Assembly: GCA_963781065.1 (NCBI GenBank)
Contig: CAWAET010000004.1
Span: 139,093 to 203,092 of the forward strand
Reading direction: 5' to 3'
Length of the DNA stretch: 64,000 nt
DNA from: Thermoanaerobaculia bacterium
GTDB lineage: Bacteria > Acidobacteriota > Thermoanaerobaculia > Multivoradales > JAHEKO01
Shown here: positions 1-64,000 of the stretch, piece after piece
Position numbering within the stretch: the first letter of the stretch is position 1
Layout of the letters: the number at the start of each line of letters is the position of its first letter
Made by a program: the position numbers and the translations under genes
The notes under the pieces: generated by a model
What the model saw: only the letters and a program-made list of their open reading frames with translations
Databases searched by the model: none
Told to the model about the DNA's origin: nothing

Positions 1-453
1 CTCGGGATGGACCTGGATGCGGCTGATGCGCTCGGAGTCGGCGAGCCCCATCAGCTGCCAGCTGTCGCCGCCGTCGGCGCTCCGGTAGAGGCCGGTGCCG
101 ATCGAGATGGAGTTGCGCGTCCAGCTCTCGCCGGTGCCCACCCAGACCGTCTGCGGGTCCCGCGGGTCGATGCGGATGGCGCCGATCGACTGGCTGTGCT
201 CGTCGAAGACCGGCTTCCAGGTCAGTCCGGCGTCGCTGGACTTCCAGACGCCGCCGCTGGCGGCGCCGGCGTAGATCACCAGCGGGTCGCCGGCCGCCGC
301 GTCGATGGCGGCGATCCGGCCGCTCATCACCGCCGGCCCGATCGACCGCGCGCGCAGGGCGCCGAAGGTGTTGGAGTCGATCTCGACCGCGGCCGTCGCT
401 GGCAGCGCGGCACCGAAGAGGAGTGCCAGAAGGATGGACCGTTTCGTCTGCAT
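1..453 (-). CDS. BNR/Asp-box repeat beta-propeller protein (sortilin/VPS10- or Ycf48-like), N-terminal part; gene runs off the window start
   Basis: Not in the ORF track because it is edge-truncated. My reverse-complement translation from ATG 453..451 gives MQTKRSILLALLFGAALPATAAVEIDS... (signal peptide) and two Asp-box motifs, SGGVWKSSDAGLTW and YRSADGGDSW. Confidence 0.75.
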   Translation of the reverse strand, partial: MQTKRSILLALLFGAALPATAAVEIDSNTFGALRARSIGPAVMSGRIAAIDAAAGDPLVIYAGAASGGVWKSSDAGLTWKPVFDEHSQSIGAIRIDPRDPQTVWVGTGESWTRNSISIGTGLYRSADGGDSWQLMGLADSERISRIQVHPE

Positions 454-586
454 CGCCTGTCTCCTGAGCATGGGCCACGGCTGCCCGCAGGGTGGCAGGC
501 GGCTCGCGGCCACCGGTTACGCGGCGGCCCTCGAGTCTCAAAGAGCACGGGCGGGCCGCCGACCCGCCCGTGCCCGGAACCGGCGG

Positions 587-1597
587 CTAGCCGCCGGCCG
601 CCGACTCCTCGGCCGGGGCCTCCTTCTTGGCGGGCATGGCGAAGAAACCCTCCTCGATGTCGCCCGGGTTGATCGCCACGCTCTCGATGGTGATCGTCTG
701 GCCGACGGGGGCGCCCTTGGCCTTGCTCTCGATCGAGTAGGGCAGCACCAGCGTGGCGCCATCGCAGGGAGTCTCCGCGTCCACCACTGCCGAGGTCGCG
801 AGACAGACCTGCTCGTAGCCGCCGATGGCGGTCTCGATATCCATCTCCTGGCCCTGGACCTTGGTCTTGCCCTCCTGCTTGATGGCCACGAAAGACTTGC
901 TGTCGAGATAGTGGTAGCGGACTTCGCCGTTCTTCTTCGTCAGCTTGAGCTTGTAGACCTTGGTGCCCTCCATCTCCTCGGCGCCGATCAGCTCCAACTG
1001 GGTGCCCTTGGCCTCCCAGTCGAACAGCGGGCCCTCGATGTCGGCCTGCTCGACGAGCTGCTCGGCCTGGTCTTCGGGCATCGGCTGGGGCTCGGTCTGG
1101 CCCATGAACGGCATCAACATCCAGGCGGTCTCGCCGTCCGAGGCCTGGATGCCGGTCATGCCCTGAATGGTGAACTCGAGGCGGATCCGGTCGGGCCGCT
1201 CCATGGTCATGGTGAACGGCGCATCCATGCCCGGGCCCATGCTCATGGTGCCCGCGAAGCGCACCGACTCGATCGCCTTCCAGGTGTCAATTCCGCCGAG
1301 CGCCTCGTAGTGCGACGCCAGCACCTCGTCGAGGGTGAGGTCCGCGGCCATCATCTCGGGCTTGGCGGCCATCTCCTCGGCCTTCAACTCGGCGTCGCCC
1401 GCCATCTCCTCGGCCTTCTCGGCCATGGCCTTGGCGTCGTCGGCCACGTTCTCGGCCTTCTCGGCCATTCCCTTGGCGTCGTCGGCCATCTGCTTGGCTT
1501 TGTTGGCCTCCATCTCCTGCTGCGGCTCCTGGGCCGCTGCCGGCAGCAGGCCGCACAGCGCGATCATCACGAGCAAGGCGGTAGCTCTCTTCGTCAT
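587..1597 (-). CDS. secreted LolA-like / outer-membrane lipoprotein-sorting-fold protein with an acidic-Lys repeat linker
   Basis: 336-aa ORF with signal peptide MTKRATALLVMIALCGLLPAAAQ and a GGAGGG SD 8 nt upstream of the ATG. Normal amino-acid composition, unlike the overlapping Arg/Pro-rich ORFs. The fold assignment is by resemblance only. Confidence 0.8.
   Translation of the reverse strand: MTKRATALLVMIALCGLLPAAAQEPQQEMEANKAKQMADDAKGMAEKAENVADDAKAMAEKAEEMAGDAELKAEEMAAKPEMMAADLTLDEVLASHYEALGGIDTWKAIESVRFAGTMSMGPGMDAPFTMTMERPDRIRLEFTIQGMTGIQASDGETAWMLMPFMGQTEPQPMPEDQAEQLVEQADIEGPLFDWEAKGTQLELIGAEEMEGTKVYKLKLTKKNGEVRYHYLDSKSFVAIKQEGKTKVQGQEMDIETAIGGYEQVCLATSAVVDAETPCDGATLVLPYSIESKAKGAPVGQTITIESVAINPGDIEEGFFAMPAKKEAPAEESAAGG
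1412..1489. repeat. 42-nt-period in-frame tandem repeat (2 copies of a 36-nt core) inside the 587..1597 gene
   Basis: ggccttctcggccatggccttggcgtcgtcggccac (1412-1447) recurs as ggccttctcggccattcccttggcgtcgtcggccat (1454-1489). It encodes the repeated AEKAE..ADDAK(A/G)M segment. Confidence 0.7.
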
Positions 1598-1777
1598 CTC
1601 GGGTACCCTCCGTGGTTTCTTGGGGATTCGGCGCGCTGGCCGGTGAGACCGGGCGGCGGCCCTCGGGCGTTGATACGGGCGGGGCCGCCCGTTGTTGCGG
1701 CCCGATTATAGAGCAGCCAACGGGCTCGCAGTTCCCCGACCGGCTAGAATCGACAGCCGTCCCCGAGGAGGTGCCCG

Positions 1778-2470
1778 ATGAGCGCGACCCCAAGCCTTTT
1801 CCGCCCGGCCTTGTTCACTTTCCTGGGCGACCTCGAGCGCAACAACGACCGCGACTGGTTCGAGGCCAACCGGGCCCGCTACGAGAGCCACCTGCTGCAC
1901 CCGGCGCAGGAGTTCATCTCCGAGTTCGCGCCCCGGCTACGGCGCCTCAGCCGCCACTTCAACGCCGACCCGCGGCCGGGCAAGGGGACGCTGTTCCGGA
2001 TCTACCGTGACGTTCGCTTCGCGAAGGACAAGAGCCCGTACAAGACCTGGATCGGCATCCAGTTTCGCCACCGGTCGGCAAAGGACGCCCACGCGCCGGG
2101 CTTCTACCTCCACCTGCAGCCGGGCAACATCATGGCCGGCGCCGGCATCTGGCATCCCGACACCAAGACCACCAACCGGATCCGCGACGCCATCGTCGAG
2201 AACGCCCAGGGCTGGAAGACCGCCAGCCGCGGCAAGCGCTTCCGCCAGGAGTTCGAGCTCGGCGGCGACAGCCTCAAGCGGCCGCCCCGTGGCTACGACC
2301 CCGAGCACCCGCTGATCGACGACCTCAAGCGGAAGGACTTCTTCGGCCTCTCGACGCTCACCCAGAAGACCGCCACCTCGCCGGGTTTTCTCGACGAGTA
2401 CGAGCGCCTCTGCCGGGCCGGCTGGCCGCTGATGCGGTTCCTGTGTCGCGCGGTCGGCGTCGACTACTAG
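1778..2470 (+). CDS. DUF2461 (TIGR02453-type) family protein
   Basis: 230 aa with FLGDLERNNDRDWFEANRARYE...FRIYRDVRFAKDKSPYKT, typical of this family as I remember it. A GAGGAGG SD precedes the ATG. Confidence 0.85.
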   Translation: MSATPSLFRPALFTFLGDLERNNDRDWFEANRARYESHLLHPAQEFISEFAPRLRRLSRHFNADPRPGKGTLFRIYRDVRFAKDKSPYKTWIGIQFRHRSAKDAHAPGFYLHLQPGNIMAGAGIWHPDTKTTNRIRDAIVENAQGWKTASRGKRFRQEFELGGDSLKRPPRGYDPEHPLIDDLKRKDFFGLSTLTQKTATSPGFLDEYERLCRAGWPLMRFLCRAVGVDY

Positions 2471-2510
2471 GCGCCACCTTTCCGATCACCCCGTTTGGCC
2501 AGGAGGACGA

Positions 2511-3302
2511 ATGATGAATCCGAGGACCAGGAGCCTCACCGGCGGCCTCGCCCTGATGCTGCTCGCCCTGCCCCTCGCCGCCGGCGAGATGGGCGTCGCC
2601 GACGCCAGGAGCGCCGAGATCGCCGAGTCGGTGATGCAGAAGATGGGCGGCCACGATGCCTGGGAGTCGACCCGCTACCTCACCTGGAACTTCTTCGGCA
2701 GCCGGCGCCACCTGTGGGACAAGCACACCGGCGACCTCCGGGTTGAGGGGACCGATCGCGAAAGCGGCGACGCCTATCTGGTGCTGATGAACCTGAATGG
2801 CAAACAGGGCCGCGCCTGGGTCCAGGGCGAAGAGGTGACCGACCCGGAGGCGCTCGCGGCGCTCCTCGACCGTGGCGAGGCCGCCTGGATCAACGACTCC
2901 TACTGGGTGTTCATGCCCTACAAGCTGCGCGACCCCGGGGTCACCCTGAAGCACGTCGGCCGGGAGACGATGGTGGATGGCCGCGAAGCCGAGGTGCTCG
3001 AGCTGACCTTCGCGGAGGTCGGGCGTACGCCGGAGAACAGGTACCGGGTCTACGTCGCCGCGGACAGCGGGCTGGTCGAGCAGTGGGACTTCTACGCCCA
3101 GGCCGCCGACCAGGAGCCGCGCTTCCAGATCCCCTGGCACGACTGGCGGCGGCACGGCGGCATCCTGCTCTCGGCCGATCGCGGCGAGCGGGGCCACAGC
3201 GGCATCGGCGTCCTCGCCGAGGTGCCGGACAGAGCGTTCTCGAGCCCCGACCCGCTGGACTGGGACGCCCTCGTGCCGCCGGACGGAGAGCCCGGCCAGT
3301 GA
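2511..3302 (+). CDS. secreted hypothetical protein (LolA-like fold suspected)
   Basis: 263 aa with an AGGAGG SD, signal peptide LALMLLALPLAAG and balanced composition. The stop overlaps the next gene's start (GTGA). Confidence 0.8.
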   Translation: MMNPRTRSLTGGLALMLLALPLAAGEMGVADARSAEIAESVMQKMGGHDAWESTRYLTWNFFGSRRHLWDKHTGDLRVEGTDRESGDAYLVLMNLNGKQGRAWVQGEEVTDPEALAALLDRGEAAWINDSYWVFMPYKLRDPGVTLKHVGRETMVDGREAEVLELTFAEVGRTPENRYRVYVAADSGLVEQWDFYAQAADQEPRFQIPWHDWRRHGGILLSADRGERGHSGIGVLAEVPDRAFSSPDPLDWDALVPPDGEPGQ

Positions 3303-3703
3303 GATCCCTCCCTCGCCGCGGCTGGCTCGCCGTCGCCGCCGTCGCCGTCGCCACGGTCGCCGCATGCGGTGGCGGTGAGCCCGGAGCTGGTACCGGCGAC
3401 GCCACCGCCCGCACCTACCAGGTACGAGGCATCCTCGCGGCGCTGCCCGATCCGGCAACCGGCGCGGGGCAGCTGCGCATCCGCCACGAGGCGATCCCGG
3501 ACCTGGTCGGCATGAGCGGCGAGATCGAGGGCATGGCGGCGATGACGATGCCGTTCCCGGTGGCCGAGACGGTGGACCTGGTGGGCTTTGCCGCCGGTGA
3601 CGCGGTTCGGTTCGACCTGCGGGTCGACTGGGAGGCGCCGCGCCCGGTCGAGGTCACGGCGATCGAGAGGCTGCCGGCCGGGACGACACTGGCGCTCGAC
3701 TAG
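3299..3703 (+). CDS. CusF-like periplasmic Cu(I)/Ag(I)-binding lipoprotein
   Basis: GTG at 3299 overlaps the upstream stop (TGA 3300-3302). Lipobox VATVAAC|GGG. The pattern LRIRHEAIPDLVGMSG..GMAAMTMPFPV...GDAVRFDL matches the CusF pattern (HE.IP...M.AMTM.F.V...GD.V.F.L). The track ORF 3083..3703 is an N-terminal over-extension. Confidence 0.75.
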   Translation: MRSLPRRGWLAVAAVAVATVAACGGGEPGAGTGDATARTYQVRGILAALPDPATGAGQLRIRHEAIPDLVGMSGEIEGMAAMTMPFPVAETVDLVGFAAGDAVRFDLRVDWEAPRPVEVTAIERLPAGTTLALD

Positions 3704-3795
3704 CCTGCCCTTCTCGCCGATCGTCGTAGCGAAACGCCGCAGGTACATACGGTGTTCTAGTCGACGATTGGTTAGAAGGACAGGCTAGCCGCGCG

Positions 3796-3816
3796 GGGTC
3801 GCGAACGGCGCGACCC
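3796..3816. terminator. GC-rich hairpin between convergent genes (candidate bidirectional terminator)
   Basis: gggtcgcg-aacgg-cgcgaccc forms an 8-bp perfect stem and abuts the stop of the minus-strand gene. There is no U-tract. Confidence 0.35.
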
Positions 3817-4565
3817 TACTCGTCGTCGTCTTCGTCGTCGTCGTCGCCACCACCGCCGCCACCGGTCTCGAACTCGAACTCGGTGATGGTGCGGTTGCCG
3901 CTGCGCTCGATCGCCAGGACCTCGCCCTTGTAGACGGTGCCCGGGCGCATGAACTCCGGCGGTACCGTCACCCGGGTGCCGCGGCCGCGGGGAACGTCCA
4001 CCTCGAAAGTCTCGAGGCGCCCCTCGTCCTTCTCGACGATGACGATGTAGCCCGAGATCCTGCTGCCCGGCGGATCCGGCACCATCTCCCACTCGATGTA
4101 GGTGTCTCCGGGGTCGACGTCGTCCTGCTCCTCCATGGGGTAGAGGATCACCGGCGCGTCCGGCAGGGCGTGGGTCAGCAGGGCGCTGCCGCGGACGGGC
4201 TGGCCCTTGGTCGACGTGCCGCGGAACCGGTAGTAGCCCTTGGGAAAGCGCGCCAGCAGGTCCTCGAGCGGCTGGACCTCGAAAGACGGCTCGGCGCTCT
4301 CGAAGAAGCCCTCGGTGATGCCCTGCATGCCGACGCCGCCCTCGGCCAGGATGTTGAGGATCACGTTGCCGCGGGGATCCCTCACCTGCATGCTGTCCCA
4401 GCCGTCGCCGTCGAGAAAGATCTGGATTCCCGCGTCGCCGTCGGTGTCGTTGATCTCGAAGAAGATCTGCCTGGCACTCAGCGGGACCGCCTGCGCCGCC
4501 GGCGCCAGCAGCCCGACGAGCAGGACGGCCGCGGCCCCGGCCAGAAAAGCTCTGTTATGTCTCAT
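3816..4565 (-). CDS. secreted hypothetical protein with Gly6 + poly-acidic C-terminal tail
   Basis: ATG at 4565 has a GAGGAGAA SD 5 nt upstream; the track start at 4589 is less likely. Signal peptide MRHNRAFLAGAAAVLLVGLLAPAAQA. The C-terminus is ...ETGGGGGGDDDDEDDDE. Confidence 0.8.
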   Translation of the reverse strand: MRHNRAFLAGAAAVLLVGLLAPAAQAVPLSARQIFFEINDTDGDAGIQIFLDGDGWDSMQVRDPRGNVILNILAEGGVGMQGITEGFFESAEPSFEVQPLEDLLARFPKGYYRFRGTSTKGQPVRGSALLTHALPDAPVILYPMEEQDDVDPGDTYIEWEMVPDPPGSRISGYIVIVEKDEGRLETFEVDVPRGRGTRVTVPPEFMRPGTVYKGEVLAIERSGNRTITEFEFETGGGGGGDDDDEDDDE

Positions 4566-4755
4566 TCCGTTCTCCTCTGTTGGTCGCATGGCGGGTTCGG
4601 GCGTCGTCGGAAAGGCCCCGCGATCCCCTCCTGCCTGATGAGACGCAGCAGCGTGCGGTGTCCTTCGATCTTTCTCCCGATCGGGGCCGGCTCGGGCCCG
4701 AGGCTGCCGCTATACTCCGGCCTCGACCTACCAAGAGAACCGAGAGGACACGACC

Positions 4756-5115
4756 ATGAGCAAGAGACTCATACTGCTGTCGCTGGCCGCCCTTCTGCTG
4801 GTCGGCACCCTGGCCGTTGCCGGGGATGAGGGAACCTGGACCGGCGAGGTTGTCGACCTGGCCTGCTACGTCGGCTCCGGCGCCAAGGGTGCCGACCACG
4901 CCGGCTGCGCCAGGTCCTGCGTCAAGAACGGCCAGCCGATGGGCCTGCTGACCGACGACGGCACTCTGGTGCTGCTGGCGGCGAACCACAAAGACTCCGC
5001 GCCCTACGAGCAGCTCAAGGAGCTGGCCGGCGAGAAGGCCCATGTGACGGGCGAGCTGGCCGAGAAGGACGGCATGAAGGTCGTCACCGTCACCGGCGCC
5101 AAGGCCGCCGCCTGA
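4756..5115 (+). CDS. small secreted Cys-containing protein, function unknown
   Basis: 119 aa with signal peptide MSKRLILLSLAALLLVGTLAVAG, 4 Cys, and Lys/Glu-containing normal composition. Confidence 0.75.
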   Translation: MSKRLILLSLAALLLVGTLAVAGDEGTWTGEVVDLACYVGSGAKGADHAGCARSCVKNGQPMGLLTDDGTLVLLAANHKDSAPYEQLKELAGEKAHVTGELAEKDGMKVVTVTGAKAAA

Positions 5116-5173
5116 CGCTCCAGGCTGTCCTTCGCACCAACTCTCTACTGCGCCGAACAGGCTGGCCCTCCTC

Positions 5174-6013
5174 ATGAGCAAGGACAGCGGGCGGCCGGCA
5201 GCCCGCCCGCGTCCGCCCAACAGGTCGTTGCACATCCGTCTCGCCGCGGCCCTGGCCGTCCTGCTGATCCTGGCCCTGGCGGCCCTGCCGCTGACCCGGT
5301 GGGTCCTCGGCCGCCGCGAGTCGAACCCGATCCTGCGCGGCCGGCTGCTGGCCGAGAGCCAGGGCTGCGTCACCTGCCACCGGCCCTGGTCGACGCGCGA
5401 GATTCCCAACCCCGGCAGCCGCTGGGGCAGCGTCCCGCGGCTGGCCCGCGGCAACGCCCGCATGTACGCCGAAGACCGGGCCGAGATCGAGCAGTTCATC
5501 CGCCACGGCGCGCCCCGCGCCTGGCTCGACGACCCCGTGGCGATGGCCCGGCTCGAGGGCCAGCAGGTCCGAATGCCGGCCTACGAAGGAAGGCTGTCCG
5601 AGGCCGAGATCGCCGATCTGGTCGCCTTCACCAGCGCCGTCGAGCGGGTCGAGCTGCCGGGCGGCGAGAGCGCCGCGAAGGGCCGTGAGGCGGCCGGCAA
5701 GCACGGCTGCCTGGTCTGCCACGGCGTCGAGGGCTCGGGCGGCCTGCCCAACCCGGGCTCGCTGGGCGGCTTCGTCCCCGGCTTCCTGGGCGGCAACTTC
5801 GCCCACATGGTGCAGGACGAGACGGAGTTTCGCGAGTGGGTGGTCGACGGCACGAGCAGCCGGCTGGAAAGGAATCCGCTGGCGCGCTTCTTTCTCCGCC
5901 GGCAGCGGATCGCGATGCCGGCGTACGGCGAGTCGGTGAGCGACGAGGAGATCGCGGCGATCCGGGCCTGGATCGGCGAGATGCGTGGCGGGGCGGGGCT
6001 GGCGGGGCGATAG
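5174..6013 (+). CDS. membrane-anchored diheme c-type cytochrome
   Basis: Two CxxCH motifs (GCVTCH, GCLVCH) and an N-terminal TM helix LAAALAVLLILALAALPL. Confidence 0.85.
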   Translation: MSKDSGRPAARPRPPNRSLHIRLAAALAVLLILALAALPLTRWVLGRRESNPILRGRLLAESQGCVTCHRPWSTREIPNPGSRWGSVPRLARGNARMYAEDRAEIEQFIRHGAPRAWLDDPVAMARLEGQQVRMPAYEGRLSEAEIADLVAFTSAVERVELPGGESAAKGREAAGKHGCLVCHGVEGSGGLPNPGSLGGFVPGFLGGNFAHMVQDETEFREWVVDGTSSRLERNPLARFFLRRQRIAMPAYGESVSDEEIAAIRAWIGEMRGGAGLAGR

Positions 6014-6574
6014 GGGCCGGGGCCGGGGCCGCTACGAGCCGCTGAGGTGTCGCCTCGTTCCGCTATCGCGCGTGGTGGTTTGGGCGATGAGCCCCAGCCG
6101 TCGCTCGAGGAGGGGAACGCGGCCGTGCCGTGCCGTTCGGCGCTCTTTTATGCTGCACGAGGCAACACCTCAGCGGCTCTTCGCTCCGGTGGTGGCCCAC
6201 GCAACCGGCAGGGGCGCCTGATCGCGGGCCGGTACTGCCCGCGTGGATCGTGACGCGGCCCGCGCGTATCGGTGGGAGGCGGCCCCAAACCGCGAGGGGG
6301 CGTAGGGAGGAAGAGGGGAAGTGCGTGTTGCTGAGAGCCGGAGAGGTGGCAGTACCGACGGCCTGGGCTGCGGCGCTGCCTTCCGGGCGGGCGGATGGCC
6401 ACGCTCAGGCCCAGTCAGCGTCTTGGCCGGGGCGAGCCCGGCCGGTTCTCGGGATTGGCGGCCGTCGCTGTAGGTCGGAGGCGATCGAAGCACGGCGACC
6501 TGGTCGGCTAACCCCGGAGGTCGGCGGCCACCGAAGCTCAAGCGGTCCGGCTCGCCACGCCGGAGGTCGGCGGC

Positions 6575-6736
6575 GGAGCCGAGAGGTGGGGGGTCTCAGG
6601 TAGCTCACGAGCAGCGCTACAGCACGAGCGACCGGAGGCCGCCACCGGTCCGGCGCGTCGCGAGTGCGCAGGCGAGGCGACGTTGATAGTCCGACTGAGC
6701 CGAGCCGGTACCTGGGACCCCCCACCTCTCGGCTCC
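6575..6736. repeat. 162-bp hairpin / MITE-like element with 21-bp perfect terminal inverted repeats (element E1)
   Basis: GGAGCCGAGAGGTGGGGGGTC (6575-6595) is the exact reverse complement of GACCCCCCACCTCTCGGCTCC (6716-6736). The stem extends 7 more bp after one mismatch. The reverse complement of the interior shares sequence blocks with element E3 at 27836-27990. Confidence 0.8.
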
Positions 6737-6930
6737 ATAGCCGACCGGCCCCAACACGCAGCCTCTCAGGCTACGCCTCCATCGCCGACCGGCCGCGTGC
6801 CGCGATGGAGCCGGCGCGCGGCCGATTTGGCACTCGGGCCCAGCCGCCGCCACCGGTAAGCTCCCGGGGACGGCCGTTGCAGCGGGCGTGGGCGCTGGCG
6901 CGACTCTTGAAGCAAGGTCGTCCAACGGCA

Positions 6931-6936
6931 AGGAGG
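6931..6936 (+). promoter_or_regulatory. Shine-Dalgarno (AGGAGG) of the alpha-2-macroglobulin gene
   Basis: AGGAGG lies 6 nt upstream of ATG 6943. Confidence 0.7.
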
Positions 6937-6942
6937 AGAGCG

Positions 6943-9900
6943 ATGGCAGAGACGGGCGGCGGGCGGACTCACAACGAGGGGGCCGGCGGCTATCGCTGGC
7001 AGTGGCGCGACGCGGTGATCGCCGCCCTGGCCCTGGGCCTGGCGGGGAGCCTGTGGTGGGCGTTCGGCGGCCGGGTCGAGCCGGCGCGGGACGAGGCGGC
7101 GGGCGCCGAGCAGGTCGGTCTCTTCGAGGTAGTGATCGACCGCGAGGGCCGGCAGTGGCTCGAACTGGTGTTCGACCGGCCGGTGCTCGCGGAGGGCGGC
7201 GAGGTGGGGGTCGGCGACGTCCTCGGTCAGCCGCCGGCGACCGTCGATCCGCCGCTCGGCGGCTCCTGGCGCTGGCGCGAGCGCAACGTGCTGCGCTTCG
7301 AGCCCAGTGGCGGCTTCGCGCCCGCCACCGCCTACGCCGTCGACCTGATCCCCGAGCGCTTCCTCGCCGCCGGGCAGAGCTTCGCCGGCGACACCGAGGT
7401 GGCGGTGAGGATCGACCAGTTCCTGGTCGAGGGGGTGGAGGTCTGGGAGGAGCCCGAGAGCGAAGGCGGCGCCGTGGTCCTGCGCGGCAACATCCGCTTC
7501 AACTACAACGTCGAGCCCGAGACGCTCGCCGGGCTCATCCGGCTCGAGGATCCGCGCACCGAGCAAGACCCGGAGATTCAGCTCGAGGCCGGTTGGCGCA
7601 ACCGTTCGATCCCCTTCCGCAGCACCCCGGTCGCCAAGGAGAAGCAGCCGCGCCAGGTCGTCCTGACGATCGACGCGGCGCTGACCCCGGCCGAGGGCAA
7701 CGTGCCGCTGGGCGAGACCTACGCGCAGCCGGTGCCGATCGGCTCGATCGAGGTGCTGGAGGTGCGCCAGCTGACCGCCACGCCGGGCCTCGGCACTTCG
7801 ACCCTGCGGCTGGTGCTTTCCTCCACCGTGGCCGCCGATCTCGCCGCCCCCTACCTGCACGTCGAGCCCGAGACCGCCTACCGGCTCTCCACGCTGCGCA
7901 ACTCGCTGGTCCTGACCGGCGCCTTCGAGCCCGGCGCCACCTACCGCGTGCGGCTCGACAAGGGGCTGCCGGCCGGCGACGGCGCCACCTTGCGCCAGGC
8001 CTACGACGCCCGGGTCCGGCTCGACAACCTGGCGCCGTCGGTGGCCTTCCAGAGCCAGGGGCTGTTCCTCTCCCGCGGCGGCCTGCGCAACCTGGCTCTC
8101 GAGACGGTCAACGTCGACCGGCTGAGCCTGGCGGTCGACCGGGTCTACCGCAACAACCTGTTCCTGCTCTTCCAGGGCCGCGGCGACTTCGACCAGGAGG
8201 AGGTCTACCCCGGCGGCGTCTGGCGGCCGCTGGGCGACCGGCTGTACGAGGAGACCGTCGCCGTCGCCGGCCAGCGCAACCGCAAGGCGACCACCGTGCT
8301 GTCGCTCGACGACTACGTCGACGCCGACGAGCCCGGCCTCTACCGCGTCCTGGCCGGCCGGCCCGATCACTGGCAGGCGCCGCAGCGCTGGGTGCTGGTC
8401 ACCGACCTCGGGGCGGTGGCCAAGCGGGGCGACGGCGAGTTTCTGGTCTGGGCGCTGTCGCACCGCACCCTGGCGCCGGTGGCCGGCGCCGAGGTGGAGC
8501 TGATCTCGGACCAGAACCAGGTGATCGCCCGCGGCACCACCGATGGCGAGGGGCTGTGGCGCTTTCGCGATGCCACCGCCCTGGCCGAGCACGAGCCGTT
8601 TCTGCTCACCCTGGCGCGGGGCGACGACTTCAGCTTCCTCTACCTCGACCGGATGCGGGTCGACACCACCGGCCTCGACGTGGGCGGCGCGGCGCGACCG
8701 GTCGACGGCTACAGCGCCTTCCTCTACGGCGAGCGCGATCTCTACCGCCCCGGCGAGACGGTGCGCGGCGTCGCCCTGGTGCGCGACGCCGGGCTGCGGC
8801 CGGCGCCGGCGATGCCGGCCCTGCTGCGCCACCGCGACTCGCGCGGCCGCGAGATCCAGGCCCGCCGCATCGAGCTCGACGGACGGGGGCTGGCCGAGTT
8901 CGAGTGGCCGATGCCGGCCTACGCCATGACCGGCCGGCAGAGCCTCGAGCTCGAGATCGCCGAAGTGGTGGTGGGCCGCTACGCCTTCCAGCTCGAGGAG
9001 TTCGTGCCCGACCGGATCAAGGTCGAGATCCGGCCCGGCGACGCCACGGCGGGACCCGGCCGGCCGCTGAGTTGGGACGTCGCCGGCGCCTACCTGTTCG
9101 GACCGCCGGCCGCCGGCCTGGCGGCGGAGACCCGGGTGCGGCTGGTCGACGACACCTTCTCCTCCGAGCGGTACCCGCGGTTCTCGTTCCGCAACGACGA
9201 GCACTCCTTCAGCGACCGCGAGGTCTTCAGCCAAGACGCCCGGCTCGACGGCGAGGGCCGGGCCGCTTTCGAGGTCGAGCTGCCGGCCGAGCGGCGGTTG
9301 CCCTCCTCGCTGGCGGCGGTGATCACCGCCCGCGTCCAGGAGCAGGGCGGGCGCGGCGTCACCGCCAGGACGCGCGTCGGCCTCGACCCCTATCCCTATC
9401 ATGTCGGCCTGCGCCGGCCGGCGAGCGGTTACCCCGACATCGGCCAGGAGGTCTCGTTCGACTGGGTGGCGGTAGCGCCCGACGGCTCCGACCACCCCAG
9501 CGGCGCGCTCGAGGCCGAGCTGATCCTCGACCGCTGGCAGACGGTGCTGCGTCGCACGCCGGCGGGCGGCTTTCGCTACCAGTCGACCCGCGAATCGGTG
9601 ACCGTGGAGCGGCGCAAGATCGGGGCCGGCGATGCCACCGGCACCGTCGCTTTCAGGCCGCAGCAGTATGGCAGCCACCGCGTGGTGCTCACCGACCCGG
9701 CCACCGGCGCCTCGGCGTCGGTCCAGTTCTACACCGGCGGCTGGGGCTACTCGCCCTGGGCCGTGGAGAACCCAGATCGGCTCGAGCTGGAGCTGGATCG
9801 CGACGAGTACCGGGCGGGCGAGACCGCCACCGTCCAGGTGCGGGCGCCCTTCCCGGGACGGCTGCTGCTGACCGTCGAGCAGGAGGAGATACTGGAGGTC

Positions 9901-12398
9901 CGCAGCTTCCGCCTGGAAGGCAACACGGCCACCATCCGGCTGCCGATGCGCGGCAGCTACCGGCCGAACGCCTACCTCACCGCCACCCTGGTGCGCGGCG
10001 TCGAGGCGATCGAGCCCGGCGCCGTGGGCCGCGCCTTCGGCGCCGTGCCGCTCAACGTCGAACGGGGCAGCAACCGGCTGGAGGTGACGCTCGAGGCGCC
10101 GGCCGAGCTGCGCTCGGCCAGCCGGCTGGAGGTGGCGGTGGCCAGCGCCCCCGGCGCCGCGGTCACCGTCGCCGCGGTCGACGAGGGGATCCTGCAGCTG
10201 ATCGCCCAGCGGACACCGGACCCGTTCGCCTTCTTCTACCGCAAGCTGCGGCTCGGGGTGCGGTCCTACGACACCTTCAGCCTGCTGCTGCCGGAGATCG
10301 AGGCGCCGGCGGCGGTCGGCGGCGGCGAGGGCGGGCCCGGCGAAGCCCAGTACGTCCGCAGCGAGTCGATCCGCCGGGTGAAGCCGGTGGCCTTCTGGTC
10401 GGGGGTGCTCGAGACCGACGCCAGCGGCCGCGCCCGGGCGGAGTTCCAGCTGCCCGAGTTCGCCGGCGCCGTGCGGCTGATGGCGGTGGCCAGCGACCGC
10501 GACCGCTTCGGCTCGGCCGAAGCCACGACCCGGGTGCGCGACCCGCTGGTGCTGACGCCCACCCTGCCGCGGATCCTCTCTTTCGGCGAGACCCTGGAGG
10601 TGCCGGTGACCGTGCGCAACGACACCGGCCGGCCGGGGCGGTTCGAGGTGGGTCTGACGGTCGCCGGCGCCGCCACCCTCTCGGGTGAGACGAGCGGCGC
10701 GCTCGAGCTGCCCGACGGCGCCGAGCGCACCGCCTGGTTCACCGTGGCGACCGGGCTCGAGGAGGGCTCGGTCCGCTTCGCCTTCAGCGCCAGCGGCAAC
10801 GGCGAGAGGGCCGCGGCCGAAGTCGCGGTGGACGTGCGGCCCGACCTGCCGCCCCAAGCCACCTCGCTCGGCGGTGCCCTGACCGACGCCGAGACCGAGC
10901 TGCCGGCCCCCGAGGCCGCCTTCCGGCAGGGCTCGGTCCGACGCCGGCTGCAGATCGGCTCGCTGCCGCTGGTCCGCTTCGGCCGCCAGCTCAGCGACCT
11001 CGTGCGCTACCCATACGGCTGCATGGAGCAGACCCTGTCGCGCGCCTTCCCGCTGATCTACCTCGAAGAGCTGGCGCAGGAGTTCGAGCCCGAGCTGCTC
11101 GATCCGGCAAAGGGGGGCACCGAGCCGGCAGCGCTGGTCGACGACGCCCTGCGGCGGGTGGCCTACCACCAGGTCGACGGCGGCGGCTTCGCGCTCTGGC
11201 GCGGCGGCCGCGAGCCGCACCCCTGGACCAGCGTCTACGCCAGCCACTTCCTGATCGAGGCGCGGCGCGCCGGCTACGCCACCGACCCGCAGCTCGAGTC
11301 GCGGGCGCTCGGCTATCTGCGCGGCCTGGTTCGGGCCAAGAACCGTTACGGCAGCGACGAGCTCGAGCGGGCGGTCTACGCCCTCTATGTGCTCAGCCGC
11401 GCCGGCGAGGCCGAGCTCGGGGTGATGGACTTCCTGCGCGAGCGCCAGTCGTCGAGCATGACCCGGGCGTCGCGGGCGCTGCTGGCGGCGGCCTACGCCG
11501 GGGTCGGCAACCGCGACGCGGTCGACGAGCTGGCCGCCGGGCTCGCGGACGTCGAGCGGGTCGAGCGCGACACCGGCCGCAACTTCCGCTCGACGGTACG
11601 CGACCGGGCGATGCTGCTAATGGCGCTCGAGGAAGCGGACCCCGAGAGCGCCGCCATCCCGGCGCTCGTGGAACGGCTGGGGCGCGACGCGAAAGGTATC
11701 TGGACCACCCAGGAGACCGCCTTCACCCTGATCGCCATCGGCCAGCTGGTTCGCCGCCAGCGCGACCGGCCGCCGTTCGCCGGCACGGTCTGGGTAGGCG
11801 ATCGCCGGTTGGGCCGGTTCACCAGCGACGAGACCGCGGTCTTCGACGGCATGGACGGCGCCGGCGCGGTGCGGATCGTCCTCGACGAGGGCTACCAGCC
11901 CGGCTCGGCCTTCTACACCCTGACCACCCGCGGCATTCCGCGCGACGCCGCCTACCGGCCGCTGGCCGAGGGGCTCGAGGTCGAGCGGTTCCTGCTCGAC
12001 CGCGACGGCCGCGAGATCGACCCGGACGCCGTCCGGCAGGGCGACCTGATCGTCGTCAAGACGCGCGTCCGCTCGGTCGCCGGGCCGGTCGACAACGTGG
12101 TGGTGCAGCAGCTCCTGCCCTCCGGCCTCGAGGTCGAGAATGCGCGCCTCGAGACCACCGAGACGCTGCCCTGGGTGACCGACGCCAACCTGGCGCCGGA
12201 CTCGGTCGATCTGCGCGACGACCGGGTGCTGGTCTTCACCAGCCTGCCGGCCGACAGCTGGCAGACGCTCTACAGCCTGACCCGGGCGGTGGCGCCGGGC
12301 AGCTTCCGGCTGCCGCCGGTCCACGCCGAGGCGATGTACAACCCGGCGCTGCGGGCGAGCGGGGCGAGCGCGGCGGGCTGGAGGTGGGCAGGCGTTGA
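6943..12398 (+). CDS. bacterial alpha-2-macroglobulin (YfhM/ECAM-type, thioester-containing), with an apparent 1-nt frameshift about 10 codons before the stop
   Basis: ATG 6943 sits behind the AGGAGG SD. N-terminal TM anchor AVIAALALGLAGSLWWAF. Thioester motif YPYGCMEQT (CMEQ at 11020-11031). The tail ...VHAEAMYNPALRA is typical of the family. The native-looking C-terminus GGLEVGRR* with TGA 12396-12398 is in the -1 frame. The track ORF 6664..14856 is off-frame read-through. Confidence 0.85.
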
Positions 12399-14953
12399 TG
12401 AACCGCGCAGTCCGTCGGTACTTCGCGACGGCCGGGCTTTGCTTGCGAATGGCCGGGCGCTTTATTGCCTGGGCCGGGCTTCGCCTCCGGGTAGCCCCCC
12501 GTCGCTCCGCTCAGTATCTTCATGCTCCGCTCTGGGGGGCTACCACTCCGGCTACGCCCTTCGATGGCGGTGCTCGGACCGGAATCGCTCCGGCTGCGCC
12601 CTCCGACAGGCGGCTCAGGGCCGCAGCCGGCGCCGTCGTTTCGCTCGTGGCGGTGCTCGTGGCTTCGGCGATGCTGCTGATCCTGGACCGGCTCTATCCG
12701 CCGCCGATCGAGGCGCTGACGCGGCCGGCGGCGGTGACGGTCCTGGGCGCCGACGGCGAGCCGCTGCGGCTCTTCCTGCCGGCGGACGATCGCTGGCGGC
12801 TGCCGGTCAACCTCGACGAGCTGCCGGCCGAGCTGCCGGCGGCGGTGATCGCCGCCGAGGACTCGCGGTTCTATCGCCATCCCGGGGTCGACCCGCTGGC
12901 CGTCCTGCGCGCCACCTGGCAGAACCTCCGCGCCGGGCGCGTGGTCTCGGGCGGCTCGACCCTGCCGATGCAGCTCGCCCGGCTGGCCGAGCCGGCCCCC
13001 CGCACCCTGGCCGCCAAACTGCGCGAGGCGGTGCGGGCGGTGCAGCTCGAGCGCCGGTTCTCGAAGCGCCAGCTGCTCGAGCTGTACCTCAATCTGGCGC
13101 CCTACGGCGGCAACCTCGAAGGGGTCGGGGCCGCCAGCCGCTTCTACTTCGGCAAGCAGCCGGCGGCGCTGTCGCCGGGGGAGATCGCCCTGCTGGTGGC
13201 GTTGCCGCGCTCACCCAACCTCTACGACCCGACCCGCGATCCCGATCGGCCGCCCAAGGCGGCGCTGGCGGTGCGGGACCGGGTGCTCGACCGGCTCCTC
13301 GAGGCCGGGGTGTTCGACGATCGCCAGGTGGCCGCCGCCCGCCGCCAGCCGCTGCCGAGGCGGCGGCAGCCGGTGCCGTTCATCGCCCCGCACTTCACCC
13401 GCTGGGCGGCGGCCCGATCGCCGGGGGAGACGCGGGTGGCCACCACACTCGACCGCTCGACCCAGCGCATCGCCGAGGCCCAGGTGACGCGGCAGGTTGC
13501 CGGGCTGCGGCGGCAGGGCATCGCCCAGGCGGCGGTGGTGGTGGTCGAGACCCGCGGCCGGCGCCTGCGAGCGCTGGTCGGCTCGGCGGGCTTCCTCGAG
13601 CCGGGGCGGGCGGGGCAGGTCGACGGCGCCCTGGCCCGCCGGTCGCCGGGCTCGACCCTCAAGCCGTTCCTCTACGCCCTGGCCGTCGACCGCGGCCTGA
13701 TCGTCCCCGACAGCTATCTGCTGGACGTGCCGACCGACTACGCCGGCTACGTGGCCGAGAACTACGACGGCCGATACAACGGCCGGGTGACGGCGCGCGA
13801 GGCGCTGCGCCGGTCGCTCAACGCACCGGCGGTGCGGCTGCTGGCGCGGGTCGGTCTGGGACCGTTCCGCGAGCTTCTCGAAAGCGGCGGCATCTCCACC
13901 CTCGACCGCCCCGCCGGCCGCTACGGGCTGCCCCTGGTGCTGGGCGCCGGCGAGGTCAGCCTGGTCGAGCTGACCAACCTCTACGCCACCCTGGCCGATG
14001 GCGGGCGCTACCTGCCGATCGCCTGGCGCGCGCCGGGGCGCGGCTCCGGTCGGCCGGCGGCAAGCGGCGGGCCAGCCCCCGGCGGCCGCCGCGCGGGCGA
14101 GCCCCTGCTGTCGCGCGAGACCACGCGGCTGATCACCGAGATCCTGCGCGGGGTGGAGCGGCCGGACCTGCCCGACGCCTGGCGGCTGGCGCGCGACGTG
14201 CCGGCGGTGGCCTGGAAGACCGGCACCTCCTACGGCCACCGCGACGCCTGGGCGGTGGGCTACTCCGGCCGCTACACGATCGGCGTCTGGGTGGGCAACT
14301 TCGACGGCGCGGCGCGGCAGGGCATCTCCGGCTCCCAGCACGCGGCGCCGCTGCTTTTCGACCTGTTCCGGGCGCTCGAGCCGGGCGGCGGCGAGACCGG
14401 CCGGTCGGCGGGTCTGCGCATCGAAAGCCTCGAGGTCTGCGCCCTGAGCCACCAACTGCCGGGCCCCTGGTGCCCGAGCCGGGTCCGGATCGACTACCTG
14501 CCGGGCCGGTCGAGGCTCGAGCGGTGCGACCACCACCAGCGGACGCGGGTCGCCGCCGGCGGCGGCGGCGGGCCGGCCTTCCGCCAAGTCACCCACTACC
14601 CCGCCGAACTGGTCGCCTGGTGGCGCAGCGAGGGGCAGGAGCCGCCCGCCGGCACCGCCGTGGCCGCGGCGACCAACCTGTCCGCGGGCGAGGTGCCGCG
14701 CATCGTCTCGCCCGACCGGGCGACGCCCTACCAACTGCGCCGCGACGCCCCTCTCGAGCACCAGCGCATCCCGCTCGTCGCCCACGCCGGGCTCGACGTG
14801 GACCGGCTCTACTGGTTTCGCGATGGGGTGCTGGTGGCCACCGCCGCGCCGGGTGAGCGCCGCTTTCTCGACCCCCTGCCCGGCAGCCACCGGCTGGTGG
14901 TGACCGACAACCGCGGCCGTTCGAACGGCATGGACTACGAGGTTCGGCCGTAG
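12398..14953 (+). CDS. pbpC: penicillin-binding protein 1C (bifunctional transglycosylase/transpeptidase)
   Basis: ATG 12398 overlaps the frame-0 TGA of the A2M gene (TGATG). GT51 motif AAEDSRFYRHPGVD. Transpeptidase motifs SPGSTLKP (SxxK) and WKTGTS. The classical A2M-PbpC gene pair. The N-terminal tail contains a repeat-element insertion. Confidence 0.9.
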   Translation: MNRAVRRYFATAGLCLRMAGRFIAWAGLRLRVAPRRSAQYLHAPLWGATTPATPFDGGARTGIAPAAPSDRRLRAAAGAVVSLVAVLVASAMLLILDRLYPPPIEALTRPAAVTVLGADGEPLRLFLPADDRWRLPVNLDELPAELPAAVIAAEDSRFYRHPGVDPLAVLRATWQNLRAGRVVSGGSTLPMQLARLAEPAPRTLAAKLREAVRAVQLERRFSKRQLLELYLNLAPYGGNLEGVGAASRFYFGKQPAALSPGEIALLVALPRSPNLYDPTRDPDRPPKAALAVRDRVLDRLLEAGVFDDRQVAAARRQPLPRRRQPVPFIAPHFTRWAAARSPGETRVATTLDRSTQRIAEAQVTRQVAGLRRQGIAQAAVVVVETRGRRLRALVGSAGFLEPGRAGQVDGALARRSPGSTLKPFLYALAVDRGLIVPDSYLLDVPTDYAGYVAENYDGRYNGRVTAREALRRSLNAPAVRLLARVGLGPFRELLESGGISTLDRPAGRYGLPLVLGAGEVSLVELTNLYATLADGGRYLPIAWRAPGRGSGRPAASGGPAPGGRRAGEPLLSRETTRLITEILRGVERPDLPDAWRLARDVPAVAWKTGTSYGHRDAWAVGYSGRYTIGVWVGNFDGAARQGISGSQHAAPLLFDLFRALEPGGGETGRSAGLRIESLEVCALSHQLPGPWCPSRVRIDYLPGRSRLERCDHHQRTRVAAGGGGGPAFRQVTHYPAELVAWWRSEGQEPPAGTAVAAATNLSAGEVPRIVSPDRATPYQLRRDAPLEHQRIPLVAHAGLDVDRLYWFRDGVLVATAAPGERRFLDPLPGSHRLVVTDNRGRSNGMDYEVRP
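12430..12606 (-). repeat. copy (reverse orientation) of the GC-rich interspersed repeat family, lying inside the pbpC 5' coding region
   Basis: gggccgggcttcgcctccggg is the exact reverse complement of cccggaggcgaagcccggccc, and ccactccggctacgccct is the exact reverse complement of agggcgtagccggagtgg, both from the units at 18.0 and 28.3 kb. It has an AT-rich core, cagtatcttcat. Confidence 0.8.
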
Positions 14954-14975
14954 CGGTCGACCTCCGTGTCGACCG
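14954..14975. terminator. hairpin between convergent pbpC and MBL genes
   Basis: cggtcgac-ctccgt-gtcgaccg forms an 8-bp perfect stem directly after the pbpC stop. There is no U-tract. Confidence 0.35.
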
Positions 14976-15006
14976 TTGGGTGGATGCGGCGAGAACGGTG
15001 CGCGGC

Positions 15007-16131
15007 CTACGGCGCCGGCTGGACGTAGCCCGCGTCGAGCAGCTCCCAGATGCGGTCTACGGTGTGACGGGGTACCCCGGGGCCGTCGATCTGCGGGAAG
15101 TGCGGCGCGTGCTTGCTGAGGTCGATCGCGGCCGCCGCCTCCTCCGCCGACATGTCCGCGGCGCGCAGATGGCCCGCCTGGTGCCAGAGGTCGATCAAGT
15201 ACAGCTGCAGGTGCCGCACCCGCTCCACCTCGGTGTAGGCCGGGCCGTGGCCCGGCAGGATCACCTCGACGTCGAGGGCCGCAACCTCGTCGAGCGCCGC
15301 GACCCACTCGGGGACGAAAGCGTCGCCCATGTAGGGCAGCCCGGCGGTCAGCAGGTCGCCCGAGATGAGTGCCTTCTCCGCCGGCAGGTAGACCACGACG
15401 TCGCCGCCGGTGTGGCCGCGGCCGAGGTGCAGCAGGCGGATCTCGCGGCCGCCGCGGTAGAGCGTCACCGCCTCGCGCAGCGCCAGGGTCGGCGCCCGCG
15501 GGGCGACCGCCTCGCTTTCCTCGTAGACCTTCATGGCGAAAGCCATGCGCTGCTCCATCGCCGCCCGCTCCTCCTCCGAGAGTGAATCGAGCCCCGCCCT
15601 CATCCGCTCCACGCCCTGCGGCGTGCCGCCGATGAAGCCCTCGTAGCCGCGCCCGCGCTTGCTGTCGCCGGCGGCGACCTTCCGCCGGGTGAACTCGTGC
15701 GCCACGATCTCGACGTCGGGGCCGAAGGCCTGGTTGCCGTGGGTGTGGTCGAAGTGGAAGTGGGTGTTGACCAGGTAGCGGATCGGTTTGTCGGTGATCT
15801 TCTCGAGGTCGGCCAGCAGCGCCTTCGCCGCCGAGGGCGTCATGTGCGAGTCGACCACCAGGACGTCGCGCTCGTTGACCACCAGGGCGCCGTTCGAGCC
15901 GGCGGCCACCGTGTCGCCGCCGACCGCGTGCCAGACGCCGGGGCGGACCTCGGTGAAGGTGAAGGCGTCGCCTTCTACCGTCTTCCATTCATGGCGCTGC
16001 GGTTCCTGGCGCTGCGGTTCCTGACCCTGGGATTCCCGGCCCTGGGATTCATGGCCGTCGGCCGGGGCGGTGAACGGGACGGCCAGCAGCAGGGCCAGCA
16101 AGACCTGGGGCAAGACTCGTGATTCGCGCAT
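15007..16131 (-). CDS. secreted MBL-fold metallo-hydrolase
   Basis: 374 aa with a signal peptide, the HFHFDH metal motif, later HTGGD and PGHG, and a pentapeptide-repeat linker (ESQG/QEPQR). Confidence 0.85.
   Translation of the reverse strand: MRESRVLPQVLLALLLAVPFTAPADGHESQGRESQGQEPQRQEPQRHEWKTVEGDAFTFTEVRPGVWHAVGGDTVAAGSNGALVVNERDVLVVDSHMTPSAAKALLADLEKITDKPIRYLVNTHFHFDHTHGNQAFGPDVEIVAHEFTRRKVAAGDSKRGRGYEGFIGGTPQGVERMRAGLDSLSEEERAAMEQRMAFAMKVYEESEAVAPRAPTLALREAVTLYRGGREIRLLHLGRGHTGGDVVVYLPAEKALISGDLLTAGLPYMGDAFVPEWVAALDEVAALDVEVILPGHGPAYTEVERVRHLQLYLIDLWHQAGHLRAADMSAEEAAAAIDLSKHAPHFPQIDGPGVPRHTVDRIWELLDAGYVQPAP
15992..16051. repeat. 15-nt in-frame tandem repeats (2+2 copies) in the MBL linker
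   Basis: tggcgctgcggttcc occurs twice (15992-16021), followed by tgaccctgggattcc / cggccctgggattca (16022-16051). Confidence 0.7.
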
Positions 16132-16222
16132 GCCTGGAGACTAACAGCGCCGCAAGGCCGGGATGCCCCTGGCCGATACCCGCTCCGACCCGGCCGCTCT
16201 CGGCTGGGACGGCGGAAGCGCT

Positions 16223-16732
16223 CTACCCCTCGGGGAGCACCCGGCGCCCGAAGCGCAGGCGGTCCAGCCAGTAGCGCTCGCGCAGCACCTCGGTCTCGAC
16301 CACGCCATGCGAGCTCGAGGCGTGGATCATGCGGAGCGGAGCGCCGGCCGCCGAGACCACCAGGCCGACATGGTTCGGCTTGGCGGCGGTAGCGAAGAAG
16401 ACCAGGTCTCCGGCCCGCAGCTCGTCGAGGGGCACCCAGCTGCCGGCCTCGGCCTGCTCTGCCGCGGTCCGCGGCAGCGGCACGCCGGCGGCGGCGAAGG
16501 CGTAGGAGGTCAGGCCGGAGCAGTCGAACCCACGCCGGTCGTCGCCGCCGTAGCGGTAGGGTGCGCCGAGGACCGAGCGCGCGGCGGCCACGGGGCCGGA
16601 CGGTCTCTCATCAGGCGACGCCGCGCGGGGCTGGGGCACCTCGCGGGGCGCCCGCACAGGGGCCGAGCCGCAGCCCGCGGCCAGCGCCACCGCGATCGCG
16701 GCCAGGACCAGCGCGCATCGGCGAGCCTCCAT
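16223..16732 (-). CDS. NlpC/P60 (C40) peptidoglycan endopeptidase lipoprotein
   Basis: From ATG 16732: MEARRCALVLAAIAVALAAGC|GS lipobox. Catalytic-Cys context GFDCSGLTSYAF and later His NHVGLVV. The track start at 16792 is probably an over-extension. Confidence 0.85.
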   Translation of the reverse strand: MEARRCALVLAAIAVALAAGCGSAPVRAPREVPQPRAASPDERPSGPVAAARSVLGAPYRYGGDDRRGFDCSGLTSYAFAAAGVPLPRTAAEQAEAGSWVPLDELRAGDLVFFATAAKPNHVGLVVSAAGAPLRMIHASSSHGVVETEVLRERYWLDRLRFGRRVLPEG

Positions 16733-16826
16733 TCCGGGAAGGGCGGATAACGATTGCCGCGTCAAACCGTAGACAGGGTATCGTCTCGGCACTTCACGCC
16801 CGCGAACGAGTCAAGGGGGACCACTC

Positions 16827-17615
16827 ATGATCCGACGGATAACACGGGAATCGTACCGGGCGCTGGCGCTGACGGCAGCCCTGTCGCTGGCCGCGGCCGG
16901 CGCGCAAGGCGCCGGCTCGCAGGAGGTCGTCACCAGGATGATCGACGCGCACGGCGGCATGGACGCCTGGGCGGCGGCGCCGACGGTGGCCTTCACCGAG
17001 GAGTTTCGCCAGGGCGAGGCGACCGCCGGCTTCCCGGGCCGGGTGATCGTCGAGCAGGGCCGGCGCCGGGCGATGCTCGACTACAACGGCATGCGGGCGT
17101 TCTGGGACGGCGAGAAGGCCTGGAGCGTCAACTGGATGGTGCCCATGCCACCCCGCTTCCTGGCGCTGCTCAACTACTACTTCGTCAACCTGCCGTGGCT
17201 GACCCGGGACGACGGGGTCATCCTGGGCGAGCCCGGCACCGGCAAGCTGTGGGACGACCCGACCGAGTACGTCACCGTGAAGATGACCTTTGCCCCCGGG
17301 GTCGGCGACACGCCCGACGACTACTACATCCTCTACATCCACCCGGAGACCCATCAACTCAGGGCCAACGAGTACGTCGTCACCTACCGCTCGCTGCTGC
17401 CCGAAGGCGTCGACGCCACCGATCCGCACATTCTCGTCTACGACGAGTACACCGAGGTCGGCGGGCTGGTGGTGCCGAGCCACTACACGATCTACCTGAC
17501 CGACCGGTCGATCTACGGCTCCTGCGCCATCACCGGCTGGTCGTTCAGCGAGCCCTGGGACGAGAGCTGGATGGAGATGCCCGAGGGGGCGGTGGTGGAC
17601 ACCAGCGAGCCTTGA
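16827..17615 (+). CDS. secreted hypothetical protein (LolA-like fold suspected)
   Basis: 262 aa with signal peptide ALALTAALSLAAAGAQG and normal composition (Tyr/Trp/Asp-rich). Confidence 0.8.
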   Translation: MIRRITRESYRALALTAALSLAAAGAQGAGSQEVVTRMIDAHGGMDAWAAAPTVAFTEEFRQGEATAGFPGRVIVEQGRRRAMLDYNGMRAFWDGEKAWSVNWMVPMPPRFLALLNYYFVNLPWLTRDDGVILGEPGTGKLWDDPTEYVTVKMTFAPGVGDTPDDYYILYIHPETHQLRANEYVVTYRSLLPEGVDATDPHILVYDEYTEVGGLVVPSHYTIYLTDRSIYGSCAITGWSFSEPWDESWMEMPEGAVVDTSEP

Positions 17616-17765
17616 GGCCCCCCGGACGGGCCACCGTCGGAGGGGCGGTCCGGAGGAACGGCAGCATCGGCAGAGACTCGGCGACAGGGCCACGGAGCCG
17701 GCCCGGAAGTGGCGGCCGGCAGATAAGCGGCGATGCTTGGCGCCGGCTCGGCAACAGGCAGTCGA

Positions 17766-17913
17766 GGGATGGGTCCTCCGGGGGGCCGGCCCGCGCTGTT
17801 CCGAATATGGGCAGGAGGCGCCGCCTCCTTCGCGCGCCGCTCGGACCGGGCGATGCCCTTTGGCCGGAGGTGCAAGCGCGCCGGCTCAGAGCGCCCCCGG
17901 GTGGACCCATCCC
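17766..17913. repeat. hairpin element E2 (weaker member of the E1/E3 family)
   Basis: GGGATGGGTCC (17766-17776) pairs with GGACCCATCCC (17903-17913), extendable with a mismatch and a bulge. Like E3, it is followed by gacgccggcct and then by the tandem array. Confidence 0.55.
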
Positions 17914-17936
17914 GTGCGACTCCGGACGCCGGCCTG

Positions 17937-18238
17937 CCGGTGAGCGGCTGACGCCCCGCGAGGAGCGAAGCATAAACATGCAATAGCGAAGCGACCGCGG
18001 GGCGACCCGGAGGCGAAGCCCGGCCCACGTGCACCACCGGAGGGCGTAGCCGGAGTGGGCGCCCCCGAGGAGCGGAGCCTTGGCTGCGAGCGCAGCGACC
18101 GGGGAGCGACCACGCAGGCGAAGCCCGGCCCCGTACGCAAACCGGAGGGCGTAGCCGGAGTGGGCGCCCCGCGAGGAGCGAAGCATAAACATACGTAGCG
18201 AAGCGACCGCGGGGCGTCCCGTAGGCGAAGCCCGGCCC
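17937..18238 (+). repeat. tandem array (~2.9 units, period 105 nt) of the GC-rich repeat with an AT-rich core
   Basis: Unit starts CCGGAGGGCGTAGCCGGAGTGGGCGCCCC at 18037 and 18142. Each unit ends ..GGCGAAGCCCGGCCC. Two core types alternate (..GAGCGAAGCATAAACATGCAATAGCGAAGCGACC.. and ..GAGCGGAGCCTTGGCTGCGAGCGCAGCGACC..). Confidence 0.85.
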
Positions 18239-18261
18239 TATCGCGCAAGCGGCCGCATGCG

Positions 18262-19998
18262 CTACAAGCTCTGCTTGGTCGTCACCAACCACTGCACACT
18301 GTCGATCGTGCCGTCCCCGTCCAGCGGGAAGGCGACGTCGACGTGCACGATCGACTTGCCGCTCGAGCGGCTGGGGCTGATCCGCAGGCCGAAGCCGACG
18401 TCCTTGAGCACGCCCGGGTCCTCGGGGCCGTTGCGCCGGTTGTTGAACCAGGCGCGGCCGGCGTCGAAGAACACCGCCGCGGCGACGTCAGCCAGATGGA
18501 AAGCCTCCCAGCCGGTGAAGAACCGCTGCTCGACGCTGAACAGCCAGCGGCGGTTGCCCTCCTGGAAGCGCAGCGGATAGCCGCGCAGGCCGCTGTCGCC
18601 GCCGATGGTGAGCTGGCGCTCGGGGTCGAGGTTGTCGACCAGGTCGCCCTGGAGCTCGGCGAAGAACAGGTGCTCGCCCCAGTTGCGCCAATAGAAGCGG
18701 ACCCGGCTGCTGGCGCCCAGCGAGTCGAGCTCGTCGCTGCCGGTGCGCGCCCCCAGGGCGTTGTCGCTGAACAGCAGCATTCCCTTGCCCGGGCGGAAGC
18801 CGCGCGAGGCGGCGAGGGAGACCACCGCCAGGTCGTCGGTGGCGCCAAGGGCGGTCGATGCCCAGCCGAGGCGGGCGCGCAGCCGCACCCCCAGGTTGAC
18901 GTCTTCGGTGCGGGCGATCTTCTCCAGGTCCTTGATCTCGACGAAGCGGTCCTCGATCCACTCATAGTCCACCCACGGCCGTGAGAAGGACCGTTCGGGG
19001 GGGATCGGCACGTCGGCGGCGGTGCCCGGGACGGCAAAGAACTGGTCGCGGTCGTAGGTGAAGCCGAAGGTCCAGCGGTGCGCCGCGCCCTGGCGCAGAC
19101 CGGACGAGAGGCCCCAGTAGGCCTCGTAGAGCTCGATCTTGTGCCCCAGCCGGCTAATCCTCTCGCCGCGATCGAACTGGGGATCGATGCGCTCCTCATC
19201 GAGGAGGATCAACCCCGACGCGCGGCGGGCGTCGAGCGCGTGGAACGGCTTCCACAGCTTGAGCAGATAGCGATTGCCGTCGCTGTTGGTCGACAGCGAG
19301 ATCTCGGTCGAGACGCGGCTACCGAACAAGGTGTCCTCGCGGTAGACGAGCTCCGAGGTGGTGCGATCAACGCCGGAGGTGCGCTTGACCCCCAGCTCCC
19401 TGCCGCTGCCGAGAAAGTTCTCGTCGCGCAGATGGAGGGTGAGGTCGTTCTCGCCGCCGGCGCGGCCGAAGCTGACGCCTCCGGTCAGGGTCCAGACGTC
19501 GCGGGTGCGCACCACGACGTCCACCTTGCCGTCGCGGTAGCGCACCGGCTCGATCTCGGCCTCGTAAAGGTAGTCGCGGGTGCGCAGGATGCGCTCCGAC
19601 TCGTCGAGCAGCCGCCGCGAGTAGGGATCGCCTTCGCCAAACAGCAGGTCCTCGCGGATTACCTGGTCACGGGTGTTGATGTGCAGCGCGTTGACCCAGC
19701 GGTAGACCCGCCAGTTCTCGTGCGGGTCCTCTTCGTCGAAGATGTCGCCGACCCGCACGATCACCCTGCCGATGCGCGCCTGTTCCGCCTCGAGAACCTC
19801 GTCGGACGGCATCGGCGCCGGCCCGGGTGCCGGGCCGGGAACCGGGCCGTTCGCCGCCGCCGAGGCCAGCGCTACCGGCAGCCCTGGCTGCCCCAACGCC
19901 GGCAGCGCCGAGATCGCCACCAGCAGCAGGACGACTGCCGCGATCGAGACGCCGCCTCGACGCGGCGGCCGGCCGTTCCCTGAAGGCAGTTCCGACAT
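18262..19998 (-). CDS. Omp85/BamA-family outer-membrane protein (POTRA + surface-antigen beta-barrel)
   Basis: 578 aa. The N-terminal region IGRVIVRVGDIFDEED...INTRDQVIREDLLFGEGDPY is POTRA-like. The C-terminal beta-barrel carries GLRGYP and ends ...VQWLVTTKQSL. Confidence 0.8.
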   Translation of the reverse strand: MSELPSGNGRPPRRGGVSIAAVVLLLVAISALPALGQPGLPVALASAAANGPVPGPAPGPAPMPSDEVLEAEQARIGRVIVRVGDIFDEEDPHENWRVYRWVNALHINTRDQVIREDLLFGEGDPYSRRLLDESERILRTRDYLYEAEIEPVRYRDGKVDVVVRTRDVWTLTGGVSFGRAGGENDLTLHLRDENFLGSGRELGVKRTSGVDRTTSELVYREDTLFGSRVSTEISLSTNSDGNRYLLKLWKPFHALDARRASGLILLDEERIDPQFDRGERISRLGHKIELYEAYWGLSSGLRQGAAHRWTFGFTYDRDQFFAVPGTAADVPIPPERSFSRPWVDYEWIEDRFVEIKDLEKIARTEDVNLGVRLRARLGWASTALGATDDLAVVSLAASRGFRPGKGMLLFSDNALGARTGSDELDSLGASSRVRFYWRNWGEHLFFAELQGDLVDNLDPERQLTIGGDSGLRGYPLRFQEGNRRWLFSVEQRFFTGWEAFHLADVAAAVFFDAGRAWFNNRRNGPEDPGVLKDVGFGLRISPSRSSGKSIVHVDVAFPLDGDGTIDSVQWLVTTKQSL

Positions 19999-20148
19999 TC
20001 TCCGGGGGCGGATCCTACTGCGCCCGCACCCGGCCGTGCACCGCCCCCGGCGACGAGCGGCGCGACGGGGCGCTCACCGGGAAAGCCCGGCCCCGAGGCC
20101 ACGGGCGCCGCAGCGGCGGGCCGCGGTGCTCCGGTAGGATCGGCGGCC

Positions 20149-20919
20149 ATGGCGCTGCGCATCCTGCTGCTTCAGGCCCGGGACGAGGACGACCCCATGC
20201 GGGAGGAGGAGGTCCTCTCTTTCGCCGCAAAGACGCGCCTCACCCCCGAGCAGTTCGACCAGCACGACCTGCTGGCCGGGCCGCCCGAGTTGTCGCGGGT
20301 GCTCGACCACGACGCCATGATGGTCGGCGGCAGCGGCGACTACTACGTCTCGAAGCGCAACCTGCCGGCCTTCGACGAGCTGCTCGCGGTGCTCGCCGAG
20401 GTGGTCGCCGCCGGCCACCCCACCTTCGCCTCCTGCTTCGGCTTTCAGCTGCTGACCGTCGCCCTGGGCGGCGAGATCATCCACGACCCGGAGTCGACCG
20501 AGGTCGGCACCTACGAGCTCGAGCTCACCGAGGCGGGCGCGCGCGACAGCCTGCTGGGCTCGCTGCCGCGCCGCTTCATGGCGCAGCTGGGCCGCAAGGA
20601 CCGCGCCTCCCGGCTGCCGCCCGGCGTCAGCAACCTGGCCTCGAGCCGGCGCAACCCCCATCAGGCCTTCCGGGTGCCGGGGCAGCCGGTATGGGCCACC
20701 CAGTTCCATCCCGAGCTCGACGCCCGCACCAACAAGGACCGCTTCATCCGCTATCTCGACGCCTACGCGATGCACATGACCCCCGAGGAGAAGCGCACGG
20801 CGCTGAGCCGCTACCACGAGAGCCCGGAGACGGCGGCGCTGCTGCCCGCCTTCCTGCGCCTGGTCTTCGGCGAACGGCACGCTCCGGCGGTGGTCGCCAT
20901 TCCACAAGGAAACCGATGA
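20149..20919 (+). CDS. class I glutamine amidotransferase-like protein
   Basis: 256 aa with nucleophile-elbow context FASCFGFQLL and QFHPE near the C-terminus. The stop overlaps the proC start. Confidence 0.8.
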   Translation: MALRILLLQARDEDDPMREEEVLSFAAKTRLTPEQFDQHDLLAGPPELSRVLDHDAMMVGGSGDYYVSKRNLPAFDELLAVLAEVVAAGHPTFASCFGFQLLTVALGGEIIHDPESTEVGTYELELTEAGARDSLLGSLPRRFMAQLGRKDRASRLPPGVSNLASSRRNPHQAFRVPGQPVWATQFHPELDARTNKDRFIRYLDAYAMHMTPEEKRTALSRYHESPETAALLPAFLRLVFGERHAPAVVAIPQGNR

Positions 20920-21734
20920 TGAGCCAGCTGAACTTCGACAAGGTCGCGGTCCTCGGGGCCGGCAAGATGGGCAACACCCTGATCCACGCCATGCGCCAGG
21001 GCGGGCTGGCGGCGGAGCGGATCGTCGCCACCGGCCGCCGCGAAGCGGAGCTCGGCCGCCTCGCCGAGCGCGAGGGCGTCGCGGTCGGCCGCGACAATCG
21101 CGCGGCGGTCGCCGGCGCCGACCTGGTGCTGCTGTGCGTCAAGCCGCAGGTGGTTGCCGAGGTGCTGGATCAGATCGGCGACGCCATGGGCGACGGTCAG
21201 GTGCTGGTCTCGATCGCCGCCGGCGCCACCACCGCCCTGCTCGAAAAGCACCTGCCGGACGGGGTGCCGGTGATCCGGGCGATGCCCAACACCCCGAGCC
21301 TGATCGGCGCCGGCATGACGGCGCTGTGCGGCGGCCGTTGGGCGTCCGAAGAGCAGATCGAGACGGCGCGGCGGGTCTTCGCCGGCATGGGCCGCACCAT
21401 GGTGCTCGACGAGAAGCTCTTCGACGCCGTCACCGGCCTGTCGGCCAGCGGCCCGGCCTTTGTCTACATCATCATCGAGGCGCTGGCCGAGGGCGGAGTC
21501 AAGGCCGGTCTGCCGCGCAAGGTGGCCACCGAGCTGGCGGCGGCGGCGTGTTTTGGCGCCGCCAAGATGGTGCTCGACACCGAGGCCCACCCGGCGCTGC
21601 TCAAGGACGACGTCACCACGCCGGCCGGCTGCACCATGGACGGCATCCTGATGCTGGAAGAGGGCGGCCTGCGGGTGACCCTGATCAAGGCGGTGATCGA
21701 GGCCACCCGGCGCGCCGGCGAGCTGGTGGACTAG
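20916..21734 (+). CDS. proC: pyrroline-5-carboxylate reductase
   Basis: From ATG 20916: VAVLGAGKMGNTL (Rossmann), VKPQ, AMPNTPSLIG, SGPAFVYIIIEALAEGGVKAGLPR, DVTTPAGCT. The track ORF 19827..21734 is over-extended. Confidence 0.92.
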   Translation: MMSQLNFDKVAVLGAGKMGNTLIHAMRQGGLAAERIVATGRREAELGRLAEREGVAVGRDNRAAVAGADLVLLCVKPQVVAEVLDQIGDAMGDGQVLVSIAAGATTALLEKHLPDGVPVIRAMPNTPSLIGAGMTALCGGRWASEEQIETARRVFAGMGRTMVLDEKLFDAVTGLSASGPAFVYIIIEALAEGGVKAGLPRKVATELAAAACFGAAKMVLDTEAHPALLKDDVTTPAGCTMDGILMLEEGGLRVTLIKAVIEATRRAGELVD

Positions 21735-21752
21735 CTTGGGCGGTGCGGCCGT

Positions 21753-22562
21753 TCAGACCACGATGTAGTCGCCCGGCGCGTAGTCGTGCTTGGCGTTCTC
21801 GATCAGGTCGGCCTCGGCGTCACGCCGCTTGAGCAGGCCGTCGAGGCCCTTGCCGACCCACAGCCGCTTCATCTGGCGCACCAGGTCGGCCATCTTCTCG
21901 AGGTCGCCGGCCTTGACGGCCGGGGCCAGGTCCGCCATCTCCTTGCGGCTCGCGCCGCTCTTGCTGGTCCCCCGGTTGTAGACCAGTGACAGCATCCCGC
22001 CCTGGGCATCCGCGGGCAGCTTGTCGACGCCGGGGAACGCTTTCAGGGTCATTTTCGCATAGCGGCTGAGCGTCTTCTCGTTGAACACGGACCGGGCTTC
22101 GTTGAAGGGCACTTTCAGACCCACGTCCGCCAGCCGCTTGGCGGCATCCCGCGCCGGGCTGCCCTTCAGACTGGCGACGCCTTTAAGATCCTGGACATAG
22201 GCATCGGCGATCCGGCCCCCCCAGTCCGCCTCGATCTGACTGGCGGAGTTGTAGCCGACGTCATACCCGATCCCGACCGTCACGCCGCTCTTTCCTCCCG
22301 GCCAGGTCGGCTTGGCGAGCCGCCGCGTGTAGTAGCTCTCGCTGATCACCTCGAACGCGACGATCATCTCGACCGCCTTCGTCGAGGGGGTCATCGAGTG
22401 CAGCGCGTCCTTGGTTCGCTTTGGCGCCCCCGCGCTGGACTCCTTGACCATGGAGAAGCCGAGCCGCAGCTCCGCGGCGGTCAGGGTCGCCGGCCCGATG
22501 ATCCCGTCGGCGGTGACACCCAACGCCTTCTGAATTCGCGCAATTCGTTCTTTCTGGTTCAT
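21753..22562 (-). CDS. peptidoglycan-binding-domain + T4-lysozyme-fold (GH24/pesticin-like) muramidase, no signal peptide
   Basis: 269 aa with an AAGGAGG SD. PG_binding_1-like IARIQKALGVTADGIIGPATL. Lysozyme-like AFEVISESYY...GVTVGIGYDVGY...LSLVYNRG...GLLKRRDAEADLI. Markedly lower GC than its neighbours. Confidence 0.75.
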   Translation of the reverse strand: MNQKERIARIQKALGVTADGIIGPATLTAAELRLGFSMVKESSAGAPKRTKDALHSMTPSTKAVEMIVAFEVISESYYTRRLAKPTWPGGKSGVTVGIGYDVGYNSASQIEADWGGRIADAYVQDLKGVASLKGSPARDAAKRLADVGLKVPFNEARSVFNEKTLSRYAKMTLKAFPGVDKLPADAQGGMLSLVYNRGTSKSGASRKEMADLAPAVKAGDLEKMADLVRQMKRLWVGKGLDGLLKRRDAEADLIENAKHDYAPGDYIVV

Positions 22563-22624
22563 GCCGTCCTCCTTGGGGTAGGTGGTGCCAGTCTCTTGCG
22601 AGATCTGCGGCCACCACCGAGCGA

Positions 22625-23641
22625 CTACTCGCCGTTCAGCGGTCCCGCGCGGAAATAGGTGCCGTCGAAATAGGCCCGGGCACCGTGGTAGTAGCCGGTG
22701 TTCTCCGCCTTCACTTCCATTCTCTCGCCGTCGAAGAGGAACTCGATGCGGGCGGCCTCGCCGTCGACGGCGGCCTCCGCATCGGTATCGACAAAGACCG
22801 CCAGGCGCTGGTCCGGATCGGCAAACGGCGCGAATCCCCGGATCTCGCCCAGGTGATGGCTCGGGCCGCGGGCGACGCTGATGTCGAACTGCAGGCCGGC
22901 GGCCCCCGCCGGTCCGCCGGCGAGGCGCAACACCATCCGTCCGCCGGCCTCATCCACCCAGACGCCGTCGACTCGCCCCTCCGGGTTGCCCCGGCCATAG
23001 GTCTCCAGAAACCTCGTCCGGGCTTCAGTCAATCCGGCGAGAGACTCCCAGTACCGGGCGCTGGTGTCCGGATCGCCGTCCGCCTCCTCGTCGAGCGCGG
23101 CCTGAAACTCGGCAATCGAGTCCCGGTATTCGATCCAGTCCCGCTGGCGCTGGCGAAGATCCGCCCTTCCCCCCTCGGGCAGGAGCTCCATCGCGCTTCG
23201 GTAGGCGGCATTCAACGCAGCGTCCGCCTCACCGTGGCGTTCCCGGGCAAGTTGCAGTCGCGCCGCCCGATCGAGCCGCCGATAGGTCCCGCTGGGATCC
23301 GGCGCCACCGGGTCGGCCCCCTTCCCGGCGACGATCACGATCGCCTCGCTCGCTTCGCCCGCAGCGATCCGCAGAAACAACTCGCCGACGACGGGGGCCT
23401 CCTCGCTGTCCTCCCGCTGGGCCGTCAGCGGGCCGCGATGGACCCCGTCCGCGAGCCGGGTGTCGGCATGGAAGATCCCGGCCTCGGTCCTCAACTCACA
23501 CGTCAGGTCCGATCCGTCCCGGGGCCAGACAGTGAGGCGCTCCCGATTCGGACCGAGGAACTCGGCATCGGTTGCGTGGCCGATGCCGGCCGTCGCCAGC
23601 AGCAAGAAAAGGACTAGAGCGTTCAGTAATTTGATGATCAA
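22625..23641 (-). CDS. periplasmic DUF1311 (LprI lysozyme-inhibitor-like) domain protein
   Basis: 338 aa from TTG 23641 (GAGGG 6 nt upstream). Signal peptide LNALVLFLLLATAGIGHA. The central helical segment ADAALNAAYRSAMELLPEGGRADLRQRQRDWIEYRDS is the DUF1311 signature as I remember it. Lies upstream of, and on the same strand as, the muramidase. Confidence 0.7.
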   Translation of the reverse strand: MIIKLLNALVLFLLLATAGIGHATDAEFLGPNRERLTVWPRDGSDLTCELRTEAGIFHADTRLADGVHRGPLTAQREDSEEAPVVGELFLRIAAGEASEAIVIVAGKGADPVAPDPSGTYRRLDRAARLQLARERHGEADAALNAAYRSAMELLPEGGRADLRQRQRDWIEYRDSIAEFQAALDEEADGDPDTSARYWESLAGLTEARTRFLETYGRGNPEGRVDGVWVDEAGGRMVLRLAGGPAGAAGLQFDISVARGPSHHLGEIRGFAPFADPDQRLAVFVDTDAEAAVDGEAARIEFLFDGERMEVKAENTGYYHGARAYFDGTYFRAGPLNGE

Positions 23642-23686
23642 TCATACCCTCGGGCAAGTCGGAACGTCCAGAGCCGCCAGGGTGCC

Positions 23687-24907
23687 ATGCTGACGACGAG
23701 CGACGAAGATCAGCCGGCGGCGGGCGTAGTAGGCTACCCGCTATCGATCGCTTCGGATACTAGAAACCTCTTGGAACAAGCTCCAGCAGGCCAGTTGGCG
23801 CCGCGAGAAGCGCGACATTTCCGGCGGCCCGGCCCGGGCCATGCGGGCATCTCGACGGGCGAGTTGCGCTTTGTTCTCGTTCTTTGGCTCGCCTCACGGG
23901 CGTTCGTCCTCGCCTGTCTCTGGCTCTGGTCGGAGGATCCGCTGGCCGCCGTCAGGAACTGGGATGCGGGCTGGTTCCTCGAGCTGGCCCGGACGGGGTA
24001 CGTGCAGCCGTATCAGGCGGCGTTCTTTCCCGGTTTTCCCTCGGTCGTGGCCGCGACCGAAACCCTCACGGGCAACCTGACGACCGCGGCTCTCGCAGCC
24101 AATGCGATCCTCTCGCTCACCGTCGCGGCACTGCTCTATGCGGTCGCTCGGCTTCACCTCGACGTACGGGCCTCGCGCATCGCGCTGGCGGTCGTTCTGT
24201 TTCACCCGTTGTCCTTCTTCCTGTCGATTCCCTACTCGGAAGCGCTCTTCCTGGTCGCGATTCTCGGCATGTTCCTTGCCGCGGAGAGGAGCCGGCTCCT
24301 CGTGGCGGCTGTGTTCGCGGCCGCGGCTACCCTGACCCGGAACACCGGCATCCTGCTGGTCTTGCCCCTCGCCTGCTTCGCCTGGATGCAACTGCGCTCG
24401 CAGCGGCCCGGCGGCACTCCGACCCGGGTCGCCAAGGGCCTCCTCGTCGCGGCCGTCCCACTTCTCGCCCTGGCCGGCTACATGGCCTTCACCTGGTTGC
24501 GGTTCGGAGATCCGCTGCTCTTCTTCCGCTCCCAGAGCCACTGGCAGGACCATATTGCTCTTGGACCGCCGTTCGCCGCCCTCCTGCGCGACCTCGGCCG
24601 CTGGCGCGCCTGGGTCGACCACCATCTTCTCTTCTCGCTGGCCGGCATCTATCTCTCCTGGAGGGTCTTGCGCCGGTGGCCTACCCCGTATGGCCTGCTC
24701 GTCTTGCCGGCCGCGGGTCTCTCCTTCTGCCTGACGAAGCTCGCCATCACTCCCCGGCTGCATCTGGTTCTCTTTCCGCTTTGGCTCGAAGCGGGAAGCC
24801 TGCTCGCCGGCAAGCCGCGCTGGCTGCGGCTGCTGGCCCTGGTGGCGGCCCTCGCCTGGGGCGCGGGCCTGATATTCCGGTTTGCCGCCGGCCAGTGGGT
24901 CGACTAG
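23687..24907 (+). CDS. polytopic membrane glycosyltransferase, PIG-V / GT-C-like mannosyltransferase family
   Basis: About 10 predicted TM helices. The motif NWDAGWFLELARTGY....AFFPGFP resembles WD..WY..IA..GY...aFFPlyP of PIG-V-like proteins. The start is uncertain; an internal TTG near 23863 is possible. Confidence 0.65.
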   Translation: MLTTSDEDQPAAGVVGYPLSIASDTRNLLEQAPAGQLAPREARHFRRPGPGHAGISTGELRFVLVLWLASRAFVLACLWLWSEDPLAAVRNWDAGWFLELARTGYVQPYQAAFFPGFPSVVAATETLTGNLTTAALAANAILSLTVAALLYAVARLHLDVRASRIALAVVLFHPLSFFLSIPYSEALFLVAILGMFLAAERSRLLVAAVFAAAATLTRNTGILLVLPLACFAWMQLRSQRPGGTPTRVAKGLLVAAVPLLALAGYMAFTWLRFGDPLLFFRSQSHWQDHIALGPPFAALLRDLGRWRAWVDHHLLFSLAGIYLSWRVLRRWPTPYGLLVLPAAGLSFCLTKLAITPRLHLVLFPLWLEAGSLLAGKPRWLRLLALVAALAWGAGLIFRFAAGQWVD

Positions 24908-24962
24908 GTGCGGCCGGCCGCCTGTCTCGTGGCGCGGTCCGTGCCTGGGATATCGTCCTCGA

Positions 24963-27752
24963 ATGGCCGACCGGGATGTCTCTCAGACCCTGCTCGACCT
25001 GGTGCGTCAGGTCACCGAGGAGCTGCACCCGGGCCGCGAGCTGCGTCGGCTGGCGCTCGACAGCTCGCTCGACAAGGATCTGGGCCTCGACAGCCTGGGC
25101 CGGGCGGAGCTGCTCTCGCGGCTGGAGAAGGCGTTCGAGGTGGCCCTGCCGGAGAGCCTGGTGGCCTCGGCCGAGACGCCGCGCGACCTGTTGCGGGCGG
25201 TGTCGAGCGCCGGCAAGGCGCCGGGCGTGCCGGCGGCGGAGCTCGAGCCGATGGCGGCGACGCTGAGCGCGGACGAGGCGGTGCCGCACGGCGCCCACAC
25301 CCTGGTCGAGGTGCTCGAGTGGCACGTCGAGCGCCACCCCGACCGCCGCCACGTCGCTTACCTGCCCAGCGACGGGGTGGTCGAGGAGCTCACCTACGGC
25401 CAGCTCTTCGAGCGCGCCAGCCGCATCGCCGCCGGGTTGGAGGCGGCGGGCCTCGAACCGGGCCAGAAGGCCGGGCTGATGCTGCCCAGCGGGCTGGACT
25501 ACTTCGCCACCTTCTTCGGCGTGCTCATCGCCGGCGCCGTGCCGGTGCCGCTCTACCCGCCGGTACGGCCGAGCCAGCTCGAGGACCATCTGCGGCGGCA
25601 GGCCGGAATCCTCAACACCGCCCAGGCCCGCGTGCTGGTGGCGATGCCCGAGGTGCTGCAGCTGGCGCGGCTGGTCAAGGCACAGATCCCCACCCTCTCC
25701 GGCGTGCTCACGGTCGCGGAACTCGGCGCCACCACCACGCCGCCACGGCGGCCGGTCCTCAAGCCTGACGACGTCGCCTTCCTCCAGTTCACCTCGGGCA
25801 GCACCTCGGATCCCAAGGGGGTGATCCTCACCCACGCCAACCTGCTGGCCAACCTGCGCGCCATCGACGCTTCGATCGAGCTCGGGCCCCACGACACGGT
25901 GGTGAGCTGGCTGCCGCTCTACCACGACATGGGCCTGATCGGCGCCTGGATGGGGTCGCTCTACTTCGCCATGCAGCTCGTCCTGATGTCGCCGCTGGCC
26001 TTCCTCACCCGGCCGGCGCGCTGGCTCAAGGCGGTGCACAAGTACCGCGGCACGCTGTCGGCGGCGCCCAACTTCGCCTACGAGCTGTGCCTCAAGAAGA
26101 TCGACGACAGCGAGATCGAGGGCATCGATCTCTCCTCCTGGCGGGCGTCGCTCAACGGCGCCGAGCCGGTGAGCCCCGAGACCATCCGCCGCTTCAGCGA
26201 GCGCTTCGCGCCCTACGGCTTCAAGCCCGGCGCCATGCTGCCGGTCTACGGCCTGGCCGAGAACTCCCTCGCCGTGGCCTTCCCACCGTGGGGCCGCGGC
26301 CCCCGGATCGACGCGGTCAAGCGTCTCGAGCTGAGCGGCGCCGGTGAAGCGTTGCCGGCCGGCGACGACGACGAGGACGCGCTGCGCTTCGTCGGCTGCG
26401 GCTACCCCCTGCCCGGCCACGAGATCCGCATCGTCGACGCCACCGGCAACGAGCTGGCGGAGCGGCGCGAGGGGCGCATCCAGTTCCGCGGCCCCTCGGC
26501 GACCAGCGGCTACTTCCGCAACCCCGCGGCCACCGCCGCCTTGTTCGACGGCGACTGGCTGGACTCGGGCGACCGGGGCTACATCGCCGAGGGCGAGATC
26601 TACATCACCGGCCGGGCCAAGGACATGATCATCCGCGCCGGGCGCAACATCTACCCGCAGGAGCTCGAGGAGGCGGTGGGCAACCTCGAGGGCGTGCGCA
26701 AGGGCTGCGTCGCGGTCTTCGGCAGCACCGATGCGGCGACCGGGACCGAGAAGCTGATCGTCCTGGCCGAGATCCGCGAGAGCGACGAGGAGGCGCGCCA
26801 GCGGCTGCGCGACGAGATCCAGAGCGTCGCCGTCGACCTCGCCGGCACCCCCGCCGACGACGTAGTGCTGGTCGCGCCGCAGACGGTGCCCAAGACCTCG
26901 AGCGGCAAGATCCGCCGCGCCGCCGGGCGCGAGCTCTACGAGGGCCGCCGCCTGGGCAGCCGCGGGCCGGTCTGGTGGCAGGTGGCGCGGCTCGCCCTGG
27001 CCGGGGCCAGGCCGCAGCTCAAGCGCTCGGCCCAGGCCGCCGGCGAGGTGCTGTACGCGGGCCGCTTCTGGCTCACCGTGGGGCTCGCGGTGCTGCCGGT
27101 GGCGGCGGGCGTGACGCTGCTGCCCAAGCTCGCCCGCCGCCGCCGGGTGGCGCGCGGCGCCGCCCGCCAGCTGGCCAGGTTGACCTCGATGCCGCTGCGC
27201 ATCGACGGCCTCGACCACCTGCGCGACGCCGGGCCGCTGGTCATCGCCGCCAACCACGCCAGCTATCTCGACGCCTTCGCCTTGACCGCGGCGCTGCCCA
27301 CCGCGGGCGCCTTCCTGGCCAAACGCGAGCTGAGCGACAGCTTTCTCGCCCGCCTGCTGCTGGAACGGCTGGGCGCGTTGTTCGTCGAGCGGTTCGACGC
27401 CGAGAAGAGCGTCGAAGACACCCAGCGAGCGCTGGCGGCGATCCGCGACGGCGAGTCGCTGCTGTTCTTCCCCGAGGGCACCTTCGACCGCGCTCCGGGC
27501 CTGAGGCCGTTCCGCATGGGCGCCTTCTACGTCGCCGCCCAGGCCGGCGCGCCGGTGGTGCCGGTGGCGATCCGCGGCACCCGGTCGATGCTGCGCGGCG
27601 ACGACTGGTTCCCGCGGCGCGGCGCGATCACCATCACCATCCGCCCGCCGATCGCCCCGGAGGGCAACGACCTGGCGGCGGCGGTGCGGCTGCGCGACAA
27701 GGTGCGGGCCGAGATCCTGGCGCACTGCGGCGAGCCGGATCTGGGCGGGTAG
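24963..27752 (+). CDS. tri-domain ACP - fatty acyl-AMP ligase (FAAL) - TM - lysophospholipid acyltransferase (AGPAT/PlsC-like) fusion
   Basis: From ATG 24963: carrier motif LGLDSLGRAEL. FAAL motifs FLQFTSGSTSDPKGV, APNFAYELC, GDRGY, SSGKIRR. Two hydrophobic helices. Acyltransferase motifs NHASYLD (HX4D) and FFPEGT. Confidence 0.85.
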   Translation: MADRDVSQTLLDLVRQVTEELHPGRELRRLALDSSLDKDLGLDSLGRAELLSRLEKAFEVALPESLVASAETPRDLLRAVSSAGKAPGVPAAELEPMAATLSADEAVPHGAHTLVEVLEWHVERHPDRRHVAYLPSDGVVEELTYGQLFERASRIAAGLEAAGLEPGQKAGLMLPSGLDYFATFFGVLIAGAVPVPLYPPVRPSQLEDHLRRQAGILNTAQARVLVAMPEVLQLARLVKAQIPTLSGVLTVAELGATTTPPRRPVLKPDDVAFLQFTSGSTSDPKGVILTHANLLANLRAIDASIELGPHDTVVSWLPLYHDMGLIGAWMGSLYFAMQLVLMSPLAFLTRPARWLKAVHKYRGTLSAAPNFAYELCLKKIDDSEIEGIDLSSWRASLNGAEPVSPETIRRFSERFAPYGFKPGAMLPVYGLAENSLAVAFPPWGRGPRIDAVKRLELSGAGEALPAGDDDEDALRFVGCGYPLPGHEIRIVDATGNELAERREGRIQFRGPSATSGYFRNPAATAALFDGDWLDSGDRGYIAEGEIYITGRAKDMIIRAGRNIYPQELEEAVGNLEGVRKGCVAVFGSTDAATGTEKLIVLAEIRESDEEARQRLRDEIQSVAVDLAGTPADDVVLVAPQTVPKTSSGKIRRAAGRELYEGRRLGSRGPVWWQVARLALAGARPQLKRSAQAAGEVLYAGRFWLTVGLAVLPVAAGVTLLPKLARRRRVARGAARQLARLTSMPLRIDGLDHLRDAGPLVIAANHASYLDAFALTAALPTAGAFLAKRELSDSFLARLLLERLGALFVERFDAEKSVEDTQRALAAIRDGESLLFFPEGTFDRAPGLRPFRMGAFYVAAQAGAPVVPVAIRGTRSMLRGDDWFPRRGAITITIRPPIAPEGNDLAAAVRLRDKVRAEILAHCGEPDLGG

Positions 27753-27835
27753 CCGCGGGCAGGCCGGAAGCCGAAGAGCGACCCGAGGGCGGAAGTAGCT
27801 GGTTGGGCGTCAGTGCCGAAGGGCCGGCCGGCTCG

Positions 27836-27990
27836 GAGGGGTGGGATGGGGTCTCCTCCGGACGGCTCGTTTCGGTCGGACTTTTGGGGGTGGCTCTCGC
27901 CTCTGCGTTCCTCGCTGCCGCCGGCGGTGGACTACGAGCATCCCTGCCCGCGCTCGTCACGATGCCGTCGGAGACCCCATCCCACCCCTC
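27836..27990. repeat. 155-bp hairpin / MITE-like element with 21-bp perfect terminal inverted repeats (element E3)
   Basis: GAGGGGTGGGATGGGGTCTCC (27836-27856) is the exact reverse complement of GGAGACCCCATCCCACCCCTC (27970-27990). The arms resemble those of E1 and E2. Confidence 0.8.
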
Positions 27991-28073
27991 TGACGCCGGC
28001 CTCCGTTAGTGGTAGCTGGCTGTCCCCGAGGCTGATCGTCGCAGGGTGGCCCCAGCCCGGCGCTGTGCACCGA

Positions 28074-28548
28074 CCGGAGAGCGTAGCCGGAGTGGGACGT
28101 GCCCGACGGCCGGGCTTCGCCTCCAGACCACCCCGTCGCTGCGCTCGCAGCCAAGGCTCCGCTCTCGGGGTGGTCGTTCCGGCTACGCCCTACGACCGTG
28201 CCAAGTACCGACCGTTCCAGAGCGCGACACCGCAGGGCGCAGCCGGAGTGGGCGCCCCGCGAGGAGCGAAGCATAAACATGCAATAGCGAAGCGACCGCG
28301 GGGCGACCCGGAGGCGAAGCCCGGCCCACTTGCACGACCGGAGGGCGTAGCCGGAGTGGACGCCCCCGGGGAGCGAAGCCTTGGCTGCGAGCGCAGCGAC
28401 CGGGGAGCGGCCACGCAGGCGGAGCCCGGCCCGTGGGCACGACCGGAGGGCGTAGCCTGAGTGGGCATCCCCCGAGGAGCAAAGCATTGGCTGCGAGCGC
28501 AGCGACCGTGGGGCGGGGGGGGGGCGACCCGCAGGCGAAGCCCGGCCC
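28074..28548. repeat. repeat array: 5' fragment, one inverted unit (28108-28194), then three direct units (starts 28233, 28338, 28443; period 105 nt)
   Basis: A 77-nt run (28253-28329) is identical to 17952-18028. The inverted unit is the reverse complement of the CTTGGCTGCGAGCGCAGC-core type. Confidence 0.85.
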
Positions 28549-28596
28549 AGTGCACGGACCTGGGGAACAGTCGGAGGAGACCCCAGCCTCGCCGGT

Positions 28597-29973
28597 TCAA
28601 AAGAGCCGCGCGAGGCTCCGGCGCAGGTGCTCCTGGCCGCGGTCGGTGAAGCGGGCCAGCTCGGCGAGCATCGGGTCGGCGCCCGGGCCCTCCTCGAGCA
28701 CCACCACGAAGGGCTCCACCTCGCGGTGCGCCGGGATCGTCGACAGCTTCCAGTAGAGCAGCCCGGCCAGCATCTCGCCGCCCATCTCCTCGTGCACCCG
28801 GTAGAGCGCCGCGATCGCCGCCGCCCGCTCGCCGGTGTCGACCGGCTCGGTGCGCCAGTCGAACAGCCGCTCGCCGGCGCCCGAGCGCAGCACCGCCACC
28901 CCCTCGCCGGCCCACGGCCGCAGCGTGGTGTTGGCGCGGGCGACGTAGCCGATCTCGGTGAACAGGATCTGCCGGTCCCCGAGGCCGCGGGCGCGGCGGA
29001 AGCCGTCGATGCCGCTCAGCACCCGCCGCCAGCCGGCCTCGAGCTGGCCCGCGAGGTCGGCGGCGGCGAGCCCCGGCACCTCCCAGCCCCGCAGCGGAAA
29101 GTAGGCGTTGATGCCGATCAGGTCGAGCTCGTCCCAGAACGCCACCGCGTCGTACTGGTCGAAGTTGGCGGCGTAGGTCAGCCGGCCGGCGTAGTGGCGG
29201 CGGGCGGTGGCGATGACCCGGCGCCAGTGCTCGTCGAGCAGCTGGCGGCGCCGGTTGATCCGGACCACCGGATCGGTCTCGTCGAGCGCCGCCGTCCGCC
29301 GCGCCCACTCGCCGTGGGCCGACGCCTCGGCCGCGAGGTAGCTCTCGAGCGACTCGTACCCCGGGTGCCGGTCCGCCGCCGTGGGGCCGTTGCCGCCGGC
29401 CGCGTGCTCGAGCAGCCGGTCGTGCTCCCGGTCGACCTTCTCCTGGTTTGTCCAGTACTCCTCGAGCGCCGGCAGCTCATCCACCGGCAGCGTGTTGGTC
29501 AGCGAGTTGAGCTCGCTGGCCACCGCCAGCACCTCCACGCCCTCGGCCTCGGCGATCGCCGCCCAGTGGGCGGTGAACCGCCGGTAGCGCCAGAACCAGT
29601 CGGCCAGCTCGGCATCGGTGCGCGGCTGGATCATGCCGTGCCAGAAGAACTCGTTGCGGCTGAAGGCGTGGTCCAGCGCCACCCGCAGGACCAGCACCAC
29701 CTTCAGCCCCGACGCCTTGGCGGTGCGGATCTCGGCCACCACCCACGGCTCCTCCTCCTCGTACCAGAGGTTGGAGGAGTCCCAGTCGCCCTGCTTGGCG
29801 TAGACCGTCACCGCGACGGTGTTCATCTCGGCCTCTTCGAGCGCCCGCACCCAGGCCTCGTGGTCGGGCTCGTTGACCTGGATGCCGCCGAGCAGGAAGT
29901 CGGGCTCGAGCGAGTTGGCCAGGACGAAGAACGGCAGGGCCAGCAGGACCAGCATGAGGGCGACGAGGCGCAT
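28597..29973 (-). CDS. secreted TIM-barrel glycoside hydrolase-like protein (clan GH-A-like)
   Basis: 458 aa with signal peptide MRLVALMLVLLALPFFVLA. Candidate catalytic Glu contexts VASELN and LFTEIGY. Family not assignable by eye. Confidence 0.65.
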   Translation of the reverse strand: MRLVALMLVLLALPFFVLANSLEPDFLLGGIQVNEPDHEAWVRALEEAEMNTVAVTVYAKQGDWDSSNLWYEEEEPWVVAEIRTAKASGLKVVLVLRVALDHAFSRNEFFWHGMIQPRTDAELADWFWRYRRFTAHWAAIAEAEGVEVLAVASELNSLTNTLPVDELPALEEYWTNQEKVDREHDRLLEHAAGGNGPTAADRHPGYESLESYLAAEASAHGEWARRTAALDETDPVVRINRRRQLLDEHWRRVIATARRHYAGRLTYAANFDQYDAVAFWDELDLIGINAYFPLRGWEVPGLAAADLAGQLEAGWRRVLSGIDGFRRARGLGDRQILFTEIGYVARANTTLRPWAGEGVAVLRSGAGERLFDWRTEPVDTGERAAAIAALYRVHEEMGGEMLAGLLYWKLSTIPAHREVEPFVVVLEEGPGADPMLAELARFTDRGQEHLRRSLARLF

Positions 29974-30186
29974 CGTTCCAAGGGGCAGCTACGGCTGCCG
30001 GCCGGGAACCGTTTCATCCGCGGCGCGACACTCCGGCGGCTCGCCGACGGGCGCCCCGGGTAGGATCGTGGTCCCGAGCCGCTTCACCCCACCGAGCATA
30101 GCCTGCCGCGGCGGCAAGGGAACCCGCGGGGCCAGGCGGCGTATATGGAAAGGGCGCCGTCCGCGCGCCGCCCCGCCGACAGCGTC

Positions 30187-32340
30187 ATGAAGATCCGCAC
30201 CCAGCTCGTCCTCGCCCTGTTCCTGCTGGCGGTGGTGCCGCTGGCCGGCATCGTGCTCTACAGCTATGTCTCCTCGCGGCAGGCGGTGCGCGAGGCGGTC
30301 GAGCAGGACGCCGCCGAGCTGACGCGCGAGATGGAGGAACGGGTGGCCGAGATCGGCTCCGACCTCAACCGCCGGTTCGAGAGGGTCGGCGCGATGCCGG
30401 TCTGGCGCAGTCTCACCGAGGCGCCCGACGAGCGCGACAGCGCCGTGGGCATGGTGCTCTCCGAGCTCGGCGAGGTGGCGCCGCTGCTGCGCTCGCTGGA
30501 GTTCGTGCCGGCCGAGGCGCCGCCGGTGATGCCGGCACCACCCGGGCCGTCGCCGGACGCCGGGCCCGCCGCGCCGCCGGGGGTCGGCCCCGCCCCGCCG
30601 CCGCCAGCCGCTCCGCCACCCGGGCCGCGCCCCGCCAGGGCCTGGGTGATCGACTTCTCCGAGGCGATGAAGAGCCTCGAGGCCGAGATGGACGCCGAGC
30701 TGCCGGACGGCCTGCGCCAGCGCATCCTCTCCGGCCTGAGGATCGGCGCCGACGAGGCGCGCCGGTTCTCGCTCGAGATGGCGGCCAAGGACTTCGAGCT
30801 CGACGCCGAGGACCTCGAGAAGAAGATCGAAGCGATGGCGCTCGGCGTCGAAGAGGACGAGCAGATGCGGGCGCTGCGCCGGCTCCAGGAGCTCCAGCTG
30901 CAGAGCCGCGCCCTGGCCTCGCACCGCGAGTACCTGCGCCACCGCGAGCGCGAGGGCATCGCGGGGCAGATCGAAGTGCCGGTCGAGGTGGAGGTGCCGA
31001 TCCGCGAGGGCGGCGAAGTGGTCGGCAGCCTTCGCGCCCAGATCAGTCCGGGCGAGATCCTCCACCGGGTGCTCAGCCGCACCCGCCGCGATCAAGGCGA
31101 AATTCCTTTCGCCATCGACCAGGGGGGCAACCTGGTGACGCTGGGAGATGACGATCGGCAACAGCTCGAGGCGCTGCCCGTGGGCGACATCGCCGGCGGC
31201 AAGCCGGCCCCGGCCGACATCATGAGCAACTGGGTCCTGGTCACCCGGTTGGAGCCCACCAGCGGCCTGACCTTCGGGATCGCGCGGCCGATCCGCGAGT
31301 CCCTGGAGCGGATCAAGCGCGCCTCGGCGCGCAACCTCGGCTACGGCATGGCCCTGATCGGTCTCGCCCTGATCGGCATCCTGCCGCTGTCGCGGCGGAT
31401 GACCCGCGGCCTGCAGTCGGTCACCGAGAGCGCCGAGCGGGTGGCCCGGGGCGACCTCAAGACACGCGTGCCGGTCACCGGCAGGGGCGAGATCGGCCAG
31501 CTGGCCAACGCCTTCAACCGGATGGCCCACGACCTCGAGCGCAACCAGGAGAAGCTGGTGGAGGAGGTGCGGCTGCGGCACGACCAGGAGGTGCGCCAGG
31601 AGCTGCTCGAGGTCGAGTACCGGCGCAAGACCGCCGAGCTGGAGGAGGCGCGCCGATTCCAGCTGTCGCTGCTGCCGCGCGAGCTGCCCGAGCACCCGGC
31701 CTACGAGGTGGCGGTGGCGATGCGCACCGCCACCGAGGTCGGCGGCGACTACTACGACTTCCGCATCACCCCCCGCGGCGCCCTGGTGGCGGCGGTGGGC
31801 GACGCCACCGGCCACGGCGCCACCGCCGGCACCATGGTGACCGTGGTCAAAAGCCTCTTCTCCGCCCACCCGCCCGAGAGCGAGCTGGGCGCCTTTCTCG
31901 ACGAAGCCAACCTGACGGTGCGCAAGATGGAGCTCGGGCGGATGGCCATGGCCCTCTGCCTGGCCCGCTTCGGGGACGGCCGCATGACCTTCTCCTCGGC
32001 CGGGATGCCGCCCGCCCTGGTGCGCCGCGCGGGCGACGGCCGGGTCGAGGAGCTGACCTCGCCCGGCATGCCGCTCGGCGGGCTGGCCGACGGCTACCCC
32101 GAGCTCGAGATCGAGCTCGCCCCGGGCGACCTCGTCGTCCTGATGTCCGACGGCCTGCCCGAGCTGCCCGACGCCGCCGGCGAGCCGCTGGGCTACGAGC
32201 GGGTCGGCCGGGTGGTTGCCGAGGCTCCGGAAGGCGAGCCGCAGGAGATGATCGACGCCCTGATGCGGGCGGCCGAGAAGTGGGCCGGCAAGGGGGCGCC
32301 GAACGACGACATCACCTTCGTGGTGCTGAGGGTGCGGTAG
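30187..32340 (+). CDS. membrane sensor HAMP domain - PP2C/SpoIIE-type serine phosphatase (RsbU-like)
   Basis: From ATG 30187: TM helix, Pro-rich extracytoplasmic segment, second TM helix, HAMP (GEIGQLANAFNRMAHDL), PP2C motifs GGDYYDF, GDATGHG, MSDGLPE, NDDITFVVL. Confidence 0.85.
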   Translation: MKIRTQLVLALFLLAVVPLAGIVLYSYVSSRQAVREAVEQDAAELTREMEERVAEIGSDLNRRFERVGAMPVWRSLTEAPDERDSAVGMVLSELGEVAPLLRSLEFVPAEAPPVMPAPPGPSPDAGPAAPPGVGPAPPPPAAPPPGPRPARAWVIDFSEAMKSLEAEMDAELPDGLRQRILSGLRIGADEARRFSLEMAAKDFELDAEDLEKKIEAMALGVEEDEQMRALRRLQELQLQSRALASHREYLRHREREGIAGQIEVPVEVEVPIREGGEVVGSLRAQISPGEILHRVLSRTRRDQGEIPFAIDQGGNLVTLGDDDRQQLEALPVGDIAGGKPAPADIMSNWVLVTRLEPTSGLTFGIARPIRESLERIKRASARNLGYGMALIGLALIGILPLSRRMTRGLQSVTESAERVARGDLKTRVPVTGRGEIGQLANAFNRMAHDLERNQEKLVEEVRLRHDQEVRQELLEVEYRRKTAELEEARRFQLSLLPRELPEHPAYEVAVAMRTATEVGGDYYDFRITPRGALVAAVGDATGHGATAGTMVTVVKSLFSAHPPESELGAFLDEANLTVRKMELGRMAMALCLARFGDGRMTFSSAGMPPALVRRAGDGRVEELTSPGMPLGGLADGYPELEIELAPGDLVVLMSDGLPELPDAAGEPLGYERVGRVVAEAPEGEPQEMIDALMRAAEKWAGKGAPNDDITFVVLRVR

Positions 32341-32352
32341 CCGGGCCCCGGA

Positions 32353-32380
32353 GCGGCGGGCCCGGCGGCGGGCCCGCCGC
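32353..32380 (+). terminator. GC hairpin after the phosphatase gene
   Basis: gcggcgggc-(10 nt)-gcccgccgc forms a 9-bp perfect stem 13 nt after the stop. There is no U-tract. Confidence 0.3.
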
Positions 32381-32432
32381 CCGACCCGCCCGATCGACCG
32401 GAGACAGCCGGGCTCAGAATCAGGGCCGTGGA

Positions 32433-32450
32433 ACGTATGCTAGCGTACGT
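32433..32450. promoter_or_regulatory. imperfect 18-bp palindrome, candidate operator of the RHH antitoxin
   Basis: ACGTATGCTAGCGTACGT (2 mismatches to perfect dyad symmetry around GCTAGC) ends 3 nt before the antitoxin ATG. Confidence 0.45.
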
Positions 32451-32453
32451 CAT

Positions 32454-32735
32454 ATGAAGCGCACGACGATCTTCATCGAGGAGCCGATGGAACGGGACCT
32501 CACCGCGCTGGCGGAGCAGGAGGGGCGCCCCAAGGCCGCTCTGGTGCGCGAGGCGCTCGGCGAGTATCTAGCTCGCCAGCAGCGGGGCGGGCGCCGGCTG
32601 GGCTTCGCCGCAATCGGCGGCAGCGGCCGCGGCGACACGGCGGAGCGCCACGAAGAGCTTCTCTGGCAGGAGGAAGAGGGAGCGGCGGCAAGGCCCGCCA
32701 TCCCCCCCACCGGCTACCTGCCGAGGAAGCGCTGA
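32454..32735 (+). CDS. vapB: ribbon-helix-helix (CopG/VapB-type) antitoxin
   Basis: From ATG 32454: MKRTTIFIEEPMERDLTALAEQEGRPKAALVREALGEYL is a typical RHH N-terminus. The stop overlaps the vapC ATG (ATGA). Confidence 0.8.
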   Translation: MKRTTIFIEEPMERDLTALAEQEGRPKAALVREALGEYLARQQRGGRRLGFAAIGGSGRGDTAERHEELLWQEEEGAAARPAIPPTGYLPRKR

Positions 32736-33142
32736 TGCCGCTTTTGGTCGACACCGGTCCGCTCTACGCCCTGGCGGACGTCGACGACGACTGGCACGTG
32801 CGGGCGGCCGAGCTCCTGCTGCGGACGCGCGAGACCCTGCTCGTGCCGGTGACCGTGCTCGCGGAAGTGACCCACCTGCTCAACCTTCGCCTGGGCGCGG
32901 CTGCCGAAGGGCGCTTCGTCGCCTCGCTGGCGGCCGGCGAGCTGACGATCGAGCCGCTCTTCCGGGCCGACCTCGAGCGCGCGGCCGAGCTCCTCGCGGC
33001 CTACCCCGACCTCGGGTTCATCGACTGCACCGTCGTGGCGATGGCCGAGCGGCTGCGGCTGCGGTCGCTCGTCACCACCGATCGGCGCCACTTCTCGGCG
33101 GTGCGGCCGCGGCATGTCGAGGGGTTCGAGCTGTTGCCGTAG
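32735..33142 (+). CDS. vapC: PIN-domain ribonuclease toxin
   Basis: 135 aa: MPLLVDTGPLYAL (Asp6), ...VTVLAEV..., ...GFIDCTVVAMAE..., ...VTTDRRHF. This is the acidic tetrad pattern of VapC. Confidence 0.85.
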   Translation: MPLLVDTGPLYALADVDDDWHVRAAELLLRTRETLLVPVTVLAEVTHLLNLRLGAAAEGRFVASLAAGELTIEPLFRADLERAAELLAAYPDLGFIDCTVVAMAERLRLRSLVTTDRRHFSAVRPRHVEGFELLP

Positions 33143-33265
33143 GCGCGGCTCGCTCTTCAATCCCTGACGCTGCTCGATCGCCGAGCCCACCCCGCCCGCG
33201 ATCCGTCGGTCACCGATGCGCGTGGTAGAAAACGCAGGCGCCATCCTCGGCGCCTGGAGGTGAAG

Positions 33266-34984
33266 ATGACGACACCCGAACGGCGCGGCGGCCTCGATCG
33301 CCGCCGCTTCCTGGCCTTCTTCGCCGCCCTCGGGCTGGCCGGCACCTCGCTGCCACGGCGGCTGTGGGCCGCCGCCGGCCAGGGGCCGATCACCAAGAAG
33401 GTGCTGGCCCGGGCCGAGCAGGTGGCCGGCCTCGAGTTCACCGACGAGGAACGCCAGCTGATGCTCGACGGCCTCAACGAGCTGCGCGAGGACTATGCCG
33501 CCCTGAGGGAGGTGGGTCTCGACAACTCGGTGCCGCCGGCCTTCCGCTTCGATCCCCATCTCGGGCCACCACCCGCCGGACCGGGCCGTGGGGCGCGCCC
33601 CTGGCTGCCGCCCACCGAGCGGCCGGCCGGCGACGACGACCTGGCGTTCCTGCCGGTGACCCGCCTGGCGGCGCTTCTGGCGGGCGGCGAGGTGAGCTCG
33701 GTCGAGCTCACCCGCCTCTACCTCGAGCGCATCGGCCGGCTCGACCCGCTGCTCGAGGCGGTGGTCACCCGCACCGAAGAGCGCGCCCTCGAGGCGGCCG
33801 ACCGGGCCGACCGCGAGCTCGCCGCCGGCCGCCGCCGTGGCGCCCTGCACGGCATCCCCTGGGGCGCCAAGGACCTGCTGGCGGTCGCCGGCTACCCGAC
33901 CACCTGGGGGGCGACGCCGTTCAAGGACCAGCGGCTGGCCGAGGACGCCACCGTGGTGCGGCGGCTGGACGCGGCCGGCGCCGTGCTGGTGGCCAAGCTG
34001 ACCCTGGGCGCCCTGGCCTGGGGCGACGTCTGGTTCGGCGGCACGACCAAGAACCCCTGGAACCTGGAGCAGGGATCGAGCGGCTCATCCGCCGGCCCCG
34101 CCGCCGCCACCGCCGCCGGGCTGGTGGGCTTCGCCATCGGCAGCGAGACCTGGGGCTCGATCGTCTCGCCCTCGACCCGCTGCGGCGTCACCGGTCTCAG
34201 GCCCACTTTCGGCGCGGTCAGCCGCCACGGCGCCATGGCGCTCTCCTGGACGATGGACAAGCTGGGCCCGATGTGCCGCTCGGTCGAGGACTGCGCCCTG
34301 GTCTACGACGCCATCCGCGGCCCCGACGGCGCCGACACCACCGTGGTCGAAGGCCCGTTCGACTGGCGGCCCGAGCGCGACCCCACCGAGCTGCGCCTGG
34401 GCTACCTGGCGCAGGAGTTCGAGAAGGAGCCGGAGGAGGACCAGGCCGAGTGGCACGCCCTCAACCTAGAGACCCTCGAGACCCTCGAACGGCTCGGCTT
34501 CGAGCTGGTGCCGATCGAGCTGCCCAAGCTGCCGGTGAGCGCGCTGTCGTTCATCCTCACGGCCGAGGCCGGAGCGGCCTTCGACGAGCTGACCCGCGAC
34601 GGCCGCGACGACGAGCTGGTGCGCCAGATCGAGAACGCCTGGCCCAATGTCTTCCGCCAGTCGCGGATGATCCCGGCGGTCGAGTACATCCGGGCCAACC
34701 GGGTGCGCACCCTGGTGATGCGCGAGATGGAGGCGCTGATGCGGCAGGTCGACGTCTACCTGACGCCCACCTTCGGCGGCGGCAACCTGCTGCTGACCAA
34801 CCTCACCGGCCACCCGCAGGTGGTGTTGCCCAACGGCTTCCGCGCCGACGGCACGCCAACCTCGACCACCTTCACCGGCCGGCTGTTCGGCGAGGCGGAG
34901 GTGCTGGCGGTGGCCAAGGCGTACCAGGACGCGACCGACTTCCACCTGCGGCGGCCGCGGCTGGAGCCGCTCGCGGCAGGCTAG
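33266..34984 (+). CDS. Tat-exported amidase-signature family amidase
   Basis: GGAGG lies 5 nt before ATG 33266; the track starts at GTG 33260. Twin-arginine signal GLDRRRFLAFFAALGLAG. Amidase signature GSSGSSAGPAAATAAG...GSETWGSIVSPS. Confidence 0.85.
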   Translation: MTTPERRGGLDRRRFLAFFAALGLAGTSLPRRLWAAAGQGPITKKVLARAEQVAGLEFTDEERQLMLDGLNELREDYAALREVGLDNSVPPAFRFDPHLGPPPAGPGRGARPWLPPTERPAGDDDLAFLPVTRLAALLAGGEVSSVELTRLYLERIGRLDPLLEAVVTRTEERALEAADRADRELAAGRRRGALHGIPWGAKDLLAVAGYPTTWGATPFKDQRLAEDATVVRRLDAAGAVLVAKLTLGALAWGDVWFGGTTKNPWNLEQGSSGSSAGPAAATAAGLVGFAIGSETWGSIVSPSTRCGVTGLRPTFGAVSRHGAMALSWTMDKLGPMCRSVEDCALVYDAIRGPDGADTTVVEGPFDWRPERDPTELRLGYLAQEFEKEPEEDQAEWHALNLETLETLERLGFELVPIELPKLPVSALSFILTAEAGAAFDELTRDGRDDELVRQIENAWPNVFRQSRMIPAVEYIRANRVRTLVMREMEALMRQVDVYLTPTFGGGNLLLTNLTGHPQVVLPNGFRADGTPTSTTFTGRLFGEAEVLAVAKAYQDATDFHLRRPRLEPLAAG

Positions 34985-35023
34985 AGACGCCGGGACCGGA
35001 CGCTCTGCCGGTACAATCCGCGG

Positions 35024-36190
35024 GTGTCGGATCGGCGAGGCTCTCTCGGCCTCAACCTCCTCCTCCTAGCGCTGTCGCTGGTCTTCACCGCCCTGGTCGC
35101 GGAGGGTGGGCTGCGTCTGCTGGCCCACTTCCGCAACCAGGGGCTGCTGGCGACCGCCCTCGCTTCGCCGGTGGAGGTCCCCGATAGCGGCCATGCGTAC
35201 CTGGGGCACATGATCCAGCTGTCGCCCAACCCGCGGATCATCTACCAATTCAAGCCCGATCTCGACGTCGTCTTCGTCGACGCCCCGGTGACCATCAACG
35301 CCGCCGGCTTCCGCGGGCCGCTCTACCCGCAGGCCAAGCCGCCAGGGACCCGCCGCATCGTCGGGCTGGGCGACTCGTTCATGTTCGGCCACGGGGTCGG
35401 CGACCGCGAGGTCTACCTGCGGGTGGTCGAAGAGCTGCTCGACCGGTTCGCCGTCGGCACCCGGTTCGAGGCCGTCAACACCGCGGTGCCGGGCTACAAC
35501 ACGGTGATGGAGGTCGAGACCCTGAAGGACAAGGGCCTGGCCTACGAGCCGGACGTGGTGCTGATCCACTTCGTCGGCAACGATCTCGAGCTACCCAACT
35601 TCATCCGTGTCGAGCAGCCGGTGCTGGCCCTCGACCGCTCCTTCCTGGTCGACCTGCTGCGCGGCGCCTTCGCCTCCTCGACCACCGTTCGCGGGCGCCT
35701 GCGCCGCTACGGGCTCGCGTGGTCGCCCCAGGCCGAGGGCACCCGCCGCTTCGTCAACGACCCCGAGGAGGCGCCGTCGCAGTACCGTTCGATGGTCGGT
35801 TGGGACGCCTGGGACGCGGCCATGGAAGAGCTGGCGGACCTCGCCGAGGAGCACAGCTTCCGACCGCTTCTGGTCACTTTCTCGGTGACCTTCGCCCACC
35901 GCCAGCAGCACGTCTTCGAGGTCGCGCAACGGCTCGGGATCGACACCCTCAACGTGGGCGATATCTTCCGCGACTACCTCGAGGAGCGGGGGATCGACGA
36001 CTTTCGCGGCTCGCCGCTGGCCGTCAGCGACGACAACCGGCACCCGTCGGCGCTCGGCCACCGCATCGCCGCCCGGGCGATCTACCGCTGGCTGTGCGAG
36101 GAGCAGTTCGCGGCCGAGCTCTCCACCTGCGAGCTGCCGCCCTGGGAGGCGGCCGGCGAGGACCTGCCGGCGGCGGCGGCCGGGCCGTGA
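35024..36190 (+). CDS. membrane-anchored SGNH/GDSL hydrolase
   Basis: GTG start, TM helix LNLLLLALSLVFTALVA, block I IVGLGDSFMFGHG, and a late DDNRHPS (block V DxxH-like). Confidence 0.75.
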   Translation: MSDRRGSLGLNLLLLALSLVFTALVAEGGLRLLAHFRNQGLLATALASPVEVPDSGHAYLGHMIQLSPNPRIIYQFKPDLDVVFVDAPVTINAAGFRGPLYPQAKPPGTRRIVGLGDSFMFGHGVGDREVYLRVVEELLDRFAVGTRFEAVNTAVPGYNTVMEVETLKDKGLAYEPDVVLIHFVGNDLELPNFIRVEQPVLALDRSFLVDLLRGAFASSTTVRGRLRRYGLAWSPQAEGTRRFVNDPEEAPSQYRSMVGWDAWDAAMEELADLAEEHSFRPLLVTFSVTFAHRQQHVFEVAQRLGIDTLNVGDIFRDYLEERGIDDFRGSPLAVSDDNRHPSALGHRIAARAIYRWLCEEQFAAELSTCELPPWEAAGEDLPAAAAGP

Positions 36191-36254
36191 CGCCGATCCG
36201 GCCGCCGGCACGGCTCCCTCCCTGCCGGGGCTGCGGTAGCGTACAGGCACCGCC

Positions 36255-37043
36255 ATGCCCCGCCGCAACCACCCACGCAGCGACGGCAGCAGCGCGCCGC
36301 GTGCCCGCCGAACGCCCCGGCCCGACCCGACGCCCGCGGAGTTGGGAGAGCTGGAACGGCTCACCGACGCTCTGCCGGCACCGCTGCGCGCCTTTCGCGA
36401 CCGCGGCCTGCTGAGCGCCAAGCGCCGGTTCTGCCTCGAGCAGGCGATTCGCAATCGCACCCGGAGCCTGGTGGTCGTGCTGCACGGCGTGCACGACCCG
36501 CACAACCAGGCGGCGGTGATGCGCACCTGTGAGGCGCTGGGTCTGCAAGAGATCGTGGTGGTGGCCGAGGCCAGCGAGGCGTTCCGGCCCAGCAGCCGAG
36601 TGACCCAGAACGCCTTCCGCTGGCTGGACCTCAGCCACCGGCCGGATTTCTCGAGCGCCGCCGCTGTCTTGCGCGGGCGCGGCCTGCGCCTGCTGGCCGC
36701 CGACGTCGCGGGCCGGCCCCTGGCCGCGGTCGACTTCGCGCCGCCCACGGCTCTGGTCTTCGGCAACGAGTCGCGCGGCCTGCCGGCGGCGGTGGTAGCG
36801 GGCTGCGACGGCAGCTTCTCGATCCCGATGTACGGCCTGTCGCAGTCGCTCAACGTCTCGGTGGCGGCCGGGGTGGCGCTGCACTGGGCGATCGAGGCAC
36901 GGCGGCGGGCCTTCGGCGGATCCGGAGATCTCGACGAGACCGAGCGCGCCGAGCTGCGGCGGCGGTTCTATCTCCAGGCCGCCGGCAACAAGGTGCCTGA
37001 CGAGCTGCGCCGCGAGATCGAGGCGCTTGCCCTCACCCGGTAG
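36255..37043 (+). CDS. trmH: SpoU/TrmH-family RNA 2'-O-methyltransferase
   Basis: HDPHNQAAVMRTCEALG, LVFGNESRGL, IPMYGLSQSLNVSVAAGVAL (SPOUT motifs). Confidence 0.8.
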   Translation: MPRRNHPRSDGSSAPRARRTPRPDPTPAELGELERLTDALPAPLRAFRDRGLLSAKRRFCLEQAIRNRTRSLVVVLHGVHDPHNQAAVMRTCEALGLQEIVVVAEASEAFRPSSRVTQNAFRWLDLSHRPDFSSAAAVLRGRGLRLLAADVAGRPLAAVDFAPPTALVFGNESRGLPAAVVAGCDGSFSIPMYGLSQSLNVSVAAGVALHWAIEARRRAFGGSGDLDETERAELRRRFYLQAAGNKVPDELRREIEALALTR

Positions 37044-37053
37044 ATTGCCCGCC

Positions 37054-38463
37054 ATGGCCCGCCCGGATCTGCTGACCCTGGCCCGGATGGAGCGCCGGCG
37101 CGACAGCCTGGAGATCGACTTCACGCTCGACGGCCGGCCGTTTCGCAAACGGTACCGCTGGGCGGGCGTCGACCTGCCGGCGCTCGAGCGGCGGCACGGC
37201 CGCGAGCTGCTCGAGCGGATCTACTTCCATCTCGCCGCCCTCGAGGCCATCCCCTTCGCCGGCCTGCGGCCGCGCCGGCTGGAGTTCGGCTCCTGGCGGC
37301 GGTTCGCCACCGCCGAGCTGGAGGCGCTGTGGCGCCGGCTGCTGCGCGGCGTCGGGGCCCAGTGGCGGTGGGAGAACGGCCTGCCCGACGATGCCGGCCC
37401 GGTCTGGGTGGGCGACCGGGCGCCAGGCGGGGCGAGCCCGGGCGCGGTCGAGCCCGGTGAGGTGCCCAGCCTCTGCTTCAACGGCGGCGGCAAGGACAGC
37501 CTGGTGGCGATGAGGCTGCTGGAGCGGGCCGGCCTGGCCTATGCCACCCTGGCCTACTCGCACTCGACCTACGGCGGCGAACGGCTGCAGCACGAGCTGA
37601 TCGGCGGCGTCGAGCGGCTCTGCCGGCCCGCCCGCGGCCACCTGCAGTGGGTCGAGGACGAGCTCTGGGACGAGCCCGCCGCCCTCGCTCGCGAGTACGG
37701 CGTGAGCCGCCCGATCGTCTGCGAGACGCCGATCTCCATCTTCGCCGCGCTGCCGCTGGCGCTGGCGCACGGCTACCGCCACCTGGTGCTGGCCAACGAG
37801 CGCTCGGCCGACGAGGGCAGCTTCGTCTGGCCGGACAGCGGCCCGGCGCCCGGCGAGGAGGTCAACCACCAGTGGGGCAAGTCGTTCGCGGCCGAGCGGC
37901 TGATCGACGGCTACCTGCGACGCCACCTGCTGAGCAACGTCTCCTACTTCAGTCTGCTCAAGCCGATCTGGGACGCGGTCATCTTCAACCTGCTGCGCGG
38001 CGAAGGCGAGGCGGTGCGCGCAACGCACTCCTGCAGCGTTCGCAAGCCCTGGTGCGAGACCTGCCCCAAGTGCGCCTACGTCGGGCTGGGCTTCCACGCC
38101 TATCTCGAGCCGGAGCTGGTGGCGGGTCTGTTCGCCGCCAACCTGTTCGACCGGCCGGAGAACCTGGAGCACTACCGCGGCCTGCTGGGCCTCGACCGGC
38201 CCAAGCCGTTCGAGTGCGTCGGCGAGATCGGCGAGAGCCGGCTGGCGATGGAGCTCTGCCGGCGGCGCGGCGCCACCGGCCAGGCCGTCGACGAGTGGGC
38301 GCGGCACGCCTCGGGGTTCGACCCGCGGGCGGCGCTCGATCGCTACCTGCGGGTGGACGAAGCGGCAGCGGGCGGGCTGCCCGAGGAGGTCGCGCGGACG
38401 GTCCTGCCGCGGCTGCGCGAGGGCGCCGCCGAAGCTCGCCGCAGGGTCGAGGCCTGGCTCTAG
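37054..38463 (+). CDS. PP-loop-like (NGGGKDS) ATP-pyrophosphatase superfamily protein with C-terminal CxxCxKC motif, function unknown
   Basis: From ATG 37054, 10 nt after the trmH stop. LCFNGGGKDSLVAMRLL resembles SGGxDS, followed by ...HLVLANERSADEG... and KPWCETCPKCAYV. No family assignable by eye. Confidence 0.6.
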   Translation: MARPDLLTLARMERRRDSLEIDFTLDGRPFRKRYRWAGVDLPALERRHGRELLERIYFHLAALEAIPFAGLRPRRLEFGSWRRFATAELEALWRRLLRGVGAQWRWENGLPDDAGPVWVGDRAPGGASPGAVEPGEVPSLCFNGGGKDSLVAMRLLERAGLAYATLAYSHSTYGGERLQHELIGGVERLCRPARGHLQWVEDELWDEPAALAREYGVSRPIVCETPISIFAALPLALAHGYRHLVLANERSADEGSFVWPDSGPAPGEEVNHQWGKSFAAERLIDGYLRRHLLSNVSYFSLLKPIWDAVIFNLLRGEGEAVRATHSCSVRKPWCETCPKCAYVGLGFHAYLEPELVAGLFAANLFDRPENLEHYRGLLGLDRPKPFECVGEIGESRLAMELCRRRGATGQAVDEWARHASGFDPRAALDRYLRVDEAAAGGLPEEVARTVLPRLREGAAEARRRVEAWL

Positions 38464-38512
38464 CCCGAGCTTCTCACCGGCTCTCGTAGCAAGCCGGCGG
38501 TAGAGTTGCCCC

Positions 38513-39247
38513 ATGGCGAGGCTGGTGCTGCTCGGAACCGGGACCTGCCAGCTCGAGGACGGCCGCGCCGCCTCCTCGGCGCTGGTCGAGCTGGAGGGCC
38601 TGCGCCTCGTCTTCGACTGCGGCCGGGGCGTCGCCGCGCGGCTGGCCGCGCTGGGCTATCGCCAGGACCAGCTCGGCCACATCGTCATCTCCCACTTCCA
38701 CGCCGACCACGTCTCCGACCTGGTGCCGCTGCTCCAAGCCGGCTCCTGGTCGTGGACCGACCCGCGCCATCGCGACCTGCACATCTGGGGGCCGCCCGGC
38801 CTGCGGCGGCTGGTCGAGGGCTGGCTCGAGCTCTACGGCCCGGAAACGCTGGTCAACCCGGACCGCTACCGGGTCGAGTTGCACGAGCTGCCCTCGGGAG
38901 CCTTCACCATCGACGGCCGGAACTTCGAGTTCGTCAGCCTGCCGCCGGCCGGCAACCACGGCCTCGGCTTCGCGGTCGGCGGCCGGCGGTACGCCCTGAC
39001 CGGGGACTCCGGCTTCCACCCGGAAGAGGTGGCGTTTCTCAGCGGGCGGGAGCTGGCGGTTTTCGACTCGGGCCACCTCGAAGAGGAGGAGATCGTCGAG
39101 CTGGCCGCCCGCAGCCAGGCGCGGCGGCTGGTCTGCTCGCACCTCTACCGCCCGCTCGACGCCGCGGTCCTGGGAGCCCGGGCCGCCAAGGCCGGCTTCA
39201 CGGGCGAGCTGATCGTCGGCGAGGACGGCATGGCCTTCGACCTGTAG
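38513..39247 (+). CDS. MBL-fold metallo-hydrolase (RNase Z/ElaC-like small form)
   Basis: 244 aa with HIVISHFHADHVSDL and later GD..FH and a C-terminal H. Confidence 0.8.
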   Translation: MARLVLLGTGTCQLEDGRAASSALVELEGLRLVFDCGRGVAARLAALGYRQDQLGHIVISHFHADHVSDLVPLLQAGSWSWTDPRHRDLHIWGPPGLRRLVEGWLELYGPETLVNPDRYRVELHELPSGAFTIDGRNFEFVSLPPAGNHGLGFAVGGRRYALTGDSGFHPEEVAFLSGRELAVFDSGHLEEEEIVELAARSQARRLVCSHLYRPLDAAVLGARAAKAGFTGELIVGEDGMAFDL

Positions 39248-39334
39248 CCCGGCCCCGGCCGTGGCACCAGCACGTTCTCCCGCGGCCTCTGGCGGCCCCG
39301 CGCCGGCAGCTCGGTCGCGTGCTACGCTGATTCG

Positions 39335-39682
39335 GTGACGACCGAGCGGCGCCTCTACCGGGTCTCCTTCTTCCAGCAGGGAGAGGTCTACGAGGTCTAC
39401 GCCAATCAGGTGAGCCAGGGCAACCTGTTCGGCTTCGTCGAGCTCGAAGGACTGCTCTTTGGCGAGCGTTCCGAGGTGCTGGTGGACCCCTCGCAGGAGA
39501 AGCTCGCCAGCGAGTTCAAGGACGTCGAACGGGTCTACGTGCCGATGCACGCCGTGCTGCGGATCGACGAGGTCGCCAAGCCGGGGGTGAGCCGGATCAC
39601 CAAGCCCGAGGGCGAGGCGGCCAAGGTGACCAACTTCCCCGGTCCGATCTACACCCCGTCGCCGCGGCCCGAGAAGAGCTGA
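39335..39682 (+). CDS. DUF1820 family protein
   Basis: GTG start. LYRVSFFQQGEVYEVYANQVSQGNLFGFVELEGLLFGE...VDPSQEKLASEFKDVERVYVPMHAVLRIDEV matches my memory of DUF1820. Confidence 0.75.
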   Translation: MTTERRLYRVSFFQQGEVYEVYANQVSQGNLFGFVELEGLLFGERSEVLVDPSQEKLASEFKDVERVYVPMHAVLRIDEVAKPGVSRITKPEGEAAKVTNFPGPIYTPSPRPEKS

Positions 39683-39706
39683 CTCCCAGGACGGAGTAGC
39701 CGTCCG

Positions 39707-40246
39707 ATGCGCATCGAGCTCGCCGACGGCCACCACCTCCGGAGCTATCGCGCCGGCGACAAGGCGGCGCTGGTGGCCCATGCCGACAACAAGAACGTCT
39801 CGCGCAACCTGCGCGACCGGTTTCCCCATCCCTACACGCCGCAGGCGGCCGACGGGTGGCTCAGACACGTCGCCGCCGAACGGCCCGAGACCAGCTTCGC
39901 CATCGCCAGCCCGAAGGAGCTCGTCGGCGGCATCGGCATCGAGCTGGGCGAGGACGTCCACCACCGCTCGGGTGAGATCGGCTTCTGGCTGGGCGAGCCG
40001 TTCTGGGGGCGCGGCATCGTCACCCGGGCGTTACGCGCCTTCACCCCCTGGGCCTTCGAGCGCTACGACCTGCTACGGATCTGGGCCGGCGTGTTCGACA
40101 GCAACCCGGCCTCGGCGCGGGTGCTGGAGAAGGCCGGCTACACCTTGGAGGGCCGCCACCGGGCCGCGGTGATGAAGGACGGGCGGGCGCTCGACGAGCT
40201 GATCTACGCCCGGCTCCGCTTCGAATCGACGCCCCGGGCCCAATAG
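39707..40246 (+). CDS. GNAT family N-acetyltransferase (RimJ/RimL-like)
   Basis: 179 aa with GFWLGEPFWGRGIVTRALRAF (motif A Q/RxxGxG/A) and NPASARVLEKAGYTLEG. Confidence 0.85.
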   Translation: MRIELADGHHLRSYRAGDKAALVAHADNKNVSRNLRDRFPHPYTPQAADGWLRHVAAERPETSFAIASPKELVGGIGIELGEDVHHRSGEIGFWLGEPFWGRGIVTRALRAFTPWAFERYDLLRIWAGVFDSNPASARVLEKAGYTLEGRHRAAVMKDGRALDELIYARLRFESTPRAQ

Positions 40247-40262
40247 CTCTGCAGTGATTCCC

Positions 40263-41306
40263 TCAGTCGCTGTCGGTCGGAATCGCTTCCGAGTCCGCGT
40301 CGCTGTCCGAGTCCGAATCGTCGTCGTCCCGATCGAGGGCGTAGATCTTCCCGGCACCATAGTCGGCGACCCATAGGTCTCCGTCGCGGGCCACCGCGAC
40401 ACTGTTGAAGCTCAATCCGGGGAAGGCCACCGAAGTCGTAGAGAAGCCCGCGGCAAAGTCCTCGACAAGAAAGCCACCGGCGCCGTCGTCGACCAGTCGA
40501 CGGATCATGCCGTCCGCGGCGTCCGAAACGTAGATCGGTCCGCCGTTCTCTCCCTGGGCGACGAAGTCGATGCGGGTGCCGACGCTGGTCGCCAGCACGG
40601 TCTCGGCTCCGCTGTCGATGTCCCACGCCTCGACCTGATTGAAGCAGCAGAGGTTGCCGCCGCCGTCGACGCGGAAGCGAACCGCCGCCAGCAGGATGCG
40701 ATCGTCGGTCAGCTGCAACCCGTCGGCGCGTACGCTGCGGTCCTTGAACTCGCTGATGTTGCCCGCGCGGTCGATGCGCAGGATCGAGCCCGACGTGGCG
40801 GCGGCGAAGATGTCGCCGGTTACCGGGTCGGCGACAACACCGATCAGGTTGCCGGTGATGCCGGGCACGCCACCGGTGGCGTAGAAGTTTCCGAGCACGC
40901 CTTTGCGCGAGATCTCCTGAACGCCGCCGTTGGGAGTTCCGAACTGGGCCGCCAGATACCCGCCCCAGGGATCCTCGCCGACGTTGATCCACTGCAGACC
41001 GTTGACTTGAGCCAGCACCTTGGTCTTGCCGTTCCGCTTGACCCTGGTGAGCACGCGGTTCACCGGGTCGCCGGGGGGAACGTTCTGCGCCTCGGCCACC
41101 ACCACCTTGCTCGAGCCCACCGGCACCATGCCCTCTGGACCGTTCAGCCCGGAGGCGACCTCTTCGATCGAGAAACCGGGAACCAACACTGTCTGCGCCT
41201 GGGCGCCGCCAGCCACCAGGCAGGCCAACATCGCAGCGGCCAGCAGCCCCGACCAGCGGCGAAGCCGCGCCGTGCTCGGATTGAGACGTTCGATCTTCCT
41301 CGACAT
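40263..41306 (-). CDS. secreted beta-propeller (NHL/SMP-30-like) protein with poly-acidic Asp/Ser C-terminal tail
   Basis: ATG 41306 has a GGAGGGGG SD. Signal peptide LLAAAMLACLVAGGAQA. Repeated ..GDI/LWVADYGAGKIY.. blades. The C-terminus is DRDDDDSDSDSDADSEAIPTDSD. Confidence 0.75.
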   Translation of the reverse strand: MSRKIERLNPSTARLRRWSGLLAAAMLACLVAGGAQAQTVLVPGFSIEEVASGLNGPEGMVPVGSSKVVVAEAQNVPPGDPVNRVLTRVKRNGKTKVLAQVNGLQWINVGEDPWGGYLAAQFGTPNGGVQEISRKGVLGNFYATGGVPGITGNLIGVVADPVTGDIFAAATSGSILRIDRAGNISEFKDRSVRADGLQLTDDRILLAAVRFRVDGGGNLCCFNQVEAWDIDSGAETVLATSVGTRIDFVAQGENGGPIYVSDAADGMIRRLVDDGAGGFLVEDFAAGFSTTSVAFPGLSFNSVAVARDGDLWVADYGAGKIYALDRDDDDSDSDSDADSEAIPTDSD

Positions 41307-41427
41307 GGAAACCCCCTCCAATTGAACCCAAAGTCGGTGTGCCAAAGCCCTATCGGGCGAACGTTATCACTAGCTTCTTGGGGGGCGAAAGCTCGCCCCA
41401 CGGGCATCACAGACCCGCGAGCACGCC

Positions 41428-42168
41428 CTACTCCCTGGCGATCGAATCGCGCAGGTTGACCGGTGACCGCGACGCCCGCAGGCGCAGGTTGAGCATCTCG
41501 ACAAAGACCGAGAAGCCCATCGCGAAGTAGATGTAGCCCTTGGGGATGTGGTGGTCGAGCCCGTCGGCCACCAGCGCCATGCCGATCAGCAGCAGGAAGG
41601 ACAGCGCCAGCATCTTGACCGTCGGGTGACGCTCGACGAACTCGCCCAGTGACCTGGCGAAGAACATCATGAAGCCGACCGCGATGACGATCGCGATCAC
41701 CATGATCGGCACCTCCTTGACCATGCCGACGGCCGTGATCACCGAGTCGAGCGAGAAGACGATGTCGAGCAGGGTCACCTGCACCAGGGTGGCGCCGAAG
41801 GCGGCCTTGACCTTGGACGAGGTCGACCCTTCGACGCCCTCGAGCTTGTTGTGGATCTCGTGCGTCGCCTTGGCGAGCAGGAACAGGCCGCCGACGATGA
41901 GAATCAGGTCGCGACCCGAGATCTCGTTGCCGAAGACGGTGAACCAGGGCGAGGTCAGCCGGATGATCCAGGCGAGCGAGATGAGCAGCAGGATGCGCAT
42001 CCCCATCGCCAGGCCGAGCCCGATCAGCCGCGCCGACTGGCGCTGATGCTCGGGCAGCCTGCCGGTGAGGATCGAGATGAAGATGATGTTGTCGACCCCG
42101 AGAACGATCTCGAGGACGGTCAGGGTGACGAGGGCGATCCAGGCTTGTGGGTCGCTGATCCATTCCAT
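41428..42168 (-). CDS. TerC-family integral membrane protein
   Basis: From ATG 42168 (AAGGAG SD): MEWISDPQAWIALVTLTVLEIVLGVDNIIFISIL... and a second FSLDSVITAVG motif. The track ORF 41428..42543 is over-extended. Confidence 0.85.
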   Translation of the reverse strand: MEWISDPQAWIALVTLTVLEIVLGVDNIIFISILTGRLPEHQRQSARLIGLGLAMGMRILLLISLAWIIRLTSPWFTVFGNEISGRDLILIVGGLFLLAKATHEIHNKLEGVEGSTSSKVKAAFGATLVQVTLLDIVFSLDSVITAVGMVKEVPIMVIAIVIAVGFMMFFARSLGEFVERHPTVKMLALSFLLLIGMALVADGLDHHIPKGYIYFAMGFSVFVEMLNLRLRASRSPVNLRDSIARE

Positions 42169-42325
42169 TTTCGCGGTCTCCTTGCTCGAACAACGAACTC
42201 TACCAGCGGCGCCGGGACCTCTCCCCGCGGCGCTATGGCAGGCCCGCCGGCCGTGTACTATCCTGCCCCCTCGCCGGTGGGTGGTCACGGCGTGACTCCG
42301 ACCGGTCTCCCCCCAGGAAAGACGT

Positions 42326-43468
42326 ATGGATTTCGCATGGAGCGCTGATCGACTCGAGCTGCGGCGTGGCGCCGTGGAGTTCGCCTCGCGCCGGCTGGCC
42401 GAGGGGACGATCGAGCGCGACCGCGAGGGCCTCTTCCCGCGCCCGCTCTGGGATGCCTGCGCCGAGTTCGGGCTGCAGGGGATGCTGGTGCCGGAGCGCT
42501 GGGGCGGCGGCGGCCACGACCTGCTCTCGGCCGTCGCCATCATGGAGGGGGTCGGCTACGGCGCGCGCGACAACGGCATCGTCTTCTCGGTCGCCTCCCA
42601 CGCCGCCTCCTGCGAGGGCCCGGTGGCGGCCTTTGGCAGCGCGGAGCAGCGAGACGAGTGGCTGCCGCGGCTGGCCGACGGCTCGGCGATCGGCGCCACC
42701 GGCATCACCGAGCCCGAGTCGGGCTCGGACGCCCTGGGGCTGGCGACGGCCGCCGTCGCCAGCGGCGACGGCTGGGTTCTCGACGGCTCCAAGACCTTCG
42801 TCACCAACGCGCCGGTGGCGGACGTGTTCGTCATCTACGCGCGCACCGGCGGCACCGGGTTCTCGGGCCTGACCTGCTTCCTGGTGCCGCGCGACACCGA
42901 GGGGCTGACGATCGGGCCGCCGATGGAGAAGATGGGGCTGCGCACCAGCCCGATCTCGCAGCTCTACCTCGAGCGGTGCCGGGTGCCCGCCGCCGCCGTG
43001 GTGGGCGGGGTCGGCTCCGGGGCGATGGTCTTCAACCAGACGATGGACGTCGAGCGGCTGCTGGTGATGGCGCCGGCGATCGGCGTCATGGAACGGCTGC
43101 TCGAGCGCTGCGTCGAGCACGCCCGGCAGCGCACCACGGGCGCGGTGCCGATCGGCAAGCACCAGTCGATCTCGCACCGCATCGCCGACATGGAACTGGC
43201 GCTCGAAGCCTCCCGGCTGCTGCTCTACCGGGCCGCCTGGCTGCGGGCGCGCCGCGGCAGCGCGACCCGGGAGTCCGCCATGGCCAAGCTCGCCGTCAGC
43301 GAGGCCTACGTCGACTGCTGTCGCAGCGCCATCCAGATCTTCGGCGGCTACGGCTACATGGTCGACTACGAGCTCGAGCGCGAGCTGCGCGACGCGCTCG
43401 CCACGACCCTCTACGTGGGCACCTCCGAGATCCAGCGCAACCTGATCGCCGGACTGCGAGGACTGTGA
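42326..43468 (+). CDS. acyl-CoA / acyl-carrier-protein dehydrogenase family flavoprotein
   Basis: 380 aa: GITEPESGSDA, KTFVTNA, QIFGGYGY, and a C-terminal catalytic-Glu context YVGTSEIQRNLI. The stop overlaps the next ATG (TGATG). Confidence 0.85.
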   Translation: MDFAWSADRLELRRGAVEFASRRLAEGTIERDREGLFPRPLWDACAEFGLQGMLVPERWGGGGHDLLSAVAIMEGVGYGARDNGIVFSVASHAASCEGPVAAFGSAEQRDEWLPRLADGSAIGATGITEPESGSDALGLATAAVASGDGWVLDGSKTFVTNAPVADVFVIYARTGGTGFSGLTCFLVPRDTEGLTIGPPMEKMGLRTSPISQLYLERCRVPAAAVVGGVGSGAMVFNQTMDVERLLVMAPAIGVMERLLERCVEHARQRTTGAVPIGKHQSISHRIADMELALEASRLLLYRAAWLRARRGSATRESAMAKLAVSEAYVDCCRSAIQIFGGYGYMVDYELERELRDALATTLYVGTSEIQRNLIAGLRGL

Positions 43469-44658
43469 TGAAGAAAGGCTGGATCAGCCTCGTCCTGCTG
43501 CTCACCGCCTTCGGGTCAACCGCGGCACAGGCCCACCGGCTCGGCGACAGCTATCTCTATCTGCAGATCTACGAGGACTCCGTCACCGGGCGCTTCGAGA
43601 TCGCGCTGTCGGACCTCAACCCGGCCCTGGGCCTGAGCGGCACCGAGCGGGAGATCACGCCGGAGAACCTCGACGACAGGATCGGCTTCCTGCGCCAGTA
43701 CTACCTCGAGCACGTCTCCATCGCCGACGATCGCGGGCCCTTGTCGATCGAGTTCACCGGCTACGACCTGCTCAACGCGCAGGGCGGCTTCTTGCGACTG
43801 CCGTTCGCCCTCGGCGGCCGCGACGAGGTGCCCGAGAGCCTGACCTTCGACTACTCGGTGCTGTTCGACGAAGAGCCGGACCACCGCGGCTTCCTCATCG
43901 TCGAGCACAACTGGGCCACCGGCACCTTCGCCAACGAGAGCGGCATCTCCCTGGTGTTCAGCCCGGCGTCACGCCGCCAGGAGTTCGATCTGACCTCCTC
44001 CGGCCGGCTGCGCGGCTTTCTGGCGGTCGTCGGGCTCGGTGCCGAGCACCTGCTGCTGGGAGTCGATCACGTCATGTTCCTGCTGGCGCTGCTGCTGCCG
44101 GTGGCGCTGCGACGCGAGGCGGGGCGCTGGCAGCCGGTCGAGCGCTTCCGGCCGGCGCTGGGCCACGCCGTGACCATTGCGACGGCCTTCCTGGTCGCGC
44201 ACACCGTCGCCCTCAGCCTGGCCGCGCTGGACCTGGTCCGCCTGCCGGAAGCGCTGGTGGAGACGGCGATCGCCGCCTCCACCACGCTGGCGGCGGTCCA
44301 CCTCCTGCGGCCGATCTTCCGCCGGCACCTCTGGTGGATCGTCTTCGGCCTCAGCCTGTTCCACGGCTTCGGCTTTGCCGCCGGGCTCGAGGACCTGGGC
44401 GTTCTCGAGCACCATATGGGCCTTTCGATCCTGGCCTTCAACCTGGGAGCAGAGGTCGGCCAGATCGCCCTCGTGGCGCTGCTGACGCCGGTGCTGTTCC
44501 TGATCCGCCGGCGGCGGCTCTACTCGCGGCTGCTGCTGCCGGTGGCGGCGGTGGGGATGATCCTGGTCTCCGGGGTGTGGGTCATCGAGCGGGCATTCGG
44601 CGTCGACATCCCGCTGCGCGAGCTGCTGCCGGTCGCCGTCCAGAGGGTGCTGCCGTGA
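43468..44658 (+). CDS. HupE/UreJ-like membrane protein with N-terminal periplasmic domain
   Basis: Signal peptide ..AFGSTAAQA|HRLGDSY gives a mature N-terminal His. The C-terminal 6-TM region has GAEHLLLGVDHVMFLLALL and FHGFGFA. Translationally coupled on both sides. Confidence 0.7.
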   Translation: MKKGWISLVLLLTAFGSTAAQAHRLGDSYLYLQIYEDSVTGRFEIALSDLNPALGLSGTEREITPENLDDRIGFLRQYYLEHVSIADDRGPLSIEFTGYDLLNAQGGFLRLPFALGGRDEVPESLTFDYSVLFDEEPDHRGFLIVEHNWATGTFANESGISLVFSPASRRQEFDLTSSGRLRGFLAVVGLGAEHLLLGVDHVMFLLALLLPVALRREAGRWQPVERFRPALGHAVTIATAFLVAHTVALSLAALDLVRLPEALVETAIAASTTLAAVHLLRPIFRRHLWWIVFGLSLFHGFGFAAGLEDLGVLEHHMGLSILAFNLGAEVGQIALVALLTPVLFLIRRRRLYSRLLLPVAAVGMILVSGVWVIERAFGVDIPLRELLPVAVQRVLP

Positions 44659-46277
44659 CGACCCGGGGGCGCGGGCCCGCCCTGCTGCACCAGTTGCTCG
44701 CGCGGGCGGCCGAGCGCCGCCCCGAGGCGATGGCGATCCGCGGCGACGGCGAGGGCCTCACCTACGAACAGCTCGCCCGCCGCGCCAACGGCCTGGCCCG
44801 GGTGCTGCTCGACACCGGCCTCGAGCGGCGGGCCCGGGTGGCGGTGCTGCTGGGCCGGGGCCTCGAGGTGCCGGTGGCCTTCTACGGCGCGCTGGCCGCG
44901 GGCGGCGCCCTGGTACCGATCGACCCGAAGTCCCCGGCCGAGCAGGTCATCCGCATCGTCCGCGCGACCGGCGCCACTCATCTCGTCTCGCAGCCGGCAA
45001 AGCGGGAACTGGTTCGCGCGACGCTCGCAGCCTGCCCGGAGGTGTCGCGGGTGATCGGTCTCGAGCCCGACGACGAGCTGCCGTCGGCTTCGGTGCCATG
45101 GTCGGTCGTGGATGCGGAGGCCGCCGACTCGCCGCCGGCGGTGGCGACGATCGCTCTCGACCCCGCCTACATCCTCCACACCTCGGGGTCGACCGGCATA
45201 CCCAAGCTGATCCTGCACACTCACGCGAGCGCCACGAGCTTCGTCGACTGGGCGGTTGCGGAGTACGGCCTGCGGCCCGAGGACCGGCTGAGCAACCACT
45301 CCTCGCACCACACCTGCTTCGCCACCTTCGACTACTACGCCGCCGCCGCCGCCGGCGCCGCCACCGTCCTGCTGACCCCGGCGGCGCTGATGATGCCGGG
45401 CTCGCTGTCGGCGCTGCTCGAGCGGCAGCGGGTCTCGGTCTGGTACTCGGTGCCCACGGCGCTGGTCCACCTCTCGCTGCGCGGCGATCTCGAGGCCAGG
45501 GACCTGAGCTCGATCCGCTGGGTGCTGTTCGCCGGCGAGACCTTTCCCGGCAAGCATCTGCGGCGGATCATGCGGCAGCTGCCCGCGGCCCGTTTCAGCC
45601 ACGTCTACGGCTCGACCGAGGTCAACGTCTGCACCTACCACCACCTCGGCGGGCCGGCCGAGCTGGTCGAGCCGCTGCCGATCGGCCGGGCCTGCTCGAC
45701 GTCGAGCACCCTGGTGGTGGACGACGAGCTCCAGCCGGTGCCCAACGGCGAGGTCGGCGAGCTTCTGGTGCGGGGATCGACCGTCATGTCGGGCTACTGG
45801 GGCGACTCCGCGGCCAGCCGCCGCGCCCTTCTCCGGCGGCCGGCGGCCGGCGGCTTCGAGGAGGTCTACTTTCGCACCGGCGACCGGGTGAAGGCGCTCG
45901 CGAGCGGCGACCTGACCTTCGTCGCCCGGGCCGACTTCCAGGTCAAGGTGCGCGGCCACCGCGTCGAGCTGGAGGAGGTCGAGACCGCCCTGCTCTCCCT
46001 CGACCCGGTAGAGGAGGCCGCCGTCTTCACGGTGGAGGACGGCGAGGGAAGCCTCGCTATGCGTGCCGCGGTGGTGCTCGCGGCCGGCGAGGAGATGTCG
46101 GCGGCCGAGCTACGCGCCGGGCTGGCGAAGATCCTCCCCGCCCACGCGGTACCGGCCGAGATCGCCGCCCGGCCGGGCCTGCCGCGCACGCCGACCGGCA
46201 AGATCGACCGCGCGGCCCTGGGTGGGCGGCCCCTTGGTGGGCGACTGAGGCAGGAGGAGGGTGGCAATGGGATCTGA
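44655..46277 (+). CDS. stand-alone adenylation enzyme (ANL superfamily, amino-acid/aryl-acid activating)
   Basis: GTG 44655 overlaps the upstream stop (GTGA). Motifs ILHTSGSTGIPK, YGSTE, FRTGD, VKVRGHRVELEEVE, PTGKIDRAAL. No C or T domain. Confidence 0.85.
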   Translation: MTTRGRGPALLHQLLARAAERRPEAMAIRGDGEGLTYEQLARRANGLARVLLDTGLERRARVAVLLGRGLEVPVAFYGALAAGGALVPIDPKSPAEQVIRIVRATGATHLVSQPAKRELVRATLAACPEVSRVIGLEPDDELPSASVPWSVVDAEAADSPPAVATIALDPAYILHTSGSTGIPKLILHTHASATSFVDWAVAEYGLRPEDRLSNHSSHHTCFATFDYYAAAAAGAATVLLTPAALMMPGSLSALLERQRVSVWYSVPTALVHLSLRGDLEARDLSSIRWVLFAGETFPGKHLRRIMRQLPAARFSHVYGSTEVNVCTYHHLGGPAELVEPLPIGRACSTSSTLVVDDELQPVPNGEVGELLVRGSTVMSGYWGDSAASRRALLRRPAAGGFEEVYFRTGDRVKALASGDLTFVARADFQVKVRGHRVELEEVETALLSLDPVEEAAVFTVEDGEGSLAMRAAVVLAAGEEMSAAELRAGLAKILPAHAVPAEIAARPGLPRTPTGKIDRAALGGRPLGGRLRQEEGGNGI

Positions 46278-46548
46278 GAGCGGACCGGTCGGCCCGGTCC
46301 GCCAGATCGAGGATCGGCTCACCGAGTTCATCCAGCGCGAGCTGCTGGGCCCGGGTGCGATGATCGATCGCCAGGCCGACCTGCTGTCCGGCGAGCTGCT
46401 CGACTCGGTGGCGGTCCTGCGCCTGGCGGCCTTCGTCGAGGAGGAGCTCGGGGTGGCCATGCAGCCGGCCGACTTCGTGGTCGAGAACTTCCAGAACGTA
46501 GCGGTGCTCGCCGAGTTCGTTCGCCGGTCGAGCGCCCCGTCGGGCTGA
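46261..46548 (+). CDS. stand-alone acyl/peptidyl carrier protein
   Basis: 95 aa; GELLDSVAVLRLAAFVEEE gives the Ser attachment context. Overlaps the 3' end of the A gene. The stop lies 2 nt before the NRPS ATG. Confidence 0.75.
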   Translation: MAMGSESGPVGPVRQIEDRLTEFIQRELLGPGAMIDRQADLLSGELLDSVAVLRLAAFVEEELGVAMQPADFVVENFQNVAVLAEFVRRSSAPSG

Positions 46549-46550
46549 CG

Positions 46551-50801
<4,251 letters not shown>

Positions 50802-50910
50802 CTGGAGCGGCCTGACCGGAGCCGCCGGCGCCACGGCCACCACCCGGCGGCTTCGCCAGCCTGATTGTTCACCAGGGCGCTTGCAGCCGCGGCCTGGCGA
50901 AGAATGCCGG

Positions 50911-51768
50911 CTAGCCGGCGCCCGTTATCGTCCCCGCCTGGGGCCCAGCCTCGTCTCCCCGCCGCGCCGCGCGGCGCCGGAGCATGTGCGCCAGCACGCC
51001 GAGCCGCTGCGCCATGCCGAGCTCGCGAAACGTGGCGATCCGCGAGTTAGTCCGGGTGTAGAGCGACAGCCGCCGCGCCCGGGCACGGGCGGTCAGAAAC
51101 TCCATGTGAGTCACCCTCATCGACGGCCGGTAGGCCGGCCGGAGGTCCGGCCGGCGCGCCGCCAACCGCTGAACGAGCTCGCTGTCCGCCGCCCGCGGCC
51201 ACTCCTTGAACAAGCCCAGCTCGGCGAACACCGCGGTCCGCACCGCCATGTTGTTGGCGTAGCCGAAGTGGTGCGCCGGCGGGCAGCGGTCGACGACGTA
51301 CTCGGCCTTGGCGTCCTCGTAGGCGCCGAGCAGCCTGAGCGCCAGCGACGCCGCCGCCGGGTAGCGGACCCGGCCGAGCAGGATGGCGACGGCTGGATCC
51401 CGCAGGCCCTCTCGGATCGACCGCAGCCAGTCGCGCTCGACCACACAGTCGGCGTCGGTCAGGGCGACGATCGCCGCCCGCGCCCGACGGATGGCGGCGT
51501 TGCGCGCCGCGTAGGCGCCGGGGGTCCGCTCCTCGAGAAGCGTCAGGCCGTCGTAGCGCGCGAGCACCGCGGCCGAAGCGTCGCTCGACCCGTTGTCGAC
51601 GAAGAGAATCTCGTACGCACCACCGACGTCCTCCTGGGCCAGCAGCGACTCGACACAGGCGGCGATGTGGCGCTCGCTGTTGAAGAACGGCACGACGACC
51701 GAGATCACGGGCGCCGAGACCTCGGGGCGCTCGCCGGCCGGCTCGGCGAAGCCCGGCCGGCTAGCCAT
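50911..51768 (-). CDS. family 2 glycosyltransferase
   Basis: ISVVVPFFNSERHIAACVESLL...FVDNGSSD...TDADCV (GT-A DxD context). The start overlaps the sulfotransferase stop by 8 nt. Confidence 0.85.
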   Translation of the reverse strand: MASRPGFAEPAGERPEVSAPVISVVVPFFNSERHIAACVESLLAQEDVGGAYEILFVDNGSSDASAAVLARYDGLTLLEERTPGAYAARNAAIRRARAAIVALTDADCVVERDWLRSIREGLRDPAVAILLGRVRYPAAASLALRLLGAYEDAKAEYVVDRCPPAHHFGYANNMAVRTAVFAELGLFKEWPRAADSELVQRLAARRPDLRPAYRPSMRVTHMEFLTARARARRLSLYTRTNSRIATFRELGMAQRLGVLAHMLRRRAARRGDEAGPQAGTITGAG

Positions 51769-52747
51769 CGGCGCCGCCTGTCCCGGACGTCGTCGCGGCC
51801 CCAGTCCCGGCGCCAGTCCCGGCCCCAGTCCTGGCCCCCGTGCCGGCCCCCGTGCTGGCCACCCACGCGCGCAGCCGGTCGTACGCTTCGCGACGCAGCG
51901 ACCGGCTCACCCAGAGCCGCTGCTCTTCGCTCAGCGTCCGGTGCGCGCTCCGAGAGCGACGGATGCCGCGGCCGACGTCCCCTTTCCAGGCCTCCTCGCC
52001 CGGGGCGACGAGACCGCCGGCGGCCTCGGCATAGCGCTCGAGCACCCGCGGCTGCCAGTCGAGGCCGAGCCCGGCAAAGAGCCGTTCCAGCACCGGGCCG
52101 GGCGAGGCGGTGACCTCCTCGTAGACCACGAACAGATCGTTCGGCCCCCCGGCCCGGCGCAGCGAGAACTCGACGTCTTCGTTCCAGCGCCGGACGCAGG
52201 TGCCGAGATCGTAGGGCCTTTGCCAGTTGCGGGACGCGCGGTGGAGCGATGCCACGACCTCCAGCCCGTCCCGGATCACGTGCACGAAGCGCATCCCCGA
52301 CCCGGGCCCGCCCAGCCGCTCGAGGAACGGGATGTAGCGCAGGTGGCGCGGGGTTTTTTCGATCCAGCTCGTCTTGCCCCGTCGTAGCGTCAGCTCGTCG
52401 AGCACCGCCAGCAGCCGCCGCGCCGCCGTCCGGGTCCGCAGCGGCAGCAGCGGCCGCGCCCAGCCGGCCGACCGGCCGCGCGCCGCGAGCCACTCGGCGG
52501 ACGCCGTCGGCAGCTCGCCGTTCTCGGCCAGGAAGTCGCCCAGCCACGGCACCGGATCGCGGGTCAGGAGCGGCCGCGACGAGCGCGGCAGCAGCCGGAA
52601 GTGCCGGGCGAACAGGTGGCTCTCGGTGAACGAGGTCGTCGCGCCGTGCGCCGCCAGCAGGCTCTGCACGAGGGTGGTGCCGGAGCGGGGGGCGCCGACG
52701 ACAAAGATTCGTCGATCGATATCGGCGCTGAGGCGAGACCCGGTCAC
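51761..52747 (-). CDS. sulfotransferase with (TGAG)n low-complexity C-terminus
   Basis: GTG 52747 overlaps the upstream stop (GTGA). PAPS 5'-PSB loop FVVGAPRSGTTLV and 3'-PB-like VIRDGLEVVASL. The track ORF 51761..53467 is over-extended. Confidence 0.8.
   Translation of the reverse strand: MTGSRLSADIDRRIFVVGAPRSGTTLVQSLLAAHGATTSFTESHLFARHFRLLPRSSRPLLTRDPVPWLGDFLAENGELPTASAEWLAARGRSAGWARPLLPLRTRTAARRLLAVLDELTLRRGKTSWIEKTPRHLRYIPFLERLGGPGSGMRFVHVIRDGLEVVASLHRASRNWQRPYDLGTCVRRWNEDVEFSLRRAGGPNDLFVVYEEVTASPGPVLERLFAGLGLDWQPRVLERYAEAAGGLVAPGEEAWKGDVGRGIRRSRSAHRTLSEEQRLWVSRSLRREAYDRLRAWVASTGAGTGARTGAGTGAGTGAATTSGTGGADG
51797..51856. repeat. 12-nt in-frame tandem repeat, 5 copies
   Basis: ggccccagtccc / ggcgccagtccc / ggccccagtcct / ggcccccgtgcc / ggcccccgtgct. 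Encodes ..TGAGTGARTGAGTGAGTGA.. on the minus strand. Confidence 0.8.
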
Positions 52748-53561
52748 CGCCCGGCGGCCTCCGCCGCGTTGTCCGCGACCCCGCCGGGCGTTGCCGCCAC
52801 GCCGTCCTTGGCGGCGACGAGGGTGAAGAACGGGCGCATCGAGGGCAGCAACCGCTCGGCCAGCCCAACCGGCCCACGGCCGTGGCCGCCGCGAAAGACG
52901 ACGGCCTCGATCCGGAAGCCGACACGCGAGAGGAACTCGGACACCTCTCGGGTCGTGTACTCCCGGACGTGTCCCATGTGGCCGAGGGTCTCGAGCTTCT
53001 CGTACTGGCGGTAGACCCCGCCCGAGACCGCGTATCCCCGGTTGTGGAGCAGCAGGTTCCGGAGGCCGCGAAACGACCGCAGGTTGGGCGTCGACAGCAG
53101 GATCGCGCCGCCCGGCGCGAGCACCCGGTGCGCCTCGCGCAGGGTGAAGATCGGGTCGATCCGCAGGTGCTCGAAGAGCTCGTTGAACAGCACGGCCTGG
53201 AACGACCCGGCGGCGAAGGGCACCGGCCCGGTCTCGACGTCGCAACGAGCGACGTCGAGACCCAGACGCTCGATCGCTCCGGCGAACCGCTCCGGGGCGA
53301 TATCCAGGGCGCTGACCCGGTAGCCGCGCTGGGTCAGGGCGGCGGTCAGCAGCAGCGGCACCGCCCCGTACTCGAGAATCCGGGCGCCGGCCGGCAGGTG
53401 ACGCTCGACAAGCCGCAGGTCGGCGGCGAGCCGCCGCCGGTGCTGGCGGGAGTAGTCGCGGCACCACGCCTCGAGCGCGGAGTCGTCCGGCCGGATCCGC
53501 GCCGCCACCCGGTCGATCAGAGCGAGGTTGGCGGCCGGCAGGCGGAACGGCTCGGCCTCCC

Positions 53562-53568
<7 letters not shown>
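52744..53568 (-). CDS. class I SAM-dependent methyltransferase-like protein
   Basis: GTG 53568 overlaps the NRPS stop by 7 nt. ARILEYGAVPLLLTAAL..VSALDI..FQAVLFNELFEHL..LAPGGAILLSTPN has the Methyltransf_11/23-like layout, with a degenerate motif I. Confidence 0.7.
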
Positions 53569-57605
<4,037 letters not shown>

Positions 57606-57746
57606 CAGGTCGGCCCGAACCCGGACCCGGGCTCGCGACGAGTCTAACCGCGACGGCCGCGACGATCGCGACGACCTCCCGGACGGCGCCGACGAGACGG
57701 CGCCGACGAAACGACCTGACCCGACAGCCAGTGCCATACTGCACCC

Positions 57747-58919
57747 GTGCGGCTCATCGAGGTGGAGACGTTCGGTCGCGGCGGGCTGATCCACTACACC
57801 TACAACCTGTGCCGAGCGCTGGCCGAGCGCGGCCACGAACTGACCCTGGTCACCGGCGCGGGTTACGAGCTCGAAGGGCTGGCCGAGCTGCCGGCCGGAG
57901 TGCGCCTGGTCAAGGCGATCGGCCGCTTCACGGCACGGCCGCGGCCCTCCTGGCCCGGCTTCGCCCTGCGGCTGGCCCGCCGGGCCGAGGCGGTGCTCGA
58001 CGCGTTCCGCGTCGCGGCCCTGGCCCGGCGGCTGCGGCCCGACGTCGTGCACCTGCACTGCACCAACTCGGTCGCTCTCGTCTACCTGGCCCTCTTCCGG
58101 CTGCTGGGTCTGCGGGTGGCGTACACCGCGCACGTCGTCAAGCCGCACGAGCCGATGCCGTTCGAGAACGTCGTCTACGGCTGGATCCACCGGCTCAGCC
58201 GGCTGGTGATCGCTCACTGCGAGGTGGACCGGCGACGACTCGTCGACGAGCTCGCCGTCGATCCGGCCCGGATCGTGGTGATCCCCCACGGCGAGTATGG
58301 CTTCTTCGAGCGCGGCCGCACCCTGCCGGAACGCGCGGCGGCGCGCGCCGAGCTGGGCCTCGAGCAACACGAGGAGGTGGCCCTCTTCTTCGGCTATATC
58401 CGCGAGTACAAGGGGCTCGACCTGCTGCTGGACGTCTGGCCGGCAGTCGTCGAGGCGCGGCCGCGAGCCCGCCTGGTGATCGCCGGCGATCCGGTACGGC
58501 TCCCGCCGGCCCGCCGCCAGGAGCTCGAGCGGCAGGCCGATCGGCTGGGCGCCGTCCACCGCTTCGCCTACGTCCCGTTCTCGGCGGTGCCGGGCTACTT
58601 CGCCGCGGCCGACGCGCTGGTCATGCCGTATCGCAGCCTCAGCCAGTCGGGCGTCCTCTACCTGGCCCTGTCCCTGGGCATGCCGGTCGTCGCCACCCGG
58701 GTCGGGGCGCTGCCCGAGGTGCTCAGCGACGGCGACAGCGCGCTGCTCGTGCCGCCGGAGTCGACCGCCGCCCTGACCGCTGCGGTGGTCCGGGTGCTGG
58801 GCGACCCCGGGCTGCGGGATCGCCTGGCGCGGGGCGGCCGGCGGGTCGCCCAACGCCACTCCTGGCCGGCCATCGCCGAGCGCACCGAGACCGCCCTCGC
58901 GCGACTGGCGGCAAGCTAG
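57747..58919 (+). CDS. family 4 (GT-B, group 1) glycosyltransferase
   Basis: GTG start. GGLIHYTYNLCRALAERGHELTLVT... and C-terminal ...SLSQSGVLYLALSLGMPVVATRVGALPEVL (E-x7-E region). Confidence 0.85.
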   Translation: MRLIEVETFGRGGLIHYTYNLCRALAERGHELTLVTGAGYELEGLAELPAGVRLVKAIGRFTARPRPSWPGFALRLARRAEAVLDAFRVAALARRLRPDVVHLHCTNSVALVYLALFRLLGLRVAYTAHVVKPHEPMPFENVVYGWIHRLSRLVIAHCEVDRRRLVDELAVDPARIVVIPHGEYGFFERGRTLPERAAARAELGLEQHEEVALFFGYIREYKGLDLLLDVWPAVVEARPRARLVIAGDPVRLPPARRQELERQADRLGAVHRFAYVPFSAVPGYFAAADALVMPYRSLSQSGVLYLALSLGMPVVATRVGALPEVLSDGDSALLVPPESTAALTAAVVRVLGDPGLRDRLARGGRRVAQRHSWPAIAERTETALARLAAS

Positions 58920-58946
58920 CCGGCCTGGCGGCGCTTCGGCGCGGGG

Positions 58947-60386
58947 TCAGCGACCGAGCAGCTGGAGCAGTCGTCGCTCGATCCCGGCCGGCCGCCCATC
59001 GCGTCGCCAGAGGGCGTACTGCACGCCGCAGAAGACGCCGCCACCGATCGCCGCCTTGGCCGCCAGCGACAGCCAGGGGACGAGGCCCAGGGGTAGCGTC
59101 GTGGCGACCGCCAGCACGGCGCCGACCATCGCGACCGTCGCCCACAGCGGGCGCCTGAGCTCGGCGACGATCTCGGCGAAGCGAATCCCGAGGGCCGTGC
59201 GCAGCATCCAGACATTGAGATACGAGTACAGGATCCCGGCGAGGACGATGCTGCCGATCGCGCCGACCAGGCCGAACACGGCGGTGCCGGCAACGAACAG
59301 CGGCACGTGGACCAGCGCGTAGAGCAGGCTGACCCGGAACAGCAACCGCGTCCGGCCGAGAGCCATCACGCAGGGCAGGGTCATCGACAGGGTGGCGCGC
59401 AGACCGAGGTAGGGCGTCAGGATCGTCAGCAGCGGGACGATCGTCGTCCACTGCTCGCCGATCGCCAGGGGCACGAAGTCGCCGGCCACCAGCGCGAAGC
59501 CACATCCGGCCGGCAAGCTCAGGCTGCCGAGCACGTTGATCGACTCGCGGGCCACCCGGCGCAGCCGTTCCGGGTCGGGCGCCAGCTCGCTGAAGGACGG
59601 GAAGAGGATCCGCTGCAGCGGGCTGATCAGCTCGCGAGTGGGCAGCGCGCCGATGCGCTGGGTCATGAAGTAGAGGCCGGCCTCGGCCACCCCCAGCAGG
59701 CGACCGACGATCAGCTTGTCGGTCTCCATCGACAGCGTGGTGACGACCGTGGTCAGCGACAGCCAGCCGCTGAAGCCGACGATCTCCCGCCACCGCGCCA
59801 GCGTCGGCCGCGGGCGATAGGGGCGCAGCAGATAGCTCAGGATCAGGCTGAGCAGCGAGCCGGTGAGCATGCCGAGCACCAGGGCCCAGTAGCTGCGCAG
59901 GGTAACCGCCACGACGATCGTCACGGCGAACGAGCCGAGCTTGGCGCCGAGCGTCAGGGCGGCCAGCTTGGAGTAGACGAGGTCGCGCTCGAAGGCGACG
60001 AACCGCGGGTTGGCGAGCCCGGTGAGGACCGGGCTCAGCGCCAGCGCCAGCAACACGTGCCCGATCCGGCCGTCGGTCATGAAGGGCGCGACCGACACCA
60101 TGACCAACGCCGCCACCAGGCCGCGCAGCGCCGACAGCGTCCAGGCGCTGTCGAAAAGCGACCGGCTCTCGTCGCGAATCCGGATCAGCGCCTTGGCGAC
60201 GTCGAAAGCGGCCAGCCCCTCGACGATGGTGACGAAGGAGGCGGCGATGGCGACCAGCCCGAAATCGTCCGGCGACAGGATGCGCGCCAGGACGAGGATG
60301 GCGATGAAGTCGAGCAGCCGCTCGGCCCAGCGGTAGGCGTACAGCCAACCGGCGCCGCGGGCGAATCGGCGGGCGGCCTCGGTCAC
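58947..60386 (-). CDS. MOP/Wzx-type polysaccharide (lipid-linked oligosaccharide) flippase
   Basis: GTG 60386 overlaps the upstream stop (GTGA). About 12-14 TM helices. LARILSPDDFGLVAIA, and an N-terminal basic segment typical of the Polysacc_synt family. Confidence 0.8.
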   Translation of the reverse strand: MTEAARRFARGAGWLYAYRWAERLLDFIAILVLARILSPDDFGLVAIAASFVTIVEGLAAFDVAKALIRIRDESRSLFDSAWTLSALRGLVAALVMVSVAPFMTDGRIGHVLLALALSPVLTGLANPRFVAFERDLVYSKLAALTLGAKLGSFAVTIVVAVTLRSYWALVLGMLTGSLLSLILSYLLRPYRPRPTLARWREIVGFSGWLSLTTVVTTLSMETDKLIVGRLLGVAEAGLYFMTQRIGALPTRELISPLQRILFPSFSELAPDPERLRRVARESINVLGSLSLPAGCGFALVAGDFVPLAIGEQWTTIVPLLTILTPYLGLRATLSMTLPCVMALGRTRLLFRVSLLYALVHVPLFVAGTAVFGLVGAIGSIVLAGILYSYLNVWMLRTALGIRFAEIVAELRRPLWATVAMVGAVLAVATTLPLGLVPWLSLAAKAAIGGGVFCGVQYALWRRDGRPAGIERRLLQLLGR

Positions 60387-61789
60387 GCGCCGGCACCCGT
60401 CGGCCGCGGCCGGACCCGGTCGGCAGGCGCGGTCGCCGCGCGGAGCCGGCCGCCGAGCAGTTCCTCGACCGCGCGCTCGGCGACACGCTGGCGGGCGTAG
60501 GCCAGATAGGAGACGCGCAGACGATCGACCCTCTCGGCGAAACGCGGCTCGCCCAGCAGGCGATCGAGATGGCGGCGAATGGCCGCGGTGGCGTCGGCCC
60601 GCTCGCCGGCGATCCCCAAGCCGTGATGCACCACCCGAGCGGTGGTGCCCGCCATGTCGGTCTCGAAGCCGCAGTAGACCAGCATCGGAACGCCGGCGAG
60701 GACGCACTCGTCGACCGTGCCGATGCCGCCGTGGGTCACCGCGACGTCGGCGTGGCGCAGCAGCTCGAGCTGCGGCACCCAGGCGAAGACGTGGGCACGC
60801 TCCGGCAACCGGCCCAGCCTTTCGGGCTTCAGCCGGTCGCTCAGACTGACCACCAGCTCCCAGTCGGGGCGTTCGGCGACGACTCCCAGGAGACGCCGCA
60901 GCAGCTCGACGTCGGCGGAGAGCACCGACCCGAAACCGGCGTAGATCAGCGTCCGCTCGCCCCCGCCGCGACGGCAGCGCGCCAGGATCGATTGCAGCCG
61001 CTGCCGCTCCGGCAACGGCAGCGGCCGGTCGATCCGCGATTCGAGCACCATCGGGCCGACGTAGACGACCCGCTCGGGCGCCCGGTGGGGGAGCTCGAAC
61101 TCGGCGGCGTGCAGGCTCAGCACCGGCAGCCGGCGGTAGGTGAAGGGCATCAGCCACTGCCCGTCATCGGTCTCGCACCGGAAGTCGAAGCCGCTCTGCC
61201 GCGCCAGGCAGCGCAGGATCGCCAGGCGGTCGCAGCCGAGGCGCCGGAGGCGATGAGACCAGGCCCTGAGCCGCTTGCGCAGCCGCAGGGCGAGCCAGAG
61301 AAGCGCGATCCCGAGCCGCGACCCCCGCCAGCCGATACCCGGCCGCACCAGGCAGTGCGGCGGCGGCAGGCCGGGCCGGCGCCAGATCGAGACGAAGGTG
61401 TTGAGCAGCGCCACCGGTGCCCCGACGCCCGCGGCGGTGATCACGTACTCGTGCATCTCGCCGTTGACCAGCACCAGGTCCGCTCCGGCATCACGCACGG
61501 CGCGGGCGAACCCGTCGACCGCCAGCGCCGCCGTCGCCCGGTCTCGGCGGCGGCGCAGGTCCAAGAGCCGGTCGAGCGGGCCGCGGGCGGCGTCGGCCAC
61601 GAGAAACTCCTCGTAGCGGCTCGGCGCGAGCGGCAGGAACTCGAGGCGGTGATGCTCGGCCAGCTCCCTGGCGTCGGGCAGACCCGCGTAGATGACCCGG
61701 TGCCCGGCGGCCGCCAGGCGCCGGGCCAGCTCGACGCTGGCATAGACCACGCTGGGCAGGCCGTTCGTCACGCAGAGGATGGTGGCCAC
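60383..61789 (-). CDS. GT1-family UDP-glycosyltransferase (MGT/macrolide-GT-like, GT28 C-terminal domain)
   Basis: GTG 61789. N-terminal ILCVTNGLPSVVYASVELARRLAAAGHRV. The C-terminal region contains WVPQLELLRHADVAVTHGGIGTVDECVLAGVPMLV. Confidence 0.8.
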   Translation of the reverse strand: MATILCVTNGLPSVVYASVELARRLAAAGHRVIYAGLPDARELAEHHRLEFLPLAPSRYEEFLVADAARGPLDRLLDLRRRRDRATAALAVDGFARAVRDAGADLVLVNGEMHEYVITAAGVGAPVALLNTFVSIWRRPGLPPPHCLVRPGIGWRGSRLGIALLWLALRLRKRLRAWSHRLRRLGCDRLAILRCLARQSGFDFRCETDDGQWLMPFTYRRLPVLSLHAAEFELPHRAPERVVYVGPMVLESRIDRPLPLPERQRLQSILARCRRGGGERTLIYAGFGSVLSADVELLRRLLGVVAERPDWELVVSLSDRLKPERLGRLPERAHVFAWVPQLELLRHADVAVTHGGIGTVDECVLAGVPMLVYCGFETDMAGTTARVVHHGLGIAGERADATAAIRRHLDRLLGEPRFAERVDRLRVSYLAYARQRVAERAVEELLGGRLRAATAPADRVRPRPTGAGA

Positions 61790-61982
61790 GAGGGATCTTC
61801 GCCCGGATCGCCTAGTGTTCCGTGCGGGAAGTTCGCTGCCCGGGCCTGTTAGTCATCCGCGTTGCTGGCAAGGCGCGCCGACGAAGGACTAGCGGGCCTA
61901 ATCCGAGGAGGCGGAACGCGGCCAGCGACGTGGAGGGCCGCAGGACTGGGTAGTGAACTTCACGCACGGGACACTAGCGTCC

Positions 61983-62750
61983 TCAGTCCGACGGGTAGCC
62001 GAGCCGCTCGACCAGCCCCGGATGGCTGGCCTCGAACGCCCGTCGCACCCGCGGGGTGAAATGACTGCGCCACTGGCCGGAGGACGGGTCACGGATGTGC
62101 GGGTCGCCCGATCGCCGGCGCATCGAGTAGCGGCGGGCGAACCAGTTGCCCAGCAGCCGCTCGACGGGCGACAGCCCATAGAAGTCGAACAGCCTCCGGA
62201 AGACCGCCGCCTCGTCGGCCAGGATGTCTTCATAACGGAAGGTGATGATGTCCGGATGCTCGGCCGGCCAGCGCGCCATCGACTCGAGATGCCGGCGGCG
62301 GAACTCCAGCTCGGCCAGCAGGCCGTCCTCTTCCGGCAGCGATCTCAGGTAGTCCGCGAAGGAGCCCCCCGCGGCACGCAGCCCCGCGGGCACGACCCCG
62401 TTGGCGAAGTACCAGTCGTCAGCGGTCGGTGATTCGATCCTGACCCAGGCCTCGGCGCCACGCCGATGGTAGAAGTAGCCCGACACGACCAGGTCGCGGG
62501 GATCGCGGATGAAGCGCGAGATCCGGAACCGACCGAGCCGGTCGAGGTCGAGGTCCCGATTGTTGATCGACGCGACGCGGAGTCGCCGAAAACCGGCGTA
62601 GAAGTCGTCGAGATGGCTGTTGAAGTGGCGATAGCCGGCGGTCCACGGCAGACAGCGGTTGAAGACGCCGTCCATGACACGGCGGAAGTAGACGGTCAGG
62701 CACTTGTGGTACGAGCAGTGGATCCGATGGCAATCGCGCGACCCGGGCAT
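61983..62750 (-). CDS. sulfotransferase family protein
   Basis: 255 aa; FIRDPRDLVVSGYFYH (3'-PB motif RDPRD..VS) and a C-terminal GQWRSHF. Confidence 0.75.
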   Translation of the reverse strand: MPGSRDCHRIHCSYHKCLTVYFRRVMDGVFNRCLPWTAGYRHFNSHLDDFYAGFRRLRVASINNRDLDLDRLGRFRISRFIRDPRDLVVSGYFYHRRGAEAWVRIESPTADDWYFANGVVPAGLRAAGGSFADYLRSLPEEDGLLAELEFRRRHLESMARWPAEHPDIITFRYEDILADEAAVFRRLFDFYGLSPVERLLGNWFARRYSMRRRSGDPHIRDPSSGQWRSHFTPRVRRAFEASHPGLVERLGYPSD

Positions 62751-63031
62751 CGAACTTCATGCTACCGCCGAAGGCGGCGGGCGGCGGGACTCAGGGTTGT
62801 CTGCGCTCGCCTCCCCGCCGAGATCGCCTGCTTCGAGCCCGGAACCAAAGGCGGCGCCCGACCGAACACGTTGAGGCTGTCGAGTTCAATTCCGGTGGGT
62901 CCACCCCTACCGGCCGAGCCTTCCAAAGTCCGCCGATTCGCAACTGCTGCCACGACACTTCCGCCAACTGGACCCCGGCTCACTCAATCCGCTAGCCTCC
63001 CGGCGCCGGCCAAGCGACCCGCGGTATCCCA

Positions 63032-64000
63032 GTGACCTCCATCTCCGACAGTGAACGCACGGTGGTCGTGGGCGCCGGCCCGGCCGGGCTGACCGCCGCC
63101 CTCGAGCTGGGCAAGCGCGGCCTCGGCGGCGTGGTCTACGAGGCGGACGAGGTCGTGGGCGGCATCTCCCGCAGCGTCGTCTTCGAGGGCTGCCGCCTGG
63201 ACATCGGCGGCCACCGCTTCTTCACCAAGGTGCCCGAGGTCGAGGCCCTGTGGCACGAGATCCTCGGCGACGACCTGCTGGTGCGGCAGAGGATGTCGCG
63301 CATCTTCTACCGCGGCACCTTCTTCGACTACCCGCTCAAACCGGTCAACGCGCTGCGCGGGCTGGGCCTGGTCGAGGCGGCGCGGGTGATGATGAGCTAT
63401 CTGCACTCGCAGCTTTTCCCCATCGCCAACGAGGAGACCTTCGACGCCTGGGTGAGCAACCGGTTCGGGCGGCGGCTGTTCGAGATCTTCTTCGAGACCT
63501 ACACCGAGAAGGTCTGGGGCATGCCGTGCAGGGAGATCAGTGCCGCCTGGGCCGCGCAGCGGATCAAGAACCTCGACCTGTTGACCGCTATCAAGAACGC
63601 GTTCCTGGGCAACCGGGGCGACAACGGCGAGGTTGTCACCAGCCTCATCGACAGCTTCTACTACCCCCGTCTCGGGCCCGGCATGATGTGGGAGCGGTGC
63701 AGCGAGCTGGCGGCGTCGATGGGCGTCGAGACCGAGCTGCGCTCGCGCGTCGTCGGGGTTCGGCACGACGGGCATCGGGTCACCGCCGCCGACGTCGAAG
63801 GCCCGGACGGCACGGTCCGGCGCGAGCCGTGCGGCGCGCTCATCTCATCGATGCCGATCGGCGGCCTGGTCCGCGCCATGCGGCCCGCCGCGCCCCGGGA
63901 GGTTCTGGCGGCGGCCGACGGCCTGCGCTACCGGGACTTCCTCATCGTCGCGCTGATCGTCGACCGCGAGCGGCTCTTCCCCGACAACTGGATCTACGTC
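63032..64000 (+). CDS. FAD/NAD(P)-binding oxidoreductase (amine-oxidase / UDP-galactopyranose-mutase-like), C-terminally truncated by the window
   Basis: Not in the track because it is edge-truncated. My translation from GTG 63032 gives VTSISDSERTVVVGAGPAGLTAALELGKRGLGGVVYEADEVVGGISRS...GGHRFFTK...YTEKVWG. Confidence 0.75.
   Translation, partial: MTSISDSERTVVVGAGPAGLTAALELGKRGLGGVVYEADEVVGGISRSVVFEGCRLDIGGHRFFTKVPEVEALWHEILGDDLLVRQRMSRIFYRGTFFDYPLKPVNALRGLGLVEAARVMMSYLHSQLFPIANEETFDAWVSNRFGRRLFEIFFETYTEKVWGMPCREISAAWAAQRIKNLDLLTAIKNAFLGNRGDNGEVVTSLIDSFYYPRLGPGMMWERCSELAASMGVETELRSRVVGVRHDGHRVTAADVEGPDGTVRREPCGALISSMPIGGLVRAMRPAAPREVLAAADGLRYRDFLIVALIVDRERLFPDNWIYV

What the first reader, a model, noticed from the sequence alone, without database searches (positions are those of the whole stretch)
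12430..12606. Repeat-family element inserted in-frame in the cytoplasmic N-terminal tail of PbpC
**Start codon.** The only plausible pbpC start is ATG 12398. It is coupled as TGATG to the frame-corrected A2M stop. No in-frame ATG, GTG or TTG exists between the repeat and the TM helix except inside the helix.

**Effect on the protein.** From that start, the protein has a ~75-aa tail before the TM anchor AGAVVSLVAVLVASAMLLIL. PbpC tails are normally much shorter. Residues ~12-70 (..GLCLRMAGRFIAWAGLRLRVAPRRSAQYLHAPLWGATTPATPFDGG..) are encoded by a reverse-orientation copy of the interspersed repeat. That copy includes exact 21-nt and 18-nt matches to the units at 18 and 28 kb. The element is stop-free in this frame.

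**Parallel.** This recalls Rickettsia palindromic elements, which insert in-frame into protein-coding genes. An alternative reading is that the element provides a regulatory RNA structure between the two genes of the operon.
Basis: partly seen in the sequence, partly recalled or inferred. Interest (0 to 1): 0.6.

Follow-up and report, generated by a model that had tools for sequence, protein, structure and literature searches.

The report
Repeat element read through into PbpC
A 93-base palindromic repeat that normally sits between genes lies, in this uncultured acidobacterium and three relatives, between the start codon and the membrane anchor of the cell-wall enzyme PbpC, so it is most likely translated as about 65 extra tail residues; this kind of fusion is already known from other bacteria.

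Summary
A full 93-nt unit of a genus-restricted, GC-rich palindromic repeat lies at 12471-12563 on the minus strand. The genome holds 48 copies at 30 loci. Unit fragments extend the block to 12430-12606.

Ten element-less orthologues have the A2M stop overlapping the pbpC start and a short tail. The window has about 200 extra bases there and no usable start codon between the element and the membrane helix.

New here: the same element sits at the same junction and in the same orientation in three other uncultured relatives. In all four a start codon overlaps the A2M stop and the frame runs in phase into the anchor.

The codon just after the element is GTG in one relative, GTC-GTG in another, GTC in the sister lineage and GAC here. 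The ancestral start probably lay there and has decayed. The pbpC body is still under purifying selection (dN/dS 0.28), so translation through the element is the only route to the protein.

The encoded peptide evolves near neutrally; the hairpin's paired bases are what is conserved. "Stop-free" is trivial in this orientation, and no other copy is intragenic.

This is a new member of a known kind. Translation itself was not shown.

The parts
6664..12401 (+). Bacterial alpha-2-macroglobulin gene. The 5' limit is the ORF opening; the true start was not determined.
   Evidence: Pfam hits to bMG3, MG2, bMG5, bMG6, A2M_BRD, A2M and bMG10. The frame runs on to 14856 as assembled because the stop is out of phase.
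12355..12373 (+). Site of the one-base frame defect at the A2M 3' end, probably an assembly indel.
   Evidence: The window has 2 nt more here than L193, L195 and G001, so it is one base short of a whole codon. The assembly holds at least 138 similar coding-to-shifted-frame run-ons.
12380..12386 (+). Shine-Dalgarno-like GGAGGTG upstream of the pbpC start. It also encodes L-E-V of A2M in the corrected frame.
   Evidence: Read directly. Conserved as ctggaggtgg in G001 and L193.
12396..12401 (+). TGATGA: tandem A2M stop codons in the corrected frame, overlapping the pbpC ATG at 12398-12400.
   Evidence: All ten orthologues compared have [A/G]TGA at this junction.
12398..14953 (+). pbpC (PBP1C) coding sequence as it must be read here, 851 codons.
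   Evidence: Open frame. Transgly, Transpeptidase and BiPBP_C domains. dN/dS 0.28 against L193 over 755 codons.
12430..12449 (-). Weak 3'-end fragment of a repeat unit.
   Evidence: nhmmer local hit to model positions 75-94, E 0.28.
12471..12563 (-). Full 93-nt repeat unit. It encodes pbpC residues 25-56.
   Evidence: nhmmer E 6e-14, 54.5 bits. Best matches to other copies are 81-86% identical.
12490..12544 (.). Central hairpin. The 11-bp perfect arms are GGTAGCCCCCC (12490-12500) and GGGGGGCTACC (12534-12544).
   Evidence: The arms are identical in L195 and L196. L193 has a compensatory A-T to C-G change.
12564..12605 (.). 42 nt (14 codons) found only in this lineage. It is a tandem duplication that repeats the unit's 5' end (12584-12605).
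   Evidence: A 42-nt gap in L193, L195 and L196. The copies CTCCGGCT[A/G]CGCCCT[T/C]CGA lie at 12546 and 12588.
12605..12607 (+). GAC codon at the position of the probable ancestral pbpC start.
   Evidence: The homologous codon is GTG in L195, GTC-GTG in L196 and GTC in L193. It lies 26 residues before the LD motif, against 24-30 from the start codon in element-less relatives.
12626..12685 (+). Membrane anchor AGAVVSLVAVLVASAMLLIL, the only hydrophobic segment.
   Evidence: The Kyte-Doolittle 19-residue window peaks at 2.72 here, against 1.07 at most in the tail. Coordinates.

Best explanation
**What the element is.** It belongs to an undescribed repeat family resembling REP elements (short extragenic palindromic repeats) or MITEs (miniature transposable elements). 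The unit is a 93-nt imperfect palindrome with four GCGNAGC motifs. It is often arrayed at a 105-nt period and is otherwise always intergenic.

**How it got here (inferred).** A copy landed at the A2M/pbpC junction in a common ancestor of this organism and at least three other uncultured Thermoanaerobaculia. In this orientation the unit almost never contains stop codons, and the net added length is a multiple of three. The start codon that overlaps the A2M stop is therefore in phase with pbpC through the element.

**What happens in this genome (inferred).** The start codon that probably lay just after the element has decayed (GTG to GTC to GAC). PbpC can then only be made by initiating at ATG 12398, coupled to A2M termination, and translating across the element. 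The result is a 76-residue cytoplasmic tail with net charge +11, instead of a few residues.

**What is under selection.** The added peptide is a near-neutral passenger. The element's hairpin is the conserved feature, which may reflect a nucleic-acid-level role at the operon junction.

**Shown versus inferred.** Shown: the anatomy, the comparison with orthologues and the substitution patterns. Inferred: that translation really starts at 12398, and any role of the hairpin.
For: **Family.**
- 48 copies at 30 loci.
- Found only in this genome and one congener among 41 relatives.
- No Rfam match, even at E up to 1.

**Element-less orthologues.** G001, G016, L198, L199, L200 and L201 all have a 4-nt stop/start overlap. 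The distance between fixed anchors is 352 nt in the window, 149 nt in G001 and 161 nt in G016.

**Shared insertion.**
- The same element at the same site and in the same orientation is present in L193, L195 and L196 (nhmmer E 2e-9 to 1e-12).
- In all four the frame is open and in phase from the overlapping start into the helix, giving 851, 836, 828 and 841 residues.
- Monophyly of the four carriers is not rejected (AU p 0.51).

**No alternative start.** The first in-frame start after the element is GTG 12647, which would leave only 12-13 hydrophobic residues.

**Selection.**
- The pbpC body has dN/dS 0.28 and dS 0.21 between the window and its sister L193. L193 also lacks a start codon directly after the element; its first one, a GTG, lies at the edge of the helix.
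- Tail dN/dS is 0.56-1.0.
- Variable unit columns by codon position are 12, 7 and 10, which is not significant. Unpaired columns vary in 21 of 44 cases and paired columns in 8 of 46 (Fisher p 0.003).

**Topology.** The tail is strongly basic and holds no second hydrophobic segment.
Against: - Translation was not observed.
- The assembly is rich in indel errors, and the element holds C6 and G6 runs.
- Two relatives (L195, L196) still have a GTG directly after the element. In them, and perhaps in the ancestor, the element could be an untranslated spacer.
- All clear tail indels are multiples of three (42, 63, 39 nt). They are also multiples or near-multiples of a 21-nt sub-period of the element, so they are weak evidence for a reading-frame constraint.
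- The A2M frame as assembled has no stop at 12396.
Confidence: 0.7

Rival explanations
1. The element is an untranslated intercistronic spacer here too. pbpC would then start at an unconventional or internal codon, for example ATC 12584 or GTG 12647. Alternatively it is no longer made, as a young pseudogene whose start codon was lost.
For: - L195 and L196 keep a GTG right after the element, and gene callers placed the starts of P0003 and P0004 downstream of it.
- Many other Thermoanaerobaculia have 130-240-nt non-coding spacers at this junction, with their own downstream starts.
- The tail peptide shows no purifying selection.
Against: - No ATG, GTG or TTG lies between the element and the middle of the helix in the window.
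- ATC 12584 has no Shine-Dalgarno sequence.
- A start at 12647 would leave a 12-13-residue hydrophobic stub with no basic flank.
- pbpC is intact, with all three domains. Its dN/dS against L193 is 0.28, and L193 likewise lacks a start codon directly after the element; its first one, a GTG, lies at the edge of the helix.
- The overlapping upstream start is kept in all four carriers.
Confidence: 0.17
2. The hairpin itself is the selected feature. It would be a functional RNA or DNA structure at the A2M/pbpC junction, for example one that sets the expression ratio of the two genes, protects the upstream mRNA or binds a protein. Read-through by ribosomes would be incidental. This reading is compatible with the best explanation. 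It differs only in what is maintained by selection.
For: - Orthologous units are 74-84% identical, while the flanking tail sequence is 43-61% identical.
- Against L195 the unit is 84% identical, above the roughly 68% third-position identity of the gene body, derived from the difference counts.
- Paired columns vary far less than unpaired ones (8 of 46 against 21 of 44, p 0.003).
- L193 has a compensatory stem change.
- All four copies fold to -42 to -52 kcal/mol.
- The stem variant GGTAGCCCCCC is unique to this locus in the genome, so gene conversion from other copies does not explain its retention.
Against: - There are only four sequences.
- Quasi-palindromes can be kept complementary by templated repair without any selection.
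- No U-tract follows the stem, so it is not an intrinsic terminator.
- Folding of the whole 281-nt region is not unusual (z -0.75).
- No function was tested.
Confidence: 0.35
3. The insertion is an assembly artefact: a repeat copy misjoined into the operon.
For: The assembly has many indel errors. Reads could not be consulted.
Against: - The copy is unique in sequence, 81-86% identical to its nearest paralogues.
- It lies inside a 930-kb contig.
- It is found at the same site in three independent assemblies from JGI, ENA and Logan.
Confidence: 0.02

Closest known systems
Rickettsia palindromic elements (RPEs)
   Same: Both are palindromic repeats of about 100-150 bp that can sit in phase inside a protein gene and add a peptide segment without destroying the protein (review PMC10969869).
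   Different: RPEs are intragenic as a habit of the family: nearly half of 44 copies in R. conorii lie in genes (PMC10969869). Here 1 of 30 loci is intragenic. The organism is an acidobacterium. No sequence relationship was tested. The extension is at the extreme N-terminus and probably arose through loss of a downstream start codon.
Mycobacterial interspersed repetitive units (MIRUs)
   Same: Both are GC-rich units of 40-100 bp with about 40-50 copies, often in tandem. Both lie between genes of an operon, carry open frames and have ends that overlap the stop and start of the flanking genes (PMC3184786).
   Different: MIRUs are described as carrying their own small frames that overlap the neighbours. 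Here the frame is fused to the downstream gene. The sequences are not related as far as tested.
REP/BIME elements of proteobacteria
   Same: Both are extragenic GC-rich imperfect palindromes that are clustered in arrays, lie downstream of genes and between operon genes, and are restricted to one lineage.
   Different: The unit is 93 nt rather than 20-40 nt. No RAYT (the Y1 transposase that mobilises REPs) is flanked by copies. One copy is translated.
Enterobacterial RU/ERIC, pneumococcal BOX and other small repeats fused to ORFs
   Same: These are small intergenic repeats with open frames that are occasionally found fused in phase to genomic ORFs, extending or interrupting proteins (PMC2759123, PMC3184786).
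   Different: The family and the phylum are different. Here the fusion is conserved across four diverged lineages (window against L195 and L196: dS 0.39-0.46).

Membership tests
Rickettsia palindromic elements | Palindromic interspersed repeat of about 100-150 bp | tested here: met
   The 93-nt unit folds as one long imperfect hairpin of -42 to -52 kcal/mol.
Rickettsia palindromic elements | Copies are frequently inserted in phase in many unrelated protein genes | tested here: not met
   Only the pbpC copy is intragenic. The other 29 loci are intergenic or lie upstream of a normal start codon.
Rickettsia palindromic elements | Sequence homology to RPE families 1-10 | not tested
   No RPE sequences were compared. 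Rfam gave no match of any kind.
REP/BIME | Extragenic, multi-copy, GC-rich imperfect palindrome, often clustered | tested here: met
   48 copies at 30 loci, with arrays of 2-4 units. They lie mostly between convergent or co-directional genes.
REP/BIME | Short unit of 20-40 nt with a conserved GTAG head | tested here: inconclusive
   The unit is 93 nt. It contains GCGTAGCC near its 5' end and three more GCGNAGC motifs.
REP/BIME | Cognate RAYT (Y1 transposase) gene flanked by the repeats | tested here: not met
   The genome has six Y1_Tnp matches. No family copy lies within 1.5 kb of any of them (best nhmmer E 0.28).
MITE | Terminal inverted repeats | tested here: inconclusive
   The ends GGGCGTAGCC and GGCGAAGCCC are imperfectly complementary and form the outer stem.
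MITE | Target-site duplication and a related autonomous insertion sequence | tested here: inconclusive
   Both flanks of the pbpC copy resemble a pbpC 5' end (GTGAGG-like), but not significantly. No parent insertion sequence was looked for beyond Y1_Tnp.
MIRU-like operon-junction repeats | Unit lies between genes of one operon, with an open frame whose ends overlap the neighbours' stop and start | tested here: met
   The start overlaps the A2M stop in all four carriers. However, the frame is fused to pbpC rather than ending before it.
PBP1C (PbpC) | Transglycosylase, transpeptidase and BiPBP_C domains behind an N-terminal membrane anchor, encoded next to a bacterial alpha-2-macroglobulin gene | tested here: met
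   Pfam PF00912, PF00905 and PF06832 on the pbpC product, and eight A2M-type domains on the upstream product. The single helix spans residues 77-96.

The most novel reading that the evidence does not exclude
The conserved hairpin is a host-selected structured module placed inside the first 60 codons of pbpC. It would be retained in four lineages since their common ancestor (window against L195 and L196: dS 0.39-0.46). It would tune how many ribosomes finishing A2M go on to make PbpC, or mark the mRNA for processing. A selfish repeat would thus have been domesticated as a translated intercistronic regulator of the A2M-PbpC envelope-defence pair.
Probability: 0.12. Interest if true: 0.55.

Novelty: new member of a known kind. 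Interest (0 to 1): 0.33.

Why it matters
This is a clean natural example of how a small selfish repeat can become part of a protein.

- The element landed at a stop/start overlap and happened to be open and in phase.
- It was then locked in when the original start codon decayed, while the enzyme stayed under selection.
- The case also shows that gene callers mis-start such genes. Two of the four carriers were annotated from codons inside or at the edge of the membrane helix.
- The A2M/pbpC junction appears to be a recurrent landing site for unrelated repeats in this class.

It does not change what is known about PbpC or about repeat biology in general.

Tried and rejected
- **Exact look-up.** Four possible PbpC N-termini were looked up in the protein collection. 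None is on record.
- **Metagenome scan.** The metagenome-contig scan gave nothing closer than 73% identity, and that hit was truncated.
- **RNAalifold on 26 copies.** MAFFT misaligned the variable central stem, so only the outer pairs were recovered. The stem was therefore compared by eye and on the four orthologous copies instead.
- **Test of the two flanks.** I asked whether the upstream or the downstream flank is the ancestral pbpC 5' end, using ungapped identity against in-frame background. The result was inconclusive.
- **RAYT link.** Rejected for lack of flanking copies.
- **Intrinsic terminator or promoter in the element.** No promoter was found. One weak, non-conserved terminator-like site lies at 12440-12459.
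- **"Stop-free frame" as evidence of selection.** Rejected.
Full report
**Setting**

- The window is contig C4:139093-203092 of a 4.9-Mb, 24-contig, 70% G+C genome.
- Named relatives of its PbpC are uncultured Thermoanaerobaculia (Acidobacteriota).
- The stretch in question lies between a bacterial alpha-2-macroglobulin gene and pbpC.
- The A2M product carries eight A2M-type Pfam domains. The pbpC product carries Transgly, Transpeptidase and BiPBP_C.

**Observation**

- A repeat search shows that 12454-12601 is reverse-complementary to the tandem arrays at 17.9-18.3 kb and 28.0-28.6 kb.
- An iterated nhmmer profile finds 48 copies of a 93-nt unit at 30 loci in the genome. In arrays the units follow at a 105-nt period.
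- The pbpC copy is a full unit at 12471-12563, minus strand (E 6e-14).
- A 22-nt copy of the unit's 5' end lies at 12584-12605, and a weak 3' fragment at 12430-12449.
- The longest exact matches to the arrays are 23 and 18 nt.

**The repeat unit**

- The unit is one long imperfect hairpin with four GCGNAGC motifs.
- Its central stem differs between subtypes in a complementary way: GCGCCCC/GGGGCGC, CCACCCC/GGGGTGG, TCACCCC/GGGGTGA, and TAGCCCCCC/GGGGGGCTA in the pbpC copy.
- Rfam has nothing like it, even at E up to 1.
- Among 41 related genomes the family occurs only here and in one congener.
- Six Y1-transposase homologues exist in the genome, but none is flanked by copies.

**Is the element extra sequence?**

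- In G001 (same genus) and G016 (same family) the A2M stop overlaps the pbpC start as GTGA or ATGA. About 25-30 residues then lead to the conserved LDRL-PPP motif.
- From a fixed A2M anchor to that motif the window has 352 nt, G001 has 149 nt and G016 has 161 nt.
- Four closer element-less relatives (L198-L201) have the same 4-nt overlap.

**The A2M frame defect**

- As assembled, the A2M frame has no stop and runs on to 14856.
- Against three relatives the window is one base short of a whole codon at 12355-12373.
- With that corrected, A2M ends ...GGLEVGRR at TGA 12396, followed by a second TGA. ATG 12398 overlaps both.
- A genome-wide scan found at least 138 open frames in which a coding-type composition runs straight into a shifted coding frame. 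Two that I read are a receiver domain and a threonine synthase, each split between frames.
- The assembly is therefore indel-rich, and the A2M defect is most simply one more such error.

**Is there another start?**

- In the pbpC frame the codons after the element contain no ATG, GTG or TTG until GTG 12647. That codon lies inside the helix at 12626-12685 and would leave 12-13 hydrophobic residues.
- ATG 12398 has GGAGGTG 12-18 nt upstream.
- From 12398 the tail is 76 residues, with 13 Arg/Lys against 2 Asp/Glu and no second hydrophobic segment. The usual N-in topology is therefore kept.

**Is "open in this frame" meaningful?**

- It is not. In the orientation found here, 140 of 144 unit-frames across the genome lack stops. 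In the other orientation the figure is 81 of 144.
- Four other loci have a long frame open through the element into a real gene. Each of those genes has an ordinary start after the element: a helicase, a methyltransferase, a signal-peptide protein and one more.
- Copies at three other co-directional junctions sit in true spacers.
- The pbpC copy is thus the only intragenic one. The family is not RPE-like in habit.

**New comparative evidence**

- A protein search restricted to residues 1-200 found closer relatives. Their contigs were then fetched.
- Three carry the same element at the same junction and in the same orientation:
  - L193/L194 (JGI), PbpC body 90% identical, nhmmer E 2e-9.
  - L195 (Logan), PbpC body 80% identical, nhmmer E 1e-12.
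  - L196 (ENA), nhmmer E 3e-12.
- In each a GTG overlaps the A2M stop, and the frame from it is open and in phase into the helix, giving 836, 828 and 841 residues.
- On a PbpC tree the four carriers and four element-less loci form one clade with 100/100 support and unresolved inner branches.
- A tree that holds the carriers together is as likely as the free tree (AU p 0.51). One gain is therefore sufficient.

**Where was the ancestral start?**

- Directly after the element the homologous codon is GTG in L195, GTC followed by GTG in L196, GTC in L193 and GAC in the window.
- From that codon to the LD motif there are 26 residues in the window and L193. L195 and L196 have 21, after a 15-nt deletion.
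- Element-less relatives have 24-27 residues from their Met, with the same basic Arg-Arg or Lys-Arg opening.
- This suggests that the element landed just upstream of the start, perhaps duplicating the GTGA junction, and that the original start decayed in the lineage of the window and L193.
- The upstream flank also resembles an ancestral 5' end. A simple identity test could not decide between the two flanks. I leave this point open.

**Is pbpC still in use?**

- Between the window and L193 the body of the gene has dN 0.058 and dS 0.209, giving a ratio of 0.28 over 755 codons.
- Neither of the two has a start codon directly after the element. The first one in L193 is a GTG at the very edge of the helix, with no basic flank.
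- Purifying selection since their split therefore implies that initiation at the upstream, A2M-coupled start works, and that the element is translated.
- This is an inference. No expression data were available.

**What is conserved in the element?**

- It is not the peptide.
  - Tail dN/dS is 0.56-1.0.
  - Variable columns in the unit fall 12, 7 and 10 on codon positions 1, 2 and 3 (p 0.52).
- The unit is nevertheless 74-84% identical between carriers, while the rest of the tail and the helix region are 43-61% identical.
- Variable columns are 21 of 44 among unpaired positions and 8 of 46 among paired positions (Fisher p 0.003).
- The 11-bp central stem is identical in three carriers and has a compensatory A-T to C-G change in L193.
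- All four copies fold to -42 to -52 kcal/mol.
- This fits either selection on the hairpin or templated self-correction of a quasi-palindrome. Four sequences cannot separate the two.
- Tail indels (42, 63 and 39 nt) are all multiples of three, but they also track a 21-nt sub-period of the element. They add little.
- The 42-nt one is a duplication of the unit's 5' end that is specific to the window.

**Comparison with what is known**

- Fusion of small repeats in phase with genomic ORFs is well documented for RPEs, ERIC/RU elements, BOX and others (PMC10969869, PMC3184786, PMC2759123).
- MIRUs are GC-rich units at operon junctions whose frames overlap the neighbouring stop and start (PMC3184786).
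- The present case works like these. It belongs to none of them by sequence or habit.

**Verdict**

- It is a new member of a known kind, of modest interest.

Noticed in passing
whole genome G000; e.g. C2:~43.6 kb and C13:~9.3 kb; window 12355-12373: At least 138 open frames run from a coding-type frame straight into a shifted coding frame without a stop. Two that I read are single domains split between frames. The assembly looks rich in single-base indel errors, so any frame-based claim in this genome needs care.
   Followed up: partly
L197:1010-1200 (GCA_041602915.1); also L021, L024, L028, L031, L033, L041, L080, L025, L027, L109, L113: Other Thermoanaerobaculia carry unrelated repeat-like inserts at the same A2M/pbpC junction. 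L197 has two tandem copies of a ~70-nt unit (GATCGGATCACCCCCCTCACCCTCGATCCC...), and several others translate as PLSQEGRGEGRERGAGG-type peptides. Spacers are 130-240 nt and pbpC has its own start downstream. The junction seems to be a recurrent landing site.
   Followed up: partly
window 6565-6602 and 6709-6746: A 38-nt inverted repeat (89% complementary, 106 nt apart) lies at the 5' edge of the A2M open frame. The operon therefore has a repeat at both ends of A2M.
   Followed up: no
all 48 copies; window 17928-18260 and 28054-28560: The unit length (93 nt), the array period (105 nt) and the indels at the pbpC locus (42 and 63 nt) are all multiples of 3, and several are multiples of 21. Each unit carries four GCGNAGC motifs. 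GCGAAGC is, from my own knowledge and not checked here, a known very stable DNA mini-hairpin.
   Followed up: no
G000 contig C4: 27 of the 48 copies lie on the 930-kb contig C4, which is 19% of the assembly. Many fall between 150 and 500 kb. Most loci lie between convergent genes or just after a gene's 3' end.
   Followed up: partly
G000 C16:40354-41430 and C4:525063-526280: Two nearly identical genes for Y1-transposase-like proteins of about 360-400 residues are each preceded by repeated AGRKCHPNGAR-coding sequence. Four further Y1_Tnp homologues lie elsewhere. None is next to the 93-nt family.
   Followed up: partly
window 12440-12459: A weak terminator-like hairpin followed by CTTTATT lies inside the pre-unit part of the insert. 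It is not conserved in L193, L195 or L196.
   Followed up: partly
L193:3001 and L196:1201: Public gene calls for the two nearest carriers start pbpC inside or at the edge of the membrane helix (MLAVAVFVW..., MRIAIGAL...). They leave a 197-227-nt gap after A2M that is in fact open and in phase from the overlapping GTG.
   Followed up: yes

What the first reader, a model, noticed from the sequence alone, without database searches (positions are those of the whole stretch)
21753..24907. Lower-GC three-gene island: signal-less PG-binding muramidase preceded by a periplasmic DUF1311/LprI-like protein, plus a PIG-V-like glycosyltransferase
**Composition.** My hand counts of 100-nt samples give about 58% GC (22041-22140) and about 66% (23101-23200). 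A sample inside proC (21001-21100) gives about 81%. Codon usage also changes (AAA, TTT, ATT appear). This suggests horizontal acquisition between proC and the ACP-FAAL-AGPAT gene.

**Gene pair.** The downstream gene encodes a PG_binding_1 domain plus a T4-lysozyme-fold muramidase with no signal peptide. The upstream, same-strand gene encodes a signal-peptide protein whose central segment is DUF1311. That is the domain of the mycobacterial lysozyme inhibitor LprI, and it recurs among immunity proteins of polymorphic toxin systems.

**Interpretation.** A cytoplasmic cell-wall hydrolase paired with a periplasmic putative inhibitor looks like an effector/immunity pair, or a stand-alone lysis/anti-lysis module. 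No phage structural genes or holin are nearby, and no secretion-system gene is visible in the window.
Basis: partly seen in the sequence, partly recalled or inferred. Interest (0 to 1): 0.6.

Follow-up and report, generated by a model that had tools for sequence, protein, structure and literature searches.

The report
Mobile muramidase plus periplasmic LprI-protein cassette
An acidobacterial chromosome carries a horizontally acquired two-gene cassette, a phage-endolysin-type cell-wall-cutting enzyme with no export signal and a secreted LprI/DUF1311 protein that probably neutralises it. This resembles known toxin/antidote pairs, but the genome has no type VI secretion system.

Summary
The genes and most domain calls are real. 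Gene 21753-22562(-) encodes a signal-less muramidase with a T4-lysozyme/pesticin fold and an invariant E71/T95/D101 triad. Gene 22625-23641(-) encodes a Sec-exported protein: beta-barrel, DUF1311/LprI three-helix domain, beta-barrel. Gene 23687-24907(+) encodes a multi-pass PIG-V-like glycosyltransferase (GT).

The GC dip is genuine but modest (67.4% against 72.0%). A same-genus genome has proC joined directly to the FAAL gene, so the segment is accessory.

The mobile unit is two genes, not three. A 1.94-kb stretch (21739-23675) covering exactly the LprI and muramidase genes is 88% identical to a cassette in another genus, at a different site. There the proteins are 86-90% identical, against 65% for proC. 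The GT is unrelated cargo.

The muramidase belongs to a cellular clade derived from phage endolysins (40% identical to the Xylella phage Salvo endolysin). That clade usually occurs as a lone gene. The LprI pairing appeared in four related loci, one with the muramidase truncated and LprI intact.

T6SS is absent. An Afp/PVC-type contractile injection system lies 69 kb away.

Best reading (about 0.45): an enzyme plus periplasmic inhibitor module of the immunity type. It is a new variant of a known kind, and inhibition is untested.

The parts
21739..23675 (-). Mobile two-gene cassette: a promoter-like element, the LprI-like gene and the muramidase gene.
   Evidence: One continuous blastn match of 1,971 columns at 87.8% identity to the Acidobacteriota MAG JAOTWP01 (G023; L001 8855-10824), where the flanking genes are different. 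The match starts 34 bp upstream of the LprI start and ends 14 bp after the muramidase stop.
21753..22562 (-). Signal-less muramidase, 269 aa. It has an N-terminal helix-loop-helix like half of a PG-binding repeat (residues 3-34), a variable linker, and a T4-lysozyme/pesticin-fold catalytic domain (about residues 60-269).
   Evidence: - Sequence and structure: Pfam; AF2 pLDDT 91.8; Foldseek to pesticin 4aqn E 4e-6, then T4 lysozyme.
- E71, T95 and D101 are invariant in 118 homologues, with the pesticin T-x5-D spacing.
- The catalytic domain is 40% identical to the Xylella phage Salvo endolysin.
- No hydrophobic segment.
- It is the only copy in the genome.
22260..22352 (-). Codons of the putative catalytic triad: E71 (22352-22350), T95 (22280-22278) and D101 (22262-22260).
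   Evidence: These columns are invariant in alignment A2. The GVTxGxGxD motif matches pesticin T201/D207, read by eye from the alignment. The residue assignment is inferred.
22568..22574 (-). Shine-Dalgarno sequence AAGGAGG, 5 nt upstream of the muramidase ATG, inside the 62-bp spacer.
   Evidence: Read directly from the sequence. In G023 the two genes overlap by 4 bp. In L093 the spacer is 74 bp.
22625..23641 (-). Sec-exported LprI/DUF1311-domain protein, 338 aa. It comprises a signal peptide (residues 1-23), beta-barrel 1 (26-122), a three-helix DUF1311 domain (125-217) and a conserved beta-barrel 2 (226-333).
   Evidence: - PF07007 scores 38.8 bits against a gathering threshold of 22.
- AF2 pLDDT is 83.9.
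- The DUF1311 part matches 3gi7 with TM 0.77-0.80. The barrels are weakly avidin-like.
- There is a single N-terminal hydrophobic segment.
- It is the only LprI gene in the genome.
- The C-terminal barrel has no Pfam or PDB sequence match and is rare: 192 clusters in 1.84 billion proteins.
23641..23670 (-). Promoter-like element TGGACG-N18-TATGAT at the cassette's upstream edge.
   Evidence: It is the only sigma-70-like match in 21400-25100; shuffled sequences give a mean of 0.1. It is conserved in G023 as TGGACG...TACAAT. Function is inferred.
23687..24907 (+). PIG-V-like GT-C membrane glycosyltransferase, 406 aa as listed (the true start is probably about 50 codons downstream). It is independent accessory cargo and not part of the cassette.
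   Evidence: - PF04188 scores 33.5 against a gathering threshold of 22.4.
- It has at least 7 hydrophobic segments.
- It is absent from G001, L093, L088 and G023.
- The best homologue is 54% identical and covers 86% of the query.
- Homologues lie in unrelated gene contexts.
21735..24962 (.). Variable accessory-gene slot between proC and the ACP-FAAL-AGPAT gene.
   Evidence: - The slot is empty in same-genus G001.
- L093 holds an Xre-type HTH gene, two unknown genes and the pair.
- L088 holds LprI, a muramidase remnant, and DUF4062 and AAA ATPase genes.
- No tRNA and no flanking repeats were found.

Best explanation
The feature is a self-contained, horizontally mobile two-gene operon.

**The two products.**
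- The downstream gene makes a cytoplasmically synthesised muramidase. It descends from a phage endolysin family and has an intact Glu/Thr/Asp active site.
- The upstream gene makes a soluble periplasmic protein built around a DUF1311/LprI domain flanked by two beta-barrels.

**Proposed mechanism.** The periplasmic protein binds and neutralises the muramidase wherever that enzyme meets peptidoglycan. It would therefore act as an immunity or inhibitor partner protecting the producer and its kin.

**Route out of the cytoplasm.** The enzyme has no Sec or Tat signal, and the genome has no T6SS. It must reach the wall by another route, which is not known. Candidates are release by lysis and delivery by the genome's Afp/PVC-type contractile injection system.

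**Shown:** gene structure, folds, catalytic-residue conservation, co-transfer as a unit, purifying selection, and absence of T6SS and prophage context.

**Inferred:** physical inhibition, the export route, and whether the enzyme is used against competitors or for self-lysis.
For: 1. Same strand, tight spacing (62 bp here, 74 bp in L093, 4-bp overlap in G023), a strong SD and a shared upstream promoter-like element.
2. The DNA shared with G023 is exactly the two genes. The proteins are 90% and 86% identical, while proC is 65% identical. dN is 0.048 and 0.075 for the pair against 0.30 for proC.
3. Among 61 related genomes, both genes occur only in G000 and G023. Each is single-copy in this genome.
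4. The pair occurs in four loci: G000, G023, L093 and L088. In L088 the muramidase is cut off just before its catalytic motif while LprI stays intact. This matches the 'effector lost, immunity kept' pattern reported for EHEC Etse4/Etsi4 (PMC12981562).
5. The compartment logic fits. The enzyme has no export signal, and the partner has a signal peptide conserved in four loci.
6. LprI evolves faster than the enzyme and the flanks: dN 0.225 against 0.116 (muramidase) and 0.07-0.09 (flanks); dN/dS 0.39-0.45 against 0.20-0.26.
7. There is published precedent. Signal-peptide LprI-domain proteins sit next to lysozyme-like T6SS effectors as predicted immunity genes (PMC9796082; PMC12135965). The DUF1311 protein Etsi4 rescues the periplasmic toxicity of the cell-wall-targeting effector Etse4 (PMC12981562).
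Against: - Neither family needs the other.
  - No LprI-like ORF was found by jackhmmer or HMM search in any of the other 79 genome loci carrying the muramidase family. A Pfam census of 140 flanking ORFs found no recurrent partner.
  - Muramidase homologues at 60-67% identity have no LprI neighbour.
  - LprI-like homologues at 35-42% identity have no peptidoglycan hydrolase neighbour.
- The part of M. tuberculosis LprI said to be sufficient for lysozyme resistance is its MliC domain, which is not detectable here (statement from PMC7933661).
- The Salmonella LprI-domain protein ScwA gave no lysozyme resistance (PMC7933661).
- No export route is demonstrated. A strictly cytoplasmic enzyme would need no immunity.
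- No complex model could be computed, because only single-chain prediction was available.
Confidence: 0.45

Rival explanations
1. Self-lysis or release module. The muramidase is a domesticated endolysin used to open the producer's own wall, for example to release contractile injection particles, vesicles or DNA. It would depend on an unlinked holin-like membrane lesion. The periplasmic LprI-like protein is a brake on lysis, or protects bystander kin.
For: - The catalytic domain is 40% identical to a bona fide phage endolysin that sits in a holin-holin-endolysin-spanin cassette.
- There are 382 relatives in viral contigs. Among the 80 kept, many share the same two-domain architecture.
- G000 and G023 both carry an orthologous eCIS cluster with sheath, gp19 tube, Pvc16_N, gp25 and Baseplate_J genes. 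From general knowledge, such particles are released by lysis in several systems.
Against: - No holin or spanin is adjacent here or in 79 other loci.
- The cassette lies 69 kb from the eCIS cluster.
- G032 carries Pvc16_N and may have a similar eCIS (inferred only from a similar bit score), yet it lacks the cassette.
- Thirty-six of 51 genomes with the muramidase family lack Pvc16_N.
Confidence: 0.15
2. No direct functional link. Two independent accessory genes happened to lie side by side and were transferred together as a short fragment. The LprI-like protein has its own periplasmic role.
For: - Both families are overwhelmingly found alone.
- LprI persists intact without the muramidase in L088.
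- The proC-FAAL slot collects unrelated cargo: GT, HTH, DUF4062 and AAA genes.
Against: - The transferred DNA is trimmed to exactly these two genes plus one promoter-like element.
- The gene order is kept in four loci across two genomic sites, with translational overlap in one.
- The only LprI gene and the only member of this muramidase family in a 4.9-Mb genome are adjacent.
- The domain combination has published functional precedent.
Confidence: 0.2
3. A non-inhibitory partner. The LprI-like protein is a periplasmic factor that stabilises, positions or activates a wall hydrolase, as ScwA raises MltD levels in Salmonella, rather than blocking it.
For: - ScwA, a periplasmic LprI-domain protein, positively controls MltD levels and gives no lysozyme resistance (PMC7933661).
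- The strongly conserved C-terminal barrel, with its NTGYYHGARAYFDG motif, looks like a ligand- or protein-binding module of unknown specificity.
Against: - The muramidase has no route to the periplasm that would let a periplasmic chaperone act on it routinely.
- Retention of LprI after loss of the enzyme in L088 fits protection better than activation.
Confidence: 0.12
4. Decaying prophage remnant. The muramidase is the last surviving gene of a degraded prophage lysis cassette, and LprI is a leftover moron.
For: - The family is of phage origin.
- The DUF1311 region has a weak PHROG match, phrog_4895 at E 3e-4.
Against: - dN/dS of 0.20-0.26 with invariant catalytic residues shows purifying selection.
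- The 80 genome copies plus this one and L093 form one clade apart from the viral sequences, with SH-like support 91. They are not scattered remnants.
- No phage genes lie in the flanks here, and a census of 140 flanking ORFs around the other genome copies turned up no recurrent phage family.
- No LprI-like gene lies near the enzyme in 80 viral loci.
Confidence: 0.03

Closest known systems
T6SS lysozyme-like effector / LprI (DUF1311)-domain immunity pairs (Pantoea hcp-island cassettes, WHIX effectors, EHEC Etse4-Etsi4)
   Same: - A wall-targeting enzyme made without a signal peptide sits beside a signal-peptide DUF1311 protein.
- The cassettes are mobile.
- Orphan immunity genes survive loss of the effector (PMC9796082, PMC12135965, PMC12981562).
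   Different: - This genome has no TssC or VgrG.
- No hcp, vgrG or PAAR neighbour and no T6SS marker domain were found.
- The partner gene is upstream rather than downstream.
- The enzyme belongs to a different, endolysin-derived lone-gene clade. Only 16 of 50 genomes that carry it have a T6SS.
- The partner carries two extra beta-barrels.
Pesticin / Pim of Yersinia pestis (pPCP1)
   Same: - Pesticin is the closest solved fold for the catalytic domain, with the same Glu/Thr/Asp motif spacing.
- The toxin lacks a signal peptide, and immunity acts in the periplasm (general knowledge).
   Different: - There is no receptor-binding or translocation domain and no TonB box. Only a 35-residue hairpin and a linker precede the catalytic domain.
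- Whether Pim is related to LprI was not examined here.
- The Pfam Pesticin score is below threshold (24.3 against 25.8).
Phage endolysins of the Xylella phage Salvo type (N-terminal wall-binding module plus T4L-like muramidase, holin-dependent)
   Same: - The catalytic domain is 40% identical.
- Many viral relatives share the same two-domain architecture.
- There is no signal peptide.
   Different: - There is no holin, antiholin or spanin.
- The context is chromosomal and not a prophage.
- The gene belongs to a separate cellular clade.
Mycobacterium tuberculosis LprI (Rv1541c) lysozyme inhibitor
   Same: An exported protein with a DUF1311 domain followed by a beta-barrel, implicated in lysozyme inhibition.
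   Different: - LprI is a lipoprotein whose barrel is MliC.
- The protein here has no lipobox Cys and no MliC match.
- It has an additional N-terminal barrel.
Salmonella ScwA (periplasmic LprI-domain regulator of MltD)
   Same: A soluble periplasmic LprI-domain protein that was horizontally acquired and is linked to peptidoglycan hydrolase biology (PMC7933661).
   Different: - ScwA has four conserved cysteines and a different N-terminal part.
- It is not adjacent to a hydrolase gene.
- It raises hydrolase levels rather than inhibiting.

Membership tests
GH24 / T4-lysozyme-like muramidase (Pfam Phage_lysozyme PF00959; Pesticin PF16754) | Profile score at or above the curated threshold | tested here: inconclusive
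   PF00959 scores 22.5 against 22.3, a bare pass. PF16754 scores 24.3 against 25.8, below threshold.
GH24 / T4-lysozyme-like muramidase | T4-lysozyme fold | tested here: met
   AF2 pLDDT 91.8. Foldseek finds pesticin at E 4e-6 and T4 lysozyme with probability 1.00.
GH24 / T4-lysozyme-like muramidase | Catalytic Glu plus the Thr/Asp of the GVTxGxGxD motif | tested here: met
   E71, T95 and D101 are invariant in 118 sequences. The spacing equals that of pesticin T201/D207. The positional equivalence of the Glu is inferred.
GH24 / T4-lysozyme-like muramidase | Muramidase activity | not testable with these tools
   This needs an enzyme assay.
PG_binding_1 (PF01471) | Complete three-helix domain scoring above threshold | tested here: not met
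   The score is 18.2 against 23. Only model positions 32-56 of 57 match. The model shows two helices, residues 3-14 and 24-34.
LprI / DUF1311 (PF07007) | Profile score above threshold and the helical fold | tested here: met
   The score is 38.8 against 22. The match to 3gi7 has TM 0.77-0.80 and rmsd 2.4-2.5.
M. tuberculosis LprI-type inhibitor (lipoprotein, DUF1311 + MliC) | MliC domain (PF09864) | tested here: not met
   There is no MliC hit for the whole protein or for 16 C-terminal domains, even at E up to 10. There is no PDB sequence hit.
M. tuberculosis LprI-type inhibitor | Lipobox cysteine | tested here: not met
   The signal peptide ends ...ATAGIGHA/TD with no Cys.
T6SS effector-immunity pair | A T6SS in the genome | tested here: not met
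   TssC (PF05943) is absent from G000, which is 86% complete, and from G023 (searched as G061). Phage_GPD/VgrG (PF05954) is absent from both.
T6SS effector-immunity pair | Linkage to hcp/vgrG/PAAR, or an N-terminal T6SS marker domain | tested here: not met
   The flanks are proC and FAAL. No such Pfam domain is present in the enzyme.
T6SS effector-immunity pair | Signal-peptide partner encoded adjacently | tested here: met
Phage lysis cassette | Adjacent holin and spanin genes, and a prophage context | tested here: not met
   None is present here. A same-genus genome joins the same flanks directly.
eCIS (Afp/PVC-type) cargo | An eCIS present in the genome | tested here: met
   Sheath, gp19 tube, Pvc16_N, CIS_tube, gp25 and Baseplate_J genes lie at G000:C4, about 78.5-93 kb. 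An orthologous cluster is present in G023.
eCIS (Afp/PVC-type) cargo | Cargo gene encoded next to the eCIS operon | tested here: not met
   The cassette is about 69 kb away.
eCIS (Afp/PVC-type) cargo | N-terminal packaging signal, or presence in particles | not testable with these tools
   This needs particle proteomics.
Genomic island (horizontally acquired segment) | Empty site in a close relative and an atypically close copy elsewhere | tested here: met
   The site is empty in G001. Cassette proteins are 86-90% identical to G023 against 65% for proC.
PIG-V-like GT-C glycosyltransferase (PF04188), for the third gene | Profile score above threshold and multi-pass membrane topology | tested here: met
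   The score is 33.5 against 22.4. There are at least 7 hydrophobic segments.

The most novel reading that the evidence does not exclude
The lone chromosomal clade of endolysin-derived, signal-less muramidases has over 1,800 detected members across many phyla and no conserved neighbour. On this reading it is not a dormant relic. It is an enzyme that reaches peptidoglycan by a route independent of Sec, T6SS and holins.

In this acidobacterial lineage the enzyme has recruited a dedicated periplasmic LprI-domain immunity protein. It would be delivered by the genome's Afp/PVC-type contractile injection system. That would make it an antibacterial effector-immunity pair of an extracellular contractile injection system.
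Probability: 0.12. Interest if true: 0.75.

Novelty: new variant of a known kind. Interest (0 to 1): 0.42.

Why it matters
**If the inhibitor reading is right.**
- The LprI-domain answer to wall-cutting enzymes would not be confined to T6SS arsenals. It could be bolted onto a domesticated phage endolysin in a phylum (Acidobacteriota) where interbacterial weaponry is barely studied.
- It would also imply that a widespread family of signal-less 'lone' muramidases does reach the periplasm. That raises the question of how.

**Practical value.**
- The pair is a compact, testable enzyme/inhibitor couple.
- The 121-residue C-terminal barrel is an undescribed domain with a sharply conserved motif.

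**If the link is accidental.** The locus is an ordinary accessory-gene slot.

Tried and rejected
- **T6SS effector.** Rejected for this genome. It is not a property of the family either, since only 16 of 50 carriers have TssC.
- **Prophage lysis cassette.** Rejected.
- **Three-gene island as one unit.** Rejected. The GT is absent from all other copies, and its homologues sit in unrelated contexts.
- **MliC-like identity of the C-terminal barrel.** There is no sequence support. Foldseek gave only weak avidin-like matches, all with E above 0.001. BFVD gave one weak uncharacterised phage hit.
- **Anti-phage defence system.** PADLOC gave no hits.
- **Conserved neighbour of the muramidase family.**
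  - All-against-all clustering and a Pfam census of 140 flanking ORFs found none.
  - A subset has an unannotated upstream lipoprotein.
- **Mobile-element ends.** No tRNA, flanking repeats or integrase were seen in the segment.
- **dS as a clock.** It was abandoned because GC3 above 0.9 saturates it. dN was used instead.
- **Complex prediction.** It was not possible.
- **eCIS enrichment.** Fifteen of 51 carriers have Pvc16_N, but 16 of 61 relatives do too, most of them without the muramidase. No enrichment can be claimed.

Full report
**1. The observation**

- a 269-aa protein at 21753-22562(-);
- a 338-aa protein at 22625-23641(-);
- a 406-aa protein at 23687-24907(+).

- Whole-gene GC is 66.0%, 68.6% and 67.2%. 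proC is 71.8-72.5% and the FAAL gene is 73.1%.
- GC3 is 0.82-0.89 in the three genes and 0.92-0.98 in the flanks.
- The span sits in the lowest 1.3% of equal-sized windows. A deeper dip exists at about 39-42 kb.

**2. Domain content**

*LprI-like protein.*
- Pfam supports LprI/DUF1311 for residues 129-212 of the upstream protein (38.8 bits, threshold 22).
- Its only hydrophobic segment is N-terminal, and that signal peptide is conserved in four loci.
- The model (pLDDT 83.9) shows barrel, three-helix DUF1311, barrel. The helical part matches the DUF1311 crystal structure 3gi7 with TM 0.77-0.80.
- The C-terminal barrel is sharply conserved, with the motif NTGYYHGARAYFDG.
- That barrel matches no Pfam family, not MliC, and no PDB sequence. 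It is rare: 192 clusters among 1.84 billion representatives.

*Muramidase.*
- It just passes Phage_lysozyme, just misses Pesticin, and misses PG_binding_1. Only a single helix-loop-helix of PG_binding_1 is matched.
- The AlphaFold model is confident (pLDDT 91.8). Its best structural matches are pesticin (E 4e-6) and then T4 lysozyme.
- E71, T95 and D101 are invariant in 118 homologues. They sit in the pesticin-type GVTxGxGxD context.
- The protein has no hydrophobic segment.

*Glycosyltransferase.* The third protein is a PIG-V-like GT-C enzyme with at least 7 hydrophobic segments.

**3. An accessory slot and a two-gene mobile unit**

- The window is G000:C4:139093-203092, in a 4.9-Mb acidobacterial assembly that is 86% complete.
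- Same-genus genome G001 has GATase-proC, about 240 bp, then FAAL-GH, with none of the three genes.
- Metagenome contig L093 is a closer relative (proC 87%, FAAL 90%). It has proC, three other genes, the muramidase (82.5%) and LprI (67%), then FAAL. It has no GT.
- Contig L088 has FAAL, an intact LprI (70%) and only residues 19-89 of the muramidase. The remnant is cut just before the catalytic motif and is followed by DUF4062 and AAA ATPase genes.
- In the different-genus MAG JAOTWP01 (G023), the pair lies between an aminotransferase gene and a sigma-factor gene, with a 4-bp gene overlap.
- The DNA shared with G023 is window 23675-21739 only (1.94 kb, 87.8% identity). It runs from 34 bp upstream of LprI to 14 bp past the muramidase stop.
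- That shared stretch includes a promoter-like TGGACG-N18-TATGAT element, the only such match in the region.

Divergence between G000 and G023:

| Gene | Protein identity | dN |
|---|---|---|
| Muramidase | 90% | 0.048 |
| LprI-like | 86% | 0.075 |
| proC | 65% | 0.30 |

This shows recent lateral exchange of the pair.
- Among 61 related genomes, both genes are present only in G000 and G023.
- Each gene is single-copy in G000.
- The GT has no homologue above 54% identity, and its homologues lie in unrelated contexts. It is separate cargo.

**4. What the muramidase is**

- The family is large: at least 1,806 hits, about 260 aa each, across many phyla.
- Its catalytic domain is 40% identical to the Xylella phage Salvo endolysin, which sits in a holin-holin-endolysin-spanin cassette.
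- IMG/VR holds 382 relatives. Among the 80 kept, many share the same two-domain architecture and sit beside phage genes.
- In a FastTree phylogeny, the 80 copies from bacterial genomes plus this one and L093 form one clade apart from the viral sequences (SH-like support 91). Only one 'viral' contig falls inside that clade.
- That clade is a lone gene. A census of 140 flanking ORFs gave 140 different Pfam families. None recurred more than three times, and no LprI-like ORF was detected near any other copy.
- Only 16 of 50 carrier genomes have TssC.

It is therefore a domesticated, laterally spreading branch of an endolysin family whose cellular role is unknown.

**5. How general the pairing is**

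It is not general.
- Muramidase homologues at 60-67% identity lack an LprI neighbour.
- LprI-like homologues at 35-42% identity lack any wall hydrolase neighbour.
- The partnership is a lineage-specific invention, seen in four related loci.

**6. Mechanism**

The most economical reading is an enzyme plus periplasmic inhibitor (immunity-type) module. The supporting points are:
- co-transcription signals;
- transfer as a precisely trimmed unit;
- compartment logic (cytoplasmic enzyme, exported partner);
- faster evolution of the partner, with dN/dS 0.39-0.45 against 0.20-0.26;
- survival of the partner after truncation of the enzyme in L088;
- published precedent.

On the precedent:
- LprI-domain signal-peptide proteins sit beside lysozyme-like T6SS effectors (PMC9796082, PMC12135965).
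- The DUF1311 protein Etsi4 rescues the periplasmic toxicity of the wall-targeting effector Etse4, and it outlived its effector in EHEC (PMC12981562).

Against this reading:
- both families usually stand alone;
- the MliC domain, credited with lysozyme inhibition in mycobacterial LprI, is missing;
- Salmonella ScwA, another periplasmic LprI-domain protein, regulates MltD rather than inhibiting lysozyme (PMC7933661);
- no export route is known.

**7. Delivery**

- T6SS markers are absent from G000 and G023.
- Both genomes carry an orthologous Afp/PVC-type contractile injection cluster, with sheath, gp19 tube, Pvc16_N, CIS_tube, gp25 and Baseplate_J genes. In G000 it lies about 69 kb from the cassette.
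- Its proteins are 55-78% identical between the two genomes. That is divergence like housekeeping genes, not recent transfer.
- This makes CIS delivery, or a role in lysis-mediated particle release, conceivable.
- The link is weak, however. The cassette is not adjacent to the cluster.
- Pvc16_N is found in 16 of 61 relatives, most of which lack the muramidase, and in only 15 of 51 carriers.

**8. Verdict**

- The 'three-gene island' should be re-drawn as a two-gene mobile cassette plus unrelated GT cargo in an accessory slot.
- The effector/immunity-like interpretation is the best available at about 0.45, but it is unproven.
- The locus is a new variant of a known kind: LprI-type immunity attached to a T6SS-independent, endolysin-derived muramidase.
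- Earlier AI notes from this scan describe similar muramidase/DUF1311 pairs in other genomes, and one accidental adjacency. I used them only as leads.

Noticed in passing
G000:C4 about 78,500-93,000 (outside the window, about 46-60 kb upstream of its start; loci L198, L199): An Afp/PVC-type extracellular contractile injection system cluster: a 635-aa sheath, gp19-like tube, Pvc16_N protein, CIS_tube, Phage_tail_X-like, gp25 and Baseplate_J genes. A syntenic orthologue with 55-78% protein identity is present in G023. Same-genus G001 and G002 lack Pvc16_N.
   Followed up: partly
window 23630-23641 (- strand), with L001 about 8893-8900, L093 and L088 aligned: The canonical TTG start of the LprI-like gene exists only in this genome. 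An invariant ATC codon directly precedes the conserved K/R n-region of the signal peptide in all four loci. L093 has no canonical start near it. An ATC initiation codon is possible.
   Followed up: partly
L093:5263-8357 and L088:2115-4711: The proC-FAAL slot holds different cargo in related genomes. L093 has an Xre-type HTH gene, a 619-aa unknown and a 200-aa phrog_13263-like protein. L088 has a DUF4062 protein and an AAA ATPase. This mixed accessory content resembles that of a defence island.
   Followed up: partly
L006:4388-4813, L007:3655-4164, L011:1075-1647, L039:7354-7983, L043:7373-7978, L049:1033-1491: In a gammaproteobacterial/Thiotrichaceae subset of the lone-muramidase family, a lipoprotein of no known family abuts or overlaps the muramidase start (lipobox-like LSAC or LLAC). 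It may be an alternative partner or inhibitor.
   Followed up: partly
L016:4346-5932, L036:7588-9135, L062:8777-10549: Three muramidase-family loci have a Tle1-like (DUF2235) phospholipase-domain gene directly downstream. Two others have TIR_2 neighbours.
   Followed up: no
window 23687-23850 and 24882-24962: The listed starts of the GT and of the ACP-FAAL-AGPAT gene are probably too far upstream. GT homologues cover only the last 86% of the query. FAAL relatives align only from residue 14-32 onward. The apparent GT/FAAL overlap and the 45-bp divergent spacer to LprI are therefore likely artefacts of taking the longest ORF.
   Followed up: no
window about 39,200-42,400: This is the lowest-GC stretch of the window, with 1-kb values of 63.6-66%. 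It was not examined here.
   Followed up: no
L111 (IMGVR_UViG_3300017527_000200): This is the only 'viral' contig whose muramidase falls inside the cellular clade (48% identity; tree). It is either a phage that recaptured the cellular gene or a misclassified contig.
   Followed up: no
L001:5624-6355: In G023, a separate 243-aa PG_binding_1 protein lies about 2.6 kb upstream of the cassette. BrnT/BrnA and a TIR-like gene are nearby.
   Followed up: no

Follow-up and report, generated by a model that had tools for sequence, protein, structure and literature searches.

Between positions 42326 and 64000 of the window, a 64,000-nucleotide stretch of DNA from a Thermoanaerobaculia bacterium, the genes of an NRPS line are interleaved with genes for glycosyltransferases (GT), sulfotransferases and a Wzx-like flippase, which raises the question whether these genes form one unit and, if so, what this unit would make. 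Genes were called with a codon-position GC frame plot and annotated with Pfam. All genes listed for this region in the original prediction were found at the places given there, with strong Pfam support and E-values far beyond chance (Table 1). On balance we favour the reading that the region is one biosynthetic cluster of an orphan, widespread NRPS family and that it probably directs the synthesis of a metallophore, a starter-Asn*-His peptide with glycosyl, sulfo and methyl tailoring.

Table 1. Features of the cluster, with positions in the window.
Feature	Position	Strand	Support and remarks
ACAD-fold flavoprotein, prolyl-carrier-protein dehydrogenase-like	42326-43468	+	Pfam ACAD 1.7e-43
Signal peptide, Ang-1-like domain and HupE/UreJ-2 permease	43468-44658	+	HupE_UreJ_2 (PF13795) 6e-34
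Stand-alone A enzyme, starter unit	44694-46277	+	AMP-binding 1.5e-76; TTG start uncertain
Stand-alone carrier protein	46267-46548	+	PP-binding 3.6e-5
C-A(AMDH)-T module, Asn-specific	46551-50801	+	Pfam C, A, T
AMDH (PP-loop) domain inside the Asn A domain	49263-50345	+	CysH AMDH, 47% identity, E 5e-121
GT2 glycosyltransferase	50911-51768	-	Glycos_transf_2 2.7e-24; last gene of the minus-strand NRPS operon
PAPS-type sulfotransferase	51761-52747	-	Sulfotransfer_3 (PF13469) 3.9e-22
SAM-dependent methyltransferase	52744-53568	-	Methyltransf_23/11/25
C-A-T-TE termination module, His-specific	53562-57605	-	Pfam C, A, T, TE
GT4 glycosyltransferase, divergent from the His module	57747-58919	+	Glyco_trans_1_4 / Glyco_transf_4
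MOP-family Wzx-like flippase/exporter	58947-60386	-	Polysacc_synt_3 1.5e-65
GT1 (macrolide/EryCIII/MGT-type) glycosyltransferase	60383-61789	-	EryCIII-like_C and UDPGT
Second, divergent sulfotransferase-fold protein	61983-62750	-	Sulfotransfer_1 9.5e-9
NAD(P)/FAD oxidoreductase, PRK07208 / amine-oxidase family	63068-64000	+	Amino_oxidase and NAD_binding_8; cut by the window end

A minus-strand open reading frame at 53562-58859 was rejected as a high-GC artefact; the C-A-T-TE gene starts at the ATG at 57605 and encodes 1347 aa, and the GT4 gene starts with a GTG codon. Since the flavoprotein cut by the window end is about 620 aa long in relatives, where a second GT2 gene comes next, the cluster probably runs past base 64000, with its right end outside the window.

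Translational coupling links the NRPS genes with the sugar genes. On the plus strand, the HupE/UreJ-2 gene shares 1 nt with the ACAD stop codon and the carrier-protein gene overlaps the stand-alone A gene by 11 nt. Neighbouring genes of the two minus-strand sets, C-A-T-TE/methyltransferase/sulfotransferase/GT2 and GT1/Wzx, overlap by 4-8 nt: the methyltransferase gene, situated between the His-module and Sulfotransfer_3 genes, overlaps each by 4-7 nt (7 nt on the His-module side), and the GT2 gene overlaps the Sulfotransfer_3 gene by 8 nt. The identical interleaved gene order was found in approximately 20 genome loci and 36 metagenome contigs, together more than 50 contigs. The Wzx-like gene is conserved in 16 genome loci, and the Sulfotransfer_3 gene is missing in one sub-variant of the cluster (L001, L008, L017, L024). 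GT4 has 36 close homologs (54-71% identity), separated by a gap from the next at 36% or less; with a single exception (L117), all close homologs with enough left flank abut the His NRPS module. Gene overlaps, conserved order and GT4 homologs thus support the earlier claim of one unit, and the synteny comparison failed to turn up the pattern that had been named against it, namely an NRPS locus and an EPS/O-antigen locus that are never co-inherited. The NRPS and glycan-type genes are one co-inherited gene cluster.

The assembly logic originally proposed, with a loading A/carrier pair, one elongation module and one TE-bearing module, holds and gives three building blocks. The elongation module carries the Asn code DLTKVGEV.K, together with the motifs HHLICDA (C domain) and GGTS (T domain). 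The termination module (motifs HHILADE and, in the TE, GYSFG) is assigned to His because its code, DSALIAEVWK, is listed as a His or beta-OH-His code (PMC12283262). Both codes (DLTK[IV]GEV and DS[AV][CL]IAEVW) do not vary among 80 loci of more than eight phyla, and the peptide line, from the starter (stand-alone A, carrier, ACAD-like flavoprotein) through Asn to His, is likewise constant across these phyla.

Judged from its sequence, the adenylation domain previously written as 'A*' is specific for Asn and is split by the type of AMDH insert known from cystobactamid and albicidin. The insert sits in the C-terminal subdomain, 5' of the A10 lysine, contains an SGGKDS PP-loop and the conserved Cys residues, and aligns over its full length with the characterised CysH AMDH domain; it also matches the NCBIfam WbuX N-acetyl sugar amidotransferase family (1.7e-28). 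An AF2 model of the domain (pLDDT 84.8) supports a PP-loop fold, with 8WEX (N-acetyl sugar amidotransferase) as top Foldseek match, followed by TtuA, YcfA, LarE and Asn synthetase. By intact-protein MS and domain deletion, the CysH AMDH was shown to turn carrier-bound Asn into beta-cyanoalanine or isoasparagine (PMC7966384). The domain of the window belongs to the numerous orphan homologs noted by these authors, whose list includes Tropicimonas sediminicola, our locus L072. As in CysH and AlbIV (PMC7966384; PMC12283262), an Asn-specific A domain carries towards its C-terminal end an insert of approximately 345-360 aa, which would act on a carrier-bound substrate, and the SGGKD PP-loop is shared with CysH. 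However, the AMDH domain is here part of a full C-A-T elongation module in a three-residue line (starter, Asn*, His), whereas the CysH and AlbIV pathways use a stand-alone A-T shuttle that feeds a p-aminobenzoate oligoamide antibiotic; the CysJ/CysQ-type hydroxylase/O-methyltransferase pair is absent here. We propose that the C-A(AMDH)-T module adds Asn, the side chain of which would be converted by the AMDH with ATP to beta-cyanoalanine or isomerised to isoasparagine, two outcomes that sequence cannot tell apart, and that the divergently encoded C-A-T-TE module would then add His and release the three-residue product.

The starter unit is probably proline-like. All three ACAD domains were detected in the flavoprotein, which has AnaB prolyl-ACP dehydrogenase (4irn) as its best PDB match (1.5e-105, 356 bits, with butyryl-CoA dehydrogenase at 298 bits); the ACAD of relatives scores 421 bits against AnaB. 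The best NCBIfam matches are the RedW/PigA prolyl-PCP dehydrogenases, yet under the curated equivalog cut-offs. The stand-alone A enzyme matches the Pro-ligase PltF (6o6e, 2e-72). Its specificity code, CFFYLAVVC-K, is similar to that of relatives (DMFYLGVQC), except that the amino-binding Asp235 is Cys in the clade of the window. An ornithine cyclodeaminase gene is present in 23 related loci and was not found nearby in this clade. Because of this substitution and the lack of a nearby ornithine cyclodeaminase gene, proline itself is not secure as the starter here. A stand-alone A enzyme, a free carrier and an ACAD-fold flavoprotein likewise make up the prolyl cassettes AnaB/AnaC/AnaD (anatoxin-a), PltE/F/L, RedW/M/O and PigA/I/G, and all three lie in one operon here. 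Related clusters moreover carry an ornithine cyclodeaminase for Pro supply, in keeping with this resemblance. In contrast to these cassettes, the ACAD and A genes are here separated by a metal-permease gene, and an NRPS follows downstream rather than a PKS or pyrrole tailoring. By analogy, the A enzyme would load a proline-like acid onto the free carrier protein, and the AnaB/RedW-like flavoprotein would oxidise it to a pyrroline- or pyrrole-type acyl group.

The gene previously described as HupE-like is predicted to encode an Ang-1-like domain with an N-terminal His fused to a HupE/UreJ-2 permease of the Cu/Ni type. The signal peptide ends in AQA|H, leaving His23 as the mature N-terminus, and PF13795 matches aa 188-348. 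His23, HX5DH (H194..D200-H201) and FHG298-300 are invariant in 29-50 homologs. The top Foldseek match of the AF2 model (pLDDT 80.9) is 9GCE, ahead of Zn-binding ZrgA and PA4063; 9GCE shows the Ang-1 domain of a HupE/UreJ-2 protein with Cu bound, and the reported Kd of this domain is 74 nM (Cu) or 220 nM (Ni) (PMC12537917). Ang-1 'anglerase'-HupE/UreJ-2 permeases (PMC12537917; 9GCE) share with the protein of the window a signal peptide followed by an invariant His1, a periplasmic beta-sandwich domain, a linker and a PF13795 membrane domain with conserved His/Asp motifs. They differ from it in that identity to 9GCE in the structural alignment is just 13%, and in that no NRPS neighbours are reported in that study, whereas the gene is here part of an NRPS operon in many phyla and, in 50 of 82 loci, separates the ACAD gene from the A gene. 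Ten loci from three phyla have orthologous TonB-dependent receptors (33-47% identity), which in L004 and L024 are encoded directly upstream of ACAD. Because of the in-operon permease and these receptors in relatives, we suggest that the product may be a secreted metal chelator, an ATCUN-like X-X-His peptide with four nitrogen donors, and that the cell would re-import the metal or metal complex. This metal function is the least certain part of our explanation.

The remaining genes, namely GT1, GT4, GT2, two sulfotransferases and the methyltransferase, would share a transcript with the His module or adjoin it, and the peptide probably receives from them a sugar chain with methyl and sulfate groups. 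In NCBIfam, the best matches of the three GTs are small-molecule families, i.e. MftF for GT2 (87 bits), MshA for GT4 and the macrolide family MGT for GT1 (5e-27), all below curated cut-offs. GT1 homologs (30-40% identity) also occur in the cyanobacterial and alphaproteobacterial versions of the cluster; in a cyanobacterial version, GT1 and a Stf0-type sulfotransferase follow the NRPS. The Sulfotransfer_3 protein contains a 5'-PSB-like loop (APRSGTT). The second sulfotransferase is the weakest gene call: the match covers the C-terminal two thirds of the model only and a recognisable 5'-PSB loop was not found in its sequence; orthologs with 72-78% identity occupy the same position in L089-L118. 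The UGM-related flavoprotein matches NCBIfam PRK07208.1-4 with 433 bits (cut-off 389) and accompanies the cluster in four different arrangements (L001, L010, L012, L085). The Wzx-like MOP protein, with approximately 11 hydrophobic segments, probably exports the product. Bleomycin, mycobacterial glycopeptidolipids and sulfated glycopeptide antibiotics likewise combine NRPSs with GT1-type GTs, methyltransferases and PAPS sulfotransferases, and bleomycin has Asn-derived and His units in a sugar-bearing metal-binding head. Compared with this group, the line described here is much smaller (three residues), has no lipid or PKS part, uses a different Asn chemistry (AMDH), and is accompanied by a Wzx-type MOP protein and a HupE/UreJ-2 permease.

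Three other explanations were weighed. That an NRPS locus and a functionally unrelated glycan locus are merely adjacent is highly improbable and already largely refuted by synteny. Closest relatives such as L004, L005 and L020 do carry the starter/Asn cassette without GT2/GT4/Wzx within 10 kb, and the flavoprotein belongs to a family that is very common outside NRPS contexts; however, the gene of the His termination module lies within the 'glycan' block, where it shares 7 nt with the methyltransferase gene, the arrangement is kept in the contigs described above, and close GT4 homologs away from an NRPS were not found (L117 departs from His-module adjacency). A peptidyl-decorated surface glycan, which the original prediction had kept as an alternative, is also disfavoured, albeit less strongly: here the GT, sulfotransferase and Wzx genes would build a lipid-linked sulfated surface oligosaccharide, onto which the TE transfers the tripeptide. 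Wzx/Wzy-dependent O-antigen/EPS loci resemble the region in clustering a Wzx-like MOP protein, several GTs and sulfotransferases, and the strong Polysacc_synt_3 match, a WzxC-type MOP flippase as best NCBIfam match, three and probably four GTs, a UGM-related flavoprotein accompanied by a second GT2 in relatives, and matches of GT2 to EPS glycosyltransferase families all agree with such a role. A Wzx-type protein is moreover normally a flippase for lipid-linked glycans, not a small-molecule exporter, which speaks against our explanation. Yet neither among the called genes at 42-64 kb nor in the annotated flanks of relatives did we find a priming phosphoglycosyltransferase, Wzy polymerase, chain-length regulator (Wzz) or outer-membrane export gene (Wza); the NRPS termination module shares an operon with GT2, the best GT matches are to small-molecule enzymes, and the NRPS core occurs widely, in many phyla, where GT2, GT4 and Wzx genes are lacking, sometimes with just GT1 and a sulfotransferase.

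The more serious rival, though still unlikely, is an antibiotic or signalling glycopeptide-like product without a part in metal acquisition, with the HupE/UreJ-2 and MOP proteins serving as exporters or in self-resistance only. The only characterised AMDH pathways, those of albicidin and cystobactamid, make antibiotics, GT1 belongs to a macrolide GT family often involved in antibiotic tailoring or inactivation, and within the window neither a TonB-dependent receptor nor a metal-responsive regulator or riboswitch was recognised. Against this rival, the permease combines an invariant N-terminal His with HX5DH/FHG metal motifs in an architecture shown to bind Cu and Ni, in three phyla the cluster is accompanied by orthologous TonB-dependent receptors, which serve in uptake, and the conserved X-Asn*-His core offers many nitrogen donors.

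A full-text literature search returned no reported product for any member of this orphan NRPS family. Glycosyl, sulfo and methyl tailoring and the MOP exporter would be extras of its Acidobacteriota-type version, and from the sequence data the product is probably a new metal-scavenging molecule.

Because the G+C content of the window is about 72%, long spurious open reading frames are common in it; genes were called from the codon-position GC pattern and annotated with Pfam and NCBIfam. All genes listed in the original prediction were present in these calls (see table). A 1765-aa minus-strand open reading frame was discarded as an artefact, the true C-A-T-TE gene beginning at an ATG, while GT4 starts with a GTG codon. 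Support for the second sulfotransferase is weak (9.5e-9, with a match to the C-terminal part of the Pfam model only). Upstream of the ACAD gene lie TerC, an alpha-2-macroglobulin with PBP1C, an Omp85 protein, ProC, an amidase and other unrelated chromosomal genes, which places the left border of the cluster at the ACAD gene. By gene composition and closest relatives, the genome appears to be that of an acidobacteriote (Thermoanaerobaculia-like); in the related locus L003, TerC and ACAD are 90% and 82% identical to their window counterparts. The alpha-2-macroglobulin and PBP1C genes form the usual A2M-PbpC pair, and a 2730-aa open reading frame running across both is another high-GC artefact. 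Elsewhere in this flank, a 929-aa protein following a membrane protein looks Aas-like, i.e. an acyl-activating/acyl-transfer fusion with its own carrier domain; these two genes lie 15 kb from the cluster and are not conserved with it. A lysozyme-like protein and its neighbour may form a toxin-immunity pair. A further pair is of the VapBC toxin-antitoxin type by appearance, and a PIN/PhdYeFM pair is also found at the flank of the related cluster in L085.

Features of the window, with the spacing of adjacent genes where these are coupled
Feature	Position	Strand	Overlap or gap
ACAD, HupE_UreJ_2 (permease), stand-alone A, carrier protein, C-A*-T (module 2)	42326-50801	+	ACAD/permease, 1 nt overlap; A/carrier protein, 11 nt overlap; carrier protein/module 2, 2 nt gap
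AMDH insert of module 2	49263-50345		
Inverted repeat between module 2 and GT2	50817-50855		
C-A-T-TE, SAM methyltransferase (MT), Sulfotransfer_3 (ST), GT2	57605-50911	-	C-A-T-TE/MT, 7 nt overlap; MT/ST, 4 nt overlap; ST/GT2, 8 nt overlap
GT4	57747-58919	+	
Sulfotransfer_1, GT1, Wzx	62750-58947	-	GT1/Wzx, 4 nt overlap
Amine-oxidase-type flavoprotein, cut by window end	from 63068	+	
Alpha-2-macroglobulin (MG domains to ~12350), then PBP1C-type transglycosylase/transpeptidase (12395-14953)	6664-14953		
Pesticin/phage-lysozyme-like protein beside LprI-type lysozyme-inhibitor protein	21753-23641	-	
GT-C/PMT_2-like membrane protein, then 929-aa PP-binding + AMP-binding + PlsC-type acyltransferase protein	23864-27752		
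Small ORF, then PIN-domain protein	32454-33142	+	

The insert domain of module 2 was used to scan 185,579 species genomes, giving more than 590 loci, of which 80 were fetched. About 20 of these show the interleaved order exactly as in the window: ACAD-permease-A-CP-C-A*-T on one strand (CP, free carrier protein; A*, the interrupted A domain), a convergent GT2-(ST-MT)-C-A-T-TE group, GT4, Wzx-GT1 on the opposite strand, an optional Sulfotransfer_1 gene (ST1) and the flavoprotein. The cluster occurs in two sub-variants, with and without the Sulfotransfer_3 and methyltransferase pair. In the converse test, metagenome contigs scanned with the GT4 protein yielded 36 homologs at 54-71% identity, the next best being at most 36% identical. 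The NRPS module for His divergently adjoins every close GT4 homolog whose contig extends far enough to the left, except on contig L117, where a methyltransferase adjoins GT4; on contigs extending to the right, Wzx-GT1-ST1-flavoprotein is found. The GT4 scan together with the conserved interleaved order therefore indicates that the glycan-type genes serve this NRPS specifically. The original prediction had taken the two gene sets for one unit, as opposed to an NRPS and a glycan locus that are never co-inherited; co-inheritance was observed in the approximately 20 loci and around the GT4 homologs. NRPS and glycan-type genes thus very probably constitute a single unit, and their chance juxtaposition is essentially excluded. 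The glycan-type genes of L085 are interrupted by a reverse-transcriptase (RVT_1) gene at 13889-15217, probably a retron or group II intron.

In module 2, an insert of about 360 aa interrupts the A domain; it has a Cys-rich N-terminus and an SGGKDS PP-loop, this motif being invariant in 15 aligned homologs. The AMP-binding_C domain is divided accordingly, with aa 883-905 preceding the insert and the A10 lysine following it at about aa 1297. In BLASTP, the insert is 47% identical over 337 aa (full length; E 5e-121) to the AMDH domain of the CysH sequence published with PMC7966384. Judged by this sequence match, the insert is an AMDH domain of the CysH/AlbIV type. In cystobactamid (CysH) and albicidin (AlbIV) biosynthesis, such domains convert carrier-bound L-Asn to beta-cyano-L-alanine or isoasparagine (PMC7966384; PMC12283262), and the dehydration by CysH was observed as a loss of 18 Da by intact-protein mass spectrometry (PMC7966384). 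The homolog list of the same study includes Tropicimonas sediminicola, which corresponds to our locus L072; the clusters of T. sediminicola DSM 29339 and Neolewinella xylanilytica DSM 29526 are simpler than that of the window. An AlphaFold model (pLDDT 84.8) confirmed the predicted PP-loop fold, with the Legionella N-acetyl sugar amidotransferase 8WEX as best Foldseek match (E 1e-11), followed by TtuA, YcfA, LarE and asparagine synthetase. A PDB sequence search with the insert profile matched only the flanking A and T parts, and the best NCBIfam match was the WbuX N-acetyl sugar amidotransferase (1.7e-28, below cut-off). WbuX and 8WEX being its nearest relatives outside NRPSs, an amidine-forming amidotransferase was considered; since Asn is dehydrated or isomerised by the characterised homolog, this reading survives as fold ancestry alone. 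A TtuA/CtaC-like thioamide-forming domain, considered for its conserved Cys pattern and weak ThiI/QueC matches, was dropped on the 47% match to CysH. In the alignment, the invariant cysteines comprise an N-terminal CxxC...CxxC, a CxxC at insert residues 155/158 and Cys280, a pattern reminiscent of the zinc-finger plus Fe-S ligands in TtuA-type PP-loop enzymes, which rank second among the structural matches. A dark brown colour has been reported for purified CysH, and AMDH may hold a metal or Fe-S cofactor. The text of a survey of interrupted A domains (PMC8341866) mentions neither QueC, pyrophosphatase, alpha hydrolase, asparagine nor ThiI, and so seems not to cover inserts of the AMDH type.

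Stachelhaus codes were extracted from the window and all fetched loci. Module 2 carries the Asn code DLTK[IV]GEV.K in all 76 modules (DLTKVGEV.K in the window), and the TE module carries DS[AV][CL]IAEVW-K across the fetched loci. The window code, DSALIAEVWK, is listed for His or beta-OH-His (PMC12283262). This Asn*-His pair is invariant in bins assigned to Acidobacteriota, Planctomycetota, Verrucomicrobiota, Cyanobacteria and Bacteroidota as well as Chloroflexota, Gemmatimonadota, Acidimicrobiia and Proteobacteria. The C-domain motifs HHLICDA and HHILADE, the T-domain serines and the TE motif GYSFG are intact. The peptide core is likely to be (oxidised Pro-like)-(cyanoAla or isoAsn)-His.

The starter unit would be supplied by a stand-alone A enzyme, a free carrier protein and an ACAD-fold flavoprotein encoded in one operon, the gene set of the AnaBCD, PltEFL and RedWMO cassettes. 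The best PDB match of the ACAD protein is the prolyl-ACP dehydrogenase AnaB (356 bits, versus 298 bits for butyryl-CoA dehydrogenase), its best NCBIfam families are RedW (374.6 versus a cut-off of 650 bits) and PigA (359.7 versus 500), and the A enzyme matches the Pro ligase PltF. The cassette falls into two clades, both found joined to the same downstream genes. In most phyla, the starter A code is DMFYLGVQC with Asp235 (motif HFDMSTF), the ACAD protein scores 421 bits against AnaB, and an ornithine cyclodeaminase gene often adjoins the cassette (23 loci), making a good case for Pro as the predicted starter in this clade. Asp235 is a universally conserved A-domain residue. The clade of the window has the code CFFYLAVVC, with Cys at position 235 (HHTCFATFDYY) in the window and its 17 closest relatives, so the A domain departs from the Pro pocket with Asp235; no ornithine cyclodeaminase was found in this clade. 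With Cys for Asp235 and no cyclodeaminase, the starter of the window may be described as proline-like, but this assignment is insecure: the enzymes of this clade may have switched to another substrate or may bind Pro in a different way. On the metagenome contigs L083 and L084, a Ser-specific A-T-C loading region (code DVWHLSLIE) stands in place of the ACAD/A/CP starter and precedes the usual Asn(AMDH)-His modules; both carry a short, classical HupE_UreJ gene (PF04955) instead of the PF13795 one, followed by an unannotated 564-aa protein.

The three glycosyltransferases have small-molecule families as their best NCBIfam matches, all below the curated cut-offs: the mycofactocin glycosyltransferase MftF for GT2, MshA for GT4 and a macrolide glycosyltransferase family for GT1. 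The methyltransferase matches MftM weakly, again below the curated cut-off. Homologs of GT1 (30-40% identity) also lie 3' of the NRPS in cyanobacterial and alphaproteobacterial versions of the cluster, and in locus L054 a Stf0-type sulfotransferase is next after the GT1 homolog; predicted glycosylation together with sulfation thus recurs across the family. A conserved protein of about 550 aa without Pfam match (L034:16921-18564, minus strand), with homologs in 12 loci (e.g. L056, L043, L070, L022), accompanies non-glycosylated versions. PRK07208, the family of the flavoprotein, is very broad. Four different arrangements connect the flavoprotein with the cluster; its relatives measure about 620 aa and are followed by a second GT2, which is expected beyond the window end as well. 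A role as peptide amine oxidase was unsupported, given the breadth of the family, the labelling of some members as UDP-galactopyranose mutase and the GT2 partner in relatives; a sugar-nucleotide role appears at least as likely as peptide oxidation. In L085, the flavoprotein gene is divergent from the ACAD gene.

In 50 of 82 loci, the permease gene is flanked by ACAD on one side and A on the other. Its product has a signal peptide (cleavage site STAAQA|HRLG), a His as first mature residue, an Ang-like periplasmic domain of about 165 aa (aa 23-185) and a PF13795 membrane domain (6e-34) with invariant HX5DH and FHG motifs; this His23 shows no variation among 29 homologs, and its conservation in a set of 50 is at least 90%. 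The top Foldseek match of the AlphaFold model (pLDDT 80.9) is 9GCE, the Cu-bound Ang-1 domain of a HupE/UreJ-2 protein (E 6.8e-5, target-normalised TM 0.59), followed by the Zn-binding proteins ZrgA and PA4063. With its signal peptide, conserved His1, predicted beta-sandwich Ang domain and C-terminal PF13795 domain, the permease resembles the two-domain 'anglerases', whose mono-histidine brace binds Cu(II) with a Kd of 74 nM and Ni(II) with 220 nM (PMC12537917). This binding was measured for RbAng-1a only, and metal capture was proposed for the attached permease (PMC12537917). The anglerase study, which described this biology only in 2025, reports no NRPS neighbours and no link to any small molecule (PMC12537917). 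TonB-dependent receptors that are orthologous across Bacteroidota, Verrucomicrobiota and Acidobacteriota (33-47% identity between these phyla) adjoin the cluster in 10 loci, directly upstream of ACAD in L004 and L024, and in one relative an ABC transporter and a PPTase are present as well; no such receptor was found in the window. An Rfam scan of the whole window gave no hits, hence no riboswitch at threshold, and promoter, terminator and inverted-repeat searches of the intergenic regions revealed no recognisable promoter or operator. The 109-nt gap between the convergent module 2 and GT2 genes contains a 12-nt, 92% complementary GC-rich inverted repeat that may act as a bidirectional terminator, without a T-run.

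Taken together, one NRPS cluster would assemble the tripeptide, which in the version of the window would receive sugar, methyl and sulfate groups and leave the cell through the MOP protein. We modestly favour a glycosylated and/or sulfated small molecule as the product. A peptidyl-decorated surface glycan is a rival reading, and the Wzx-type MOP flippase (Polysacc_synt_3, 1.5e-65; NCBIfam PRK10459, 178 bits, below the cut-off of 273) is indeed shared with Wzx/Wzy-dependent polysaccharide loci. Those loci, however, carry a priming phosphoglycosyltransferase, Wzy and chain-length/export genes, none of which is among the genes called between 42326 and 64000 or in the annotated flanks of the relatives L001, L085, L108 and L118.

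As regards function, an antibiotic-like glycopeptide is a rival reading. The metallophore role, although tentative, is the most likely function because of the conserved Cu/Ni-type capture permease within the operon, the TonB-dependent receptors travelling with the cluster and the predicted short, N-donor-rich peptide with His as its third residue; by analogy, the X-X-His pattern would resemble an ATCUN motif. More specifically, the product might represent an undescribed metallophore class, in which an oxidised-proline/cyanoalanine-or-isoasparagine/histidine chelator of Cu(II)/Ni(II), possibly Co, bears (in the version of the window) a methylated sulfated oligosaccharide and is recaptured via the anglerase-HupE/UreJ-2 permease and the TonB-dependent receptor of relatives; in this detailed form the proposal is rather doubtful.

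All parts of the cluster are of known kinds, namely NRPS, AMDH, prolyl-CP dehydrogenase cassette, anglerase permease, glycosyltransferases and sulfotransferases. Their assembly is an orphan family, and the version extended by glycosyltransferases, sulfotransferases and the MOP protein is new. A literature search found no compound linked to the starter-Asn*-His NRPS family, in line with the original statement that no characterised cluster combines these genes. Gross et al. (2021) noted many AMDH-domain homologs without linkable metabolite; our data show that a large share of these orphans belongs to one conserved starter-Asn*-His pathway that crosses phylum boundaries and whose genes are physically linked to those of a metal-capture permease family. 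Should the metallophore reading be wrong, the cluster would remain a clear-cut target of heterologous expression whose predicted nitrile/isoAsn chemistry is unusual. Should it be right, the cluster would offer a biosynthetic handle on a new copper/nickel-type chelator, would join NRPS chemistry to the anglerase uptake route and would provide a rare sulfated, glycosylated example from the poorly cultured Acidobacteriota. At least 590 genomes contain the core cassette; they are distributed over Acidobacteriota, Planctomycetota, Verrucomicrobiota, Cyanobacteria, Bacteroidota, Chloroflexota, Gemmatimonadota and Proteobacteria, and marine and sediment samples are the origin of many. Such metallophores could therefore explain part of the uncharacterised strong Cu/Ni/Co-binding ligands in these environments.
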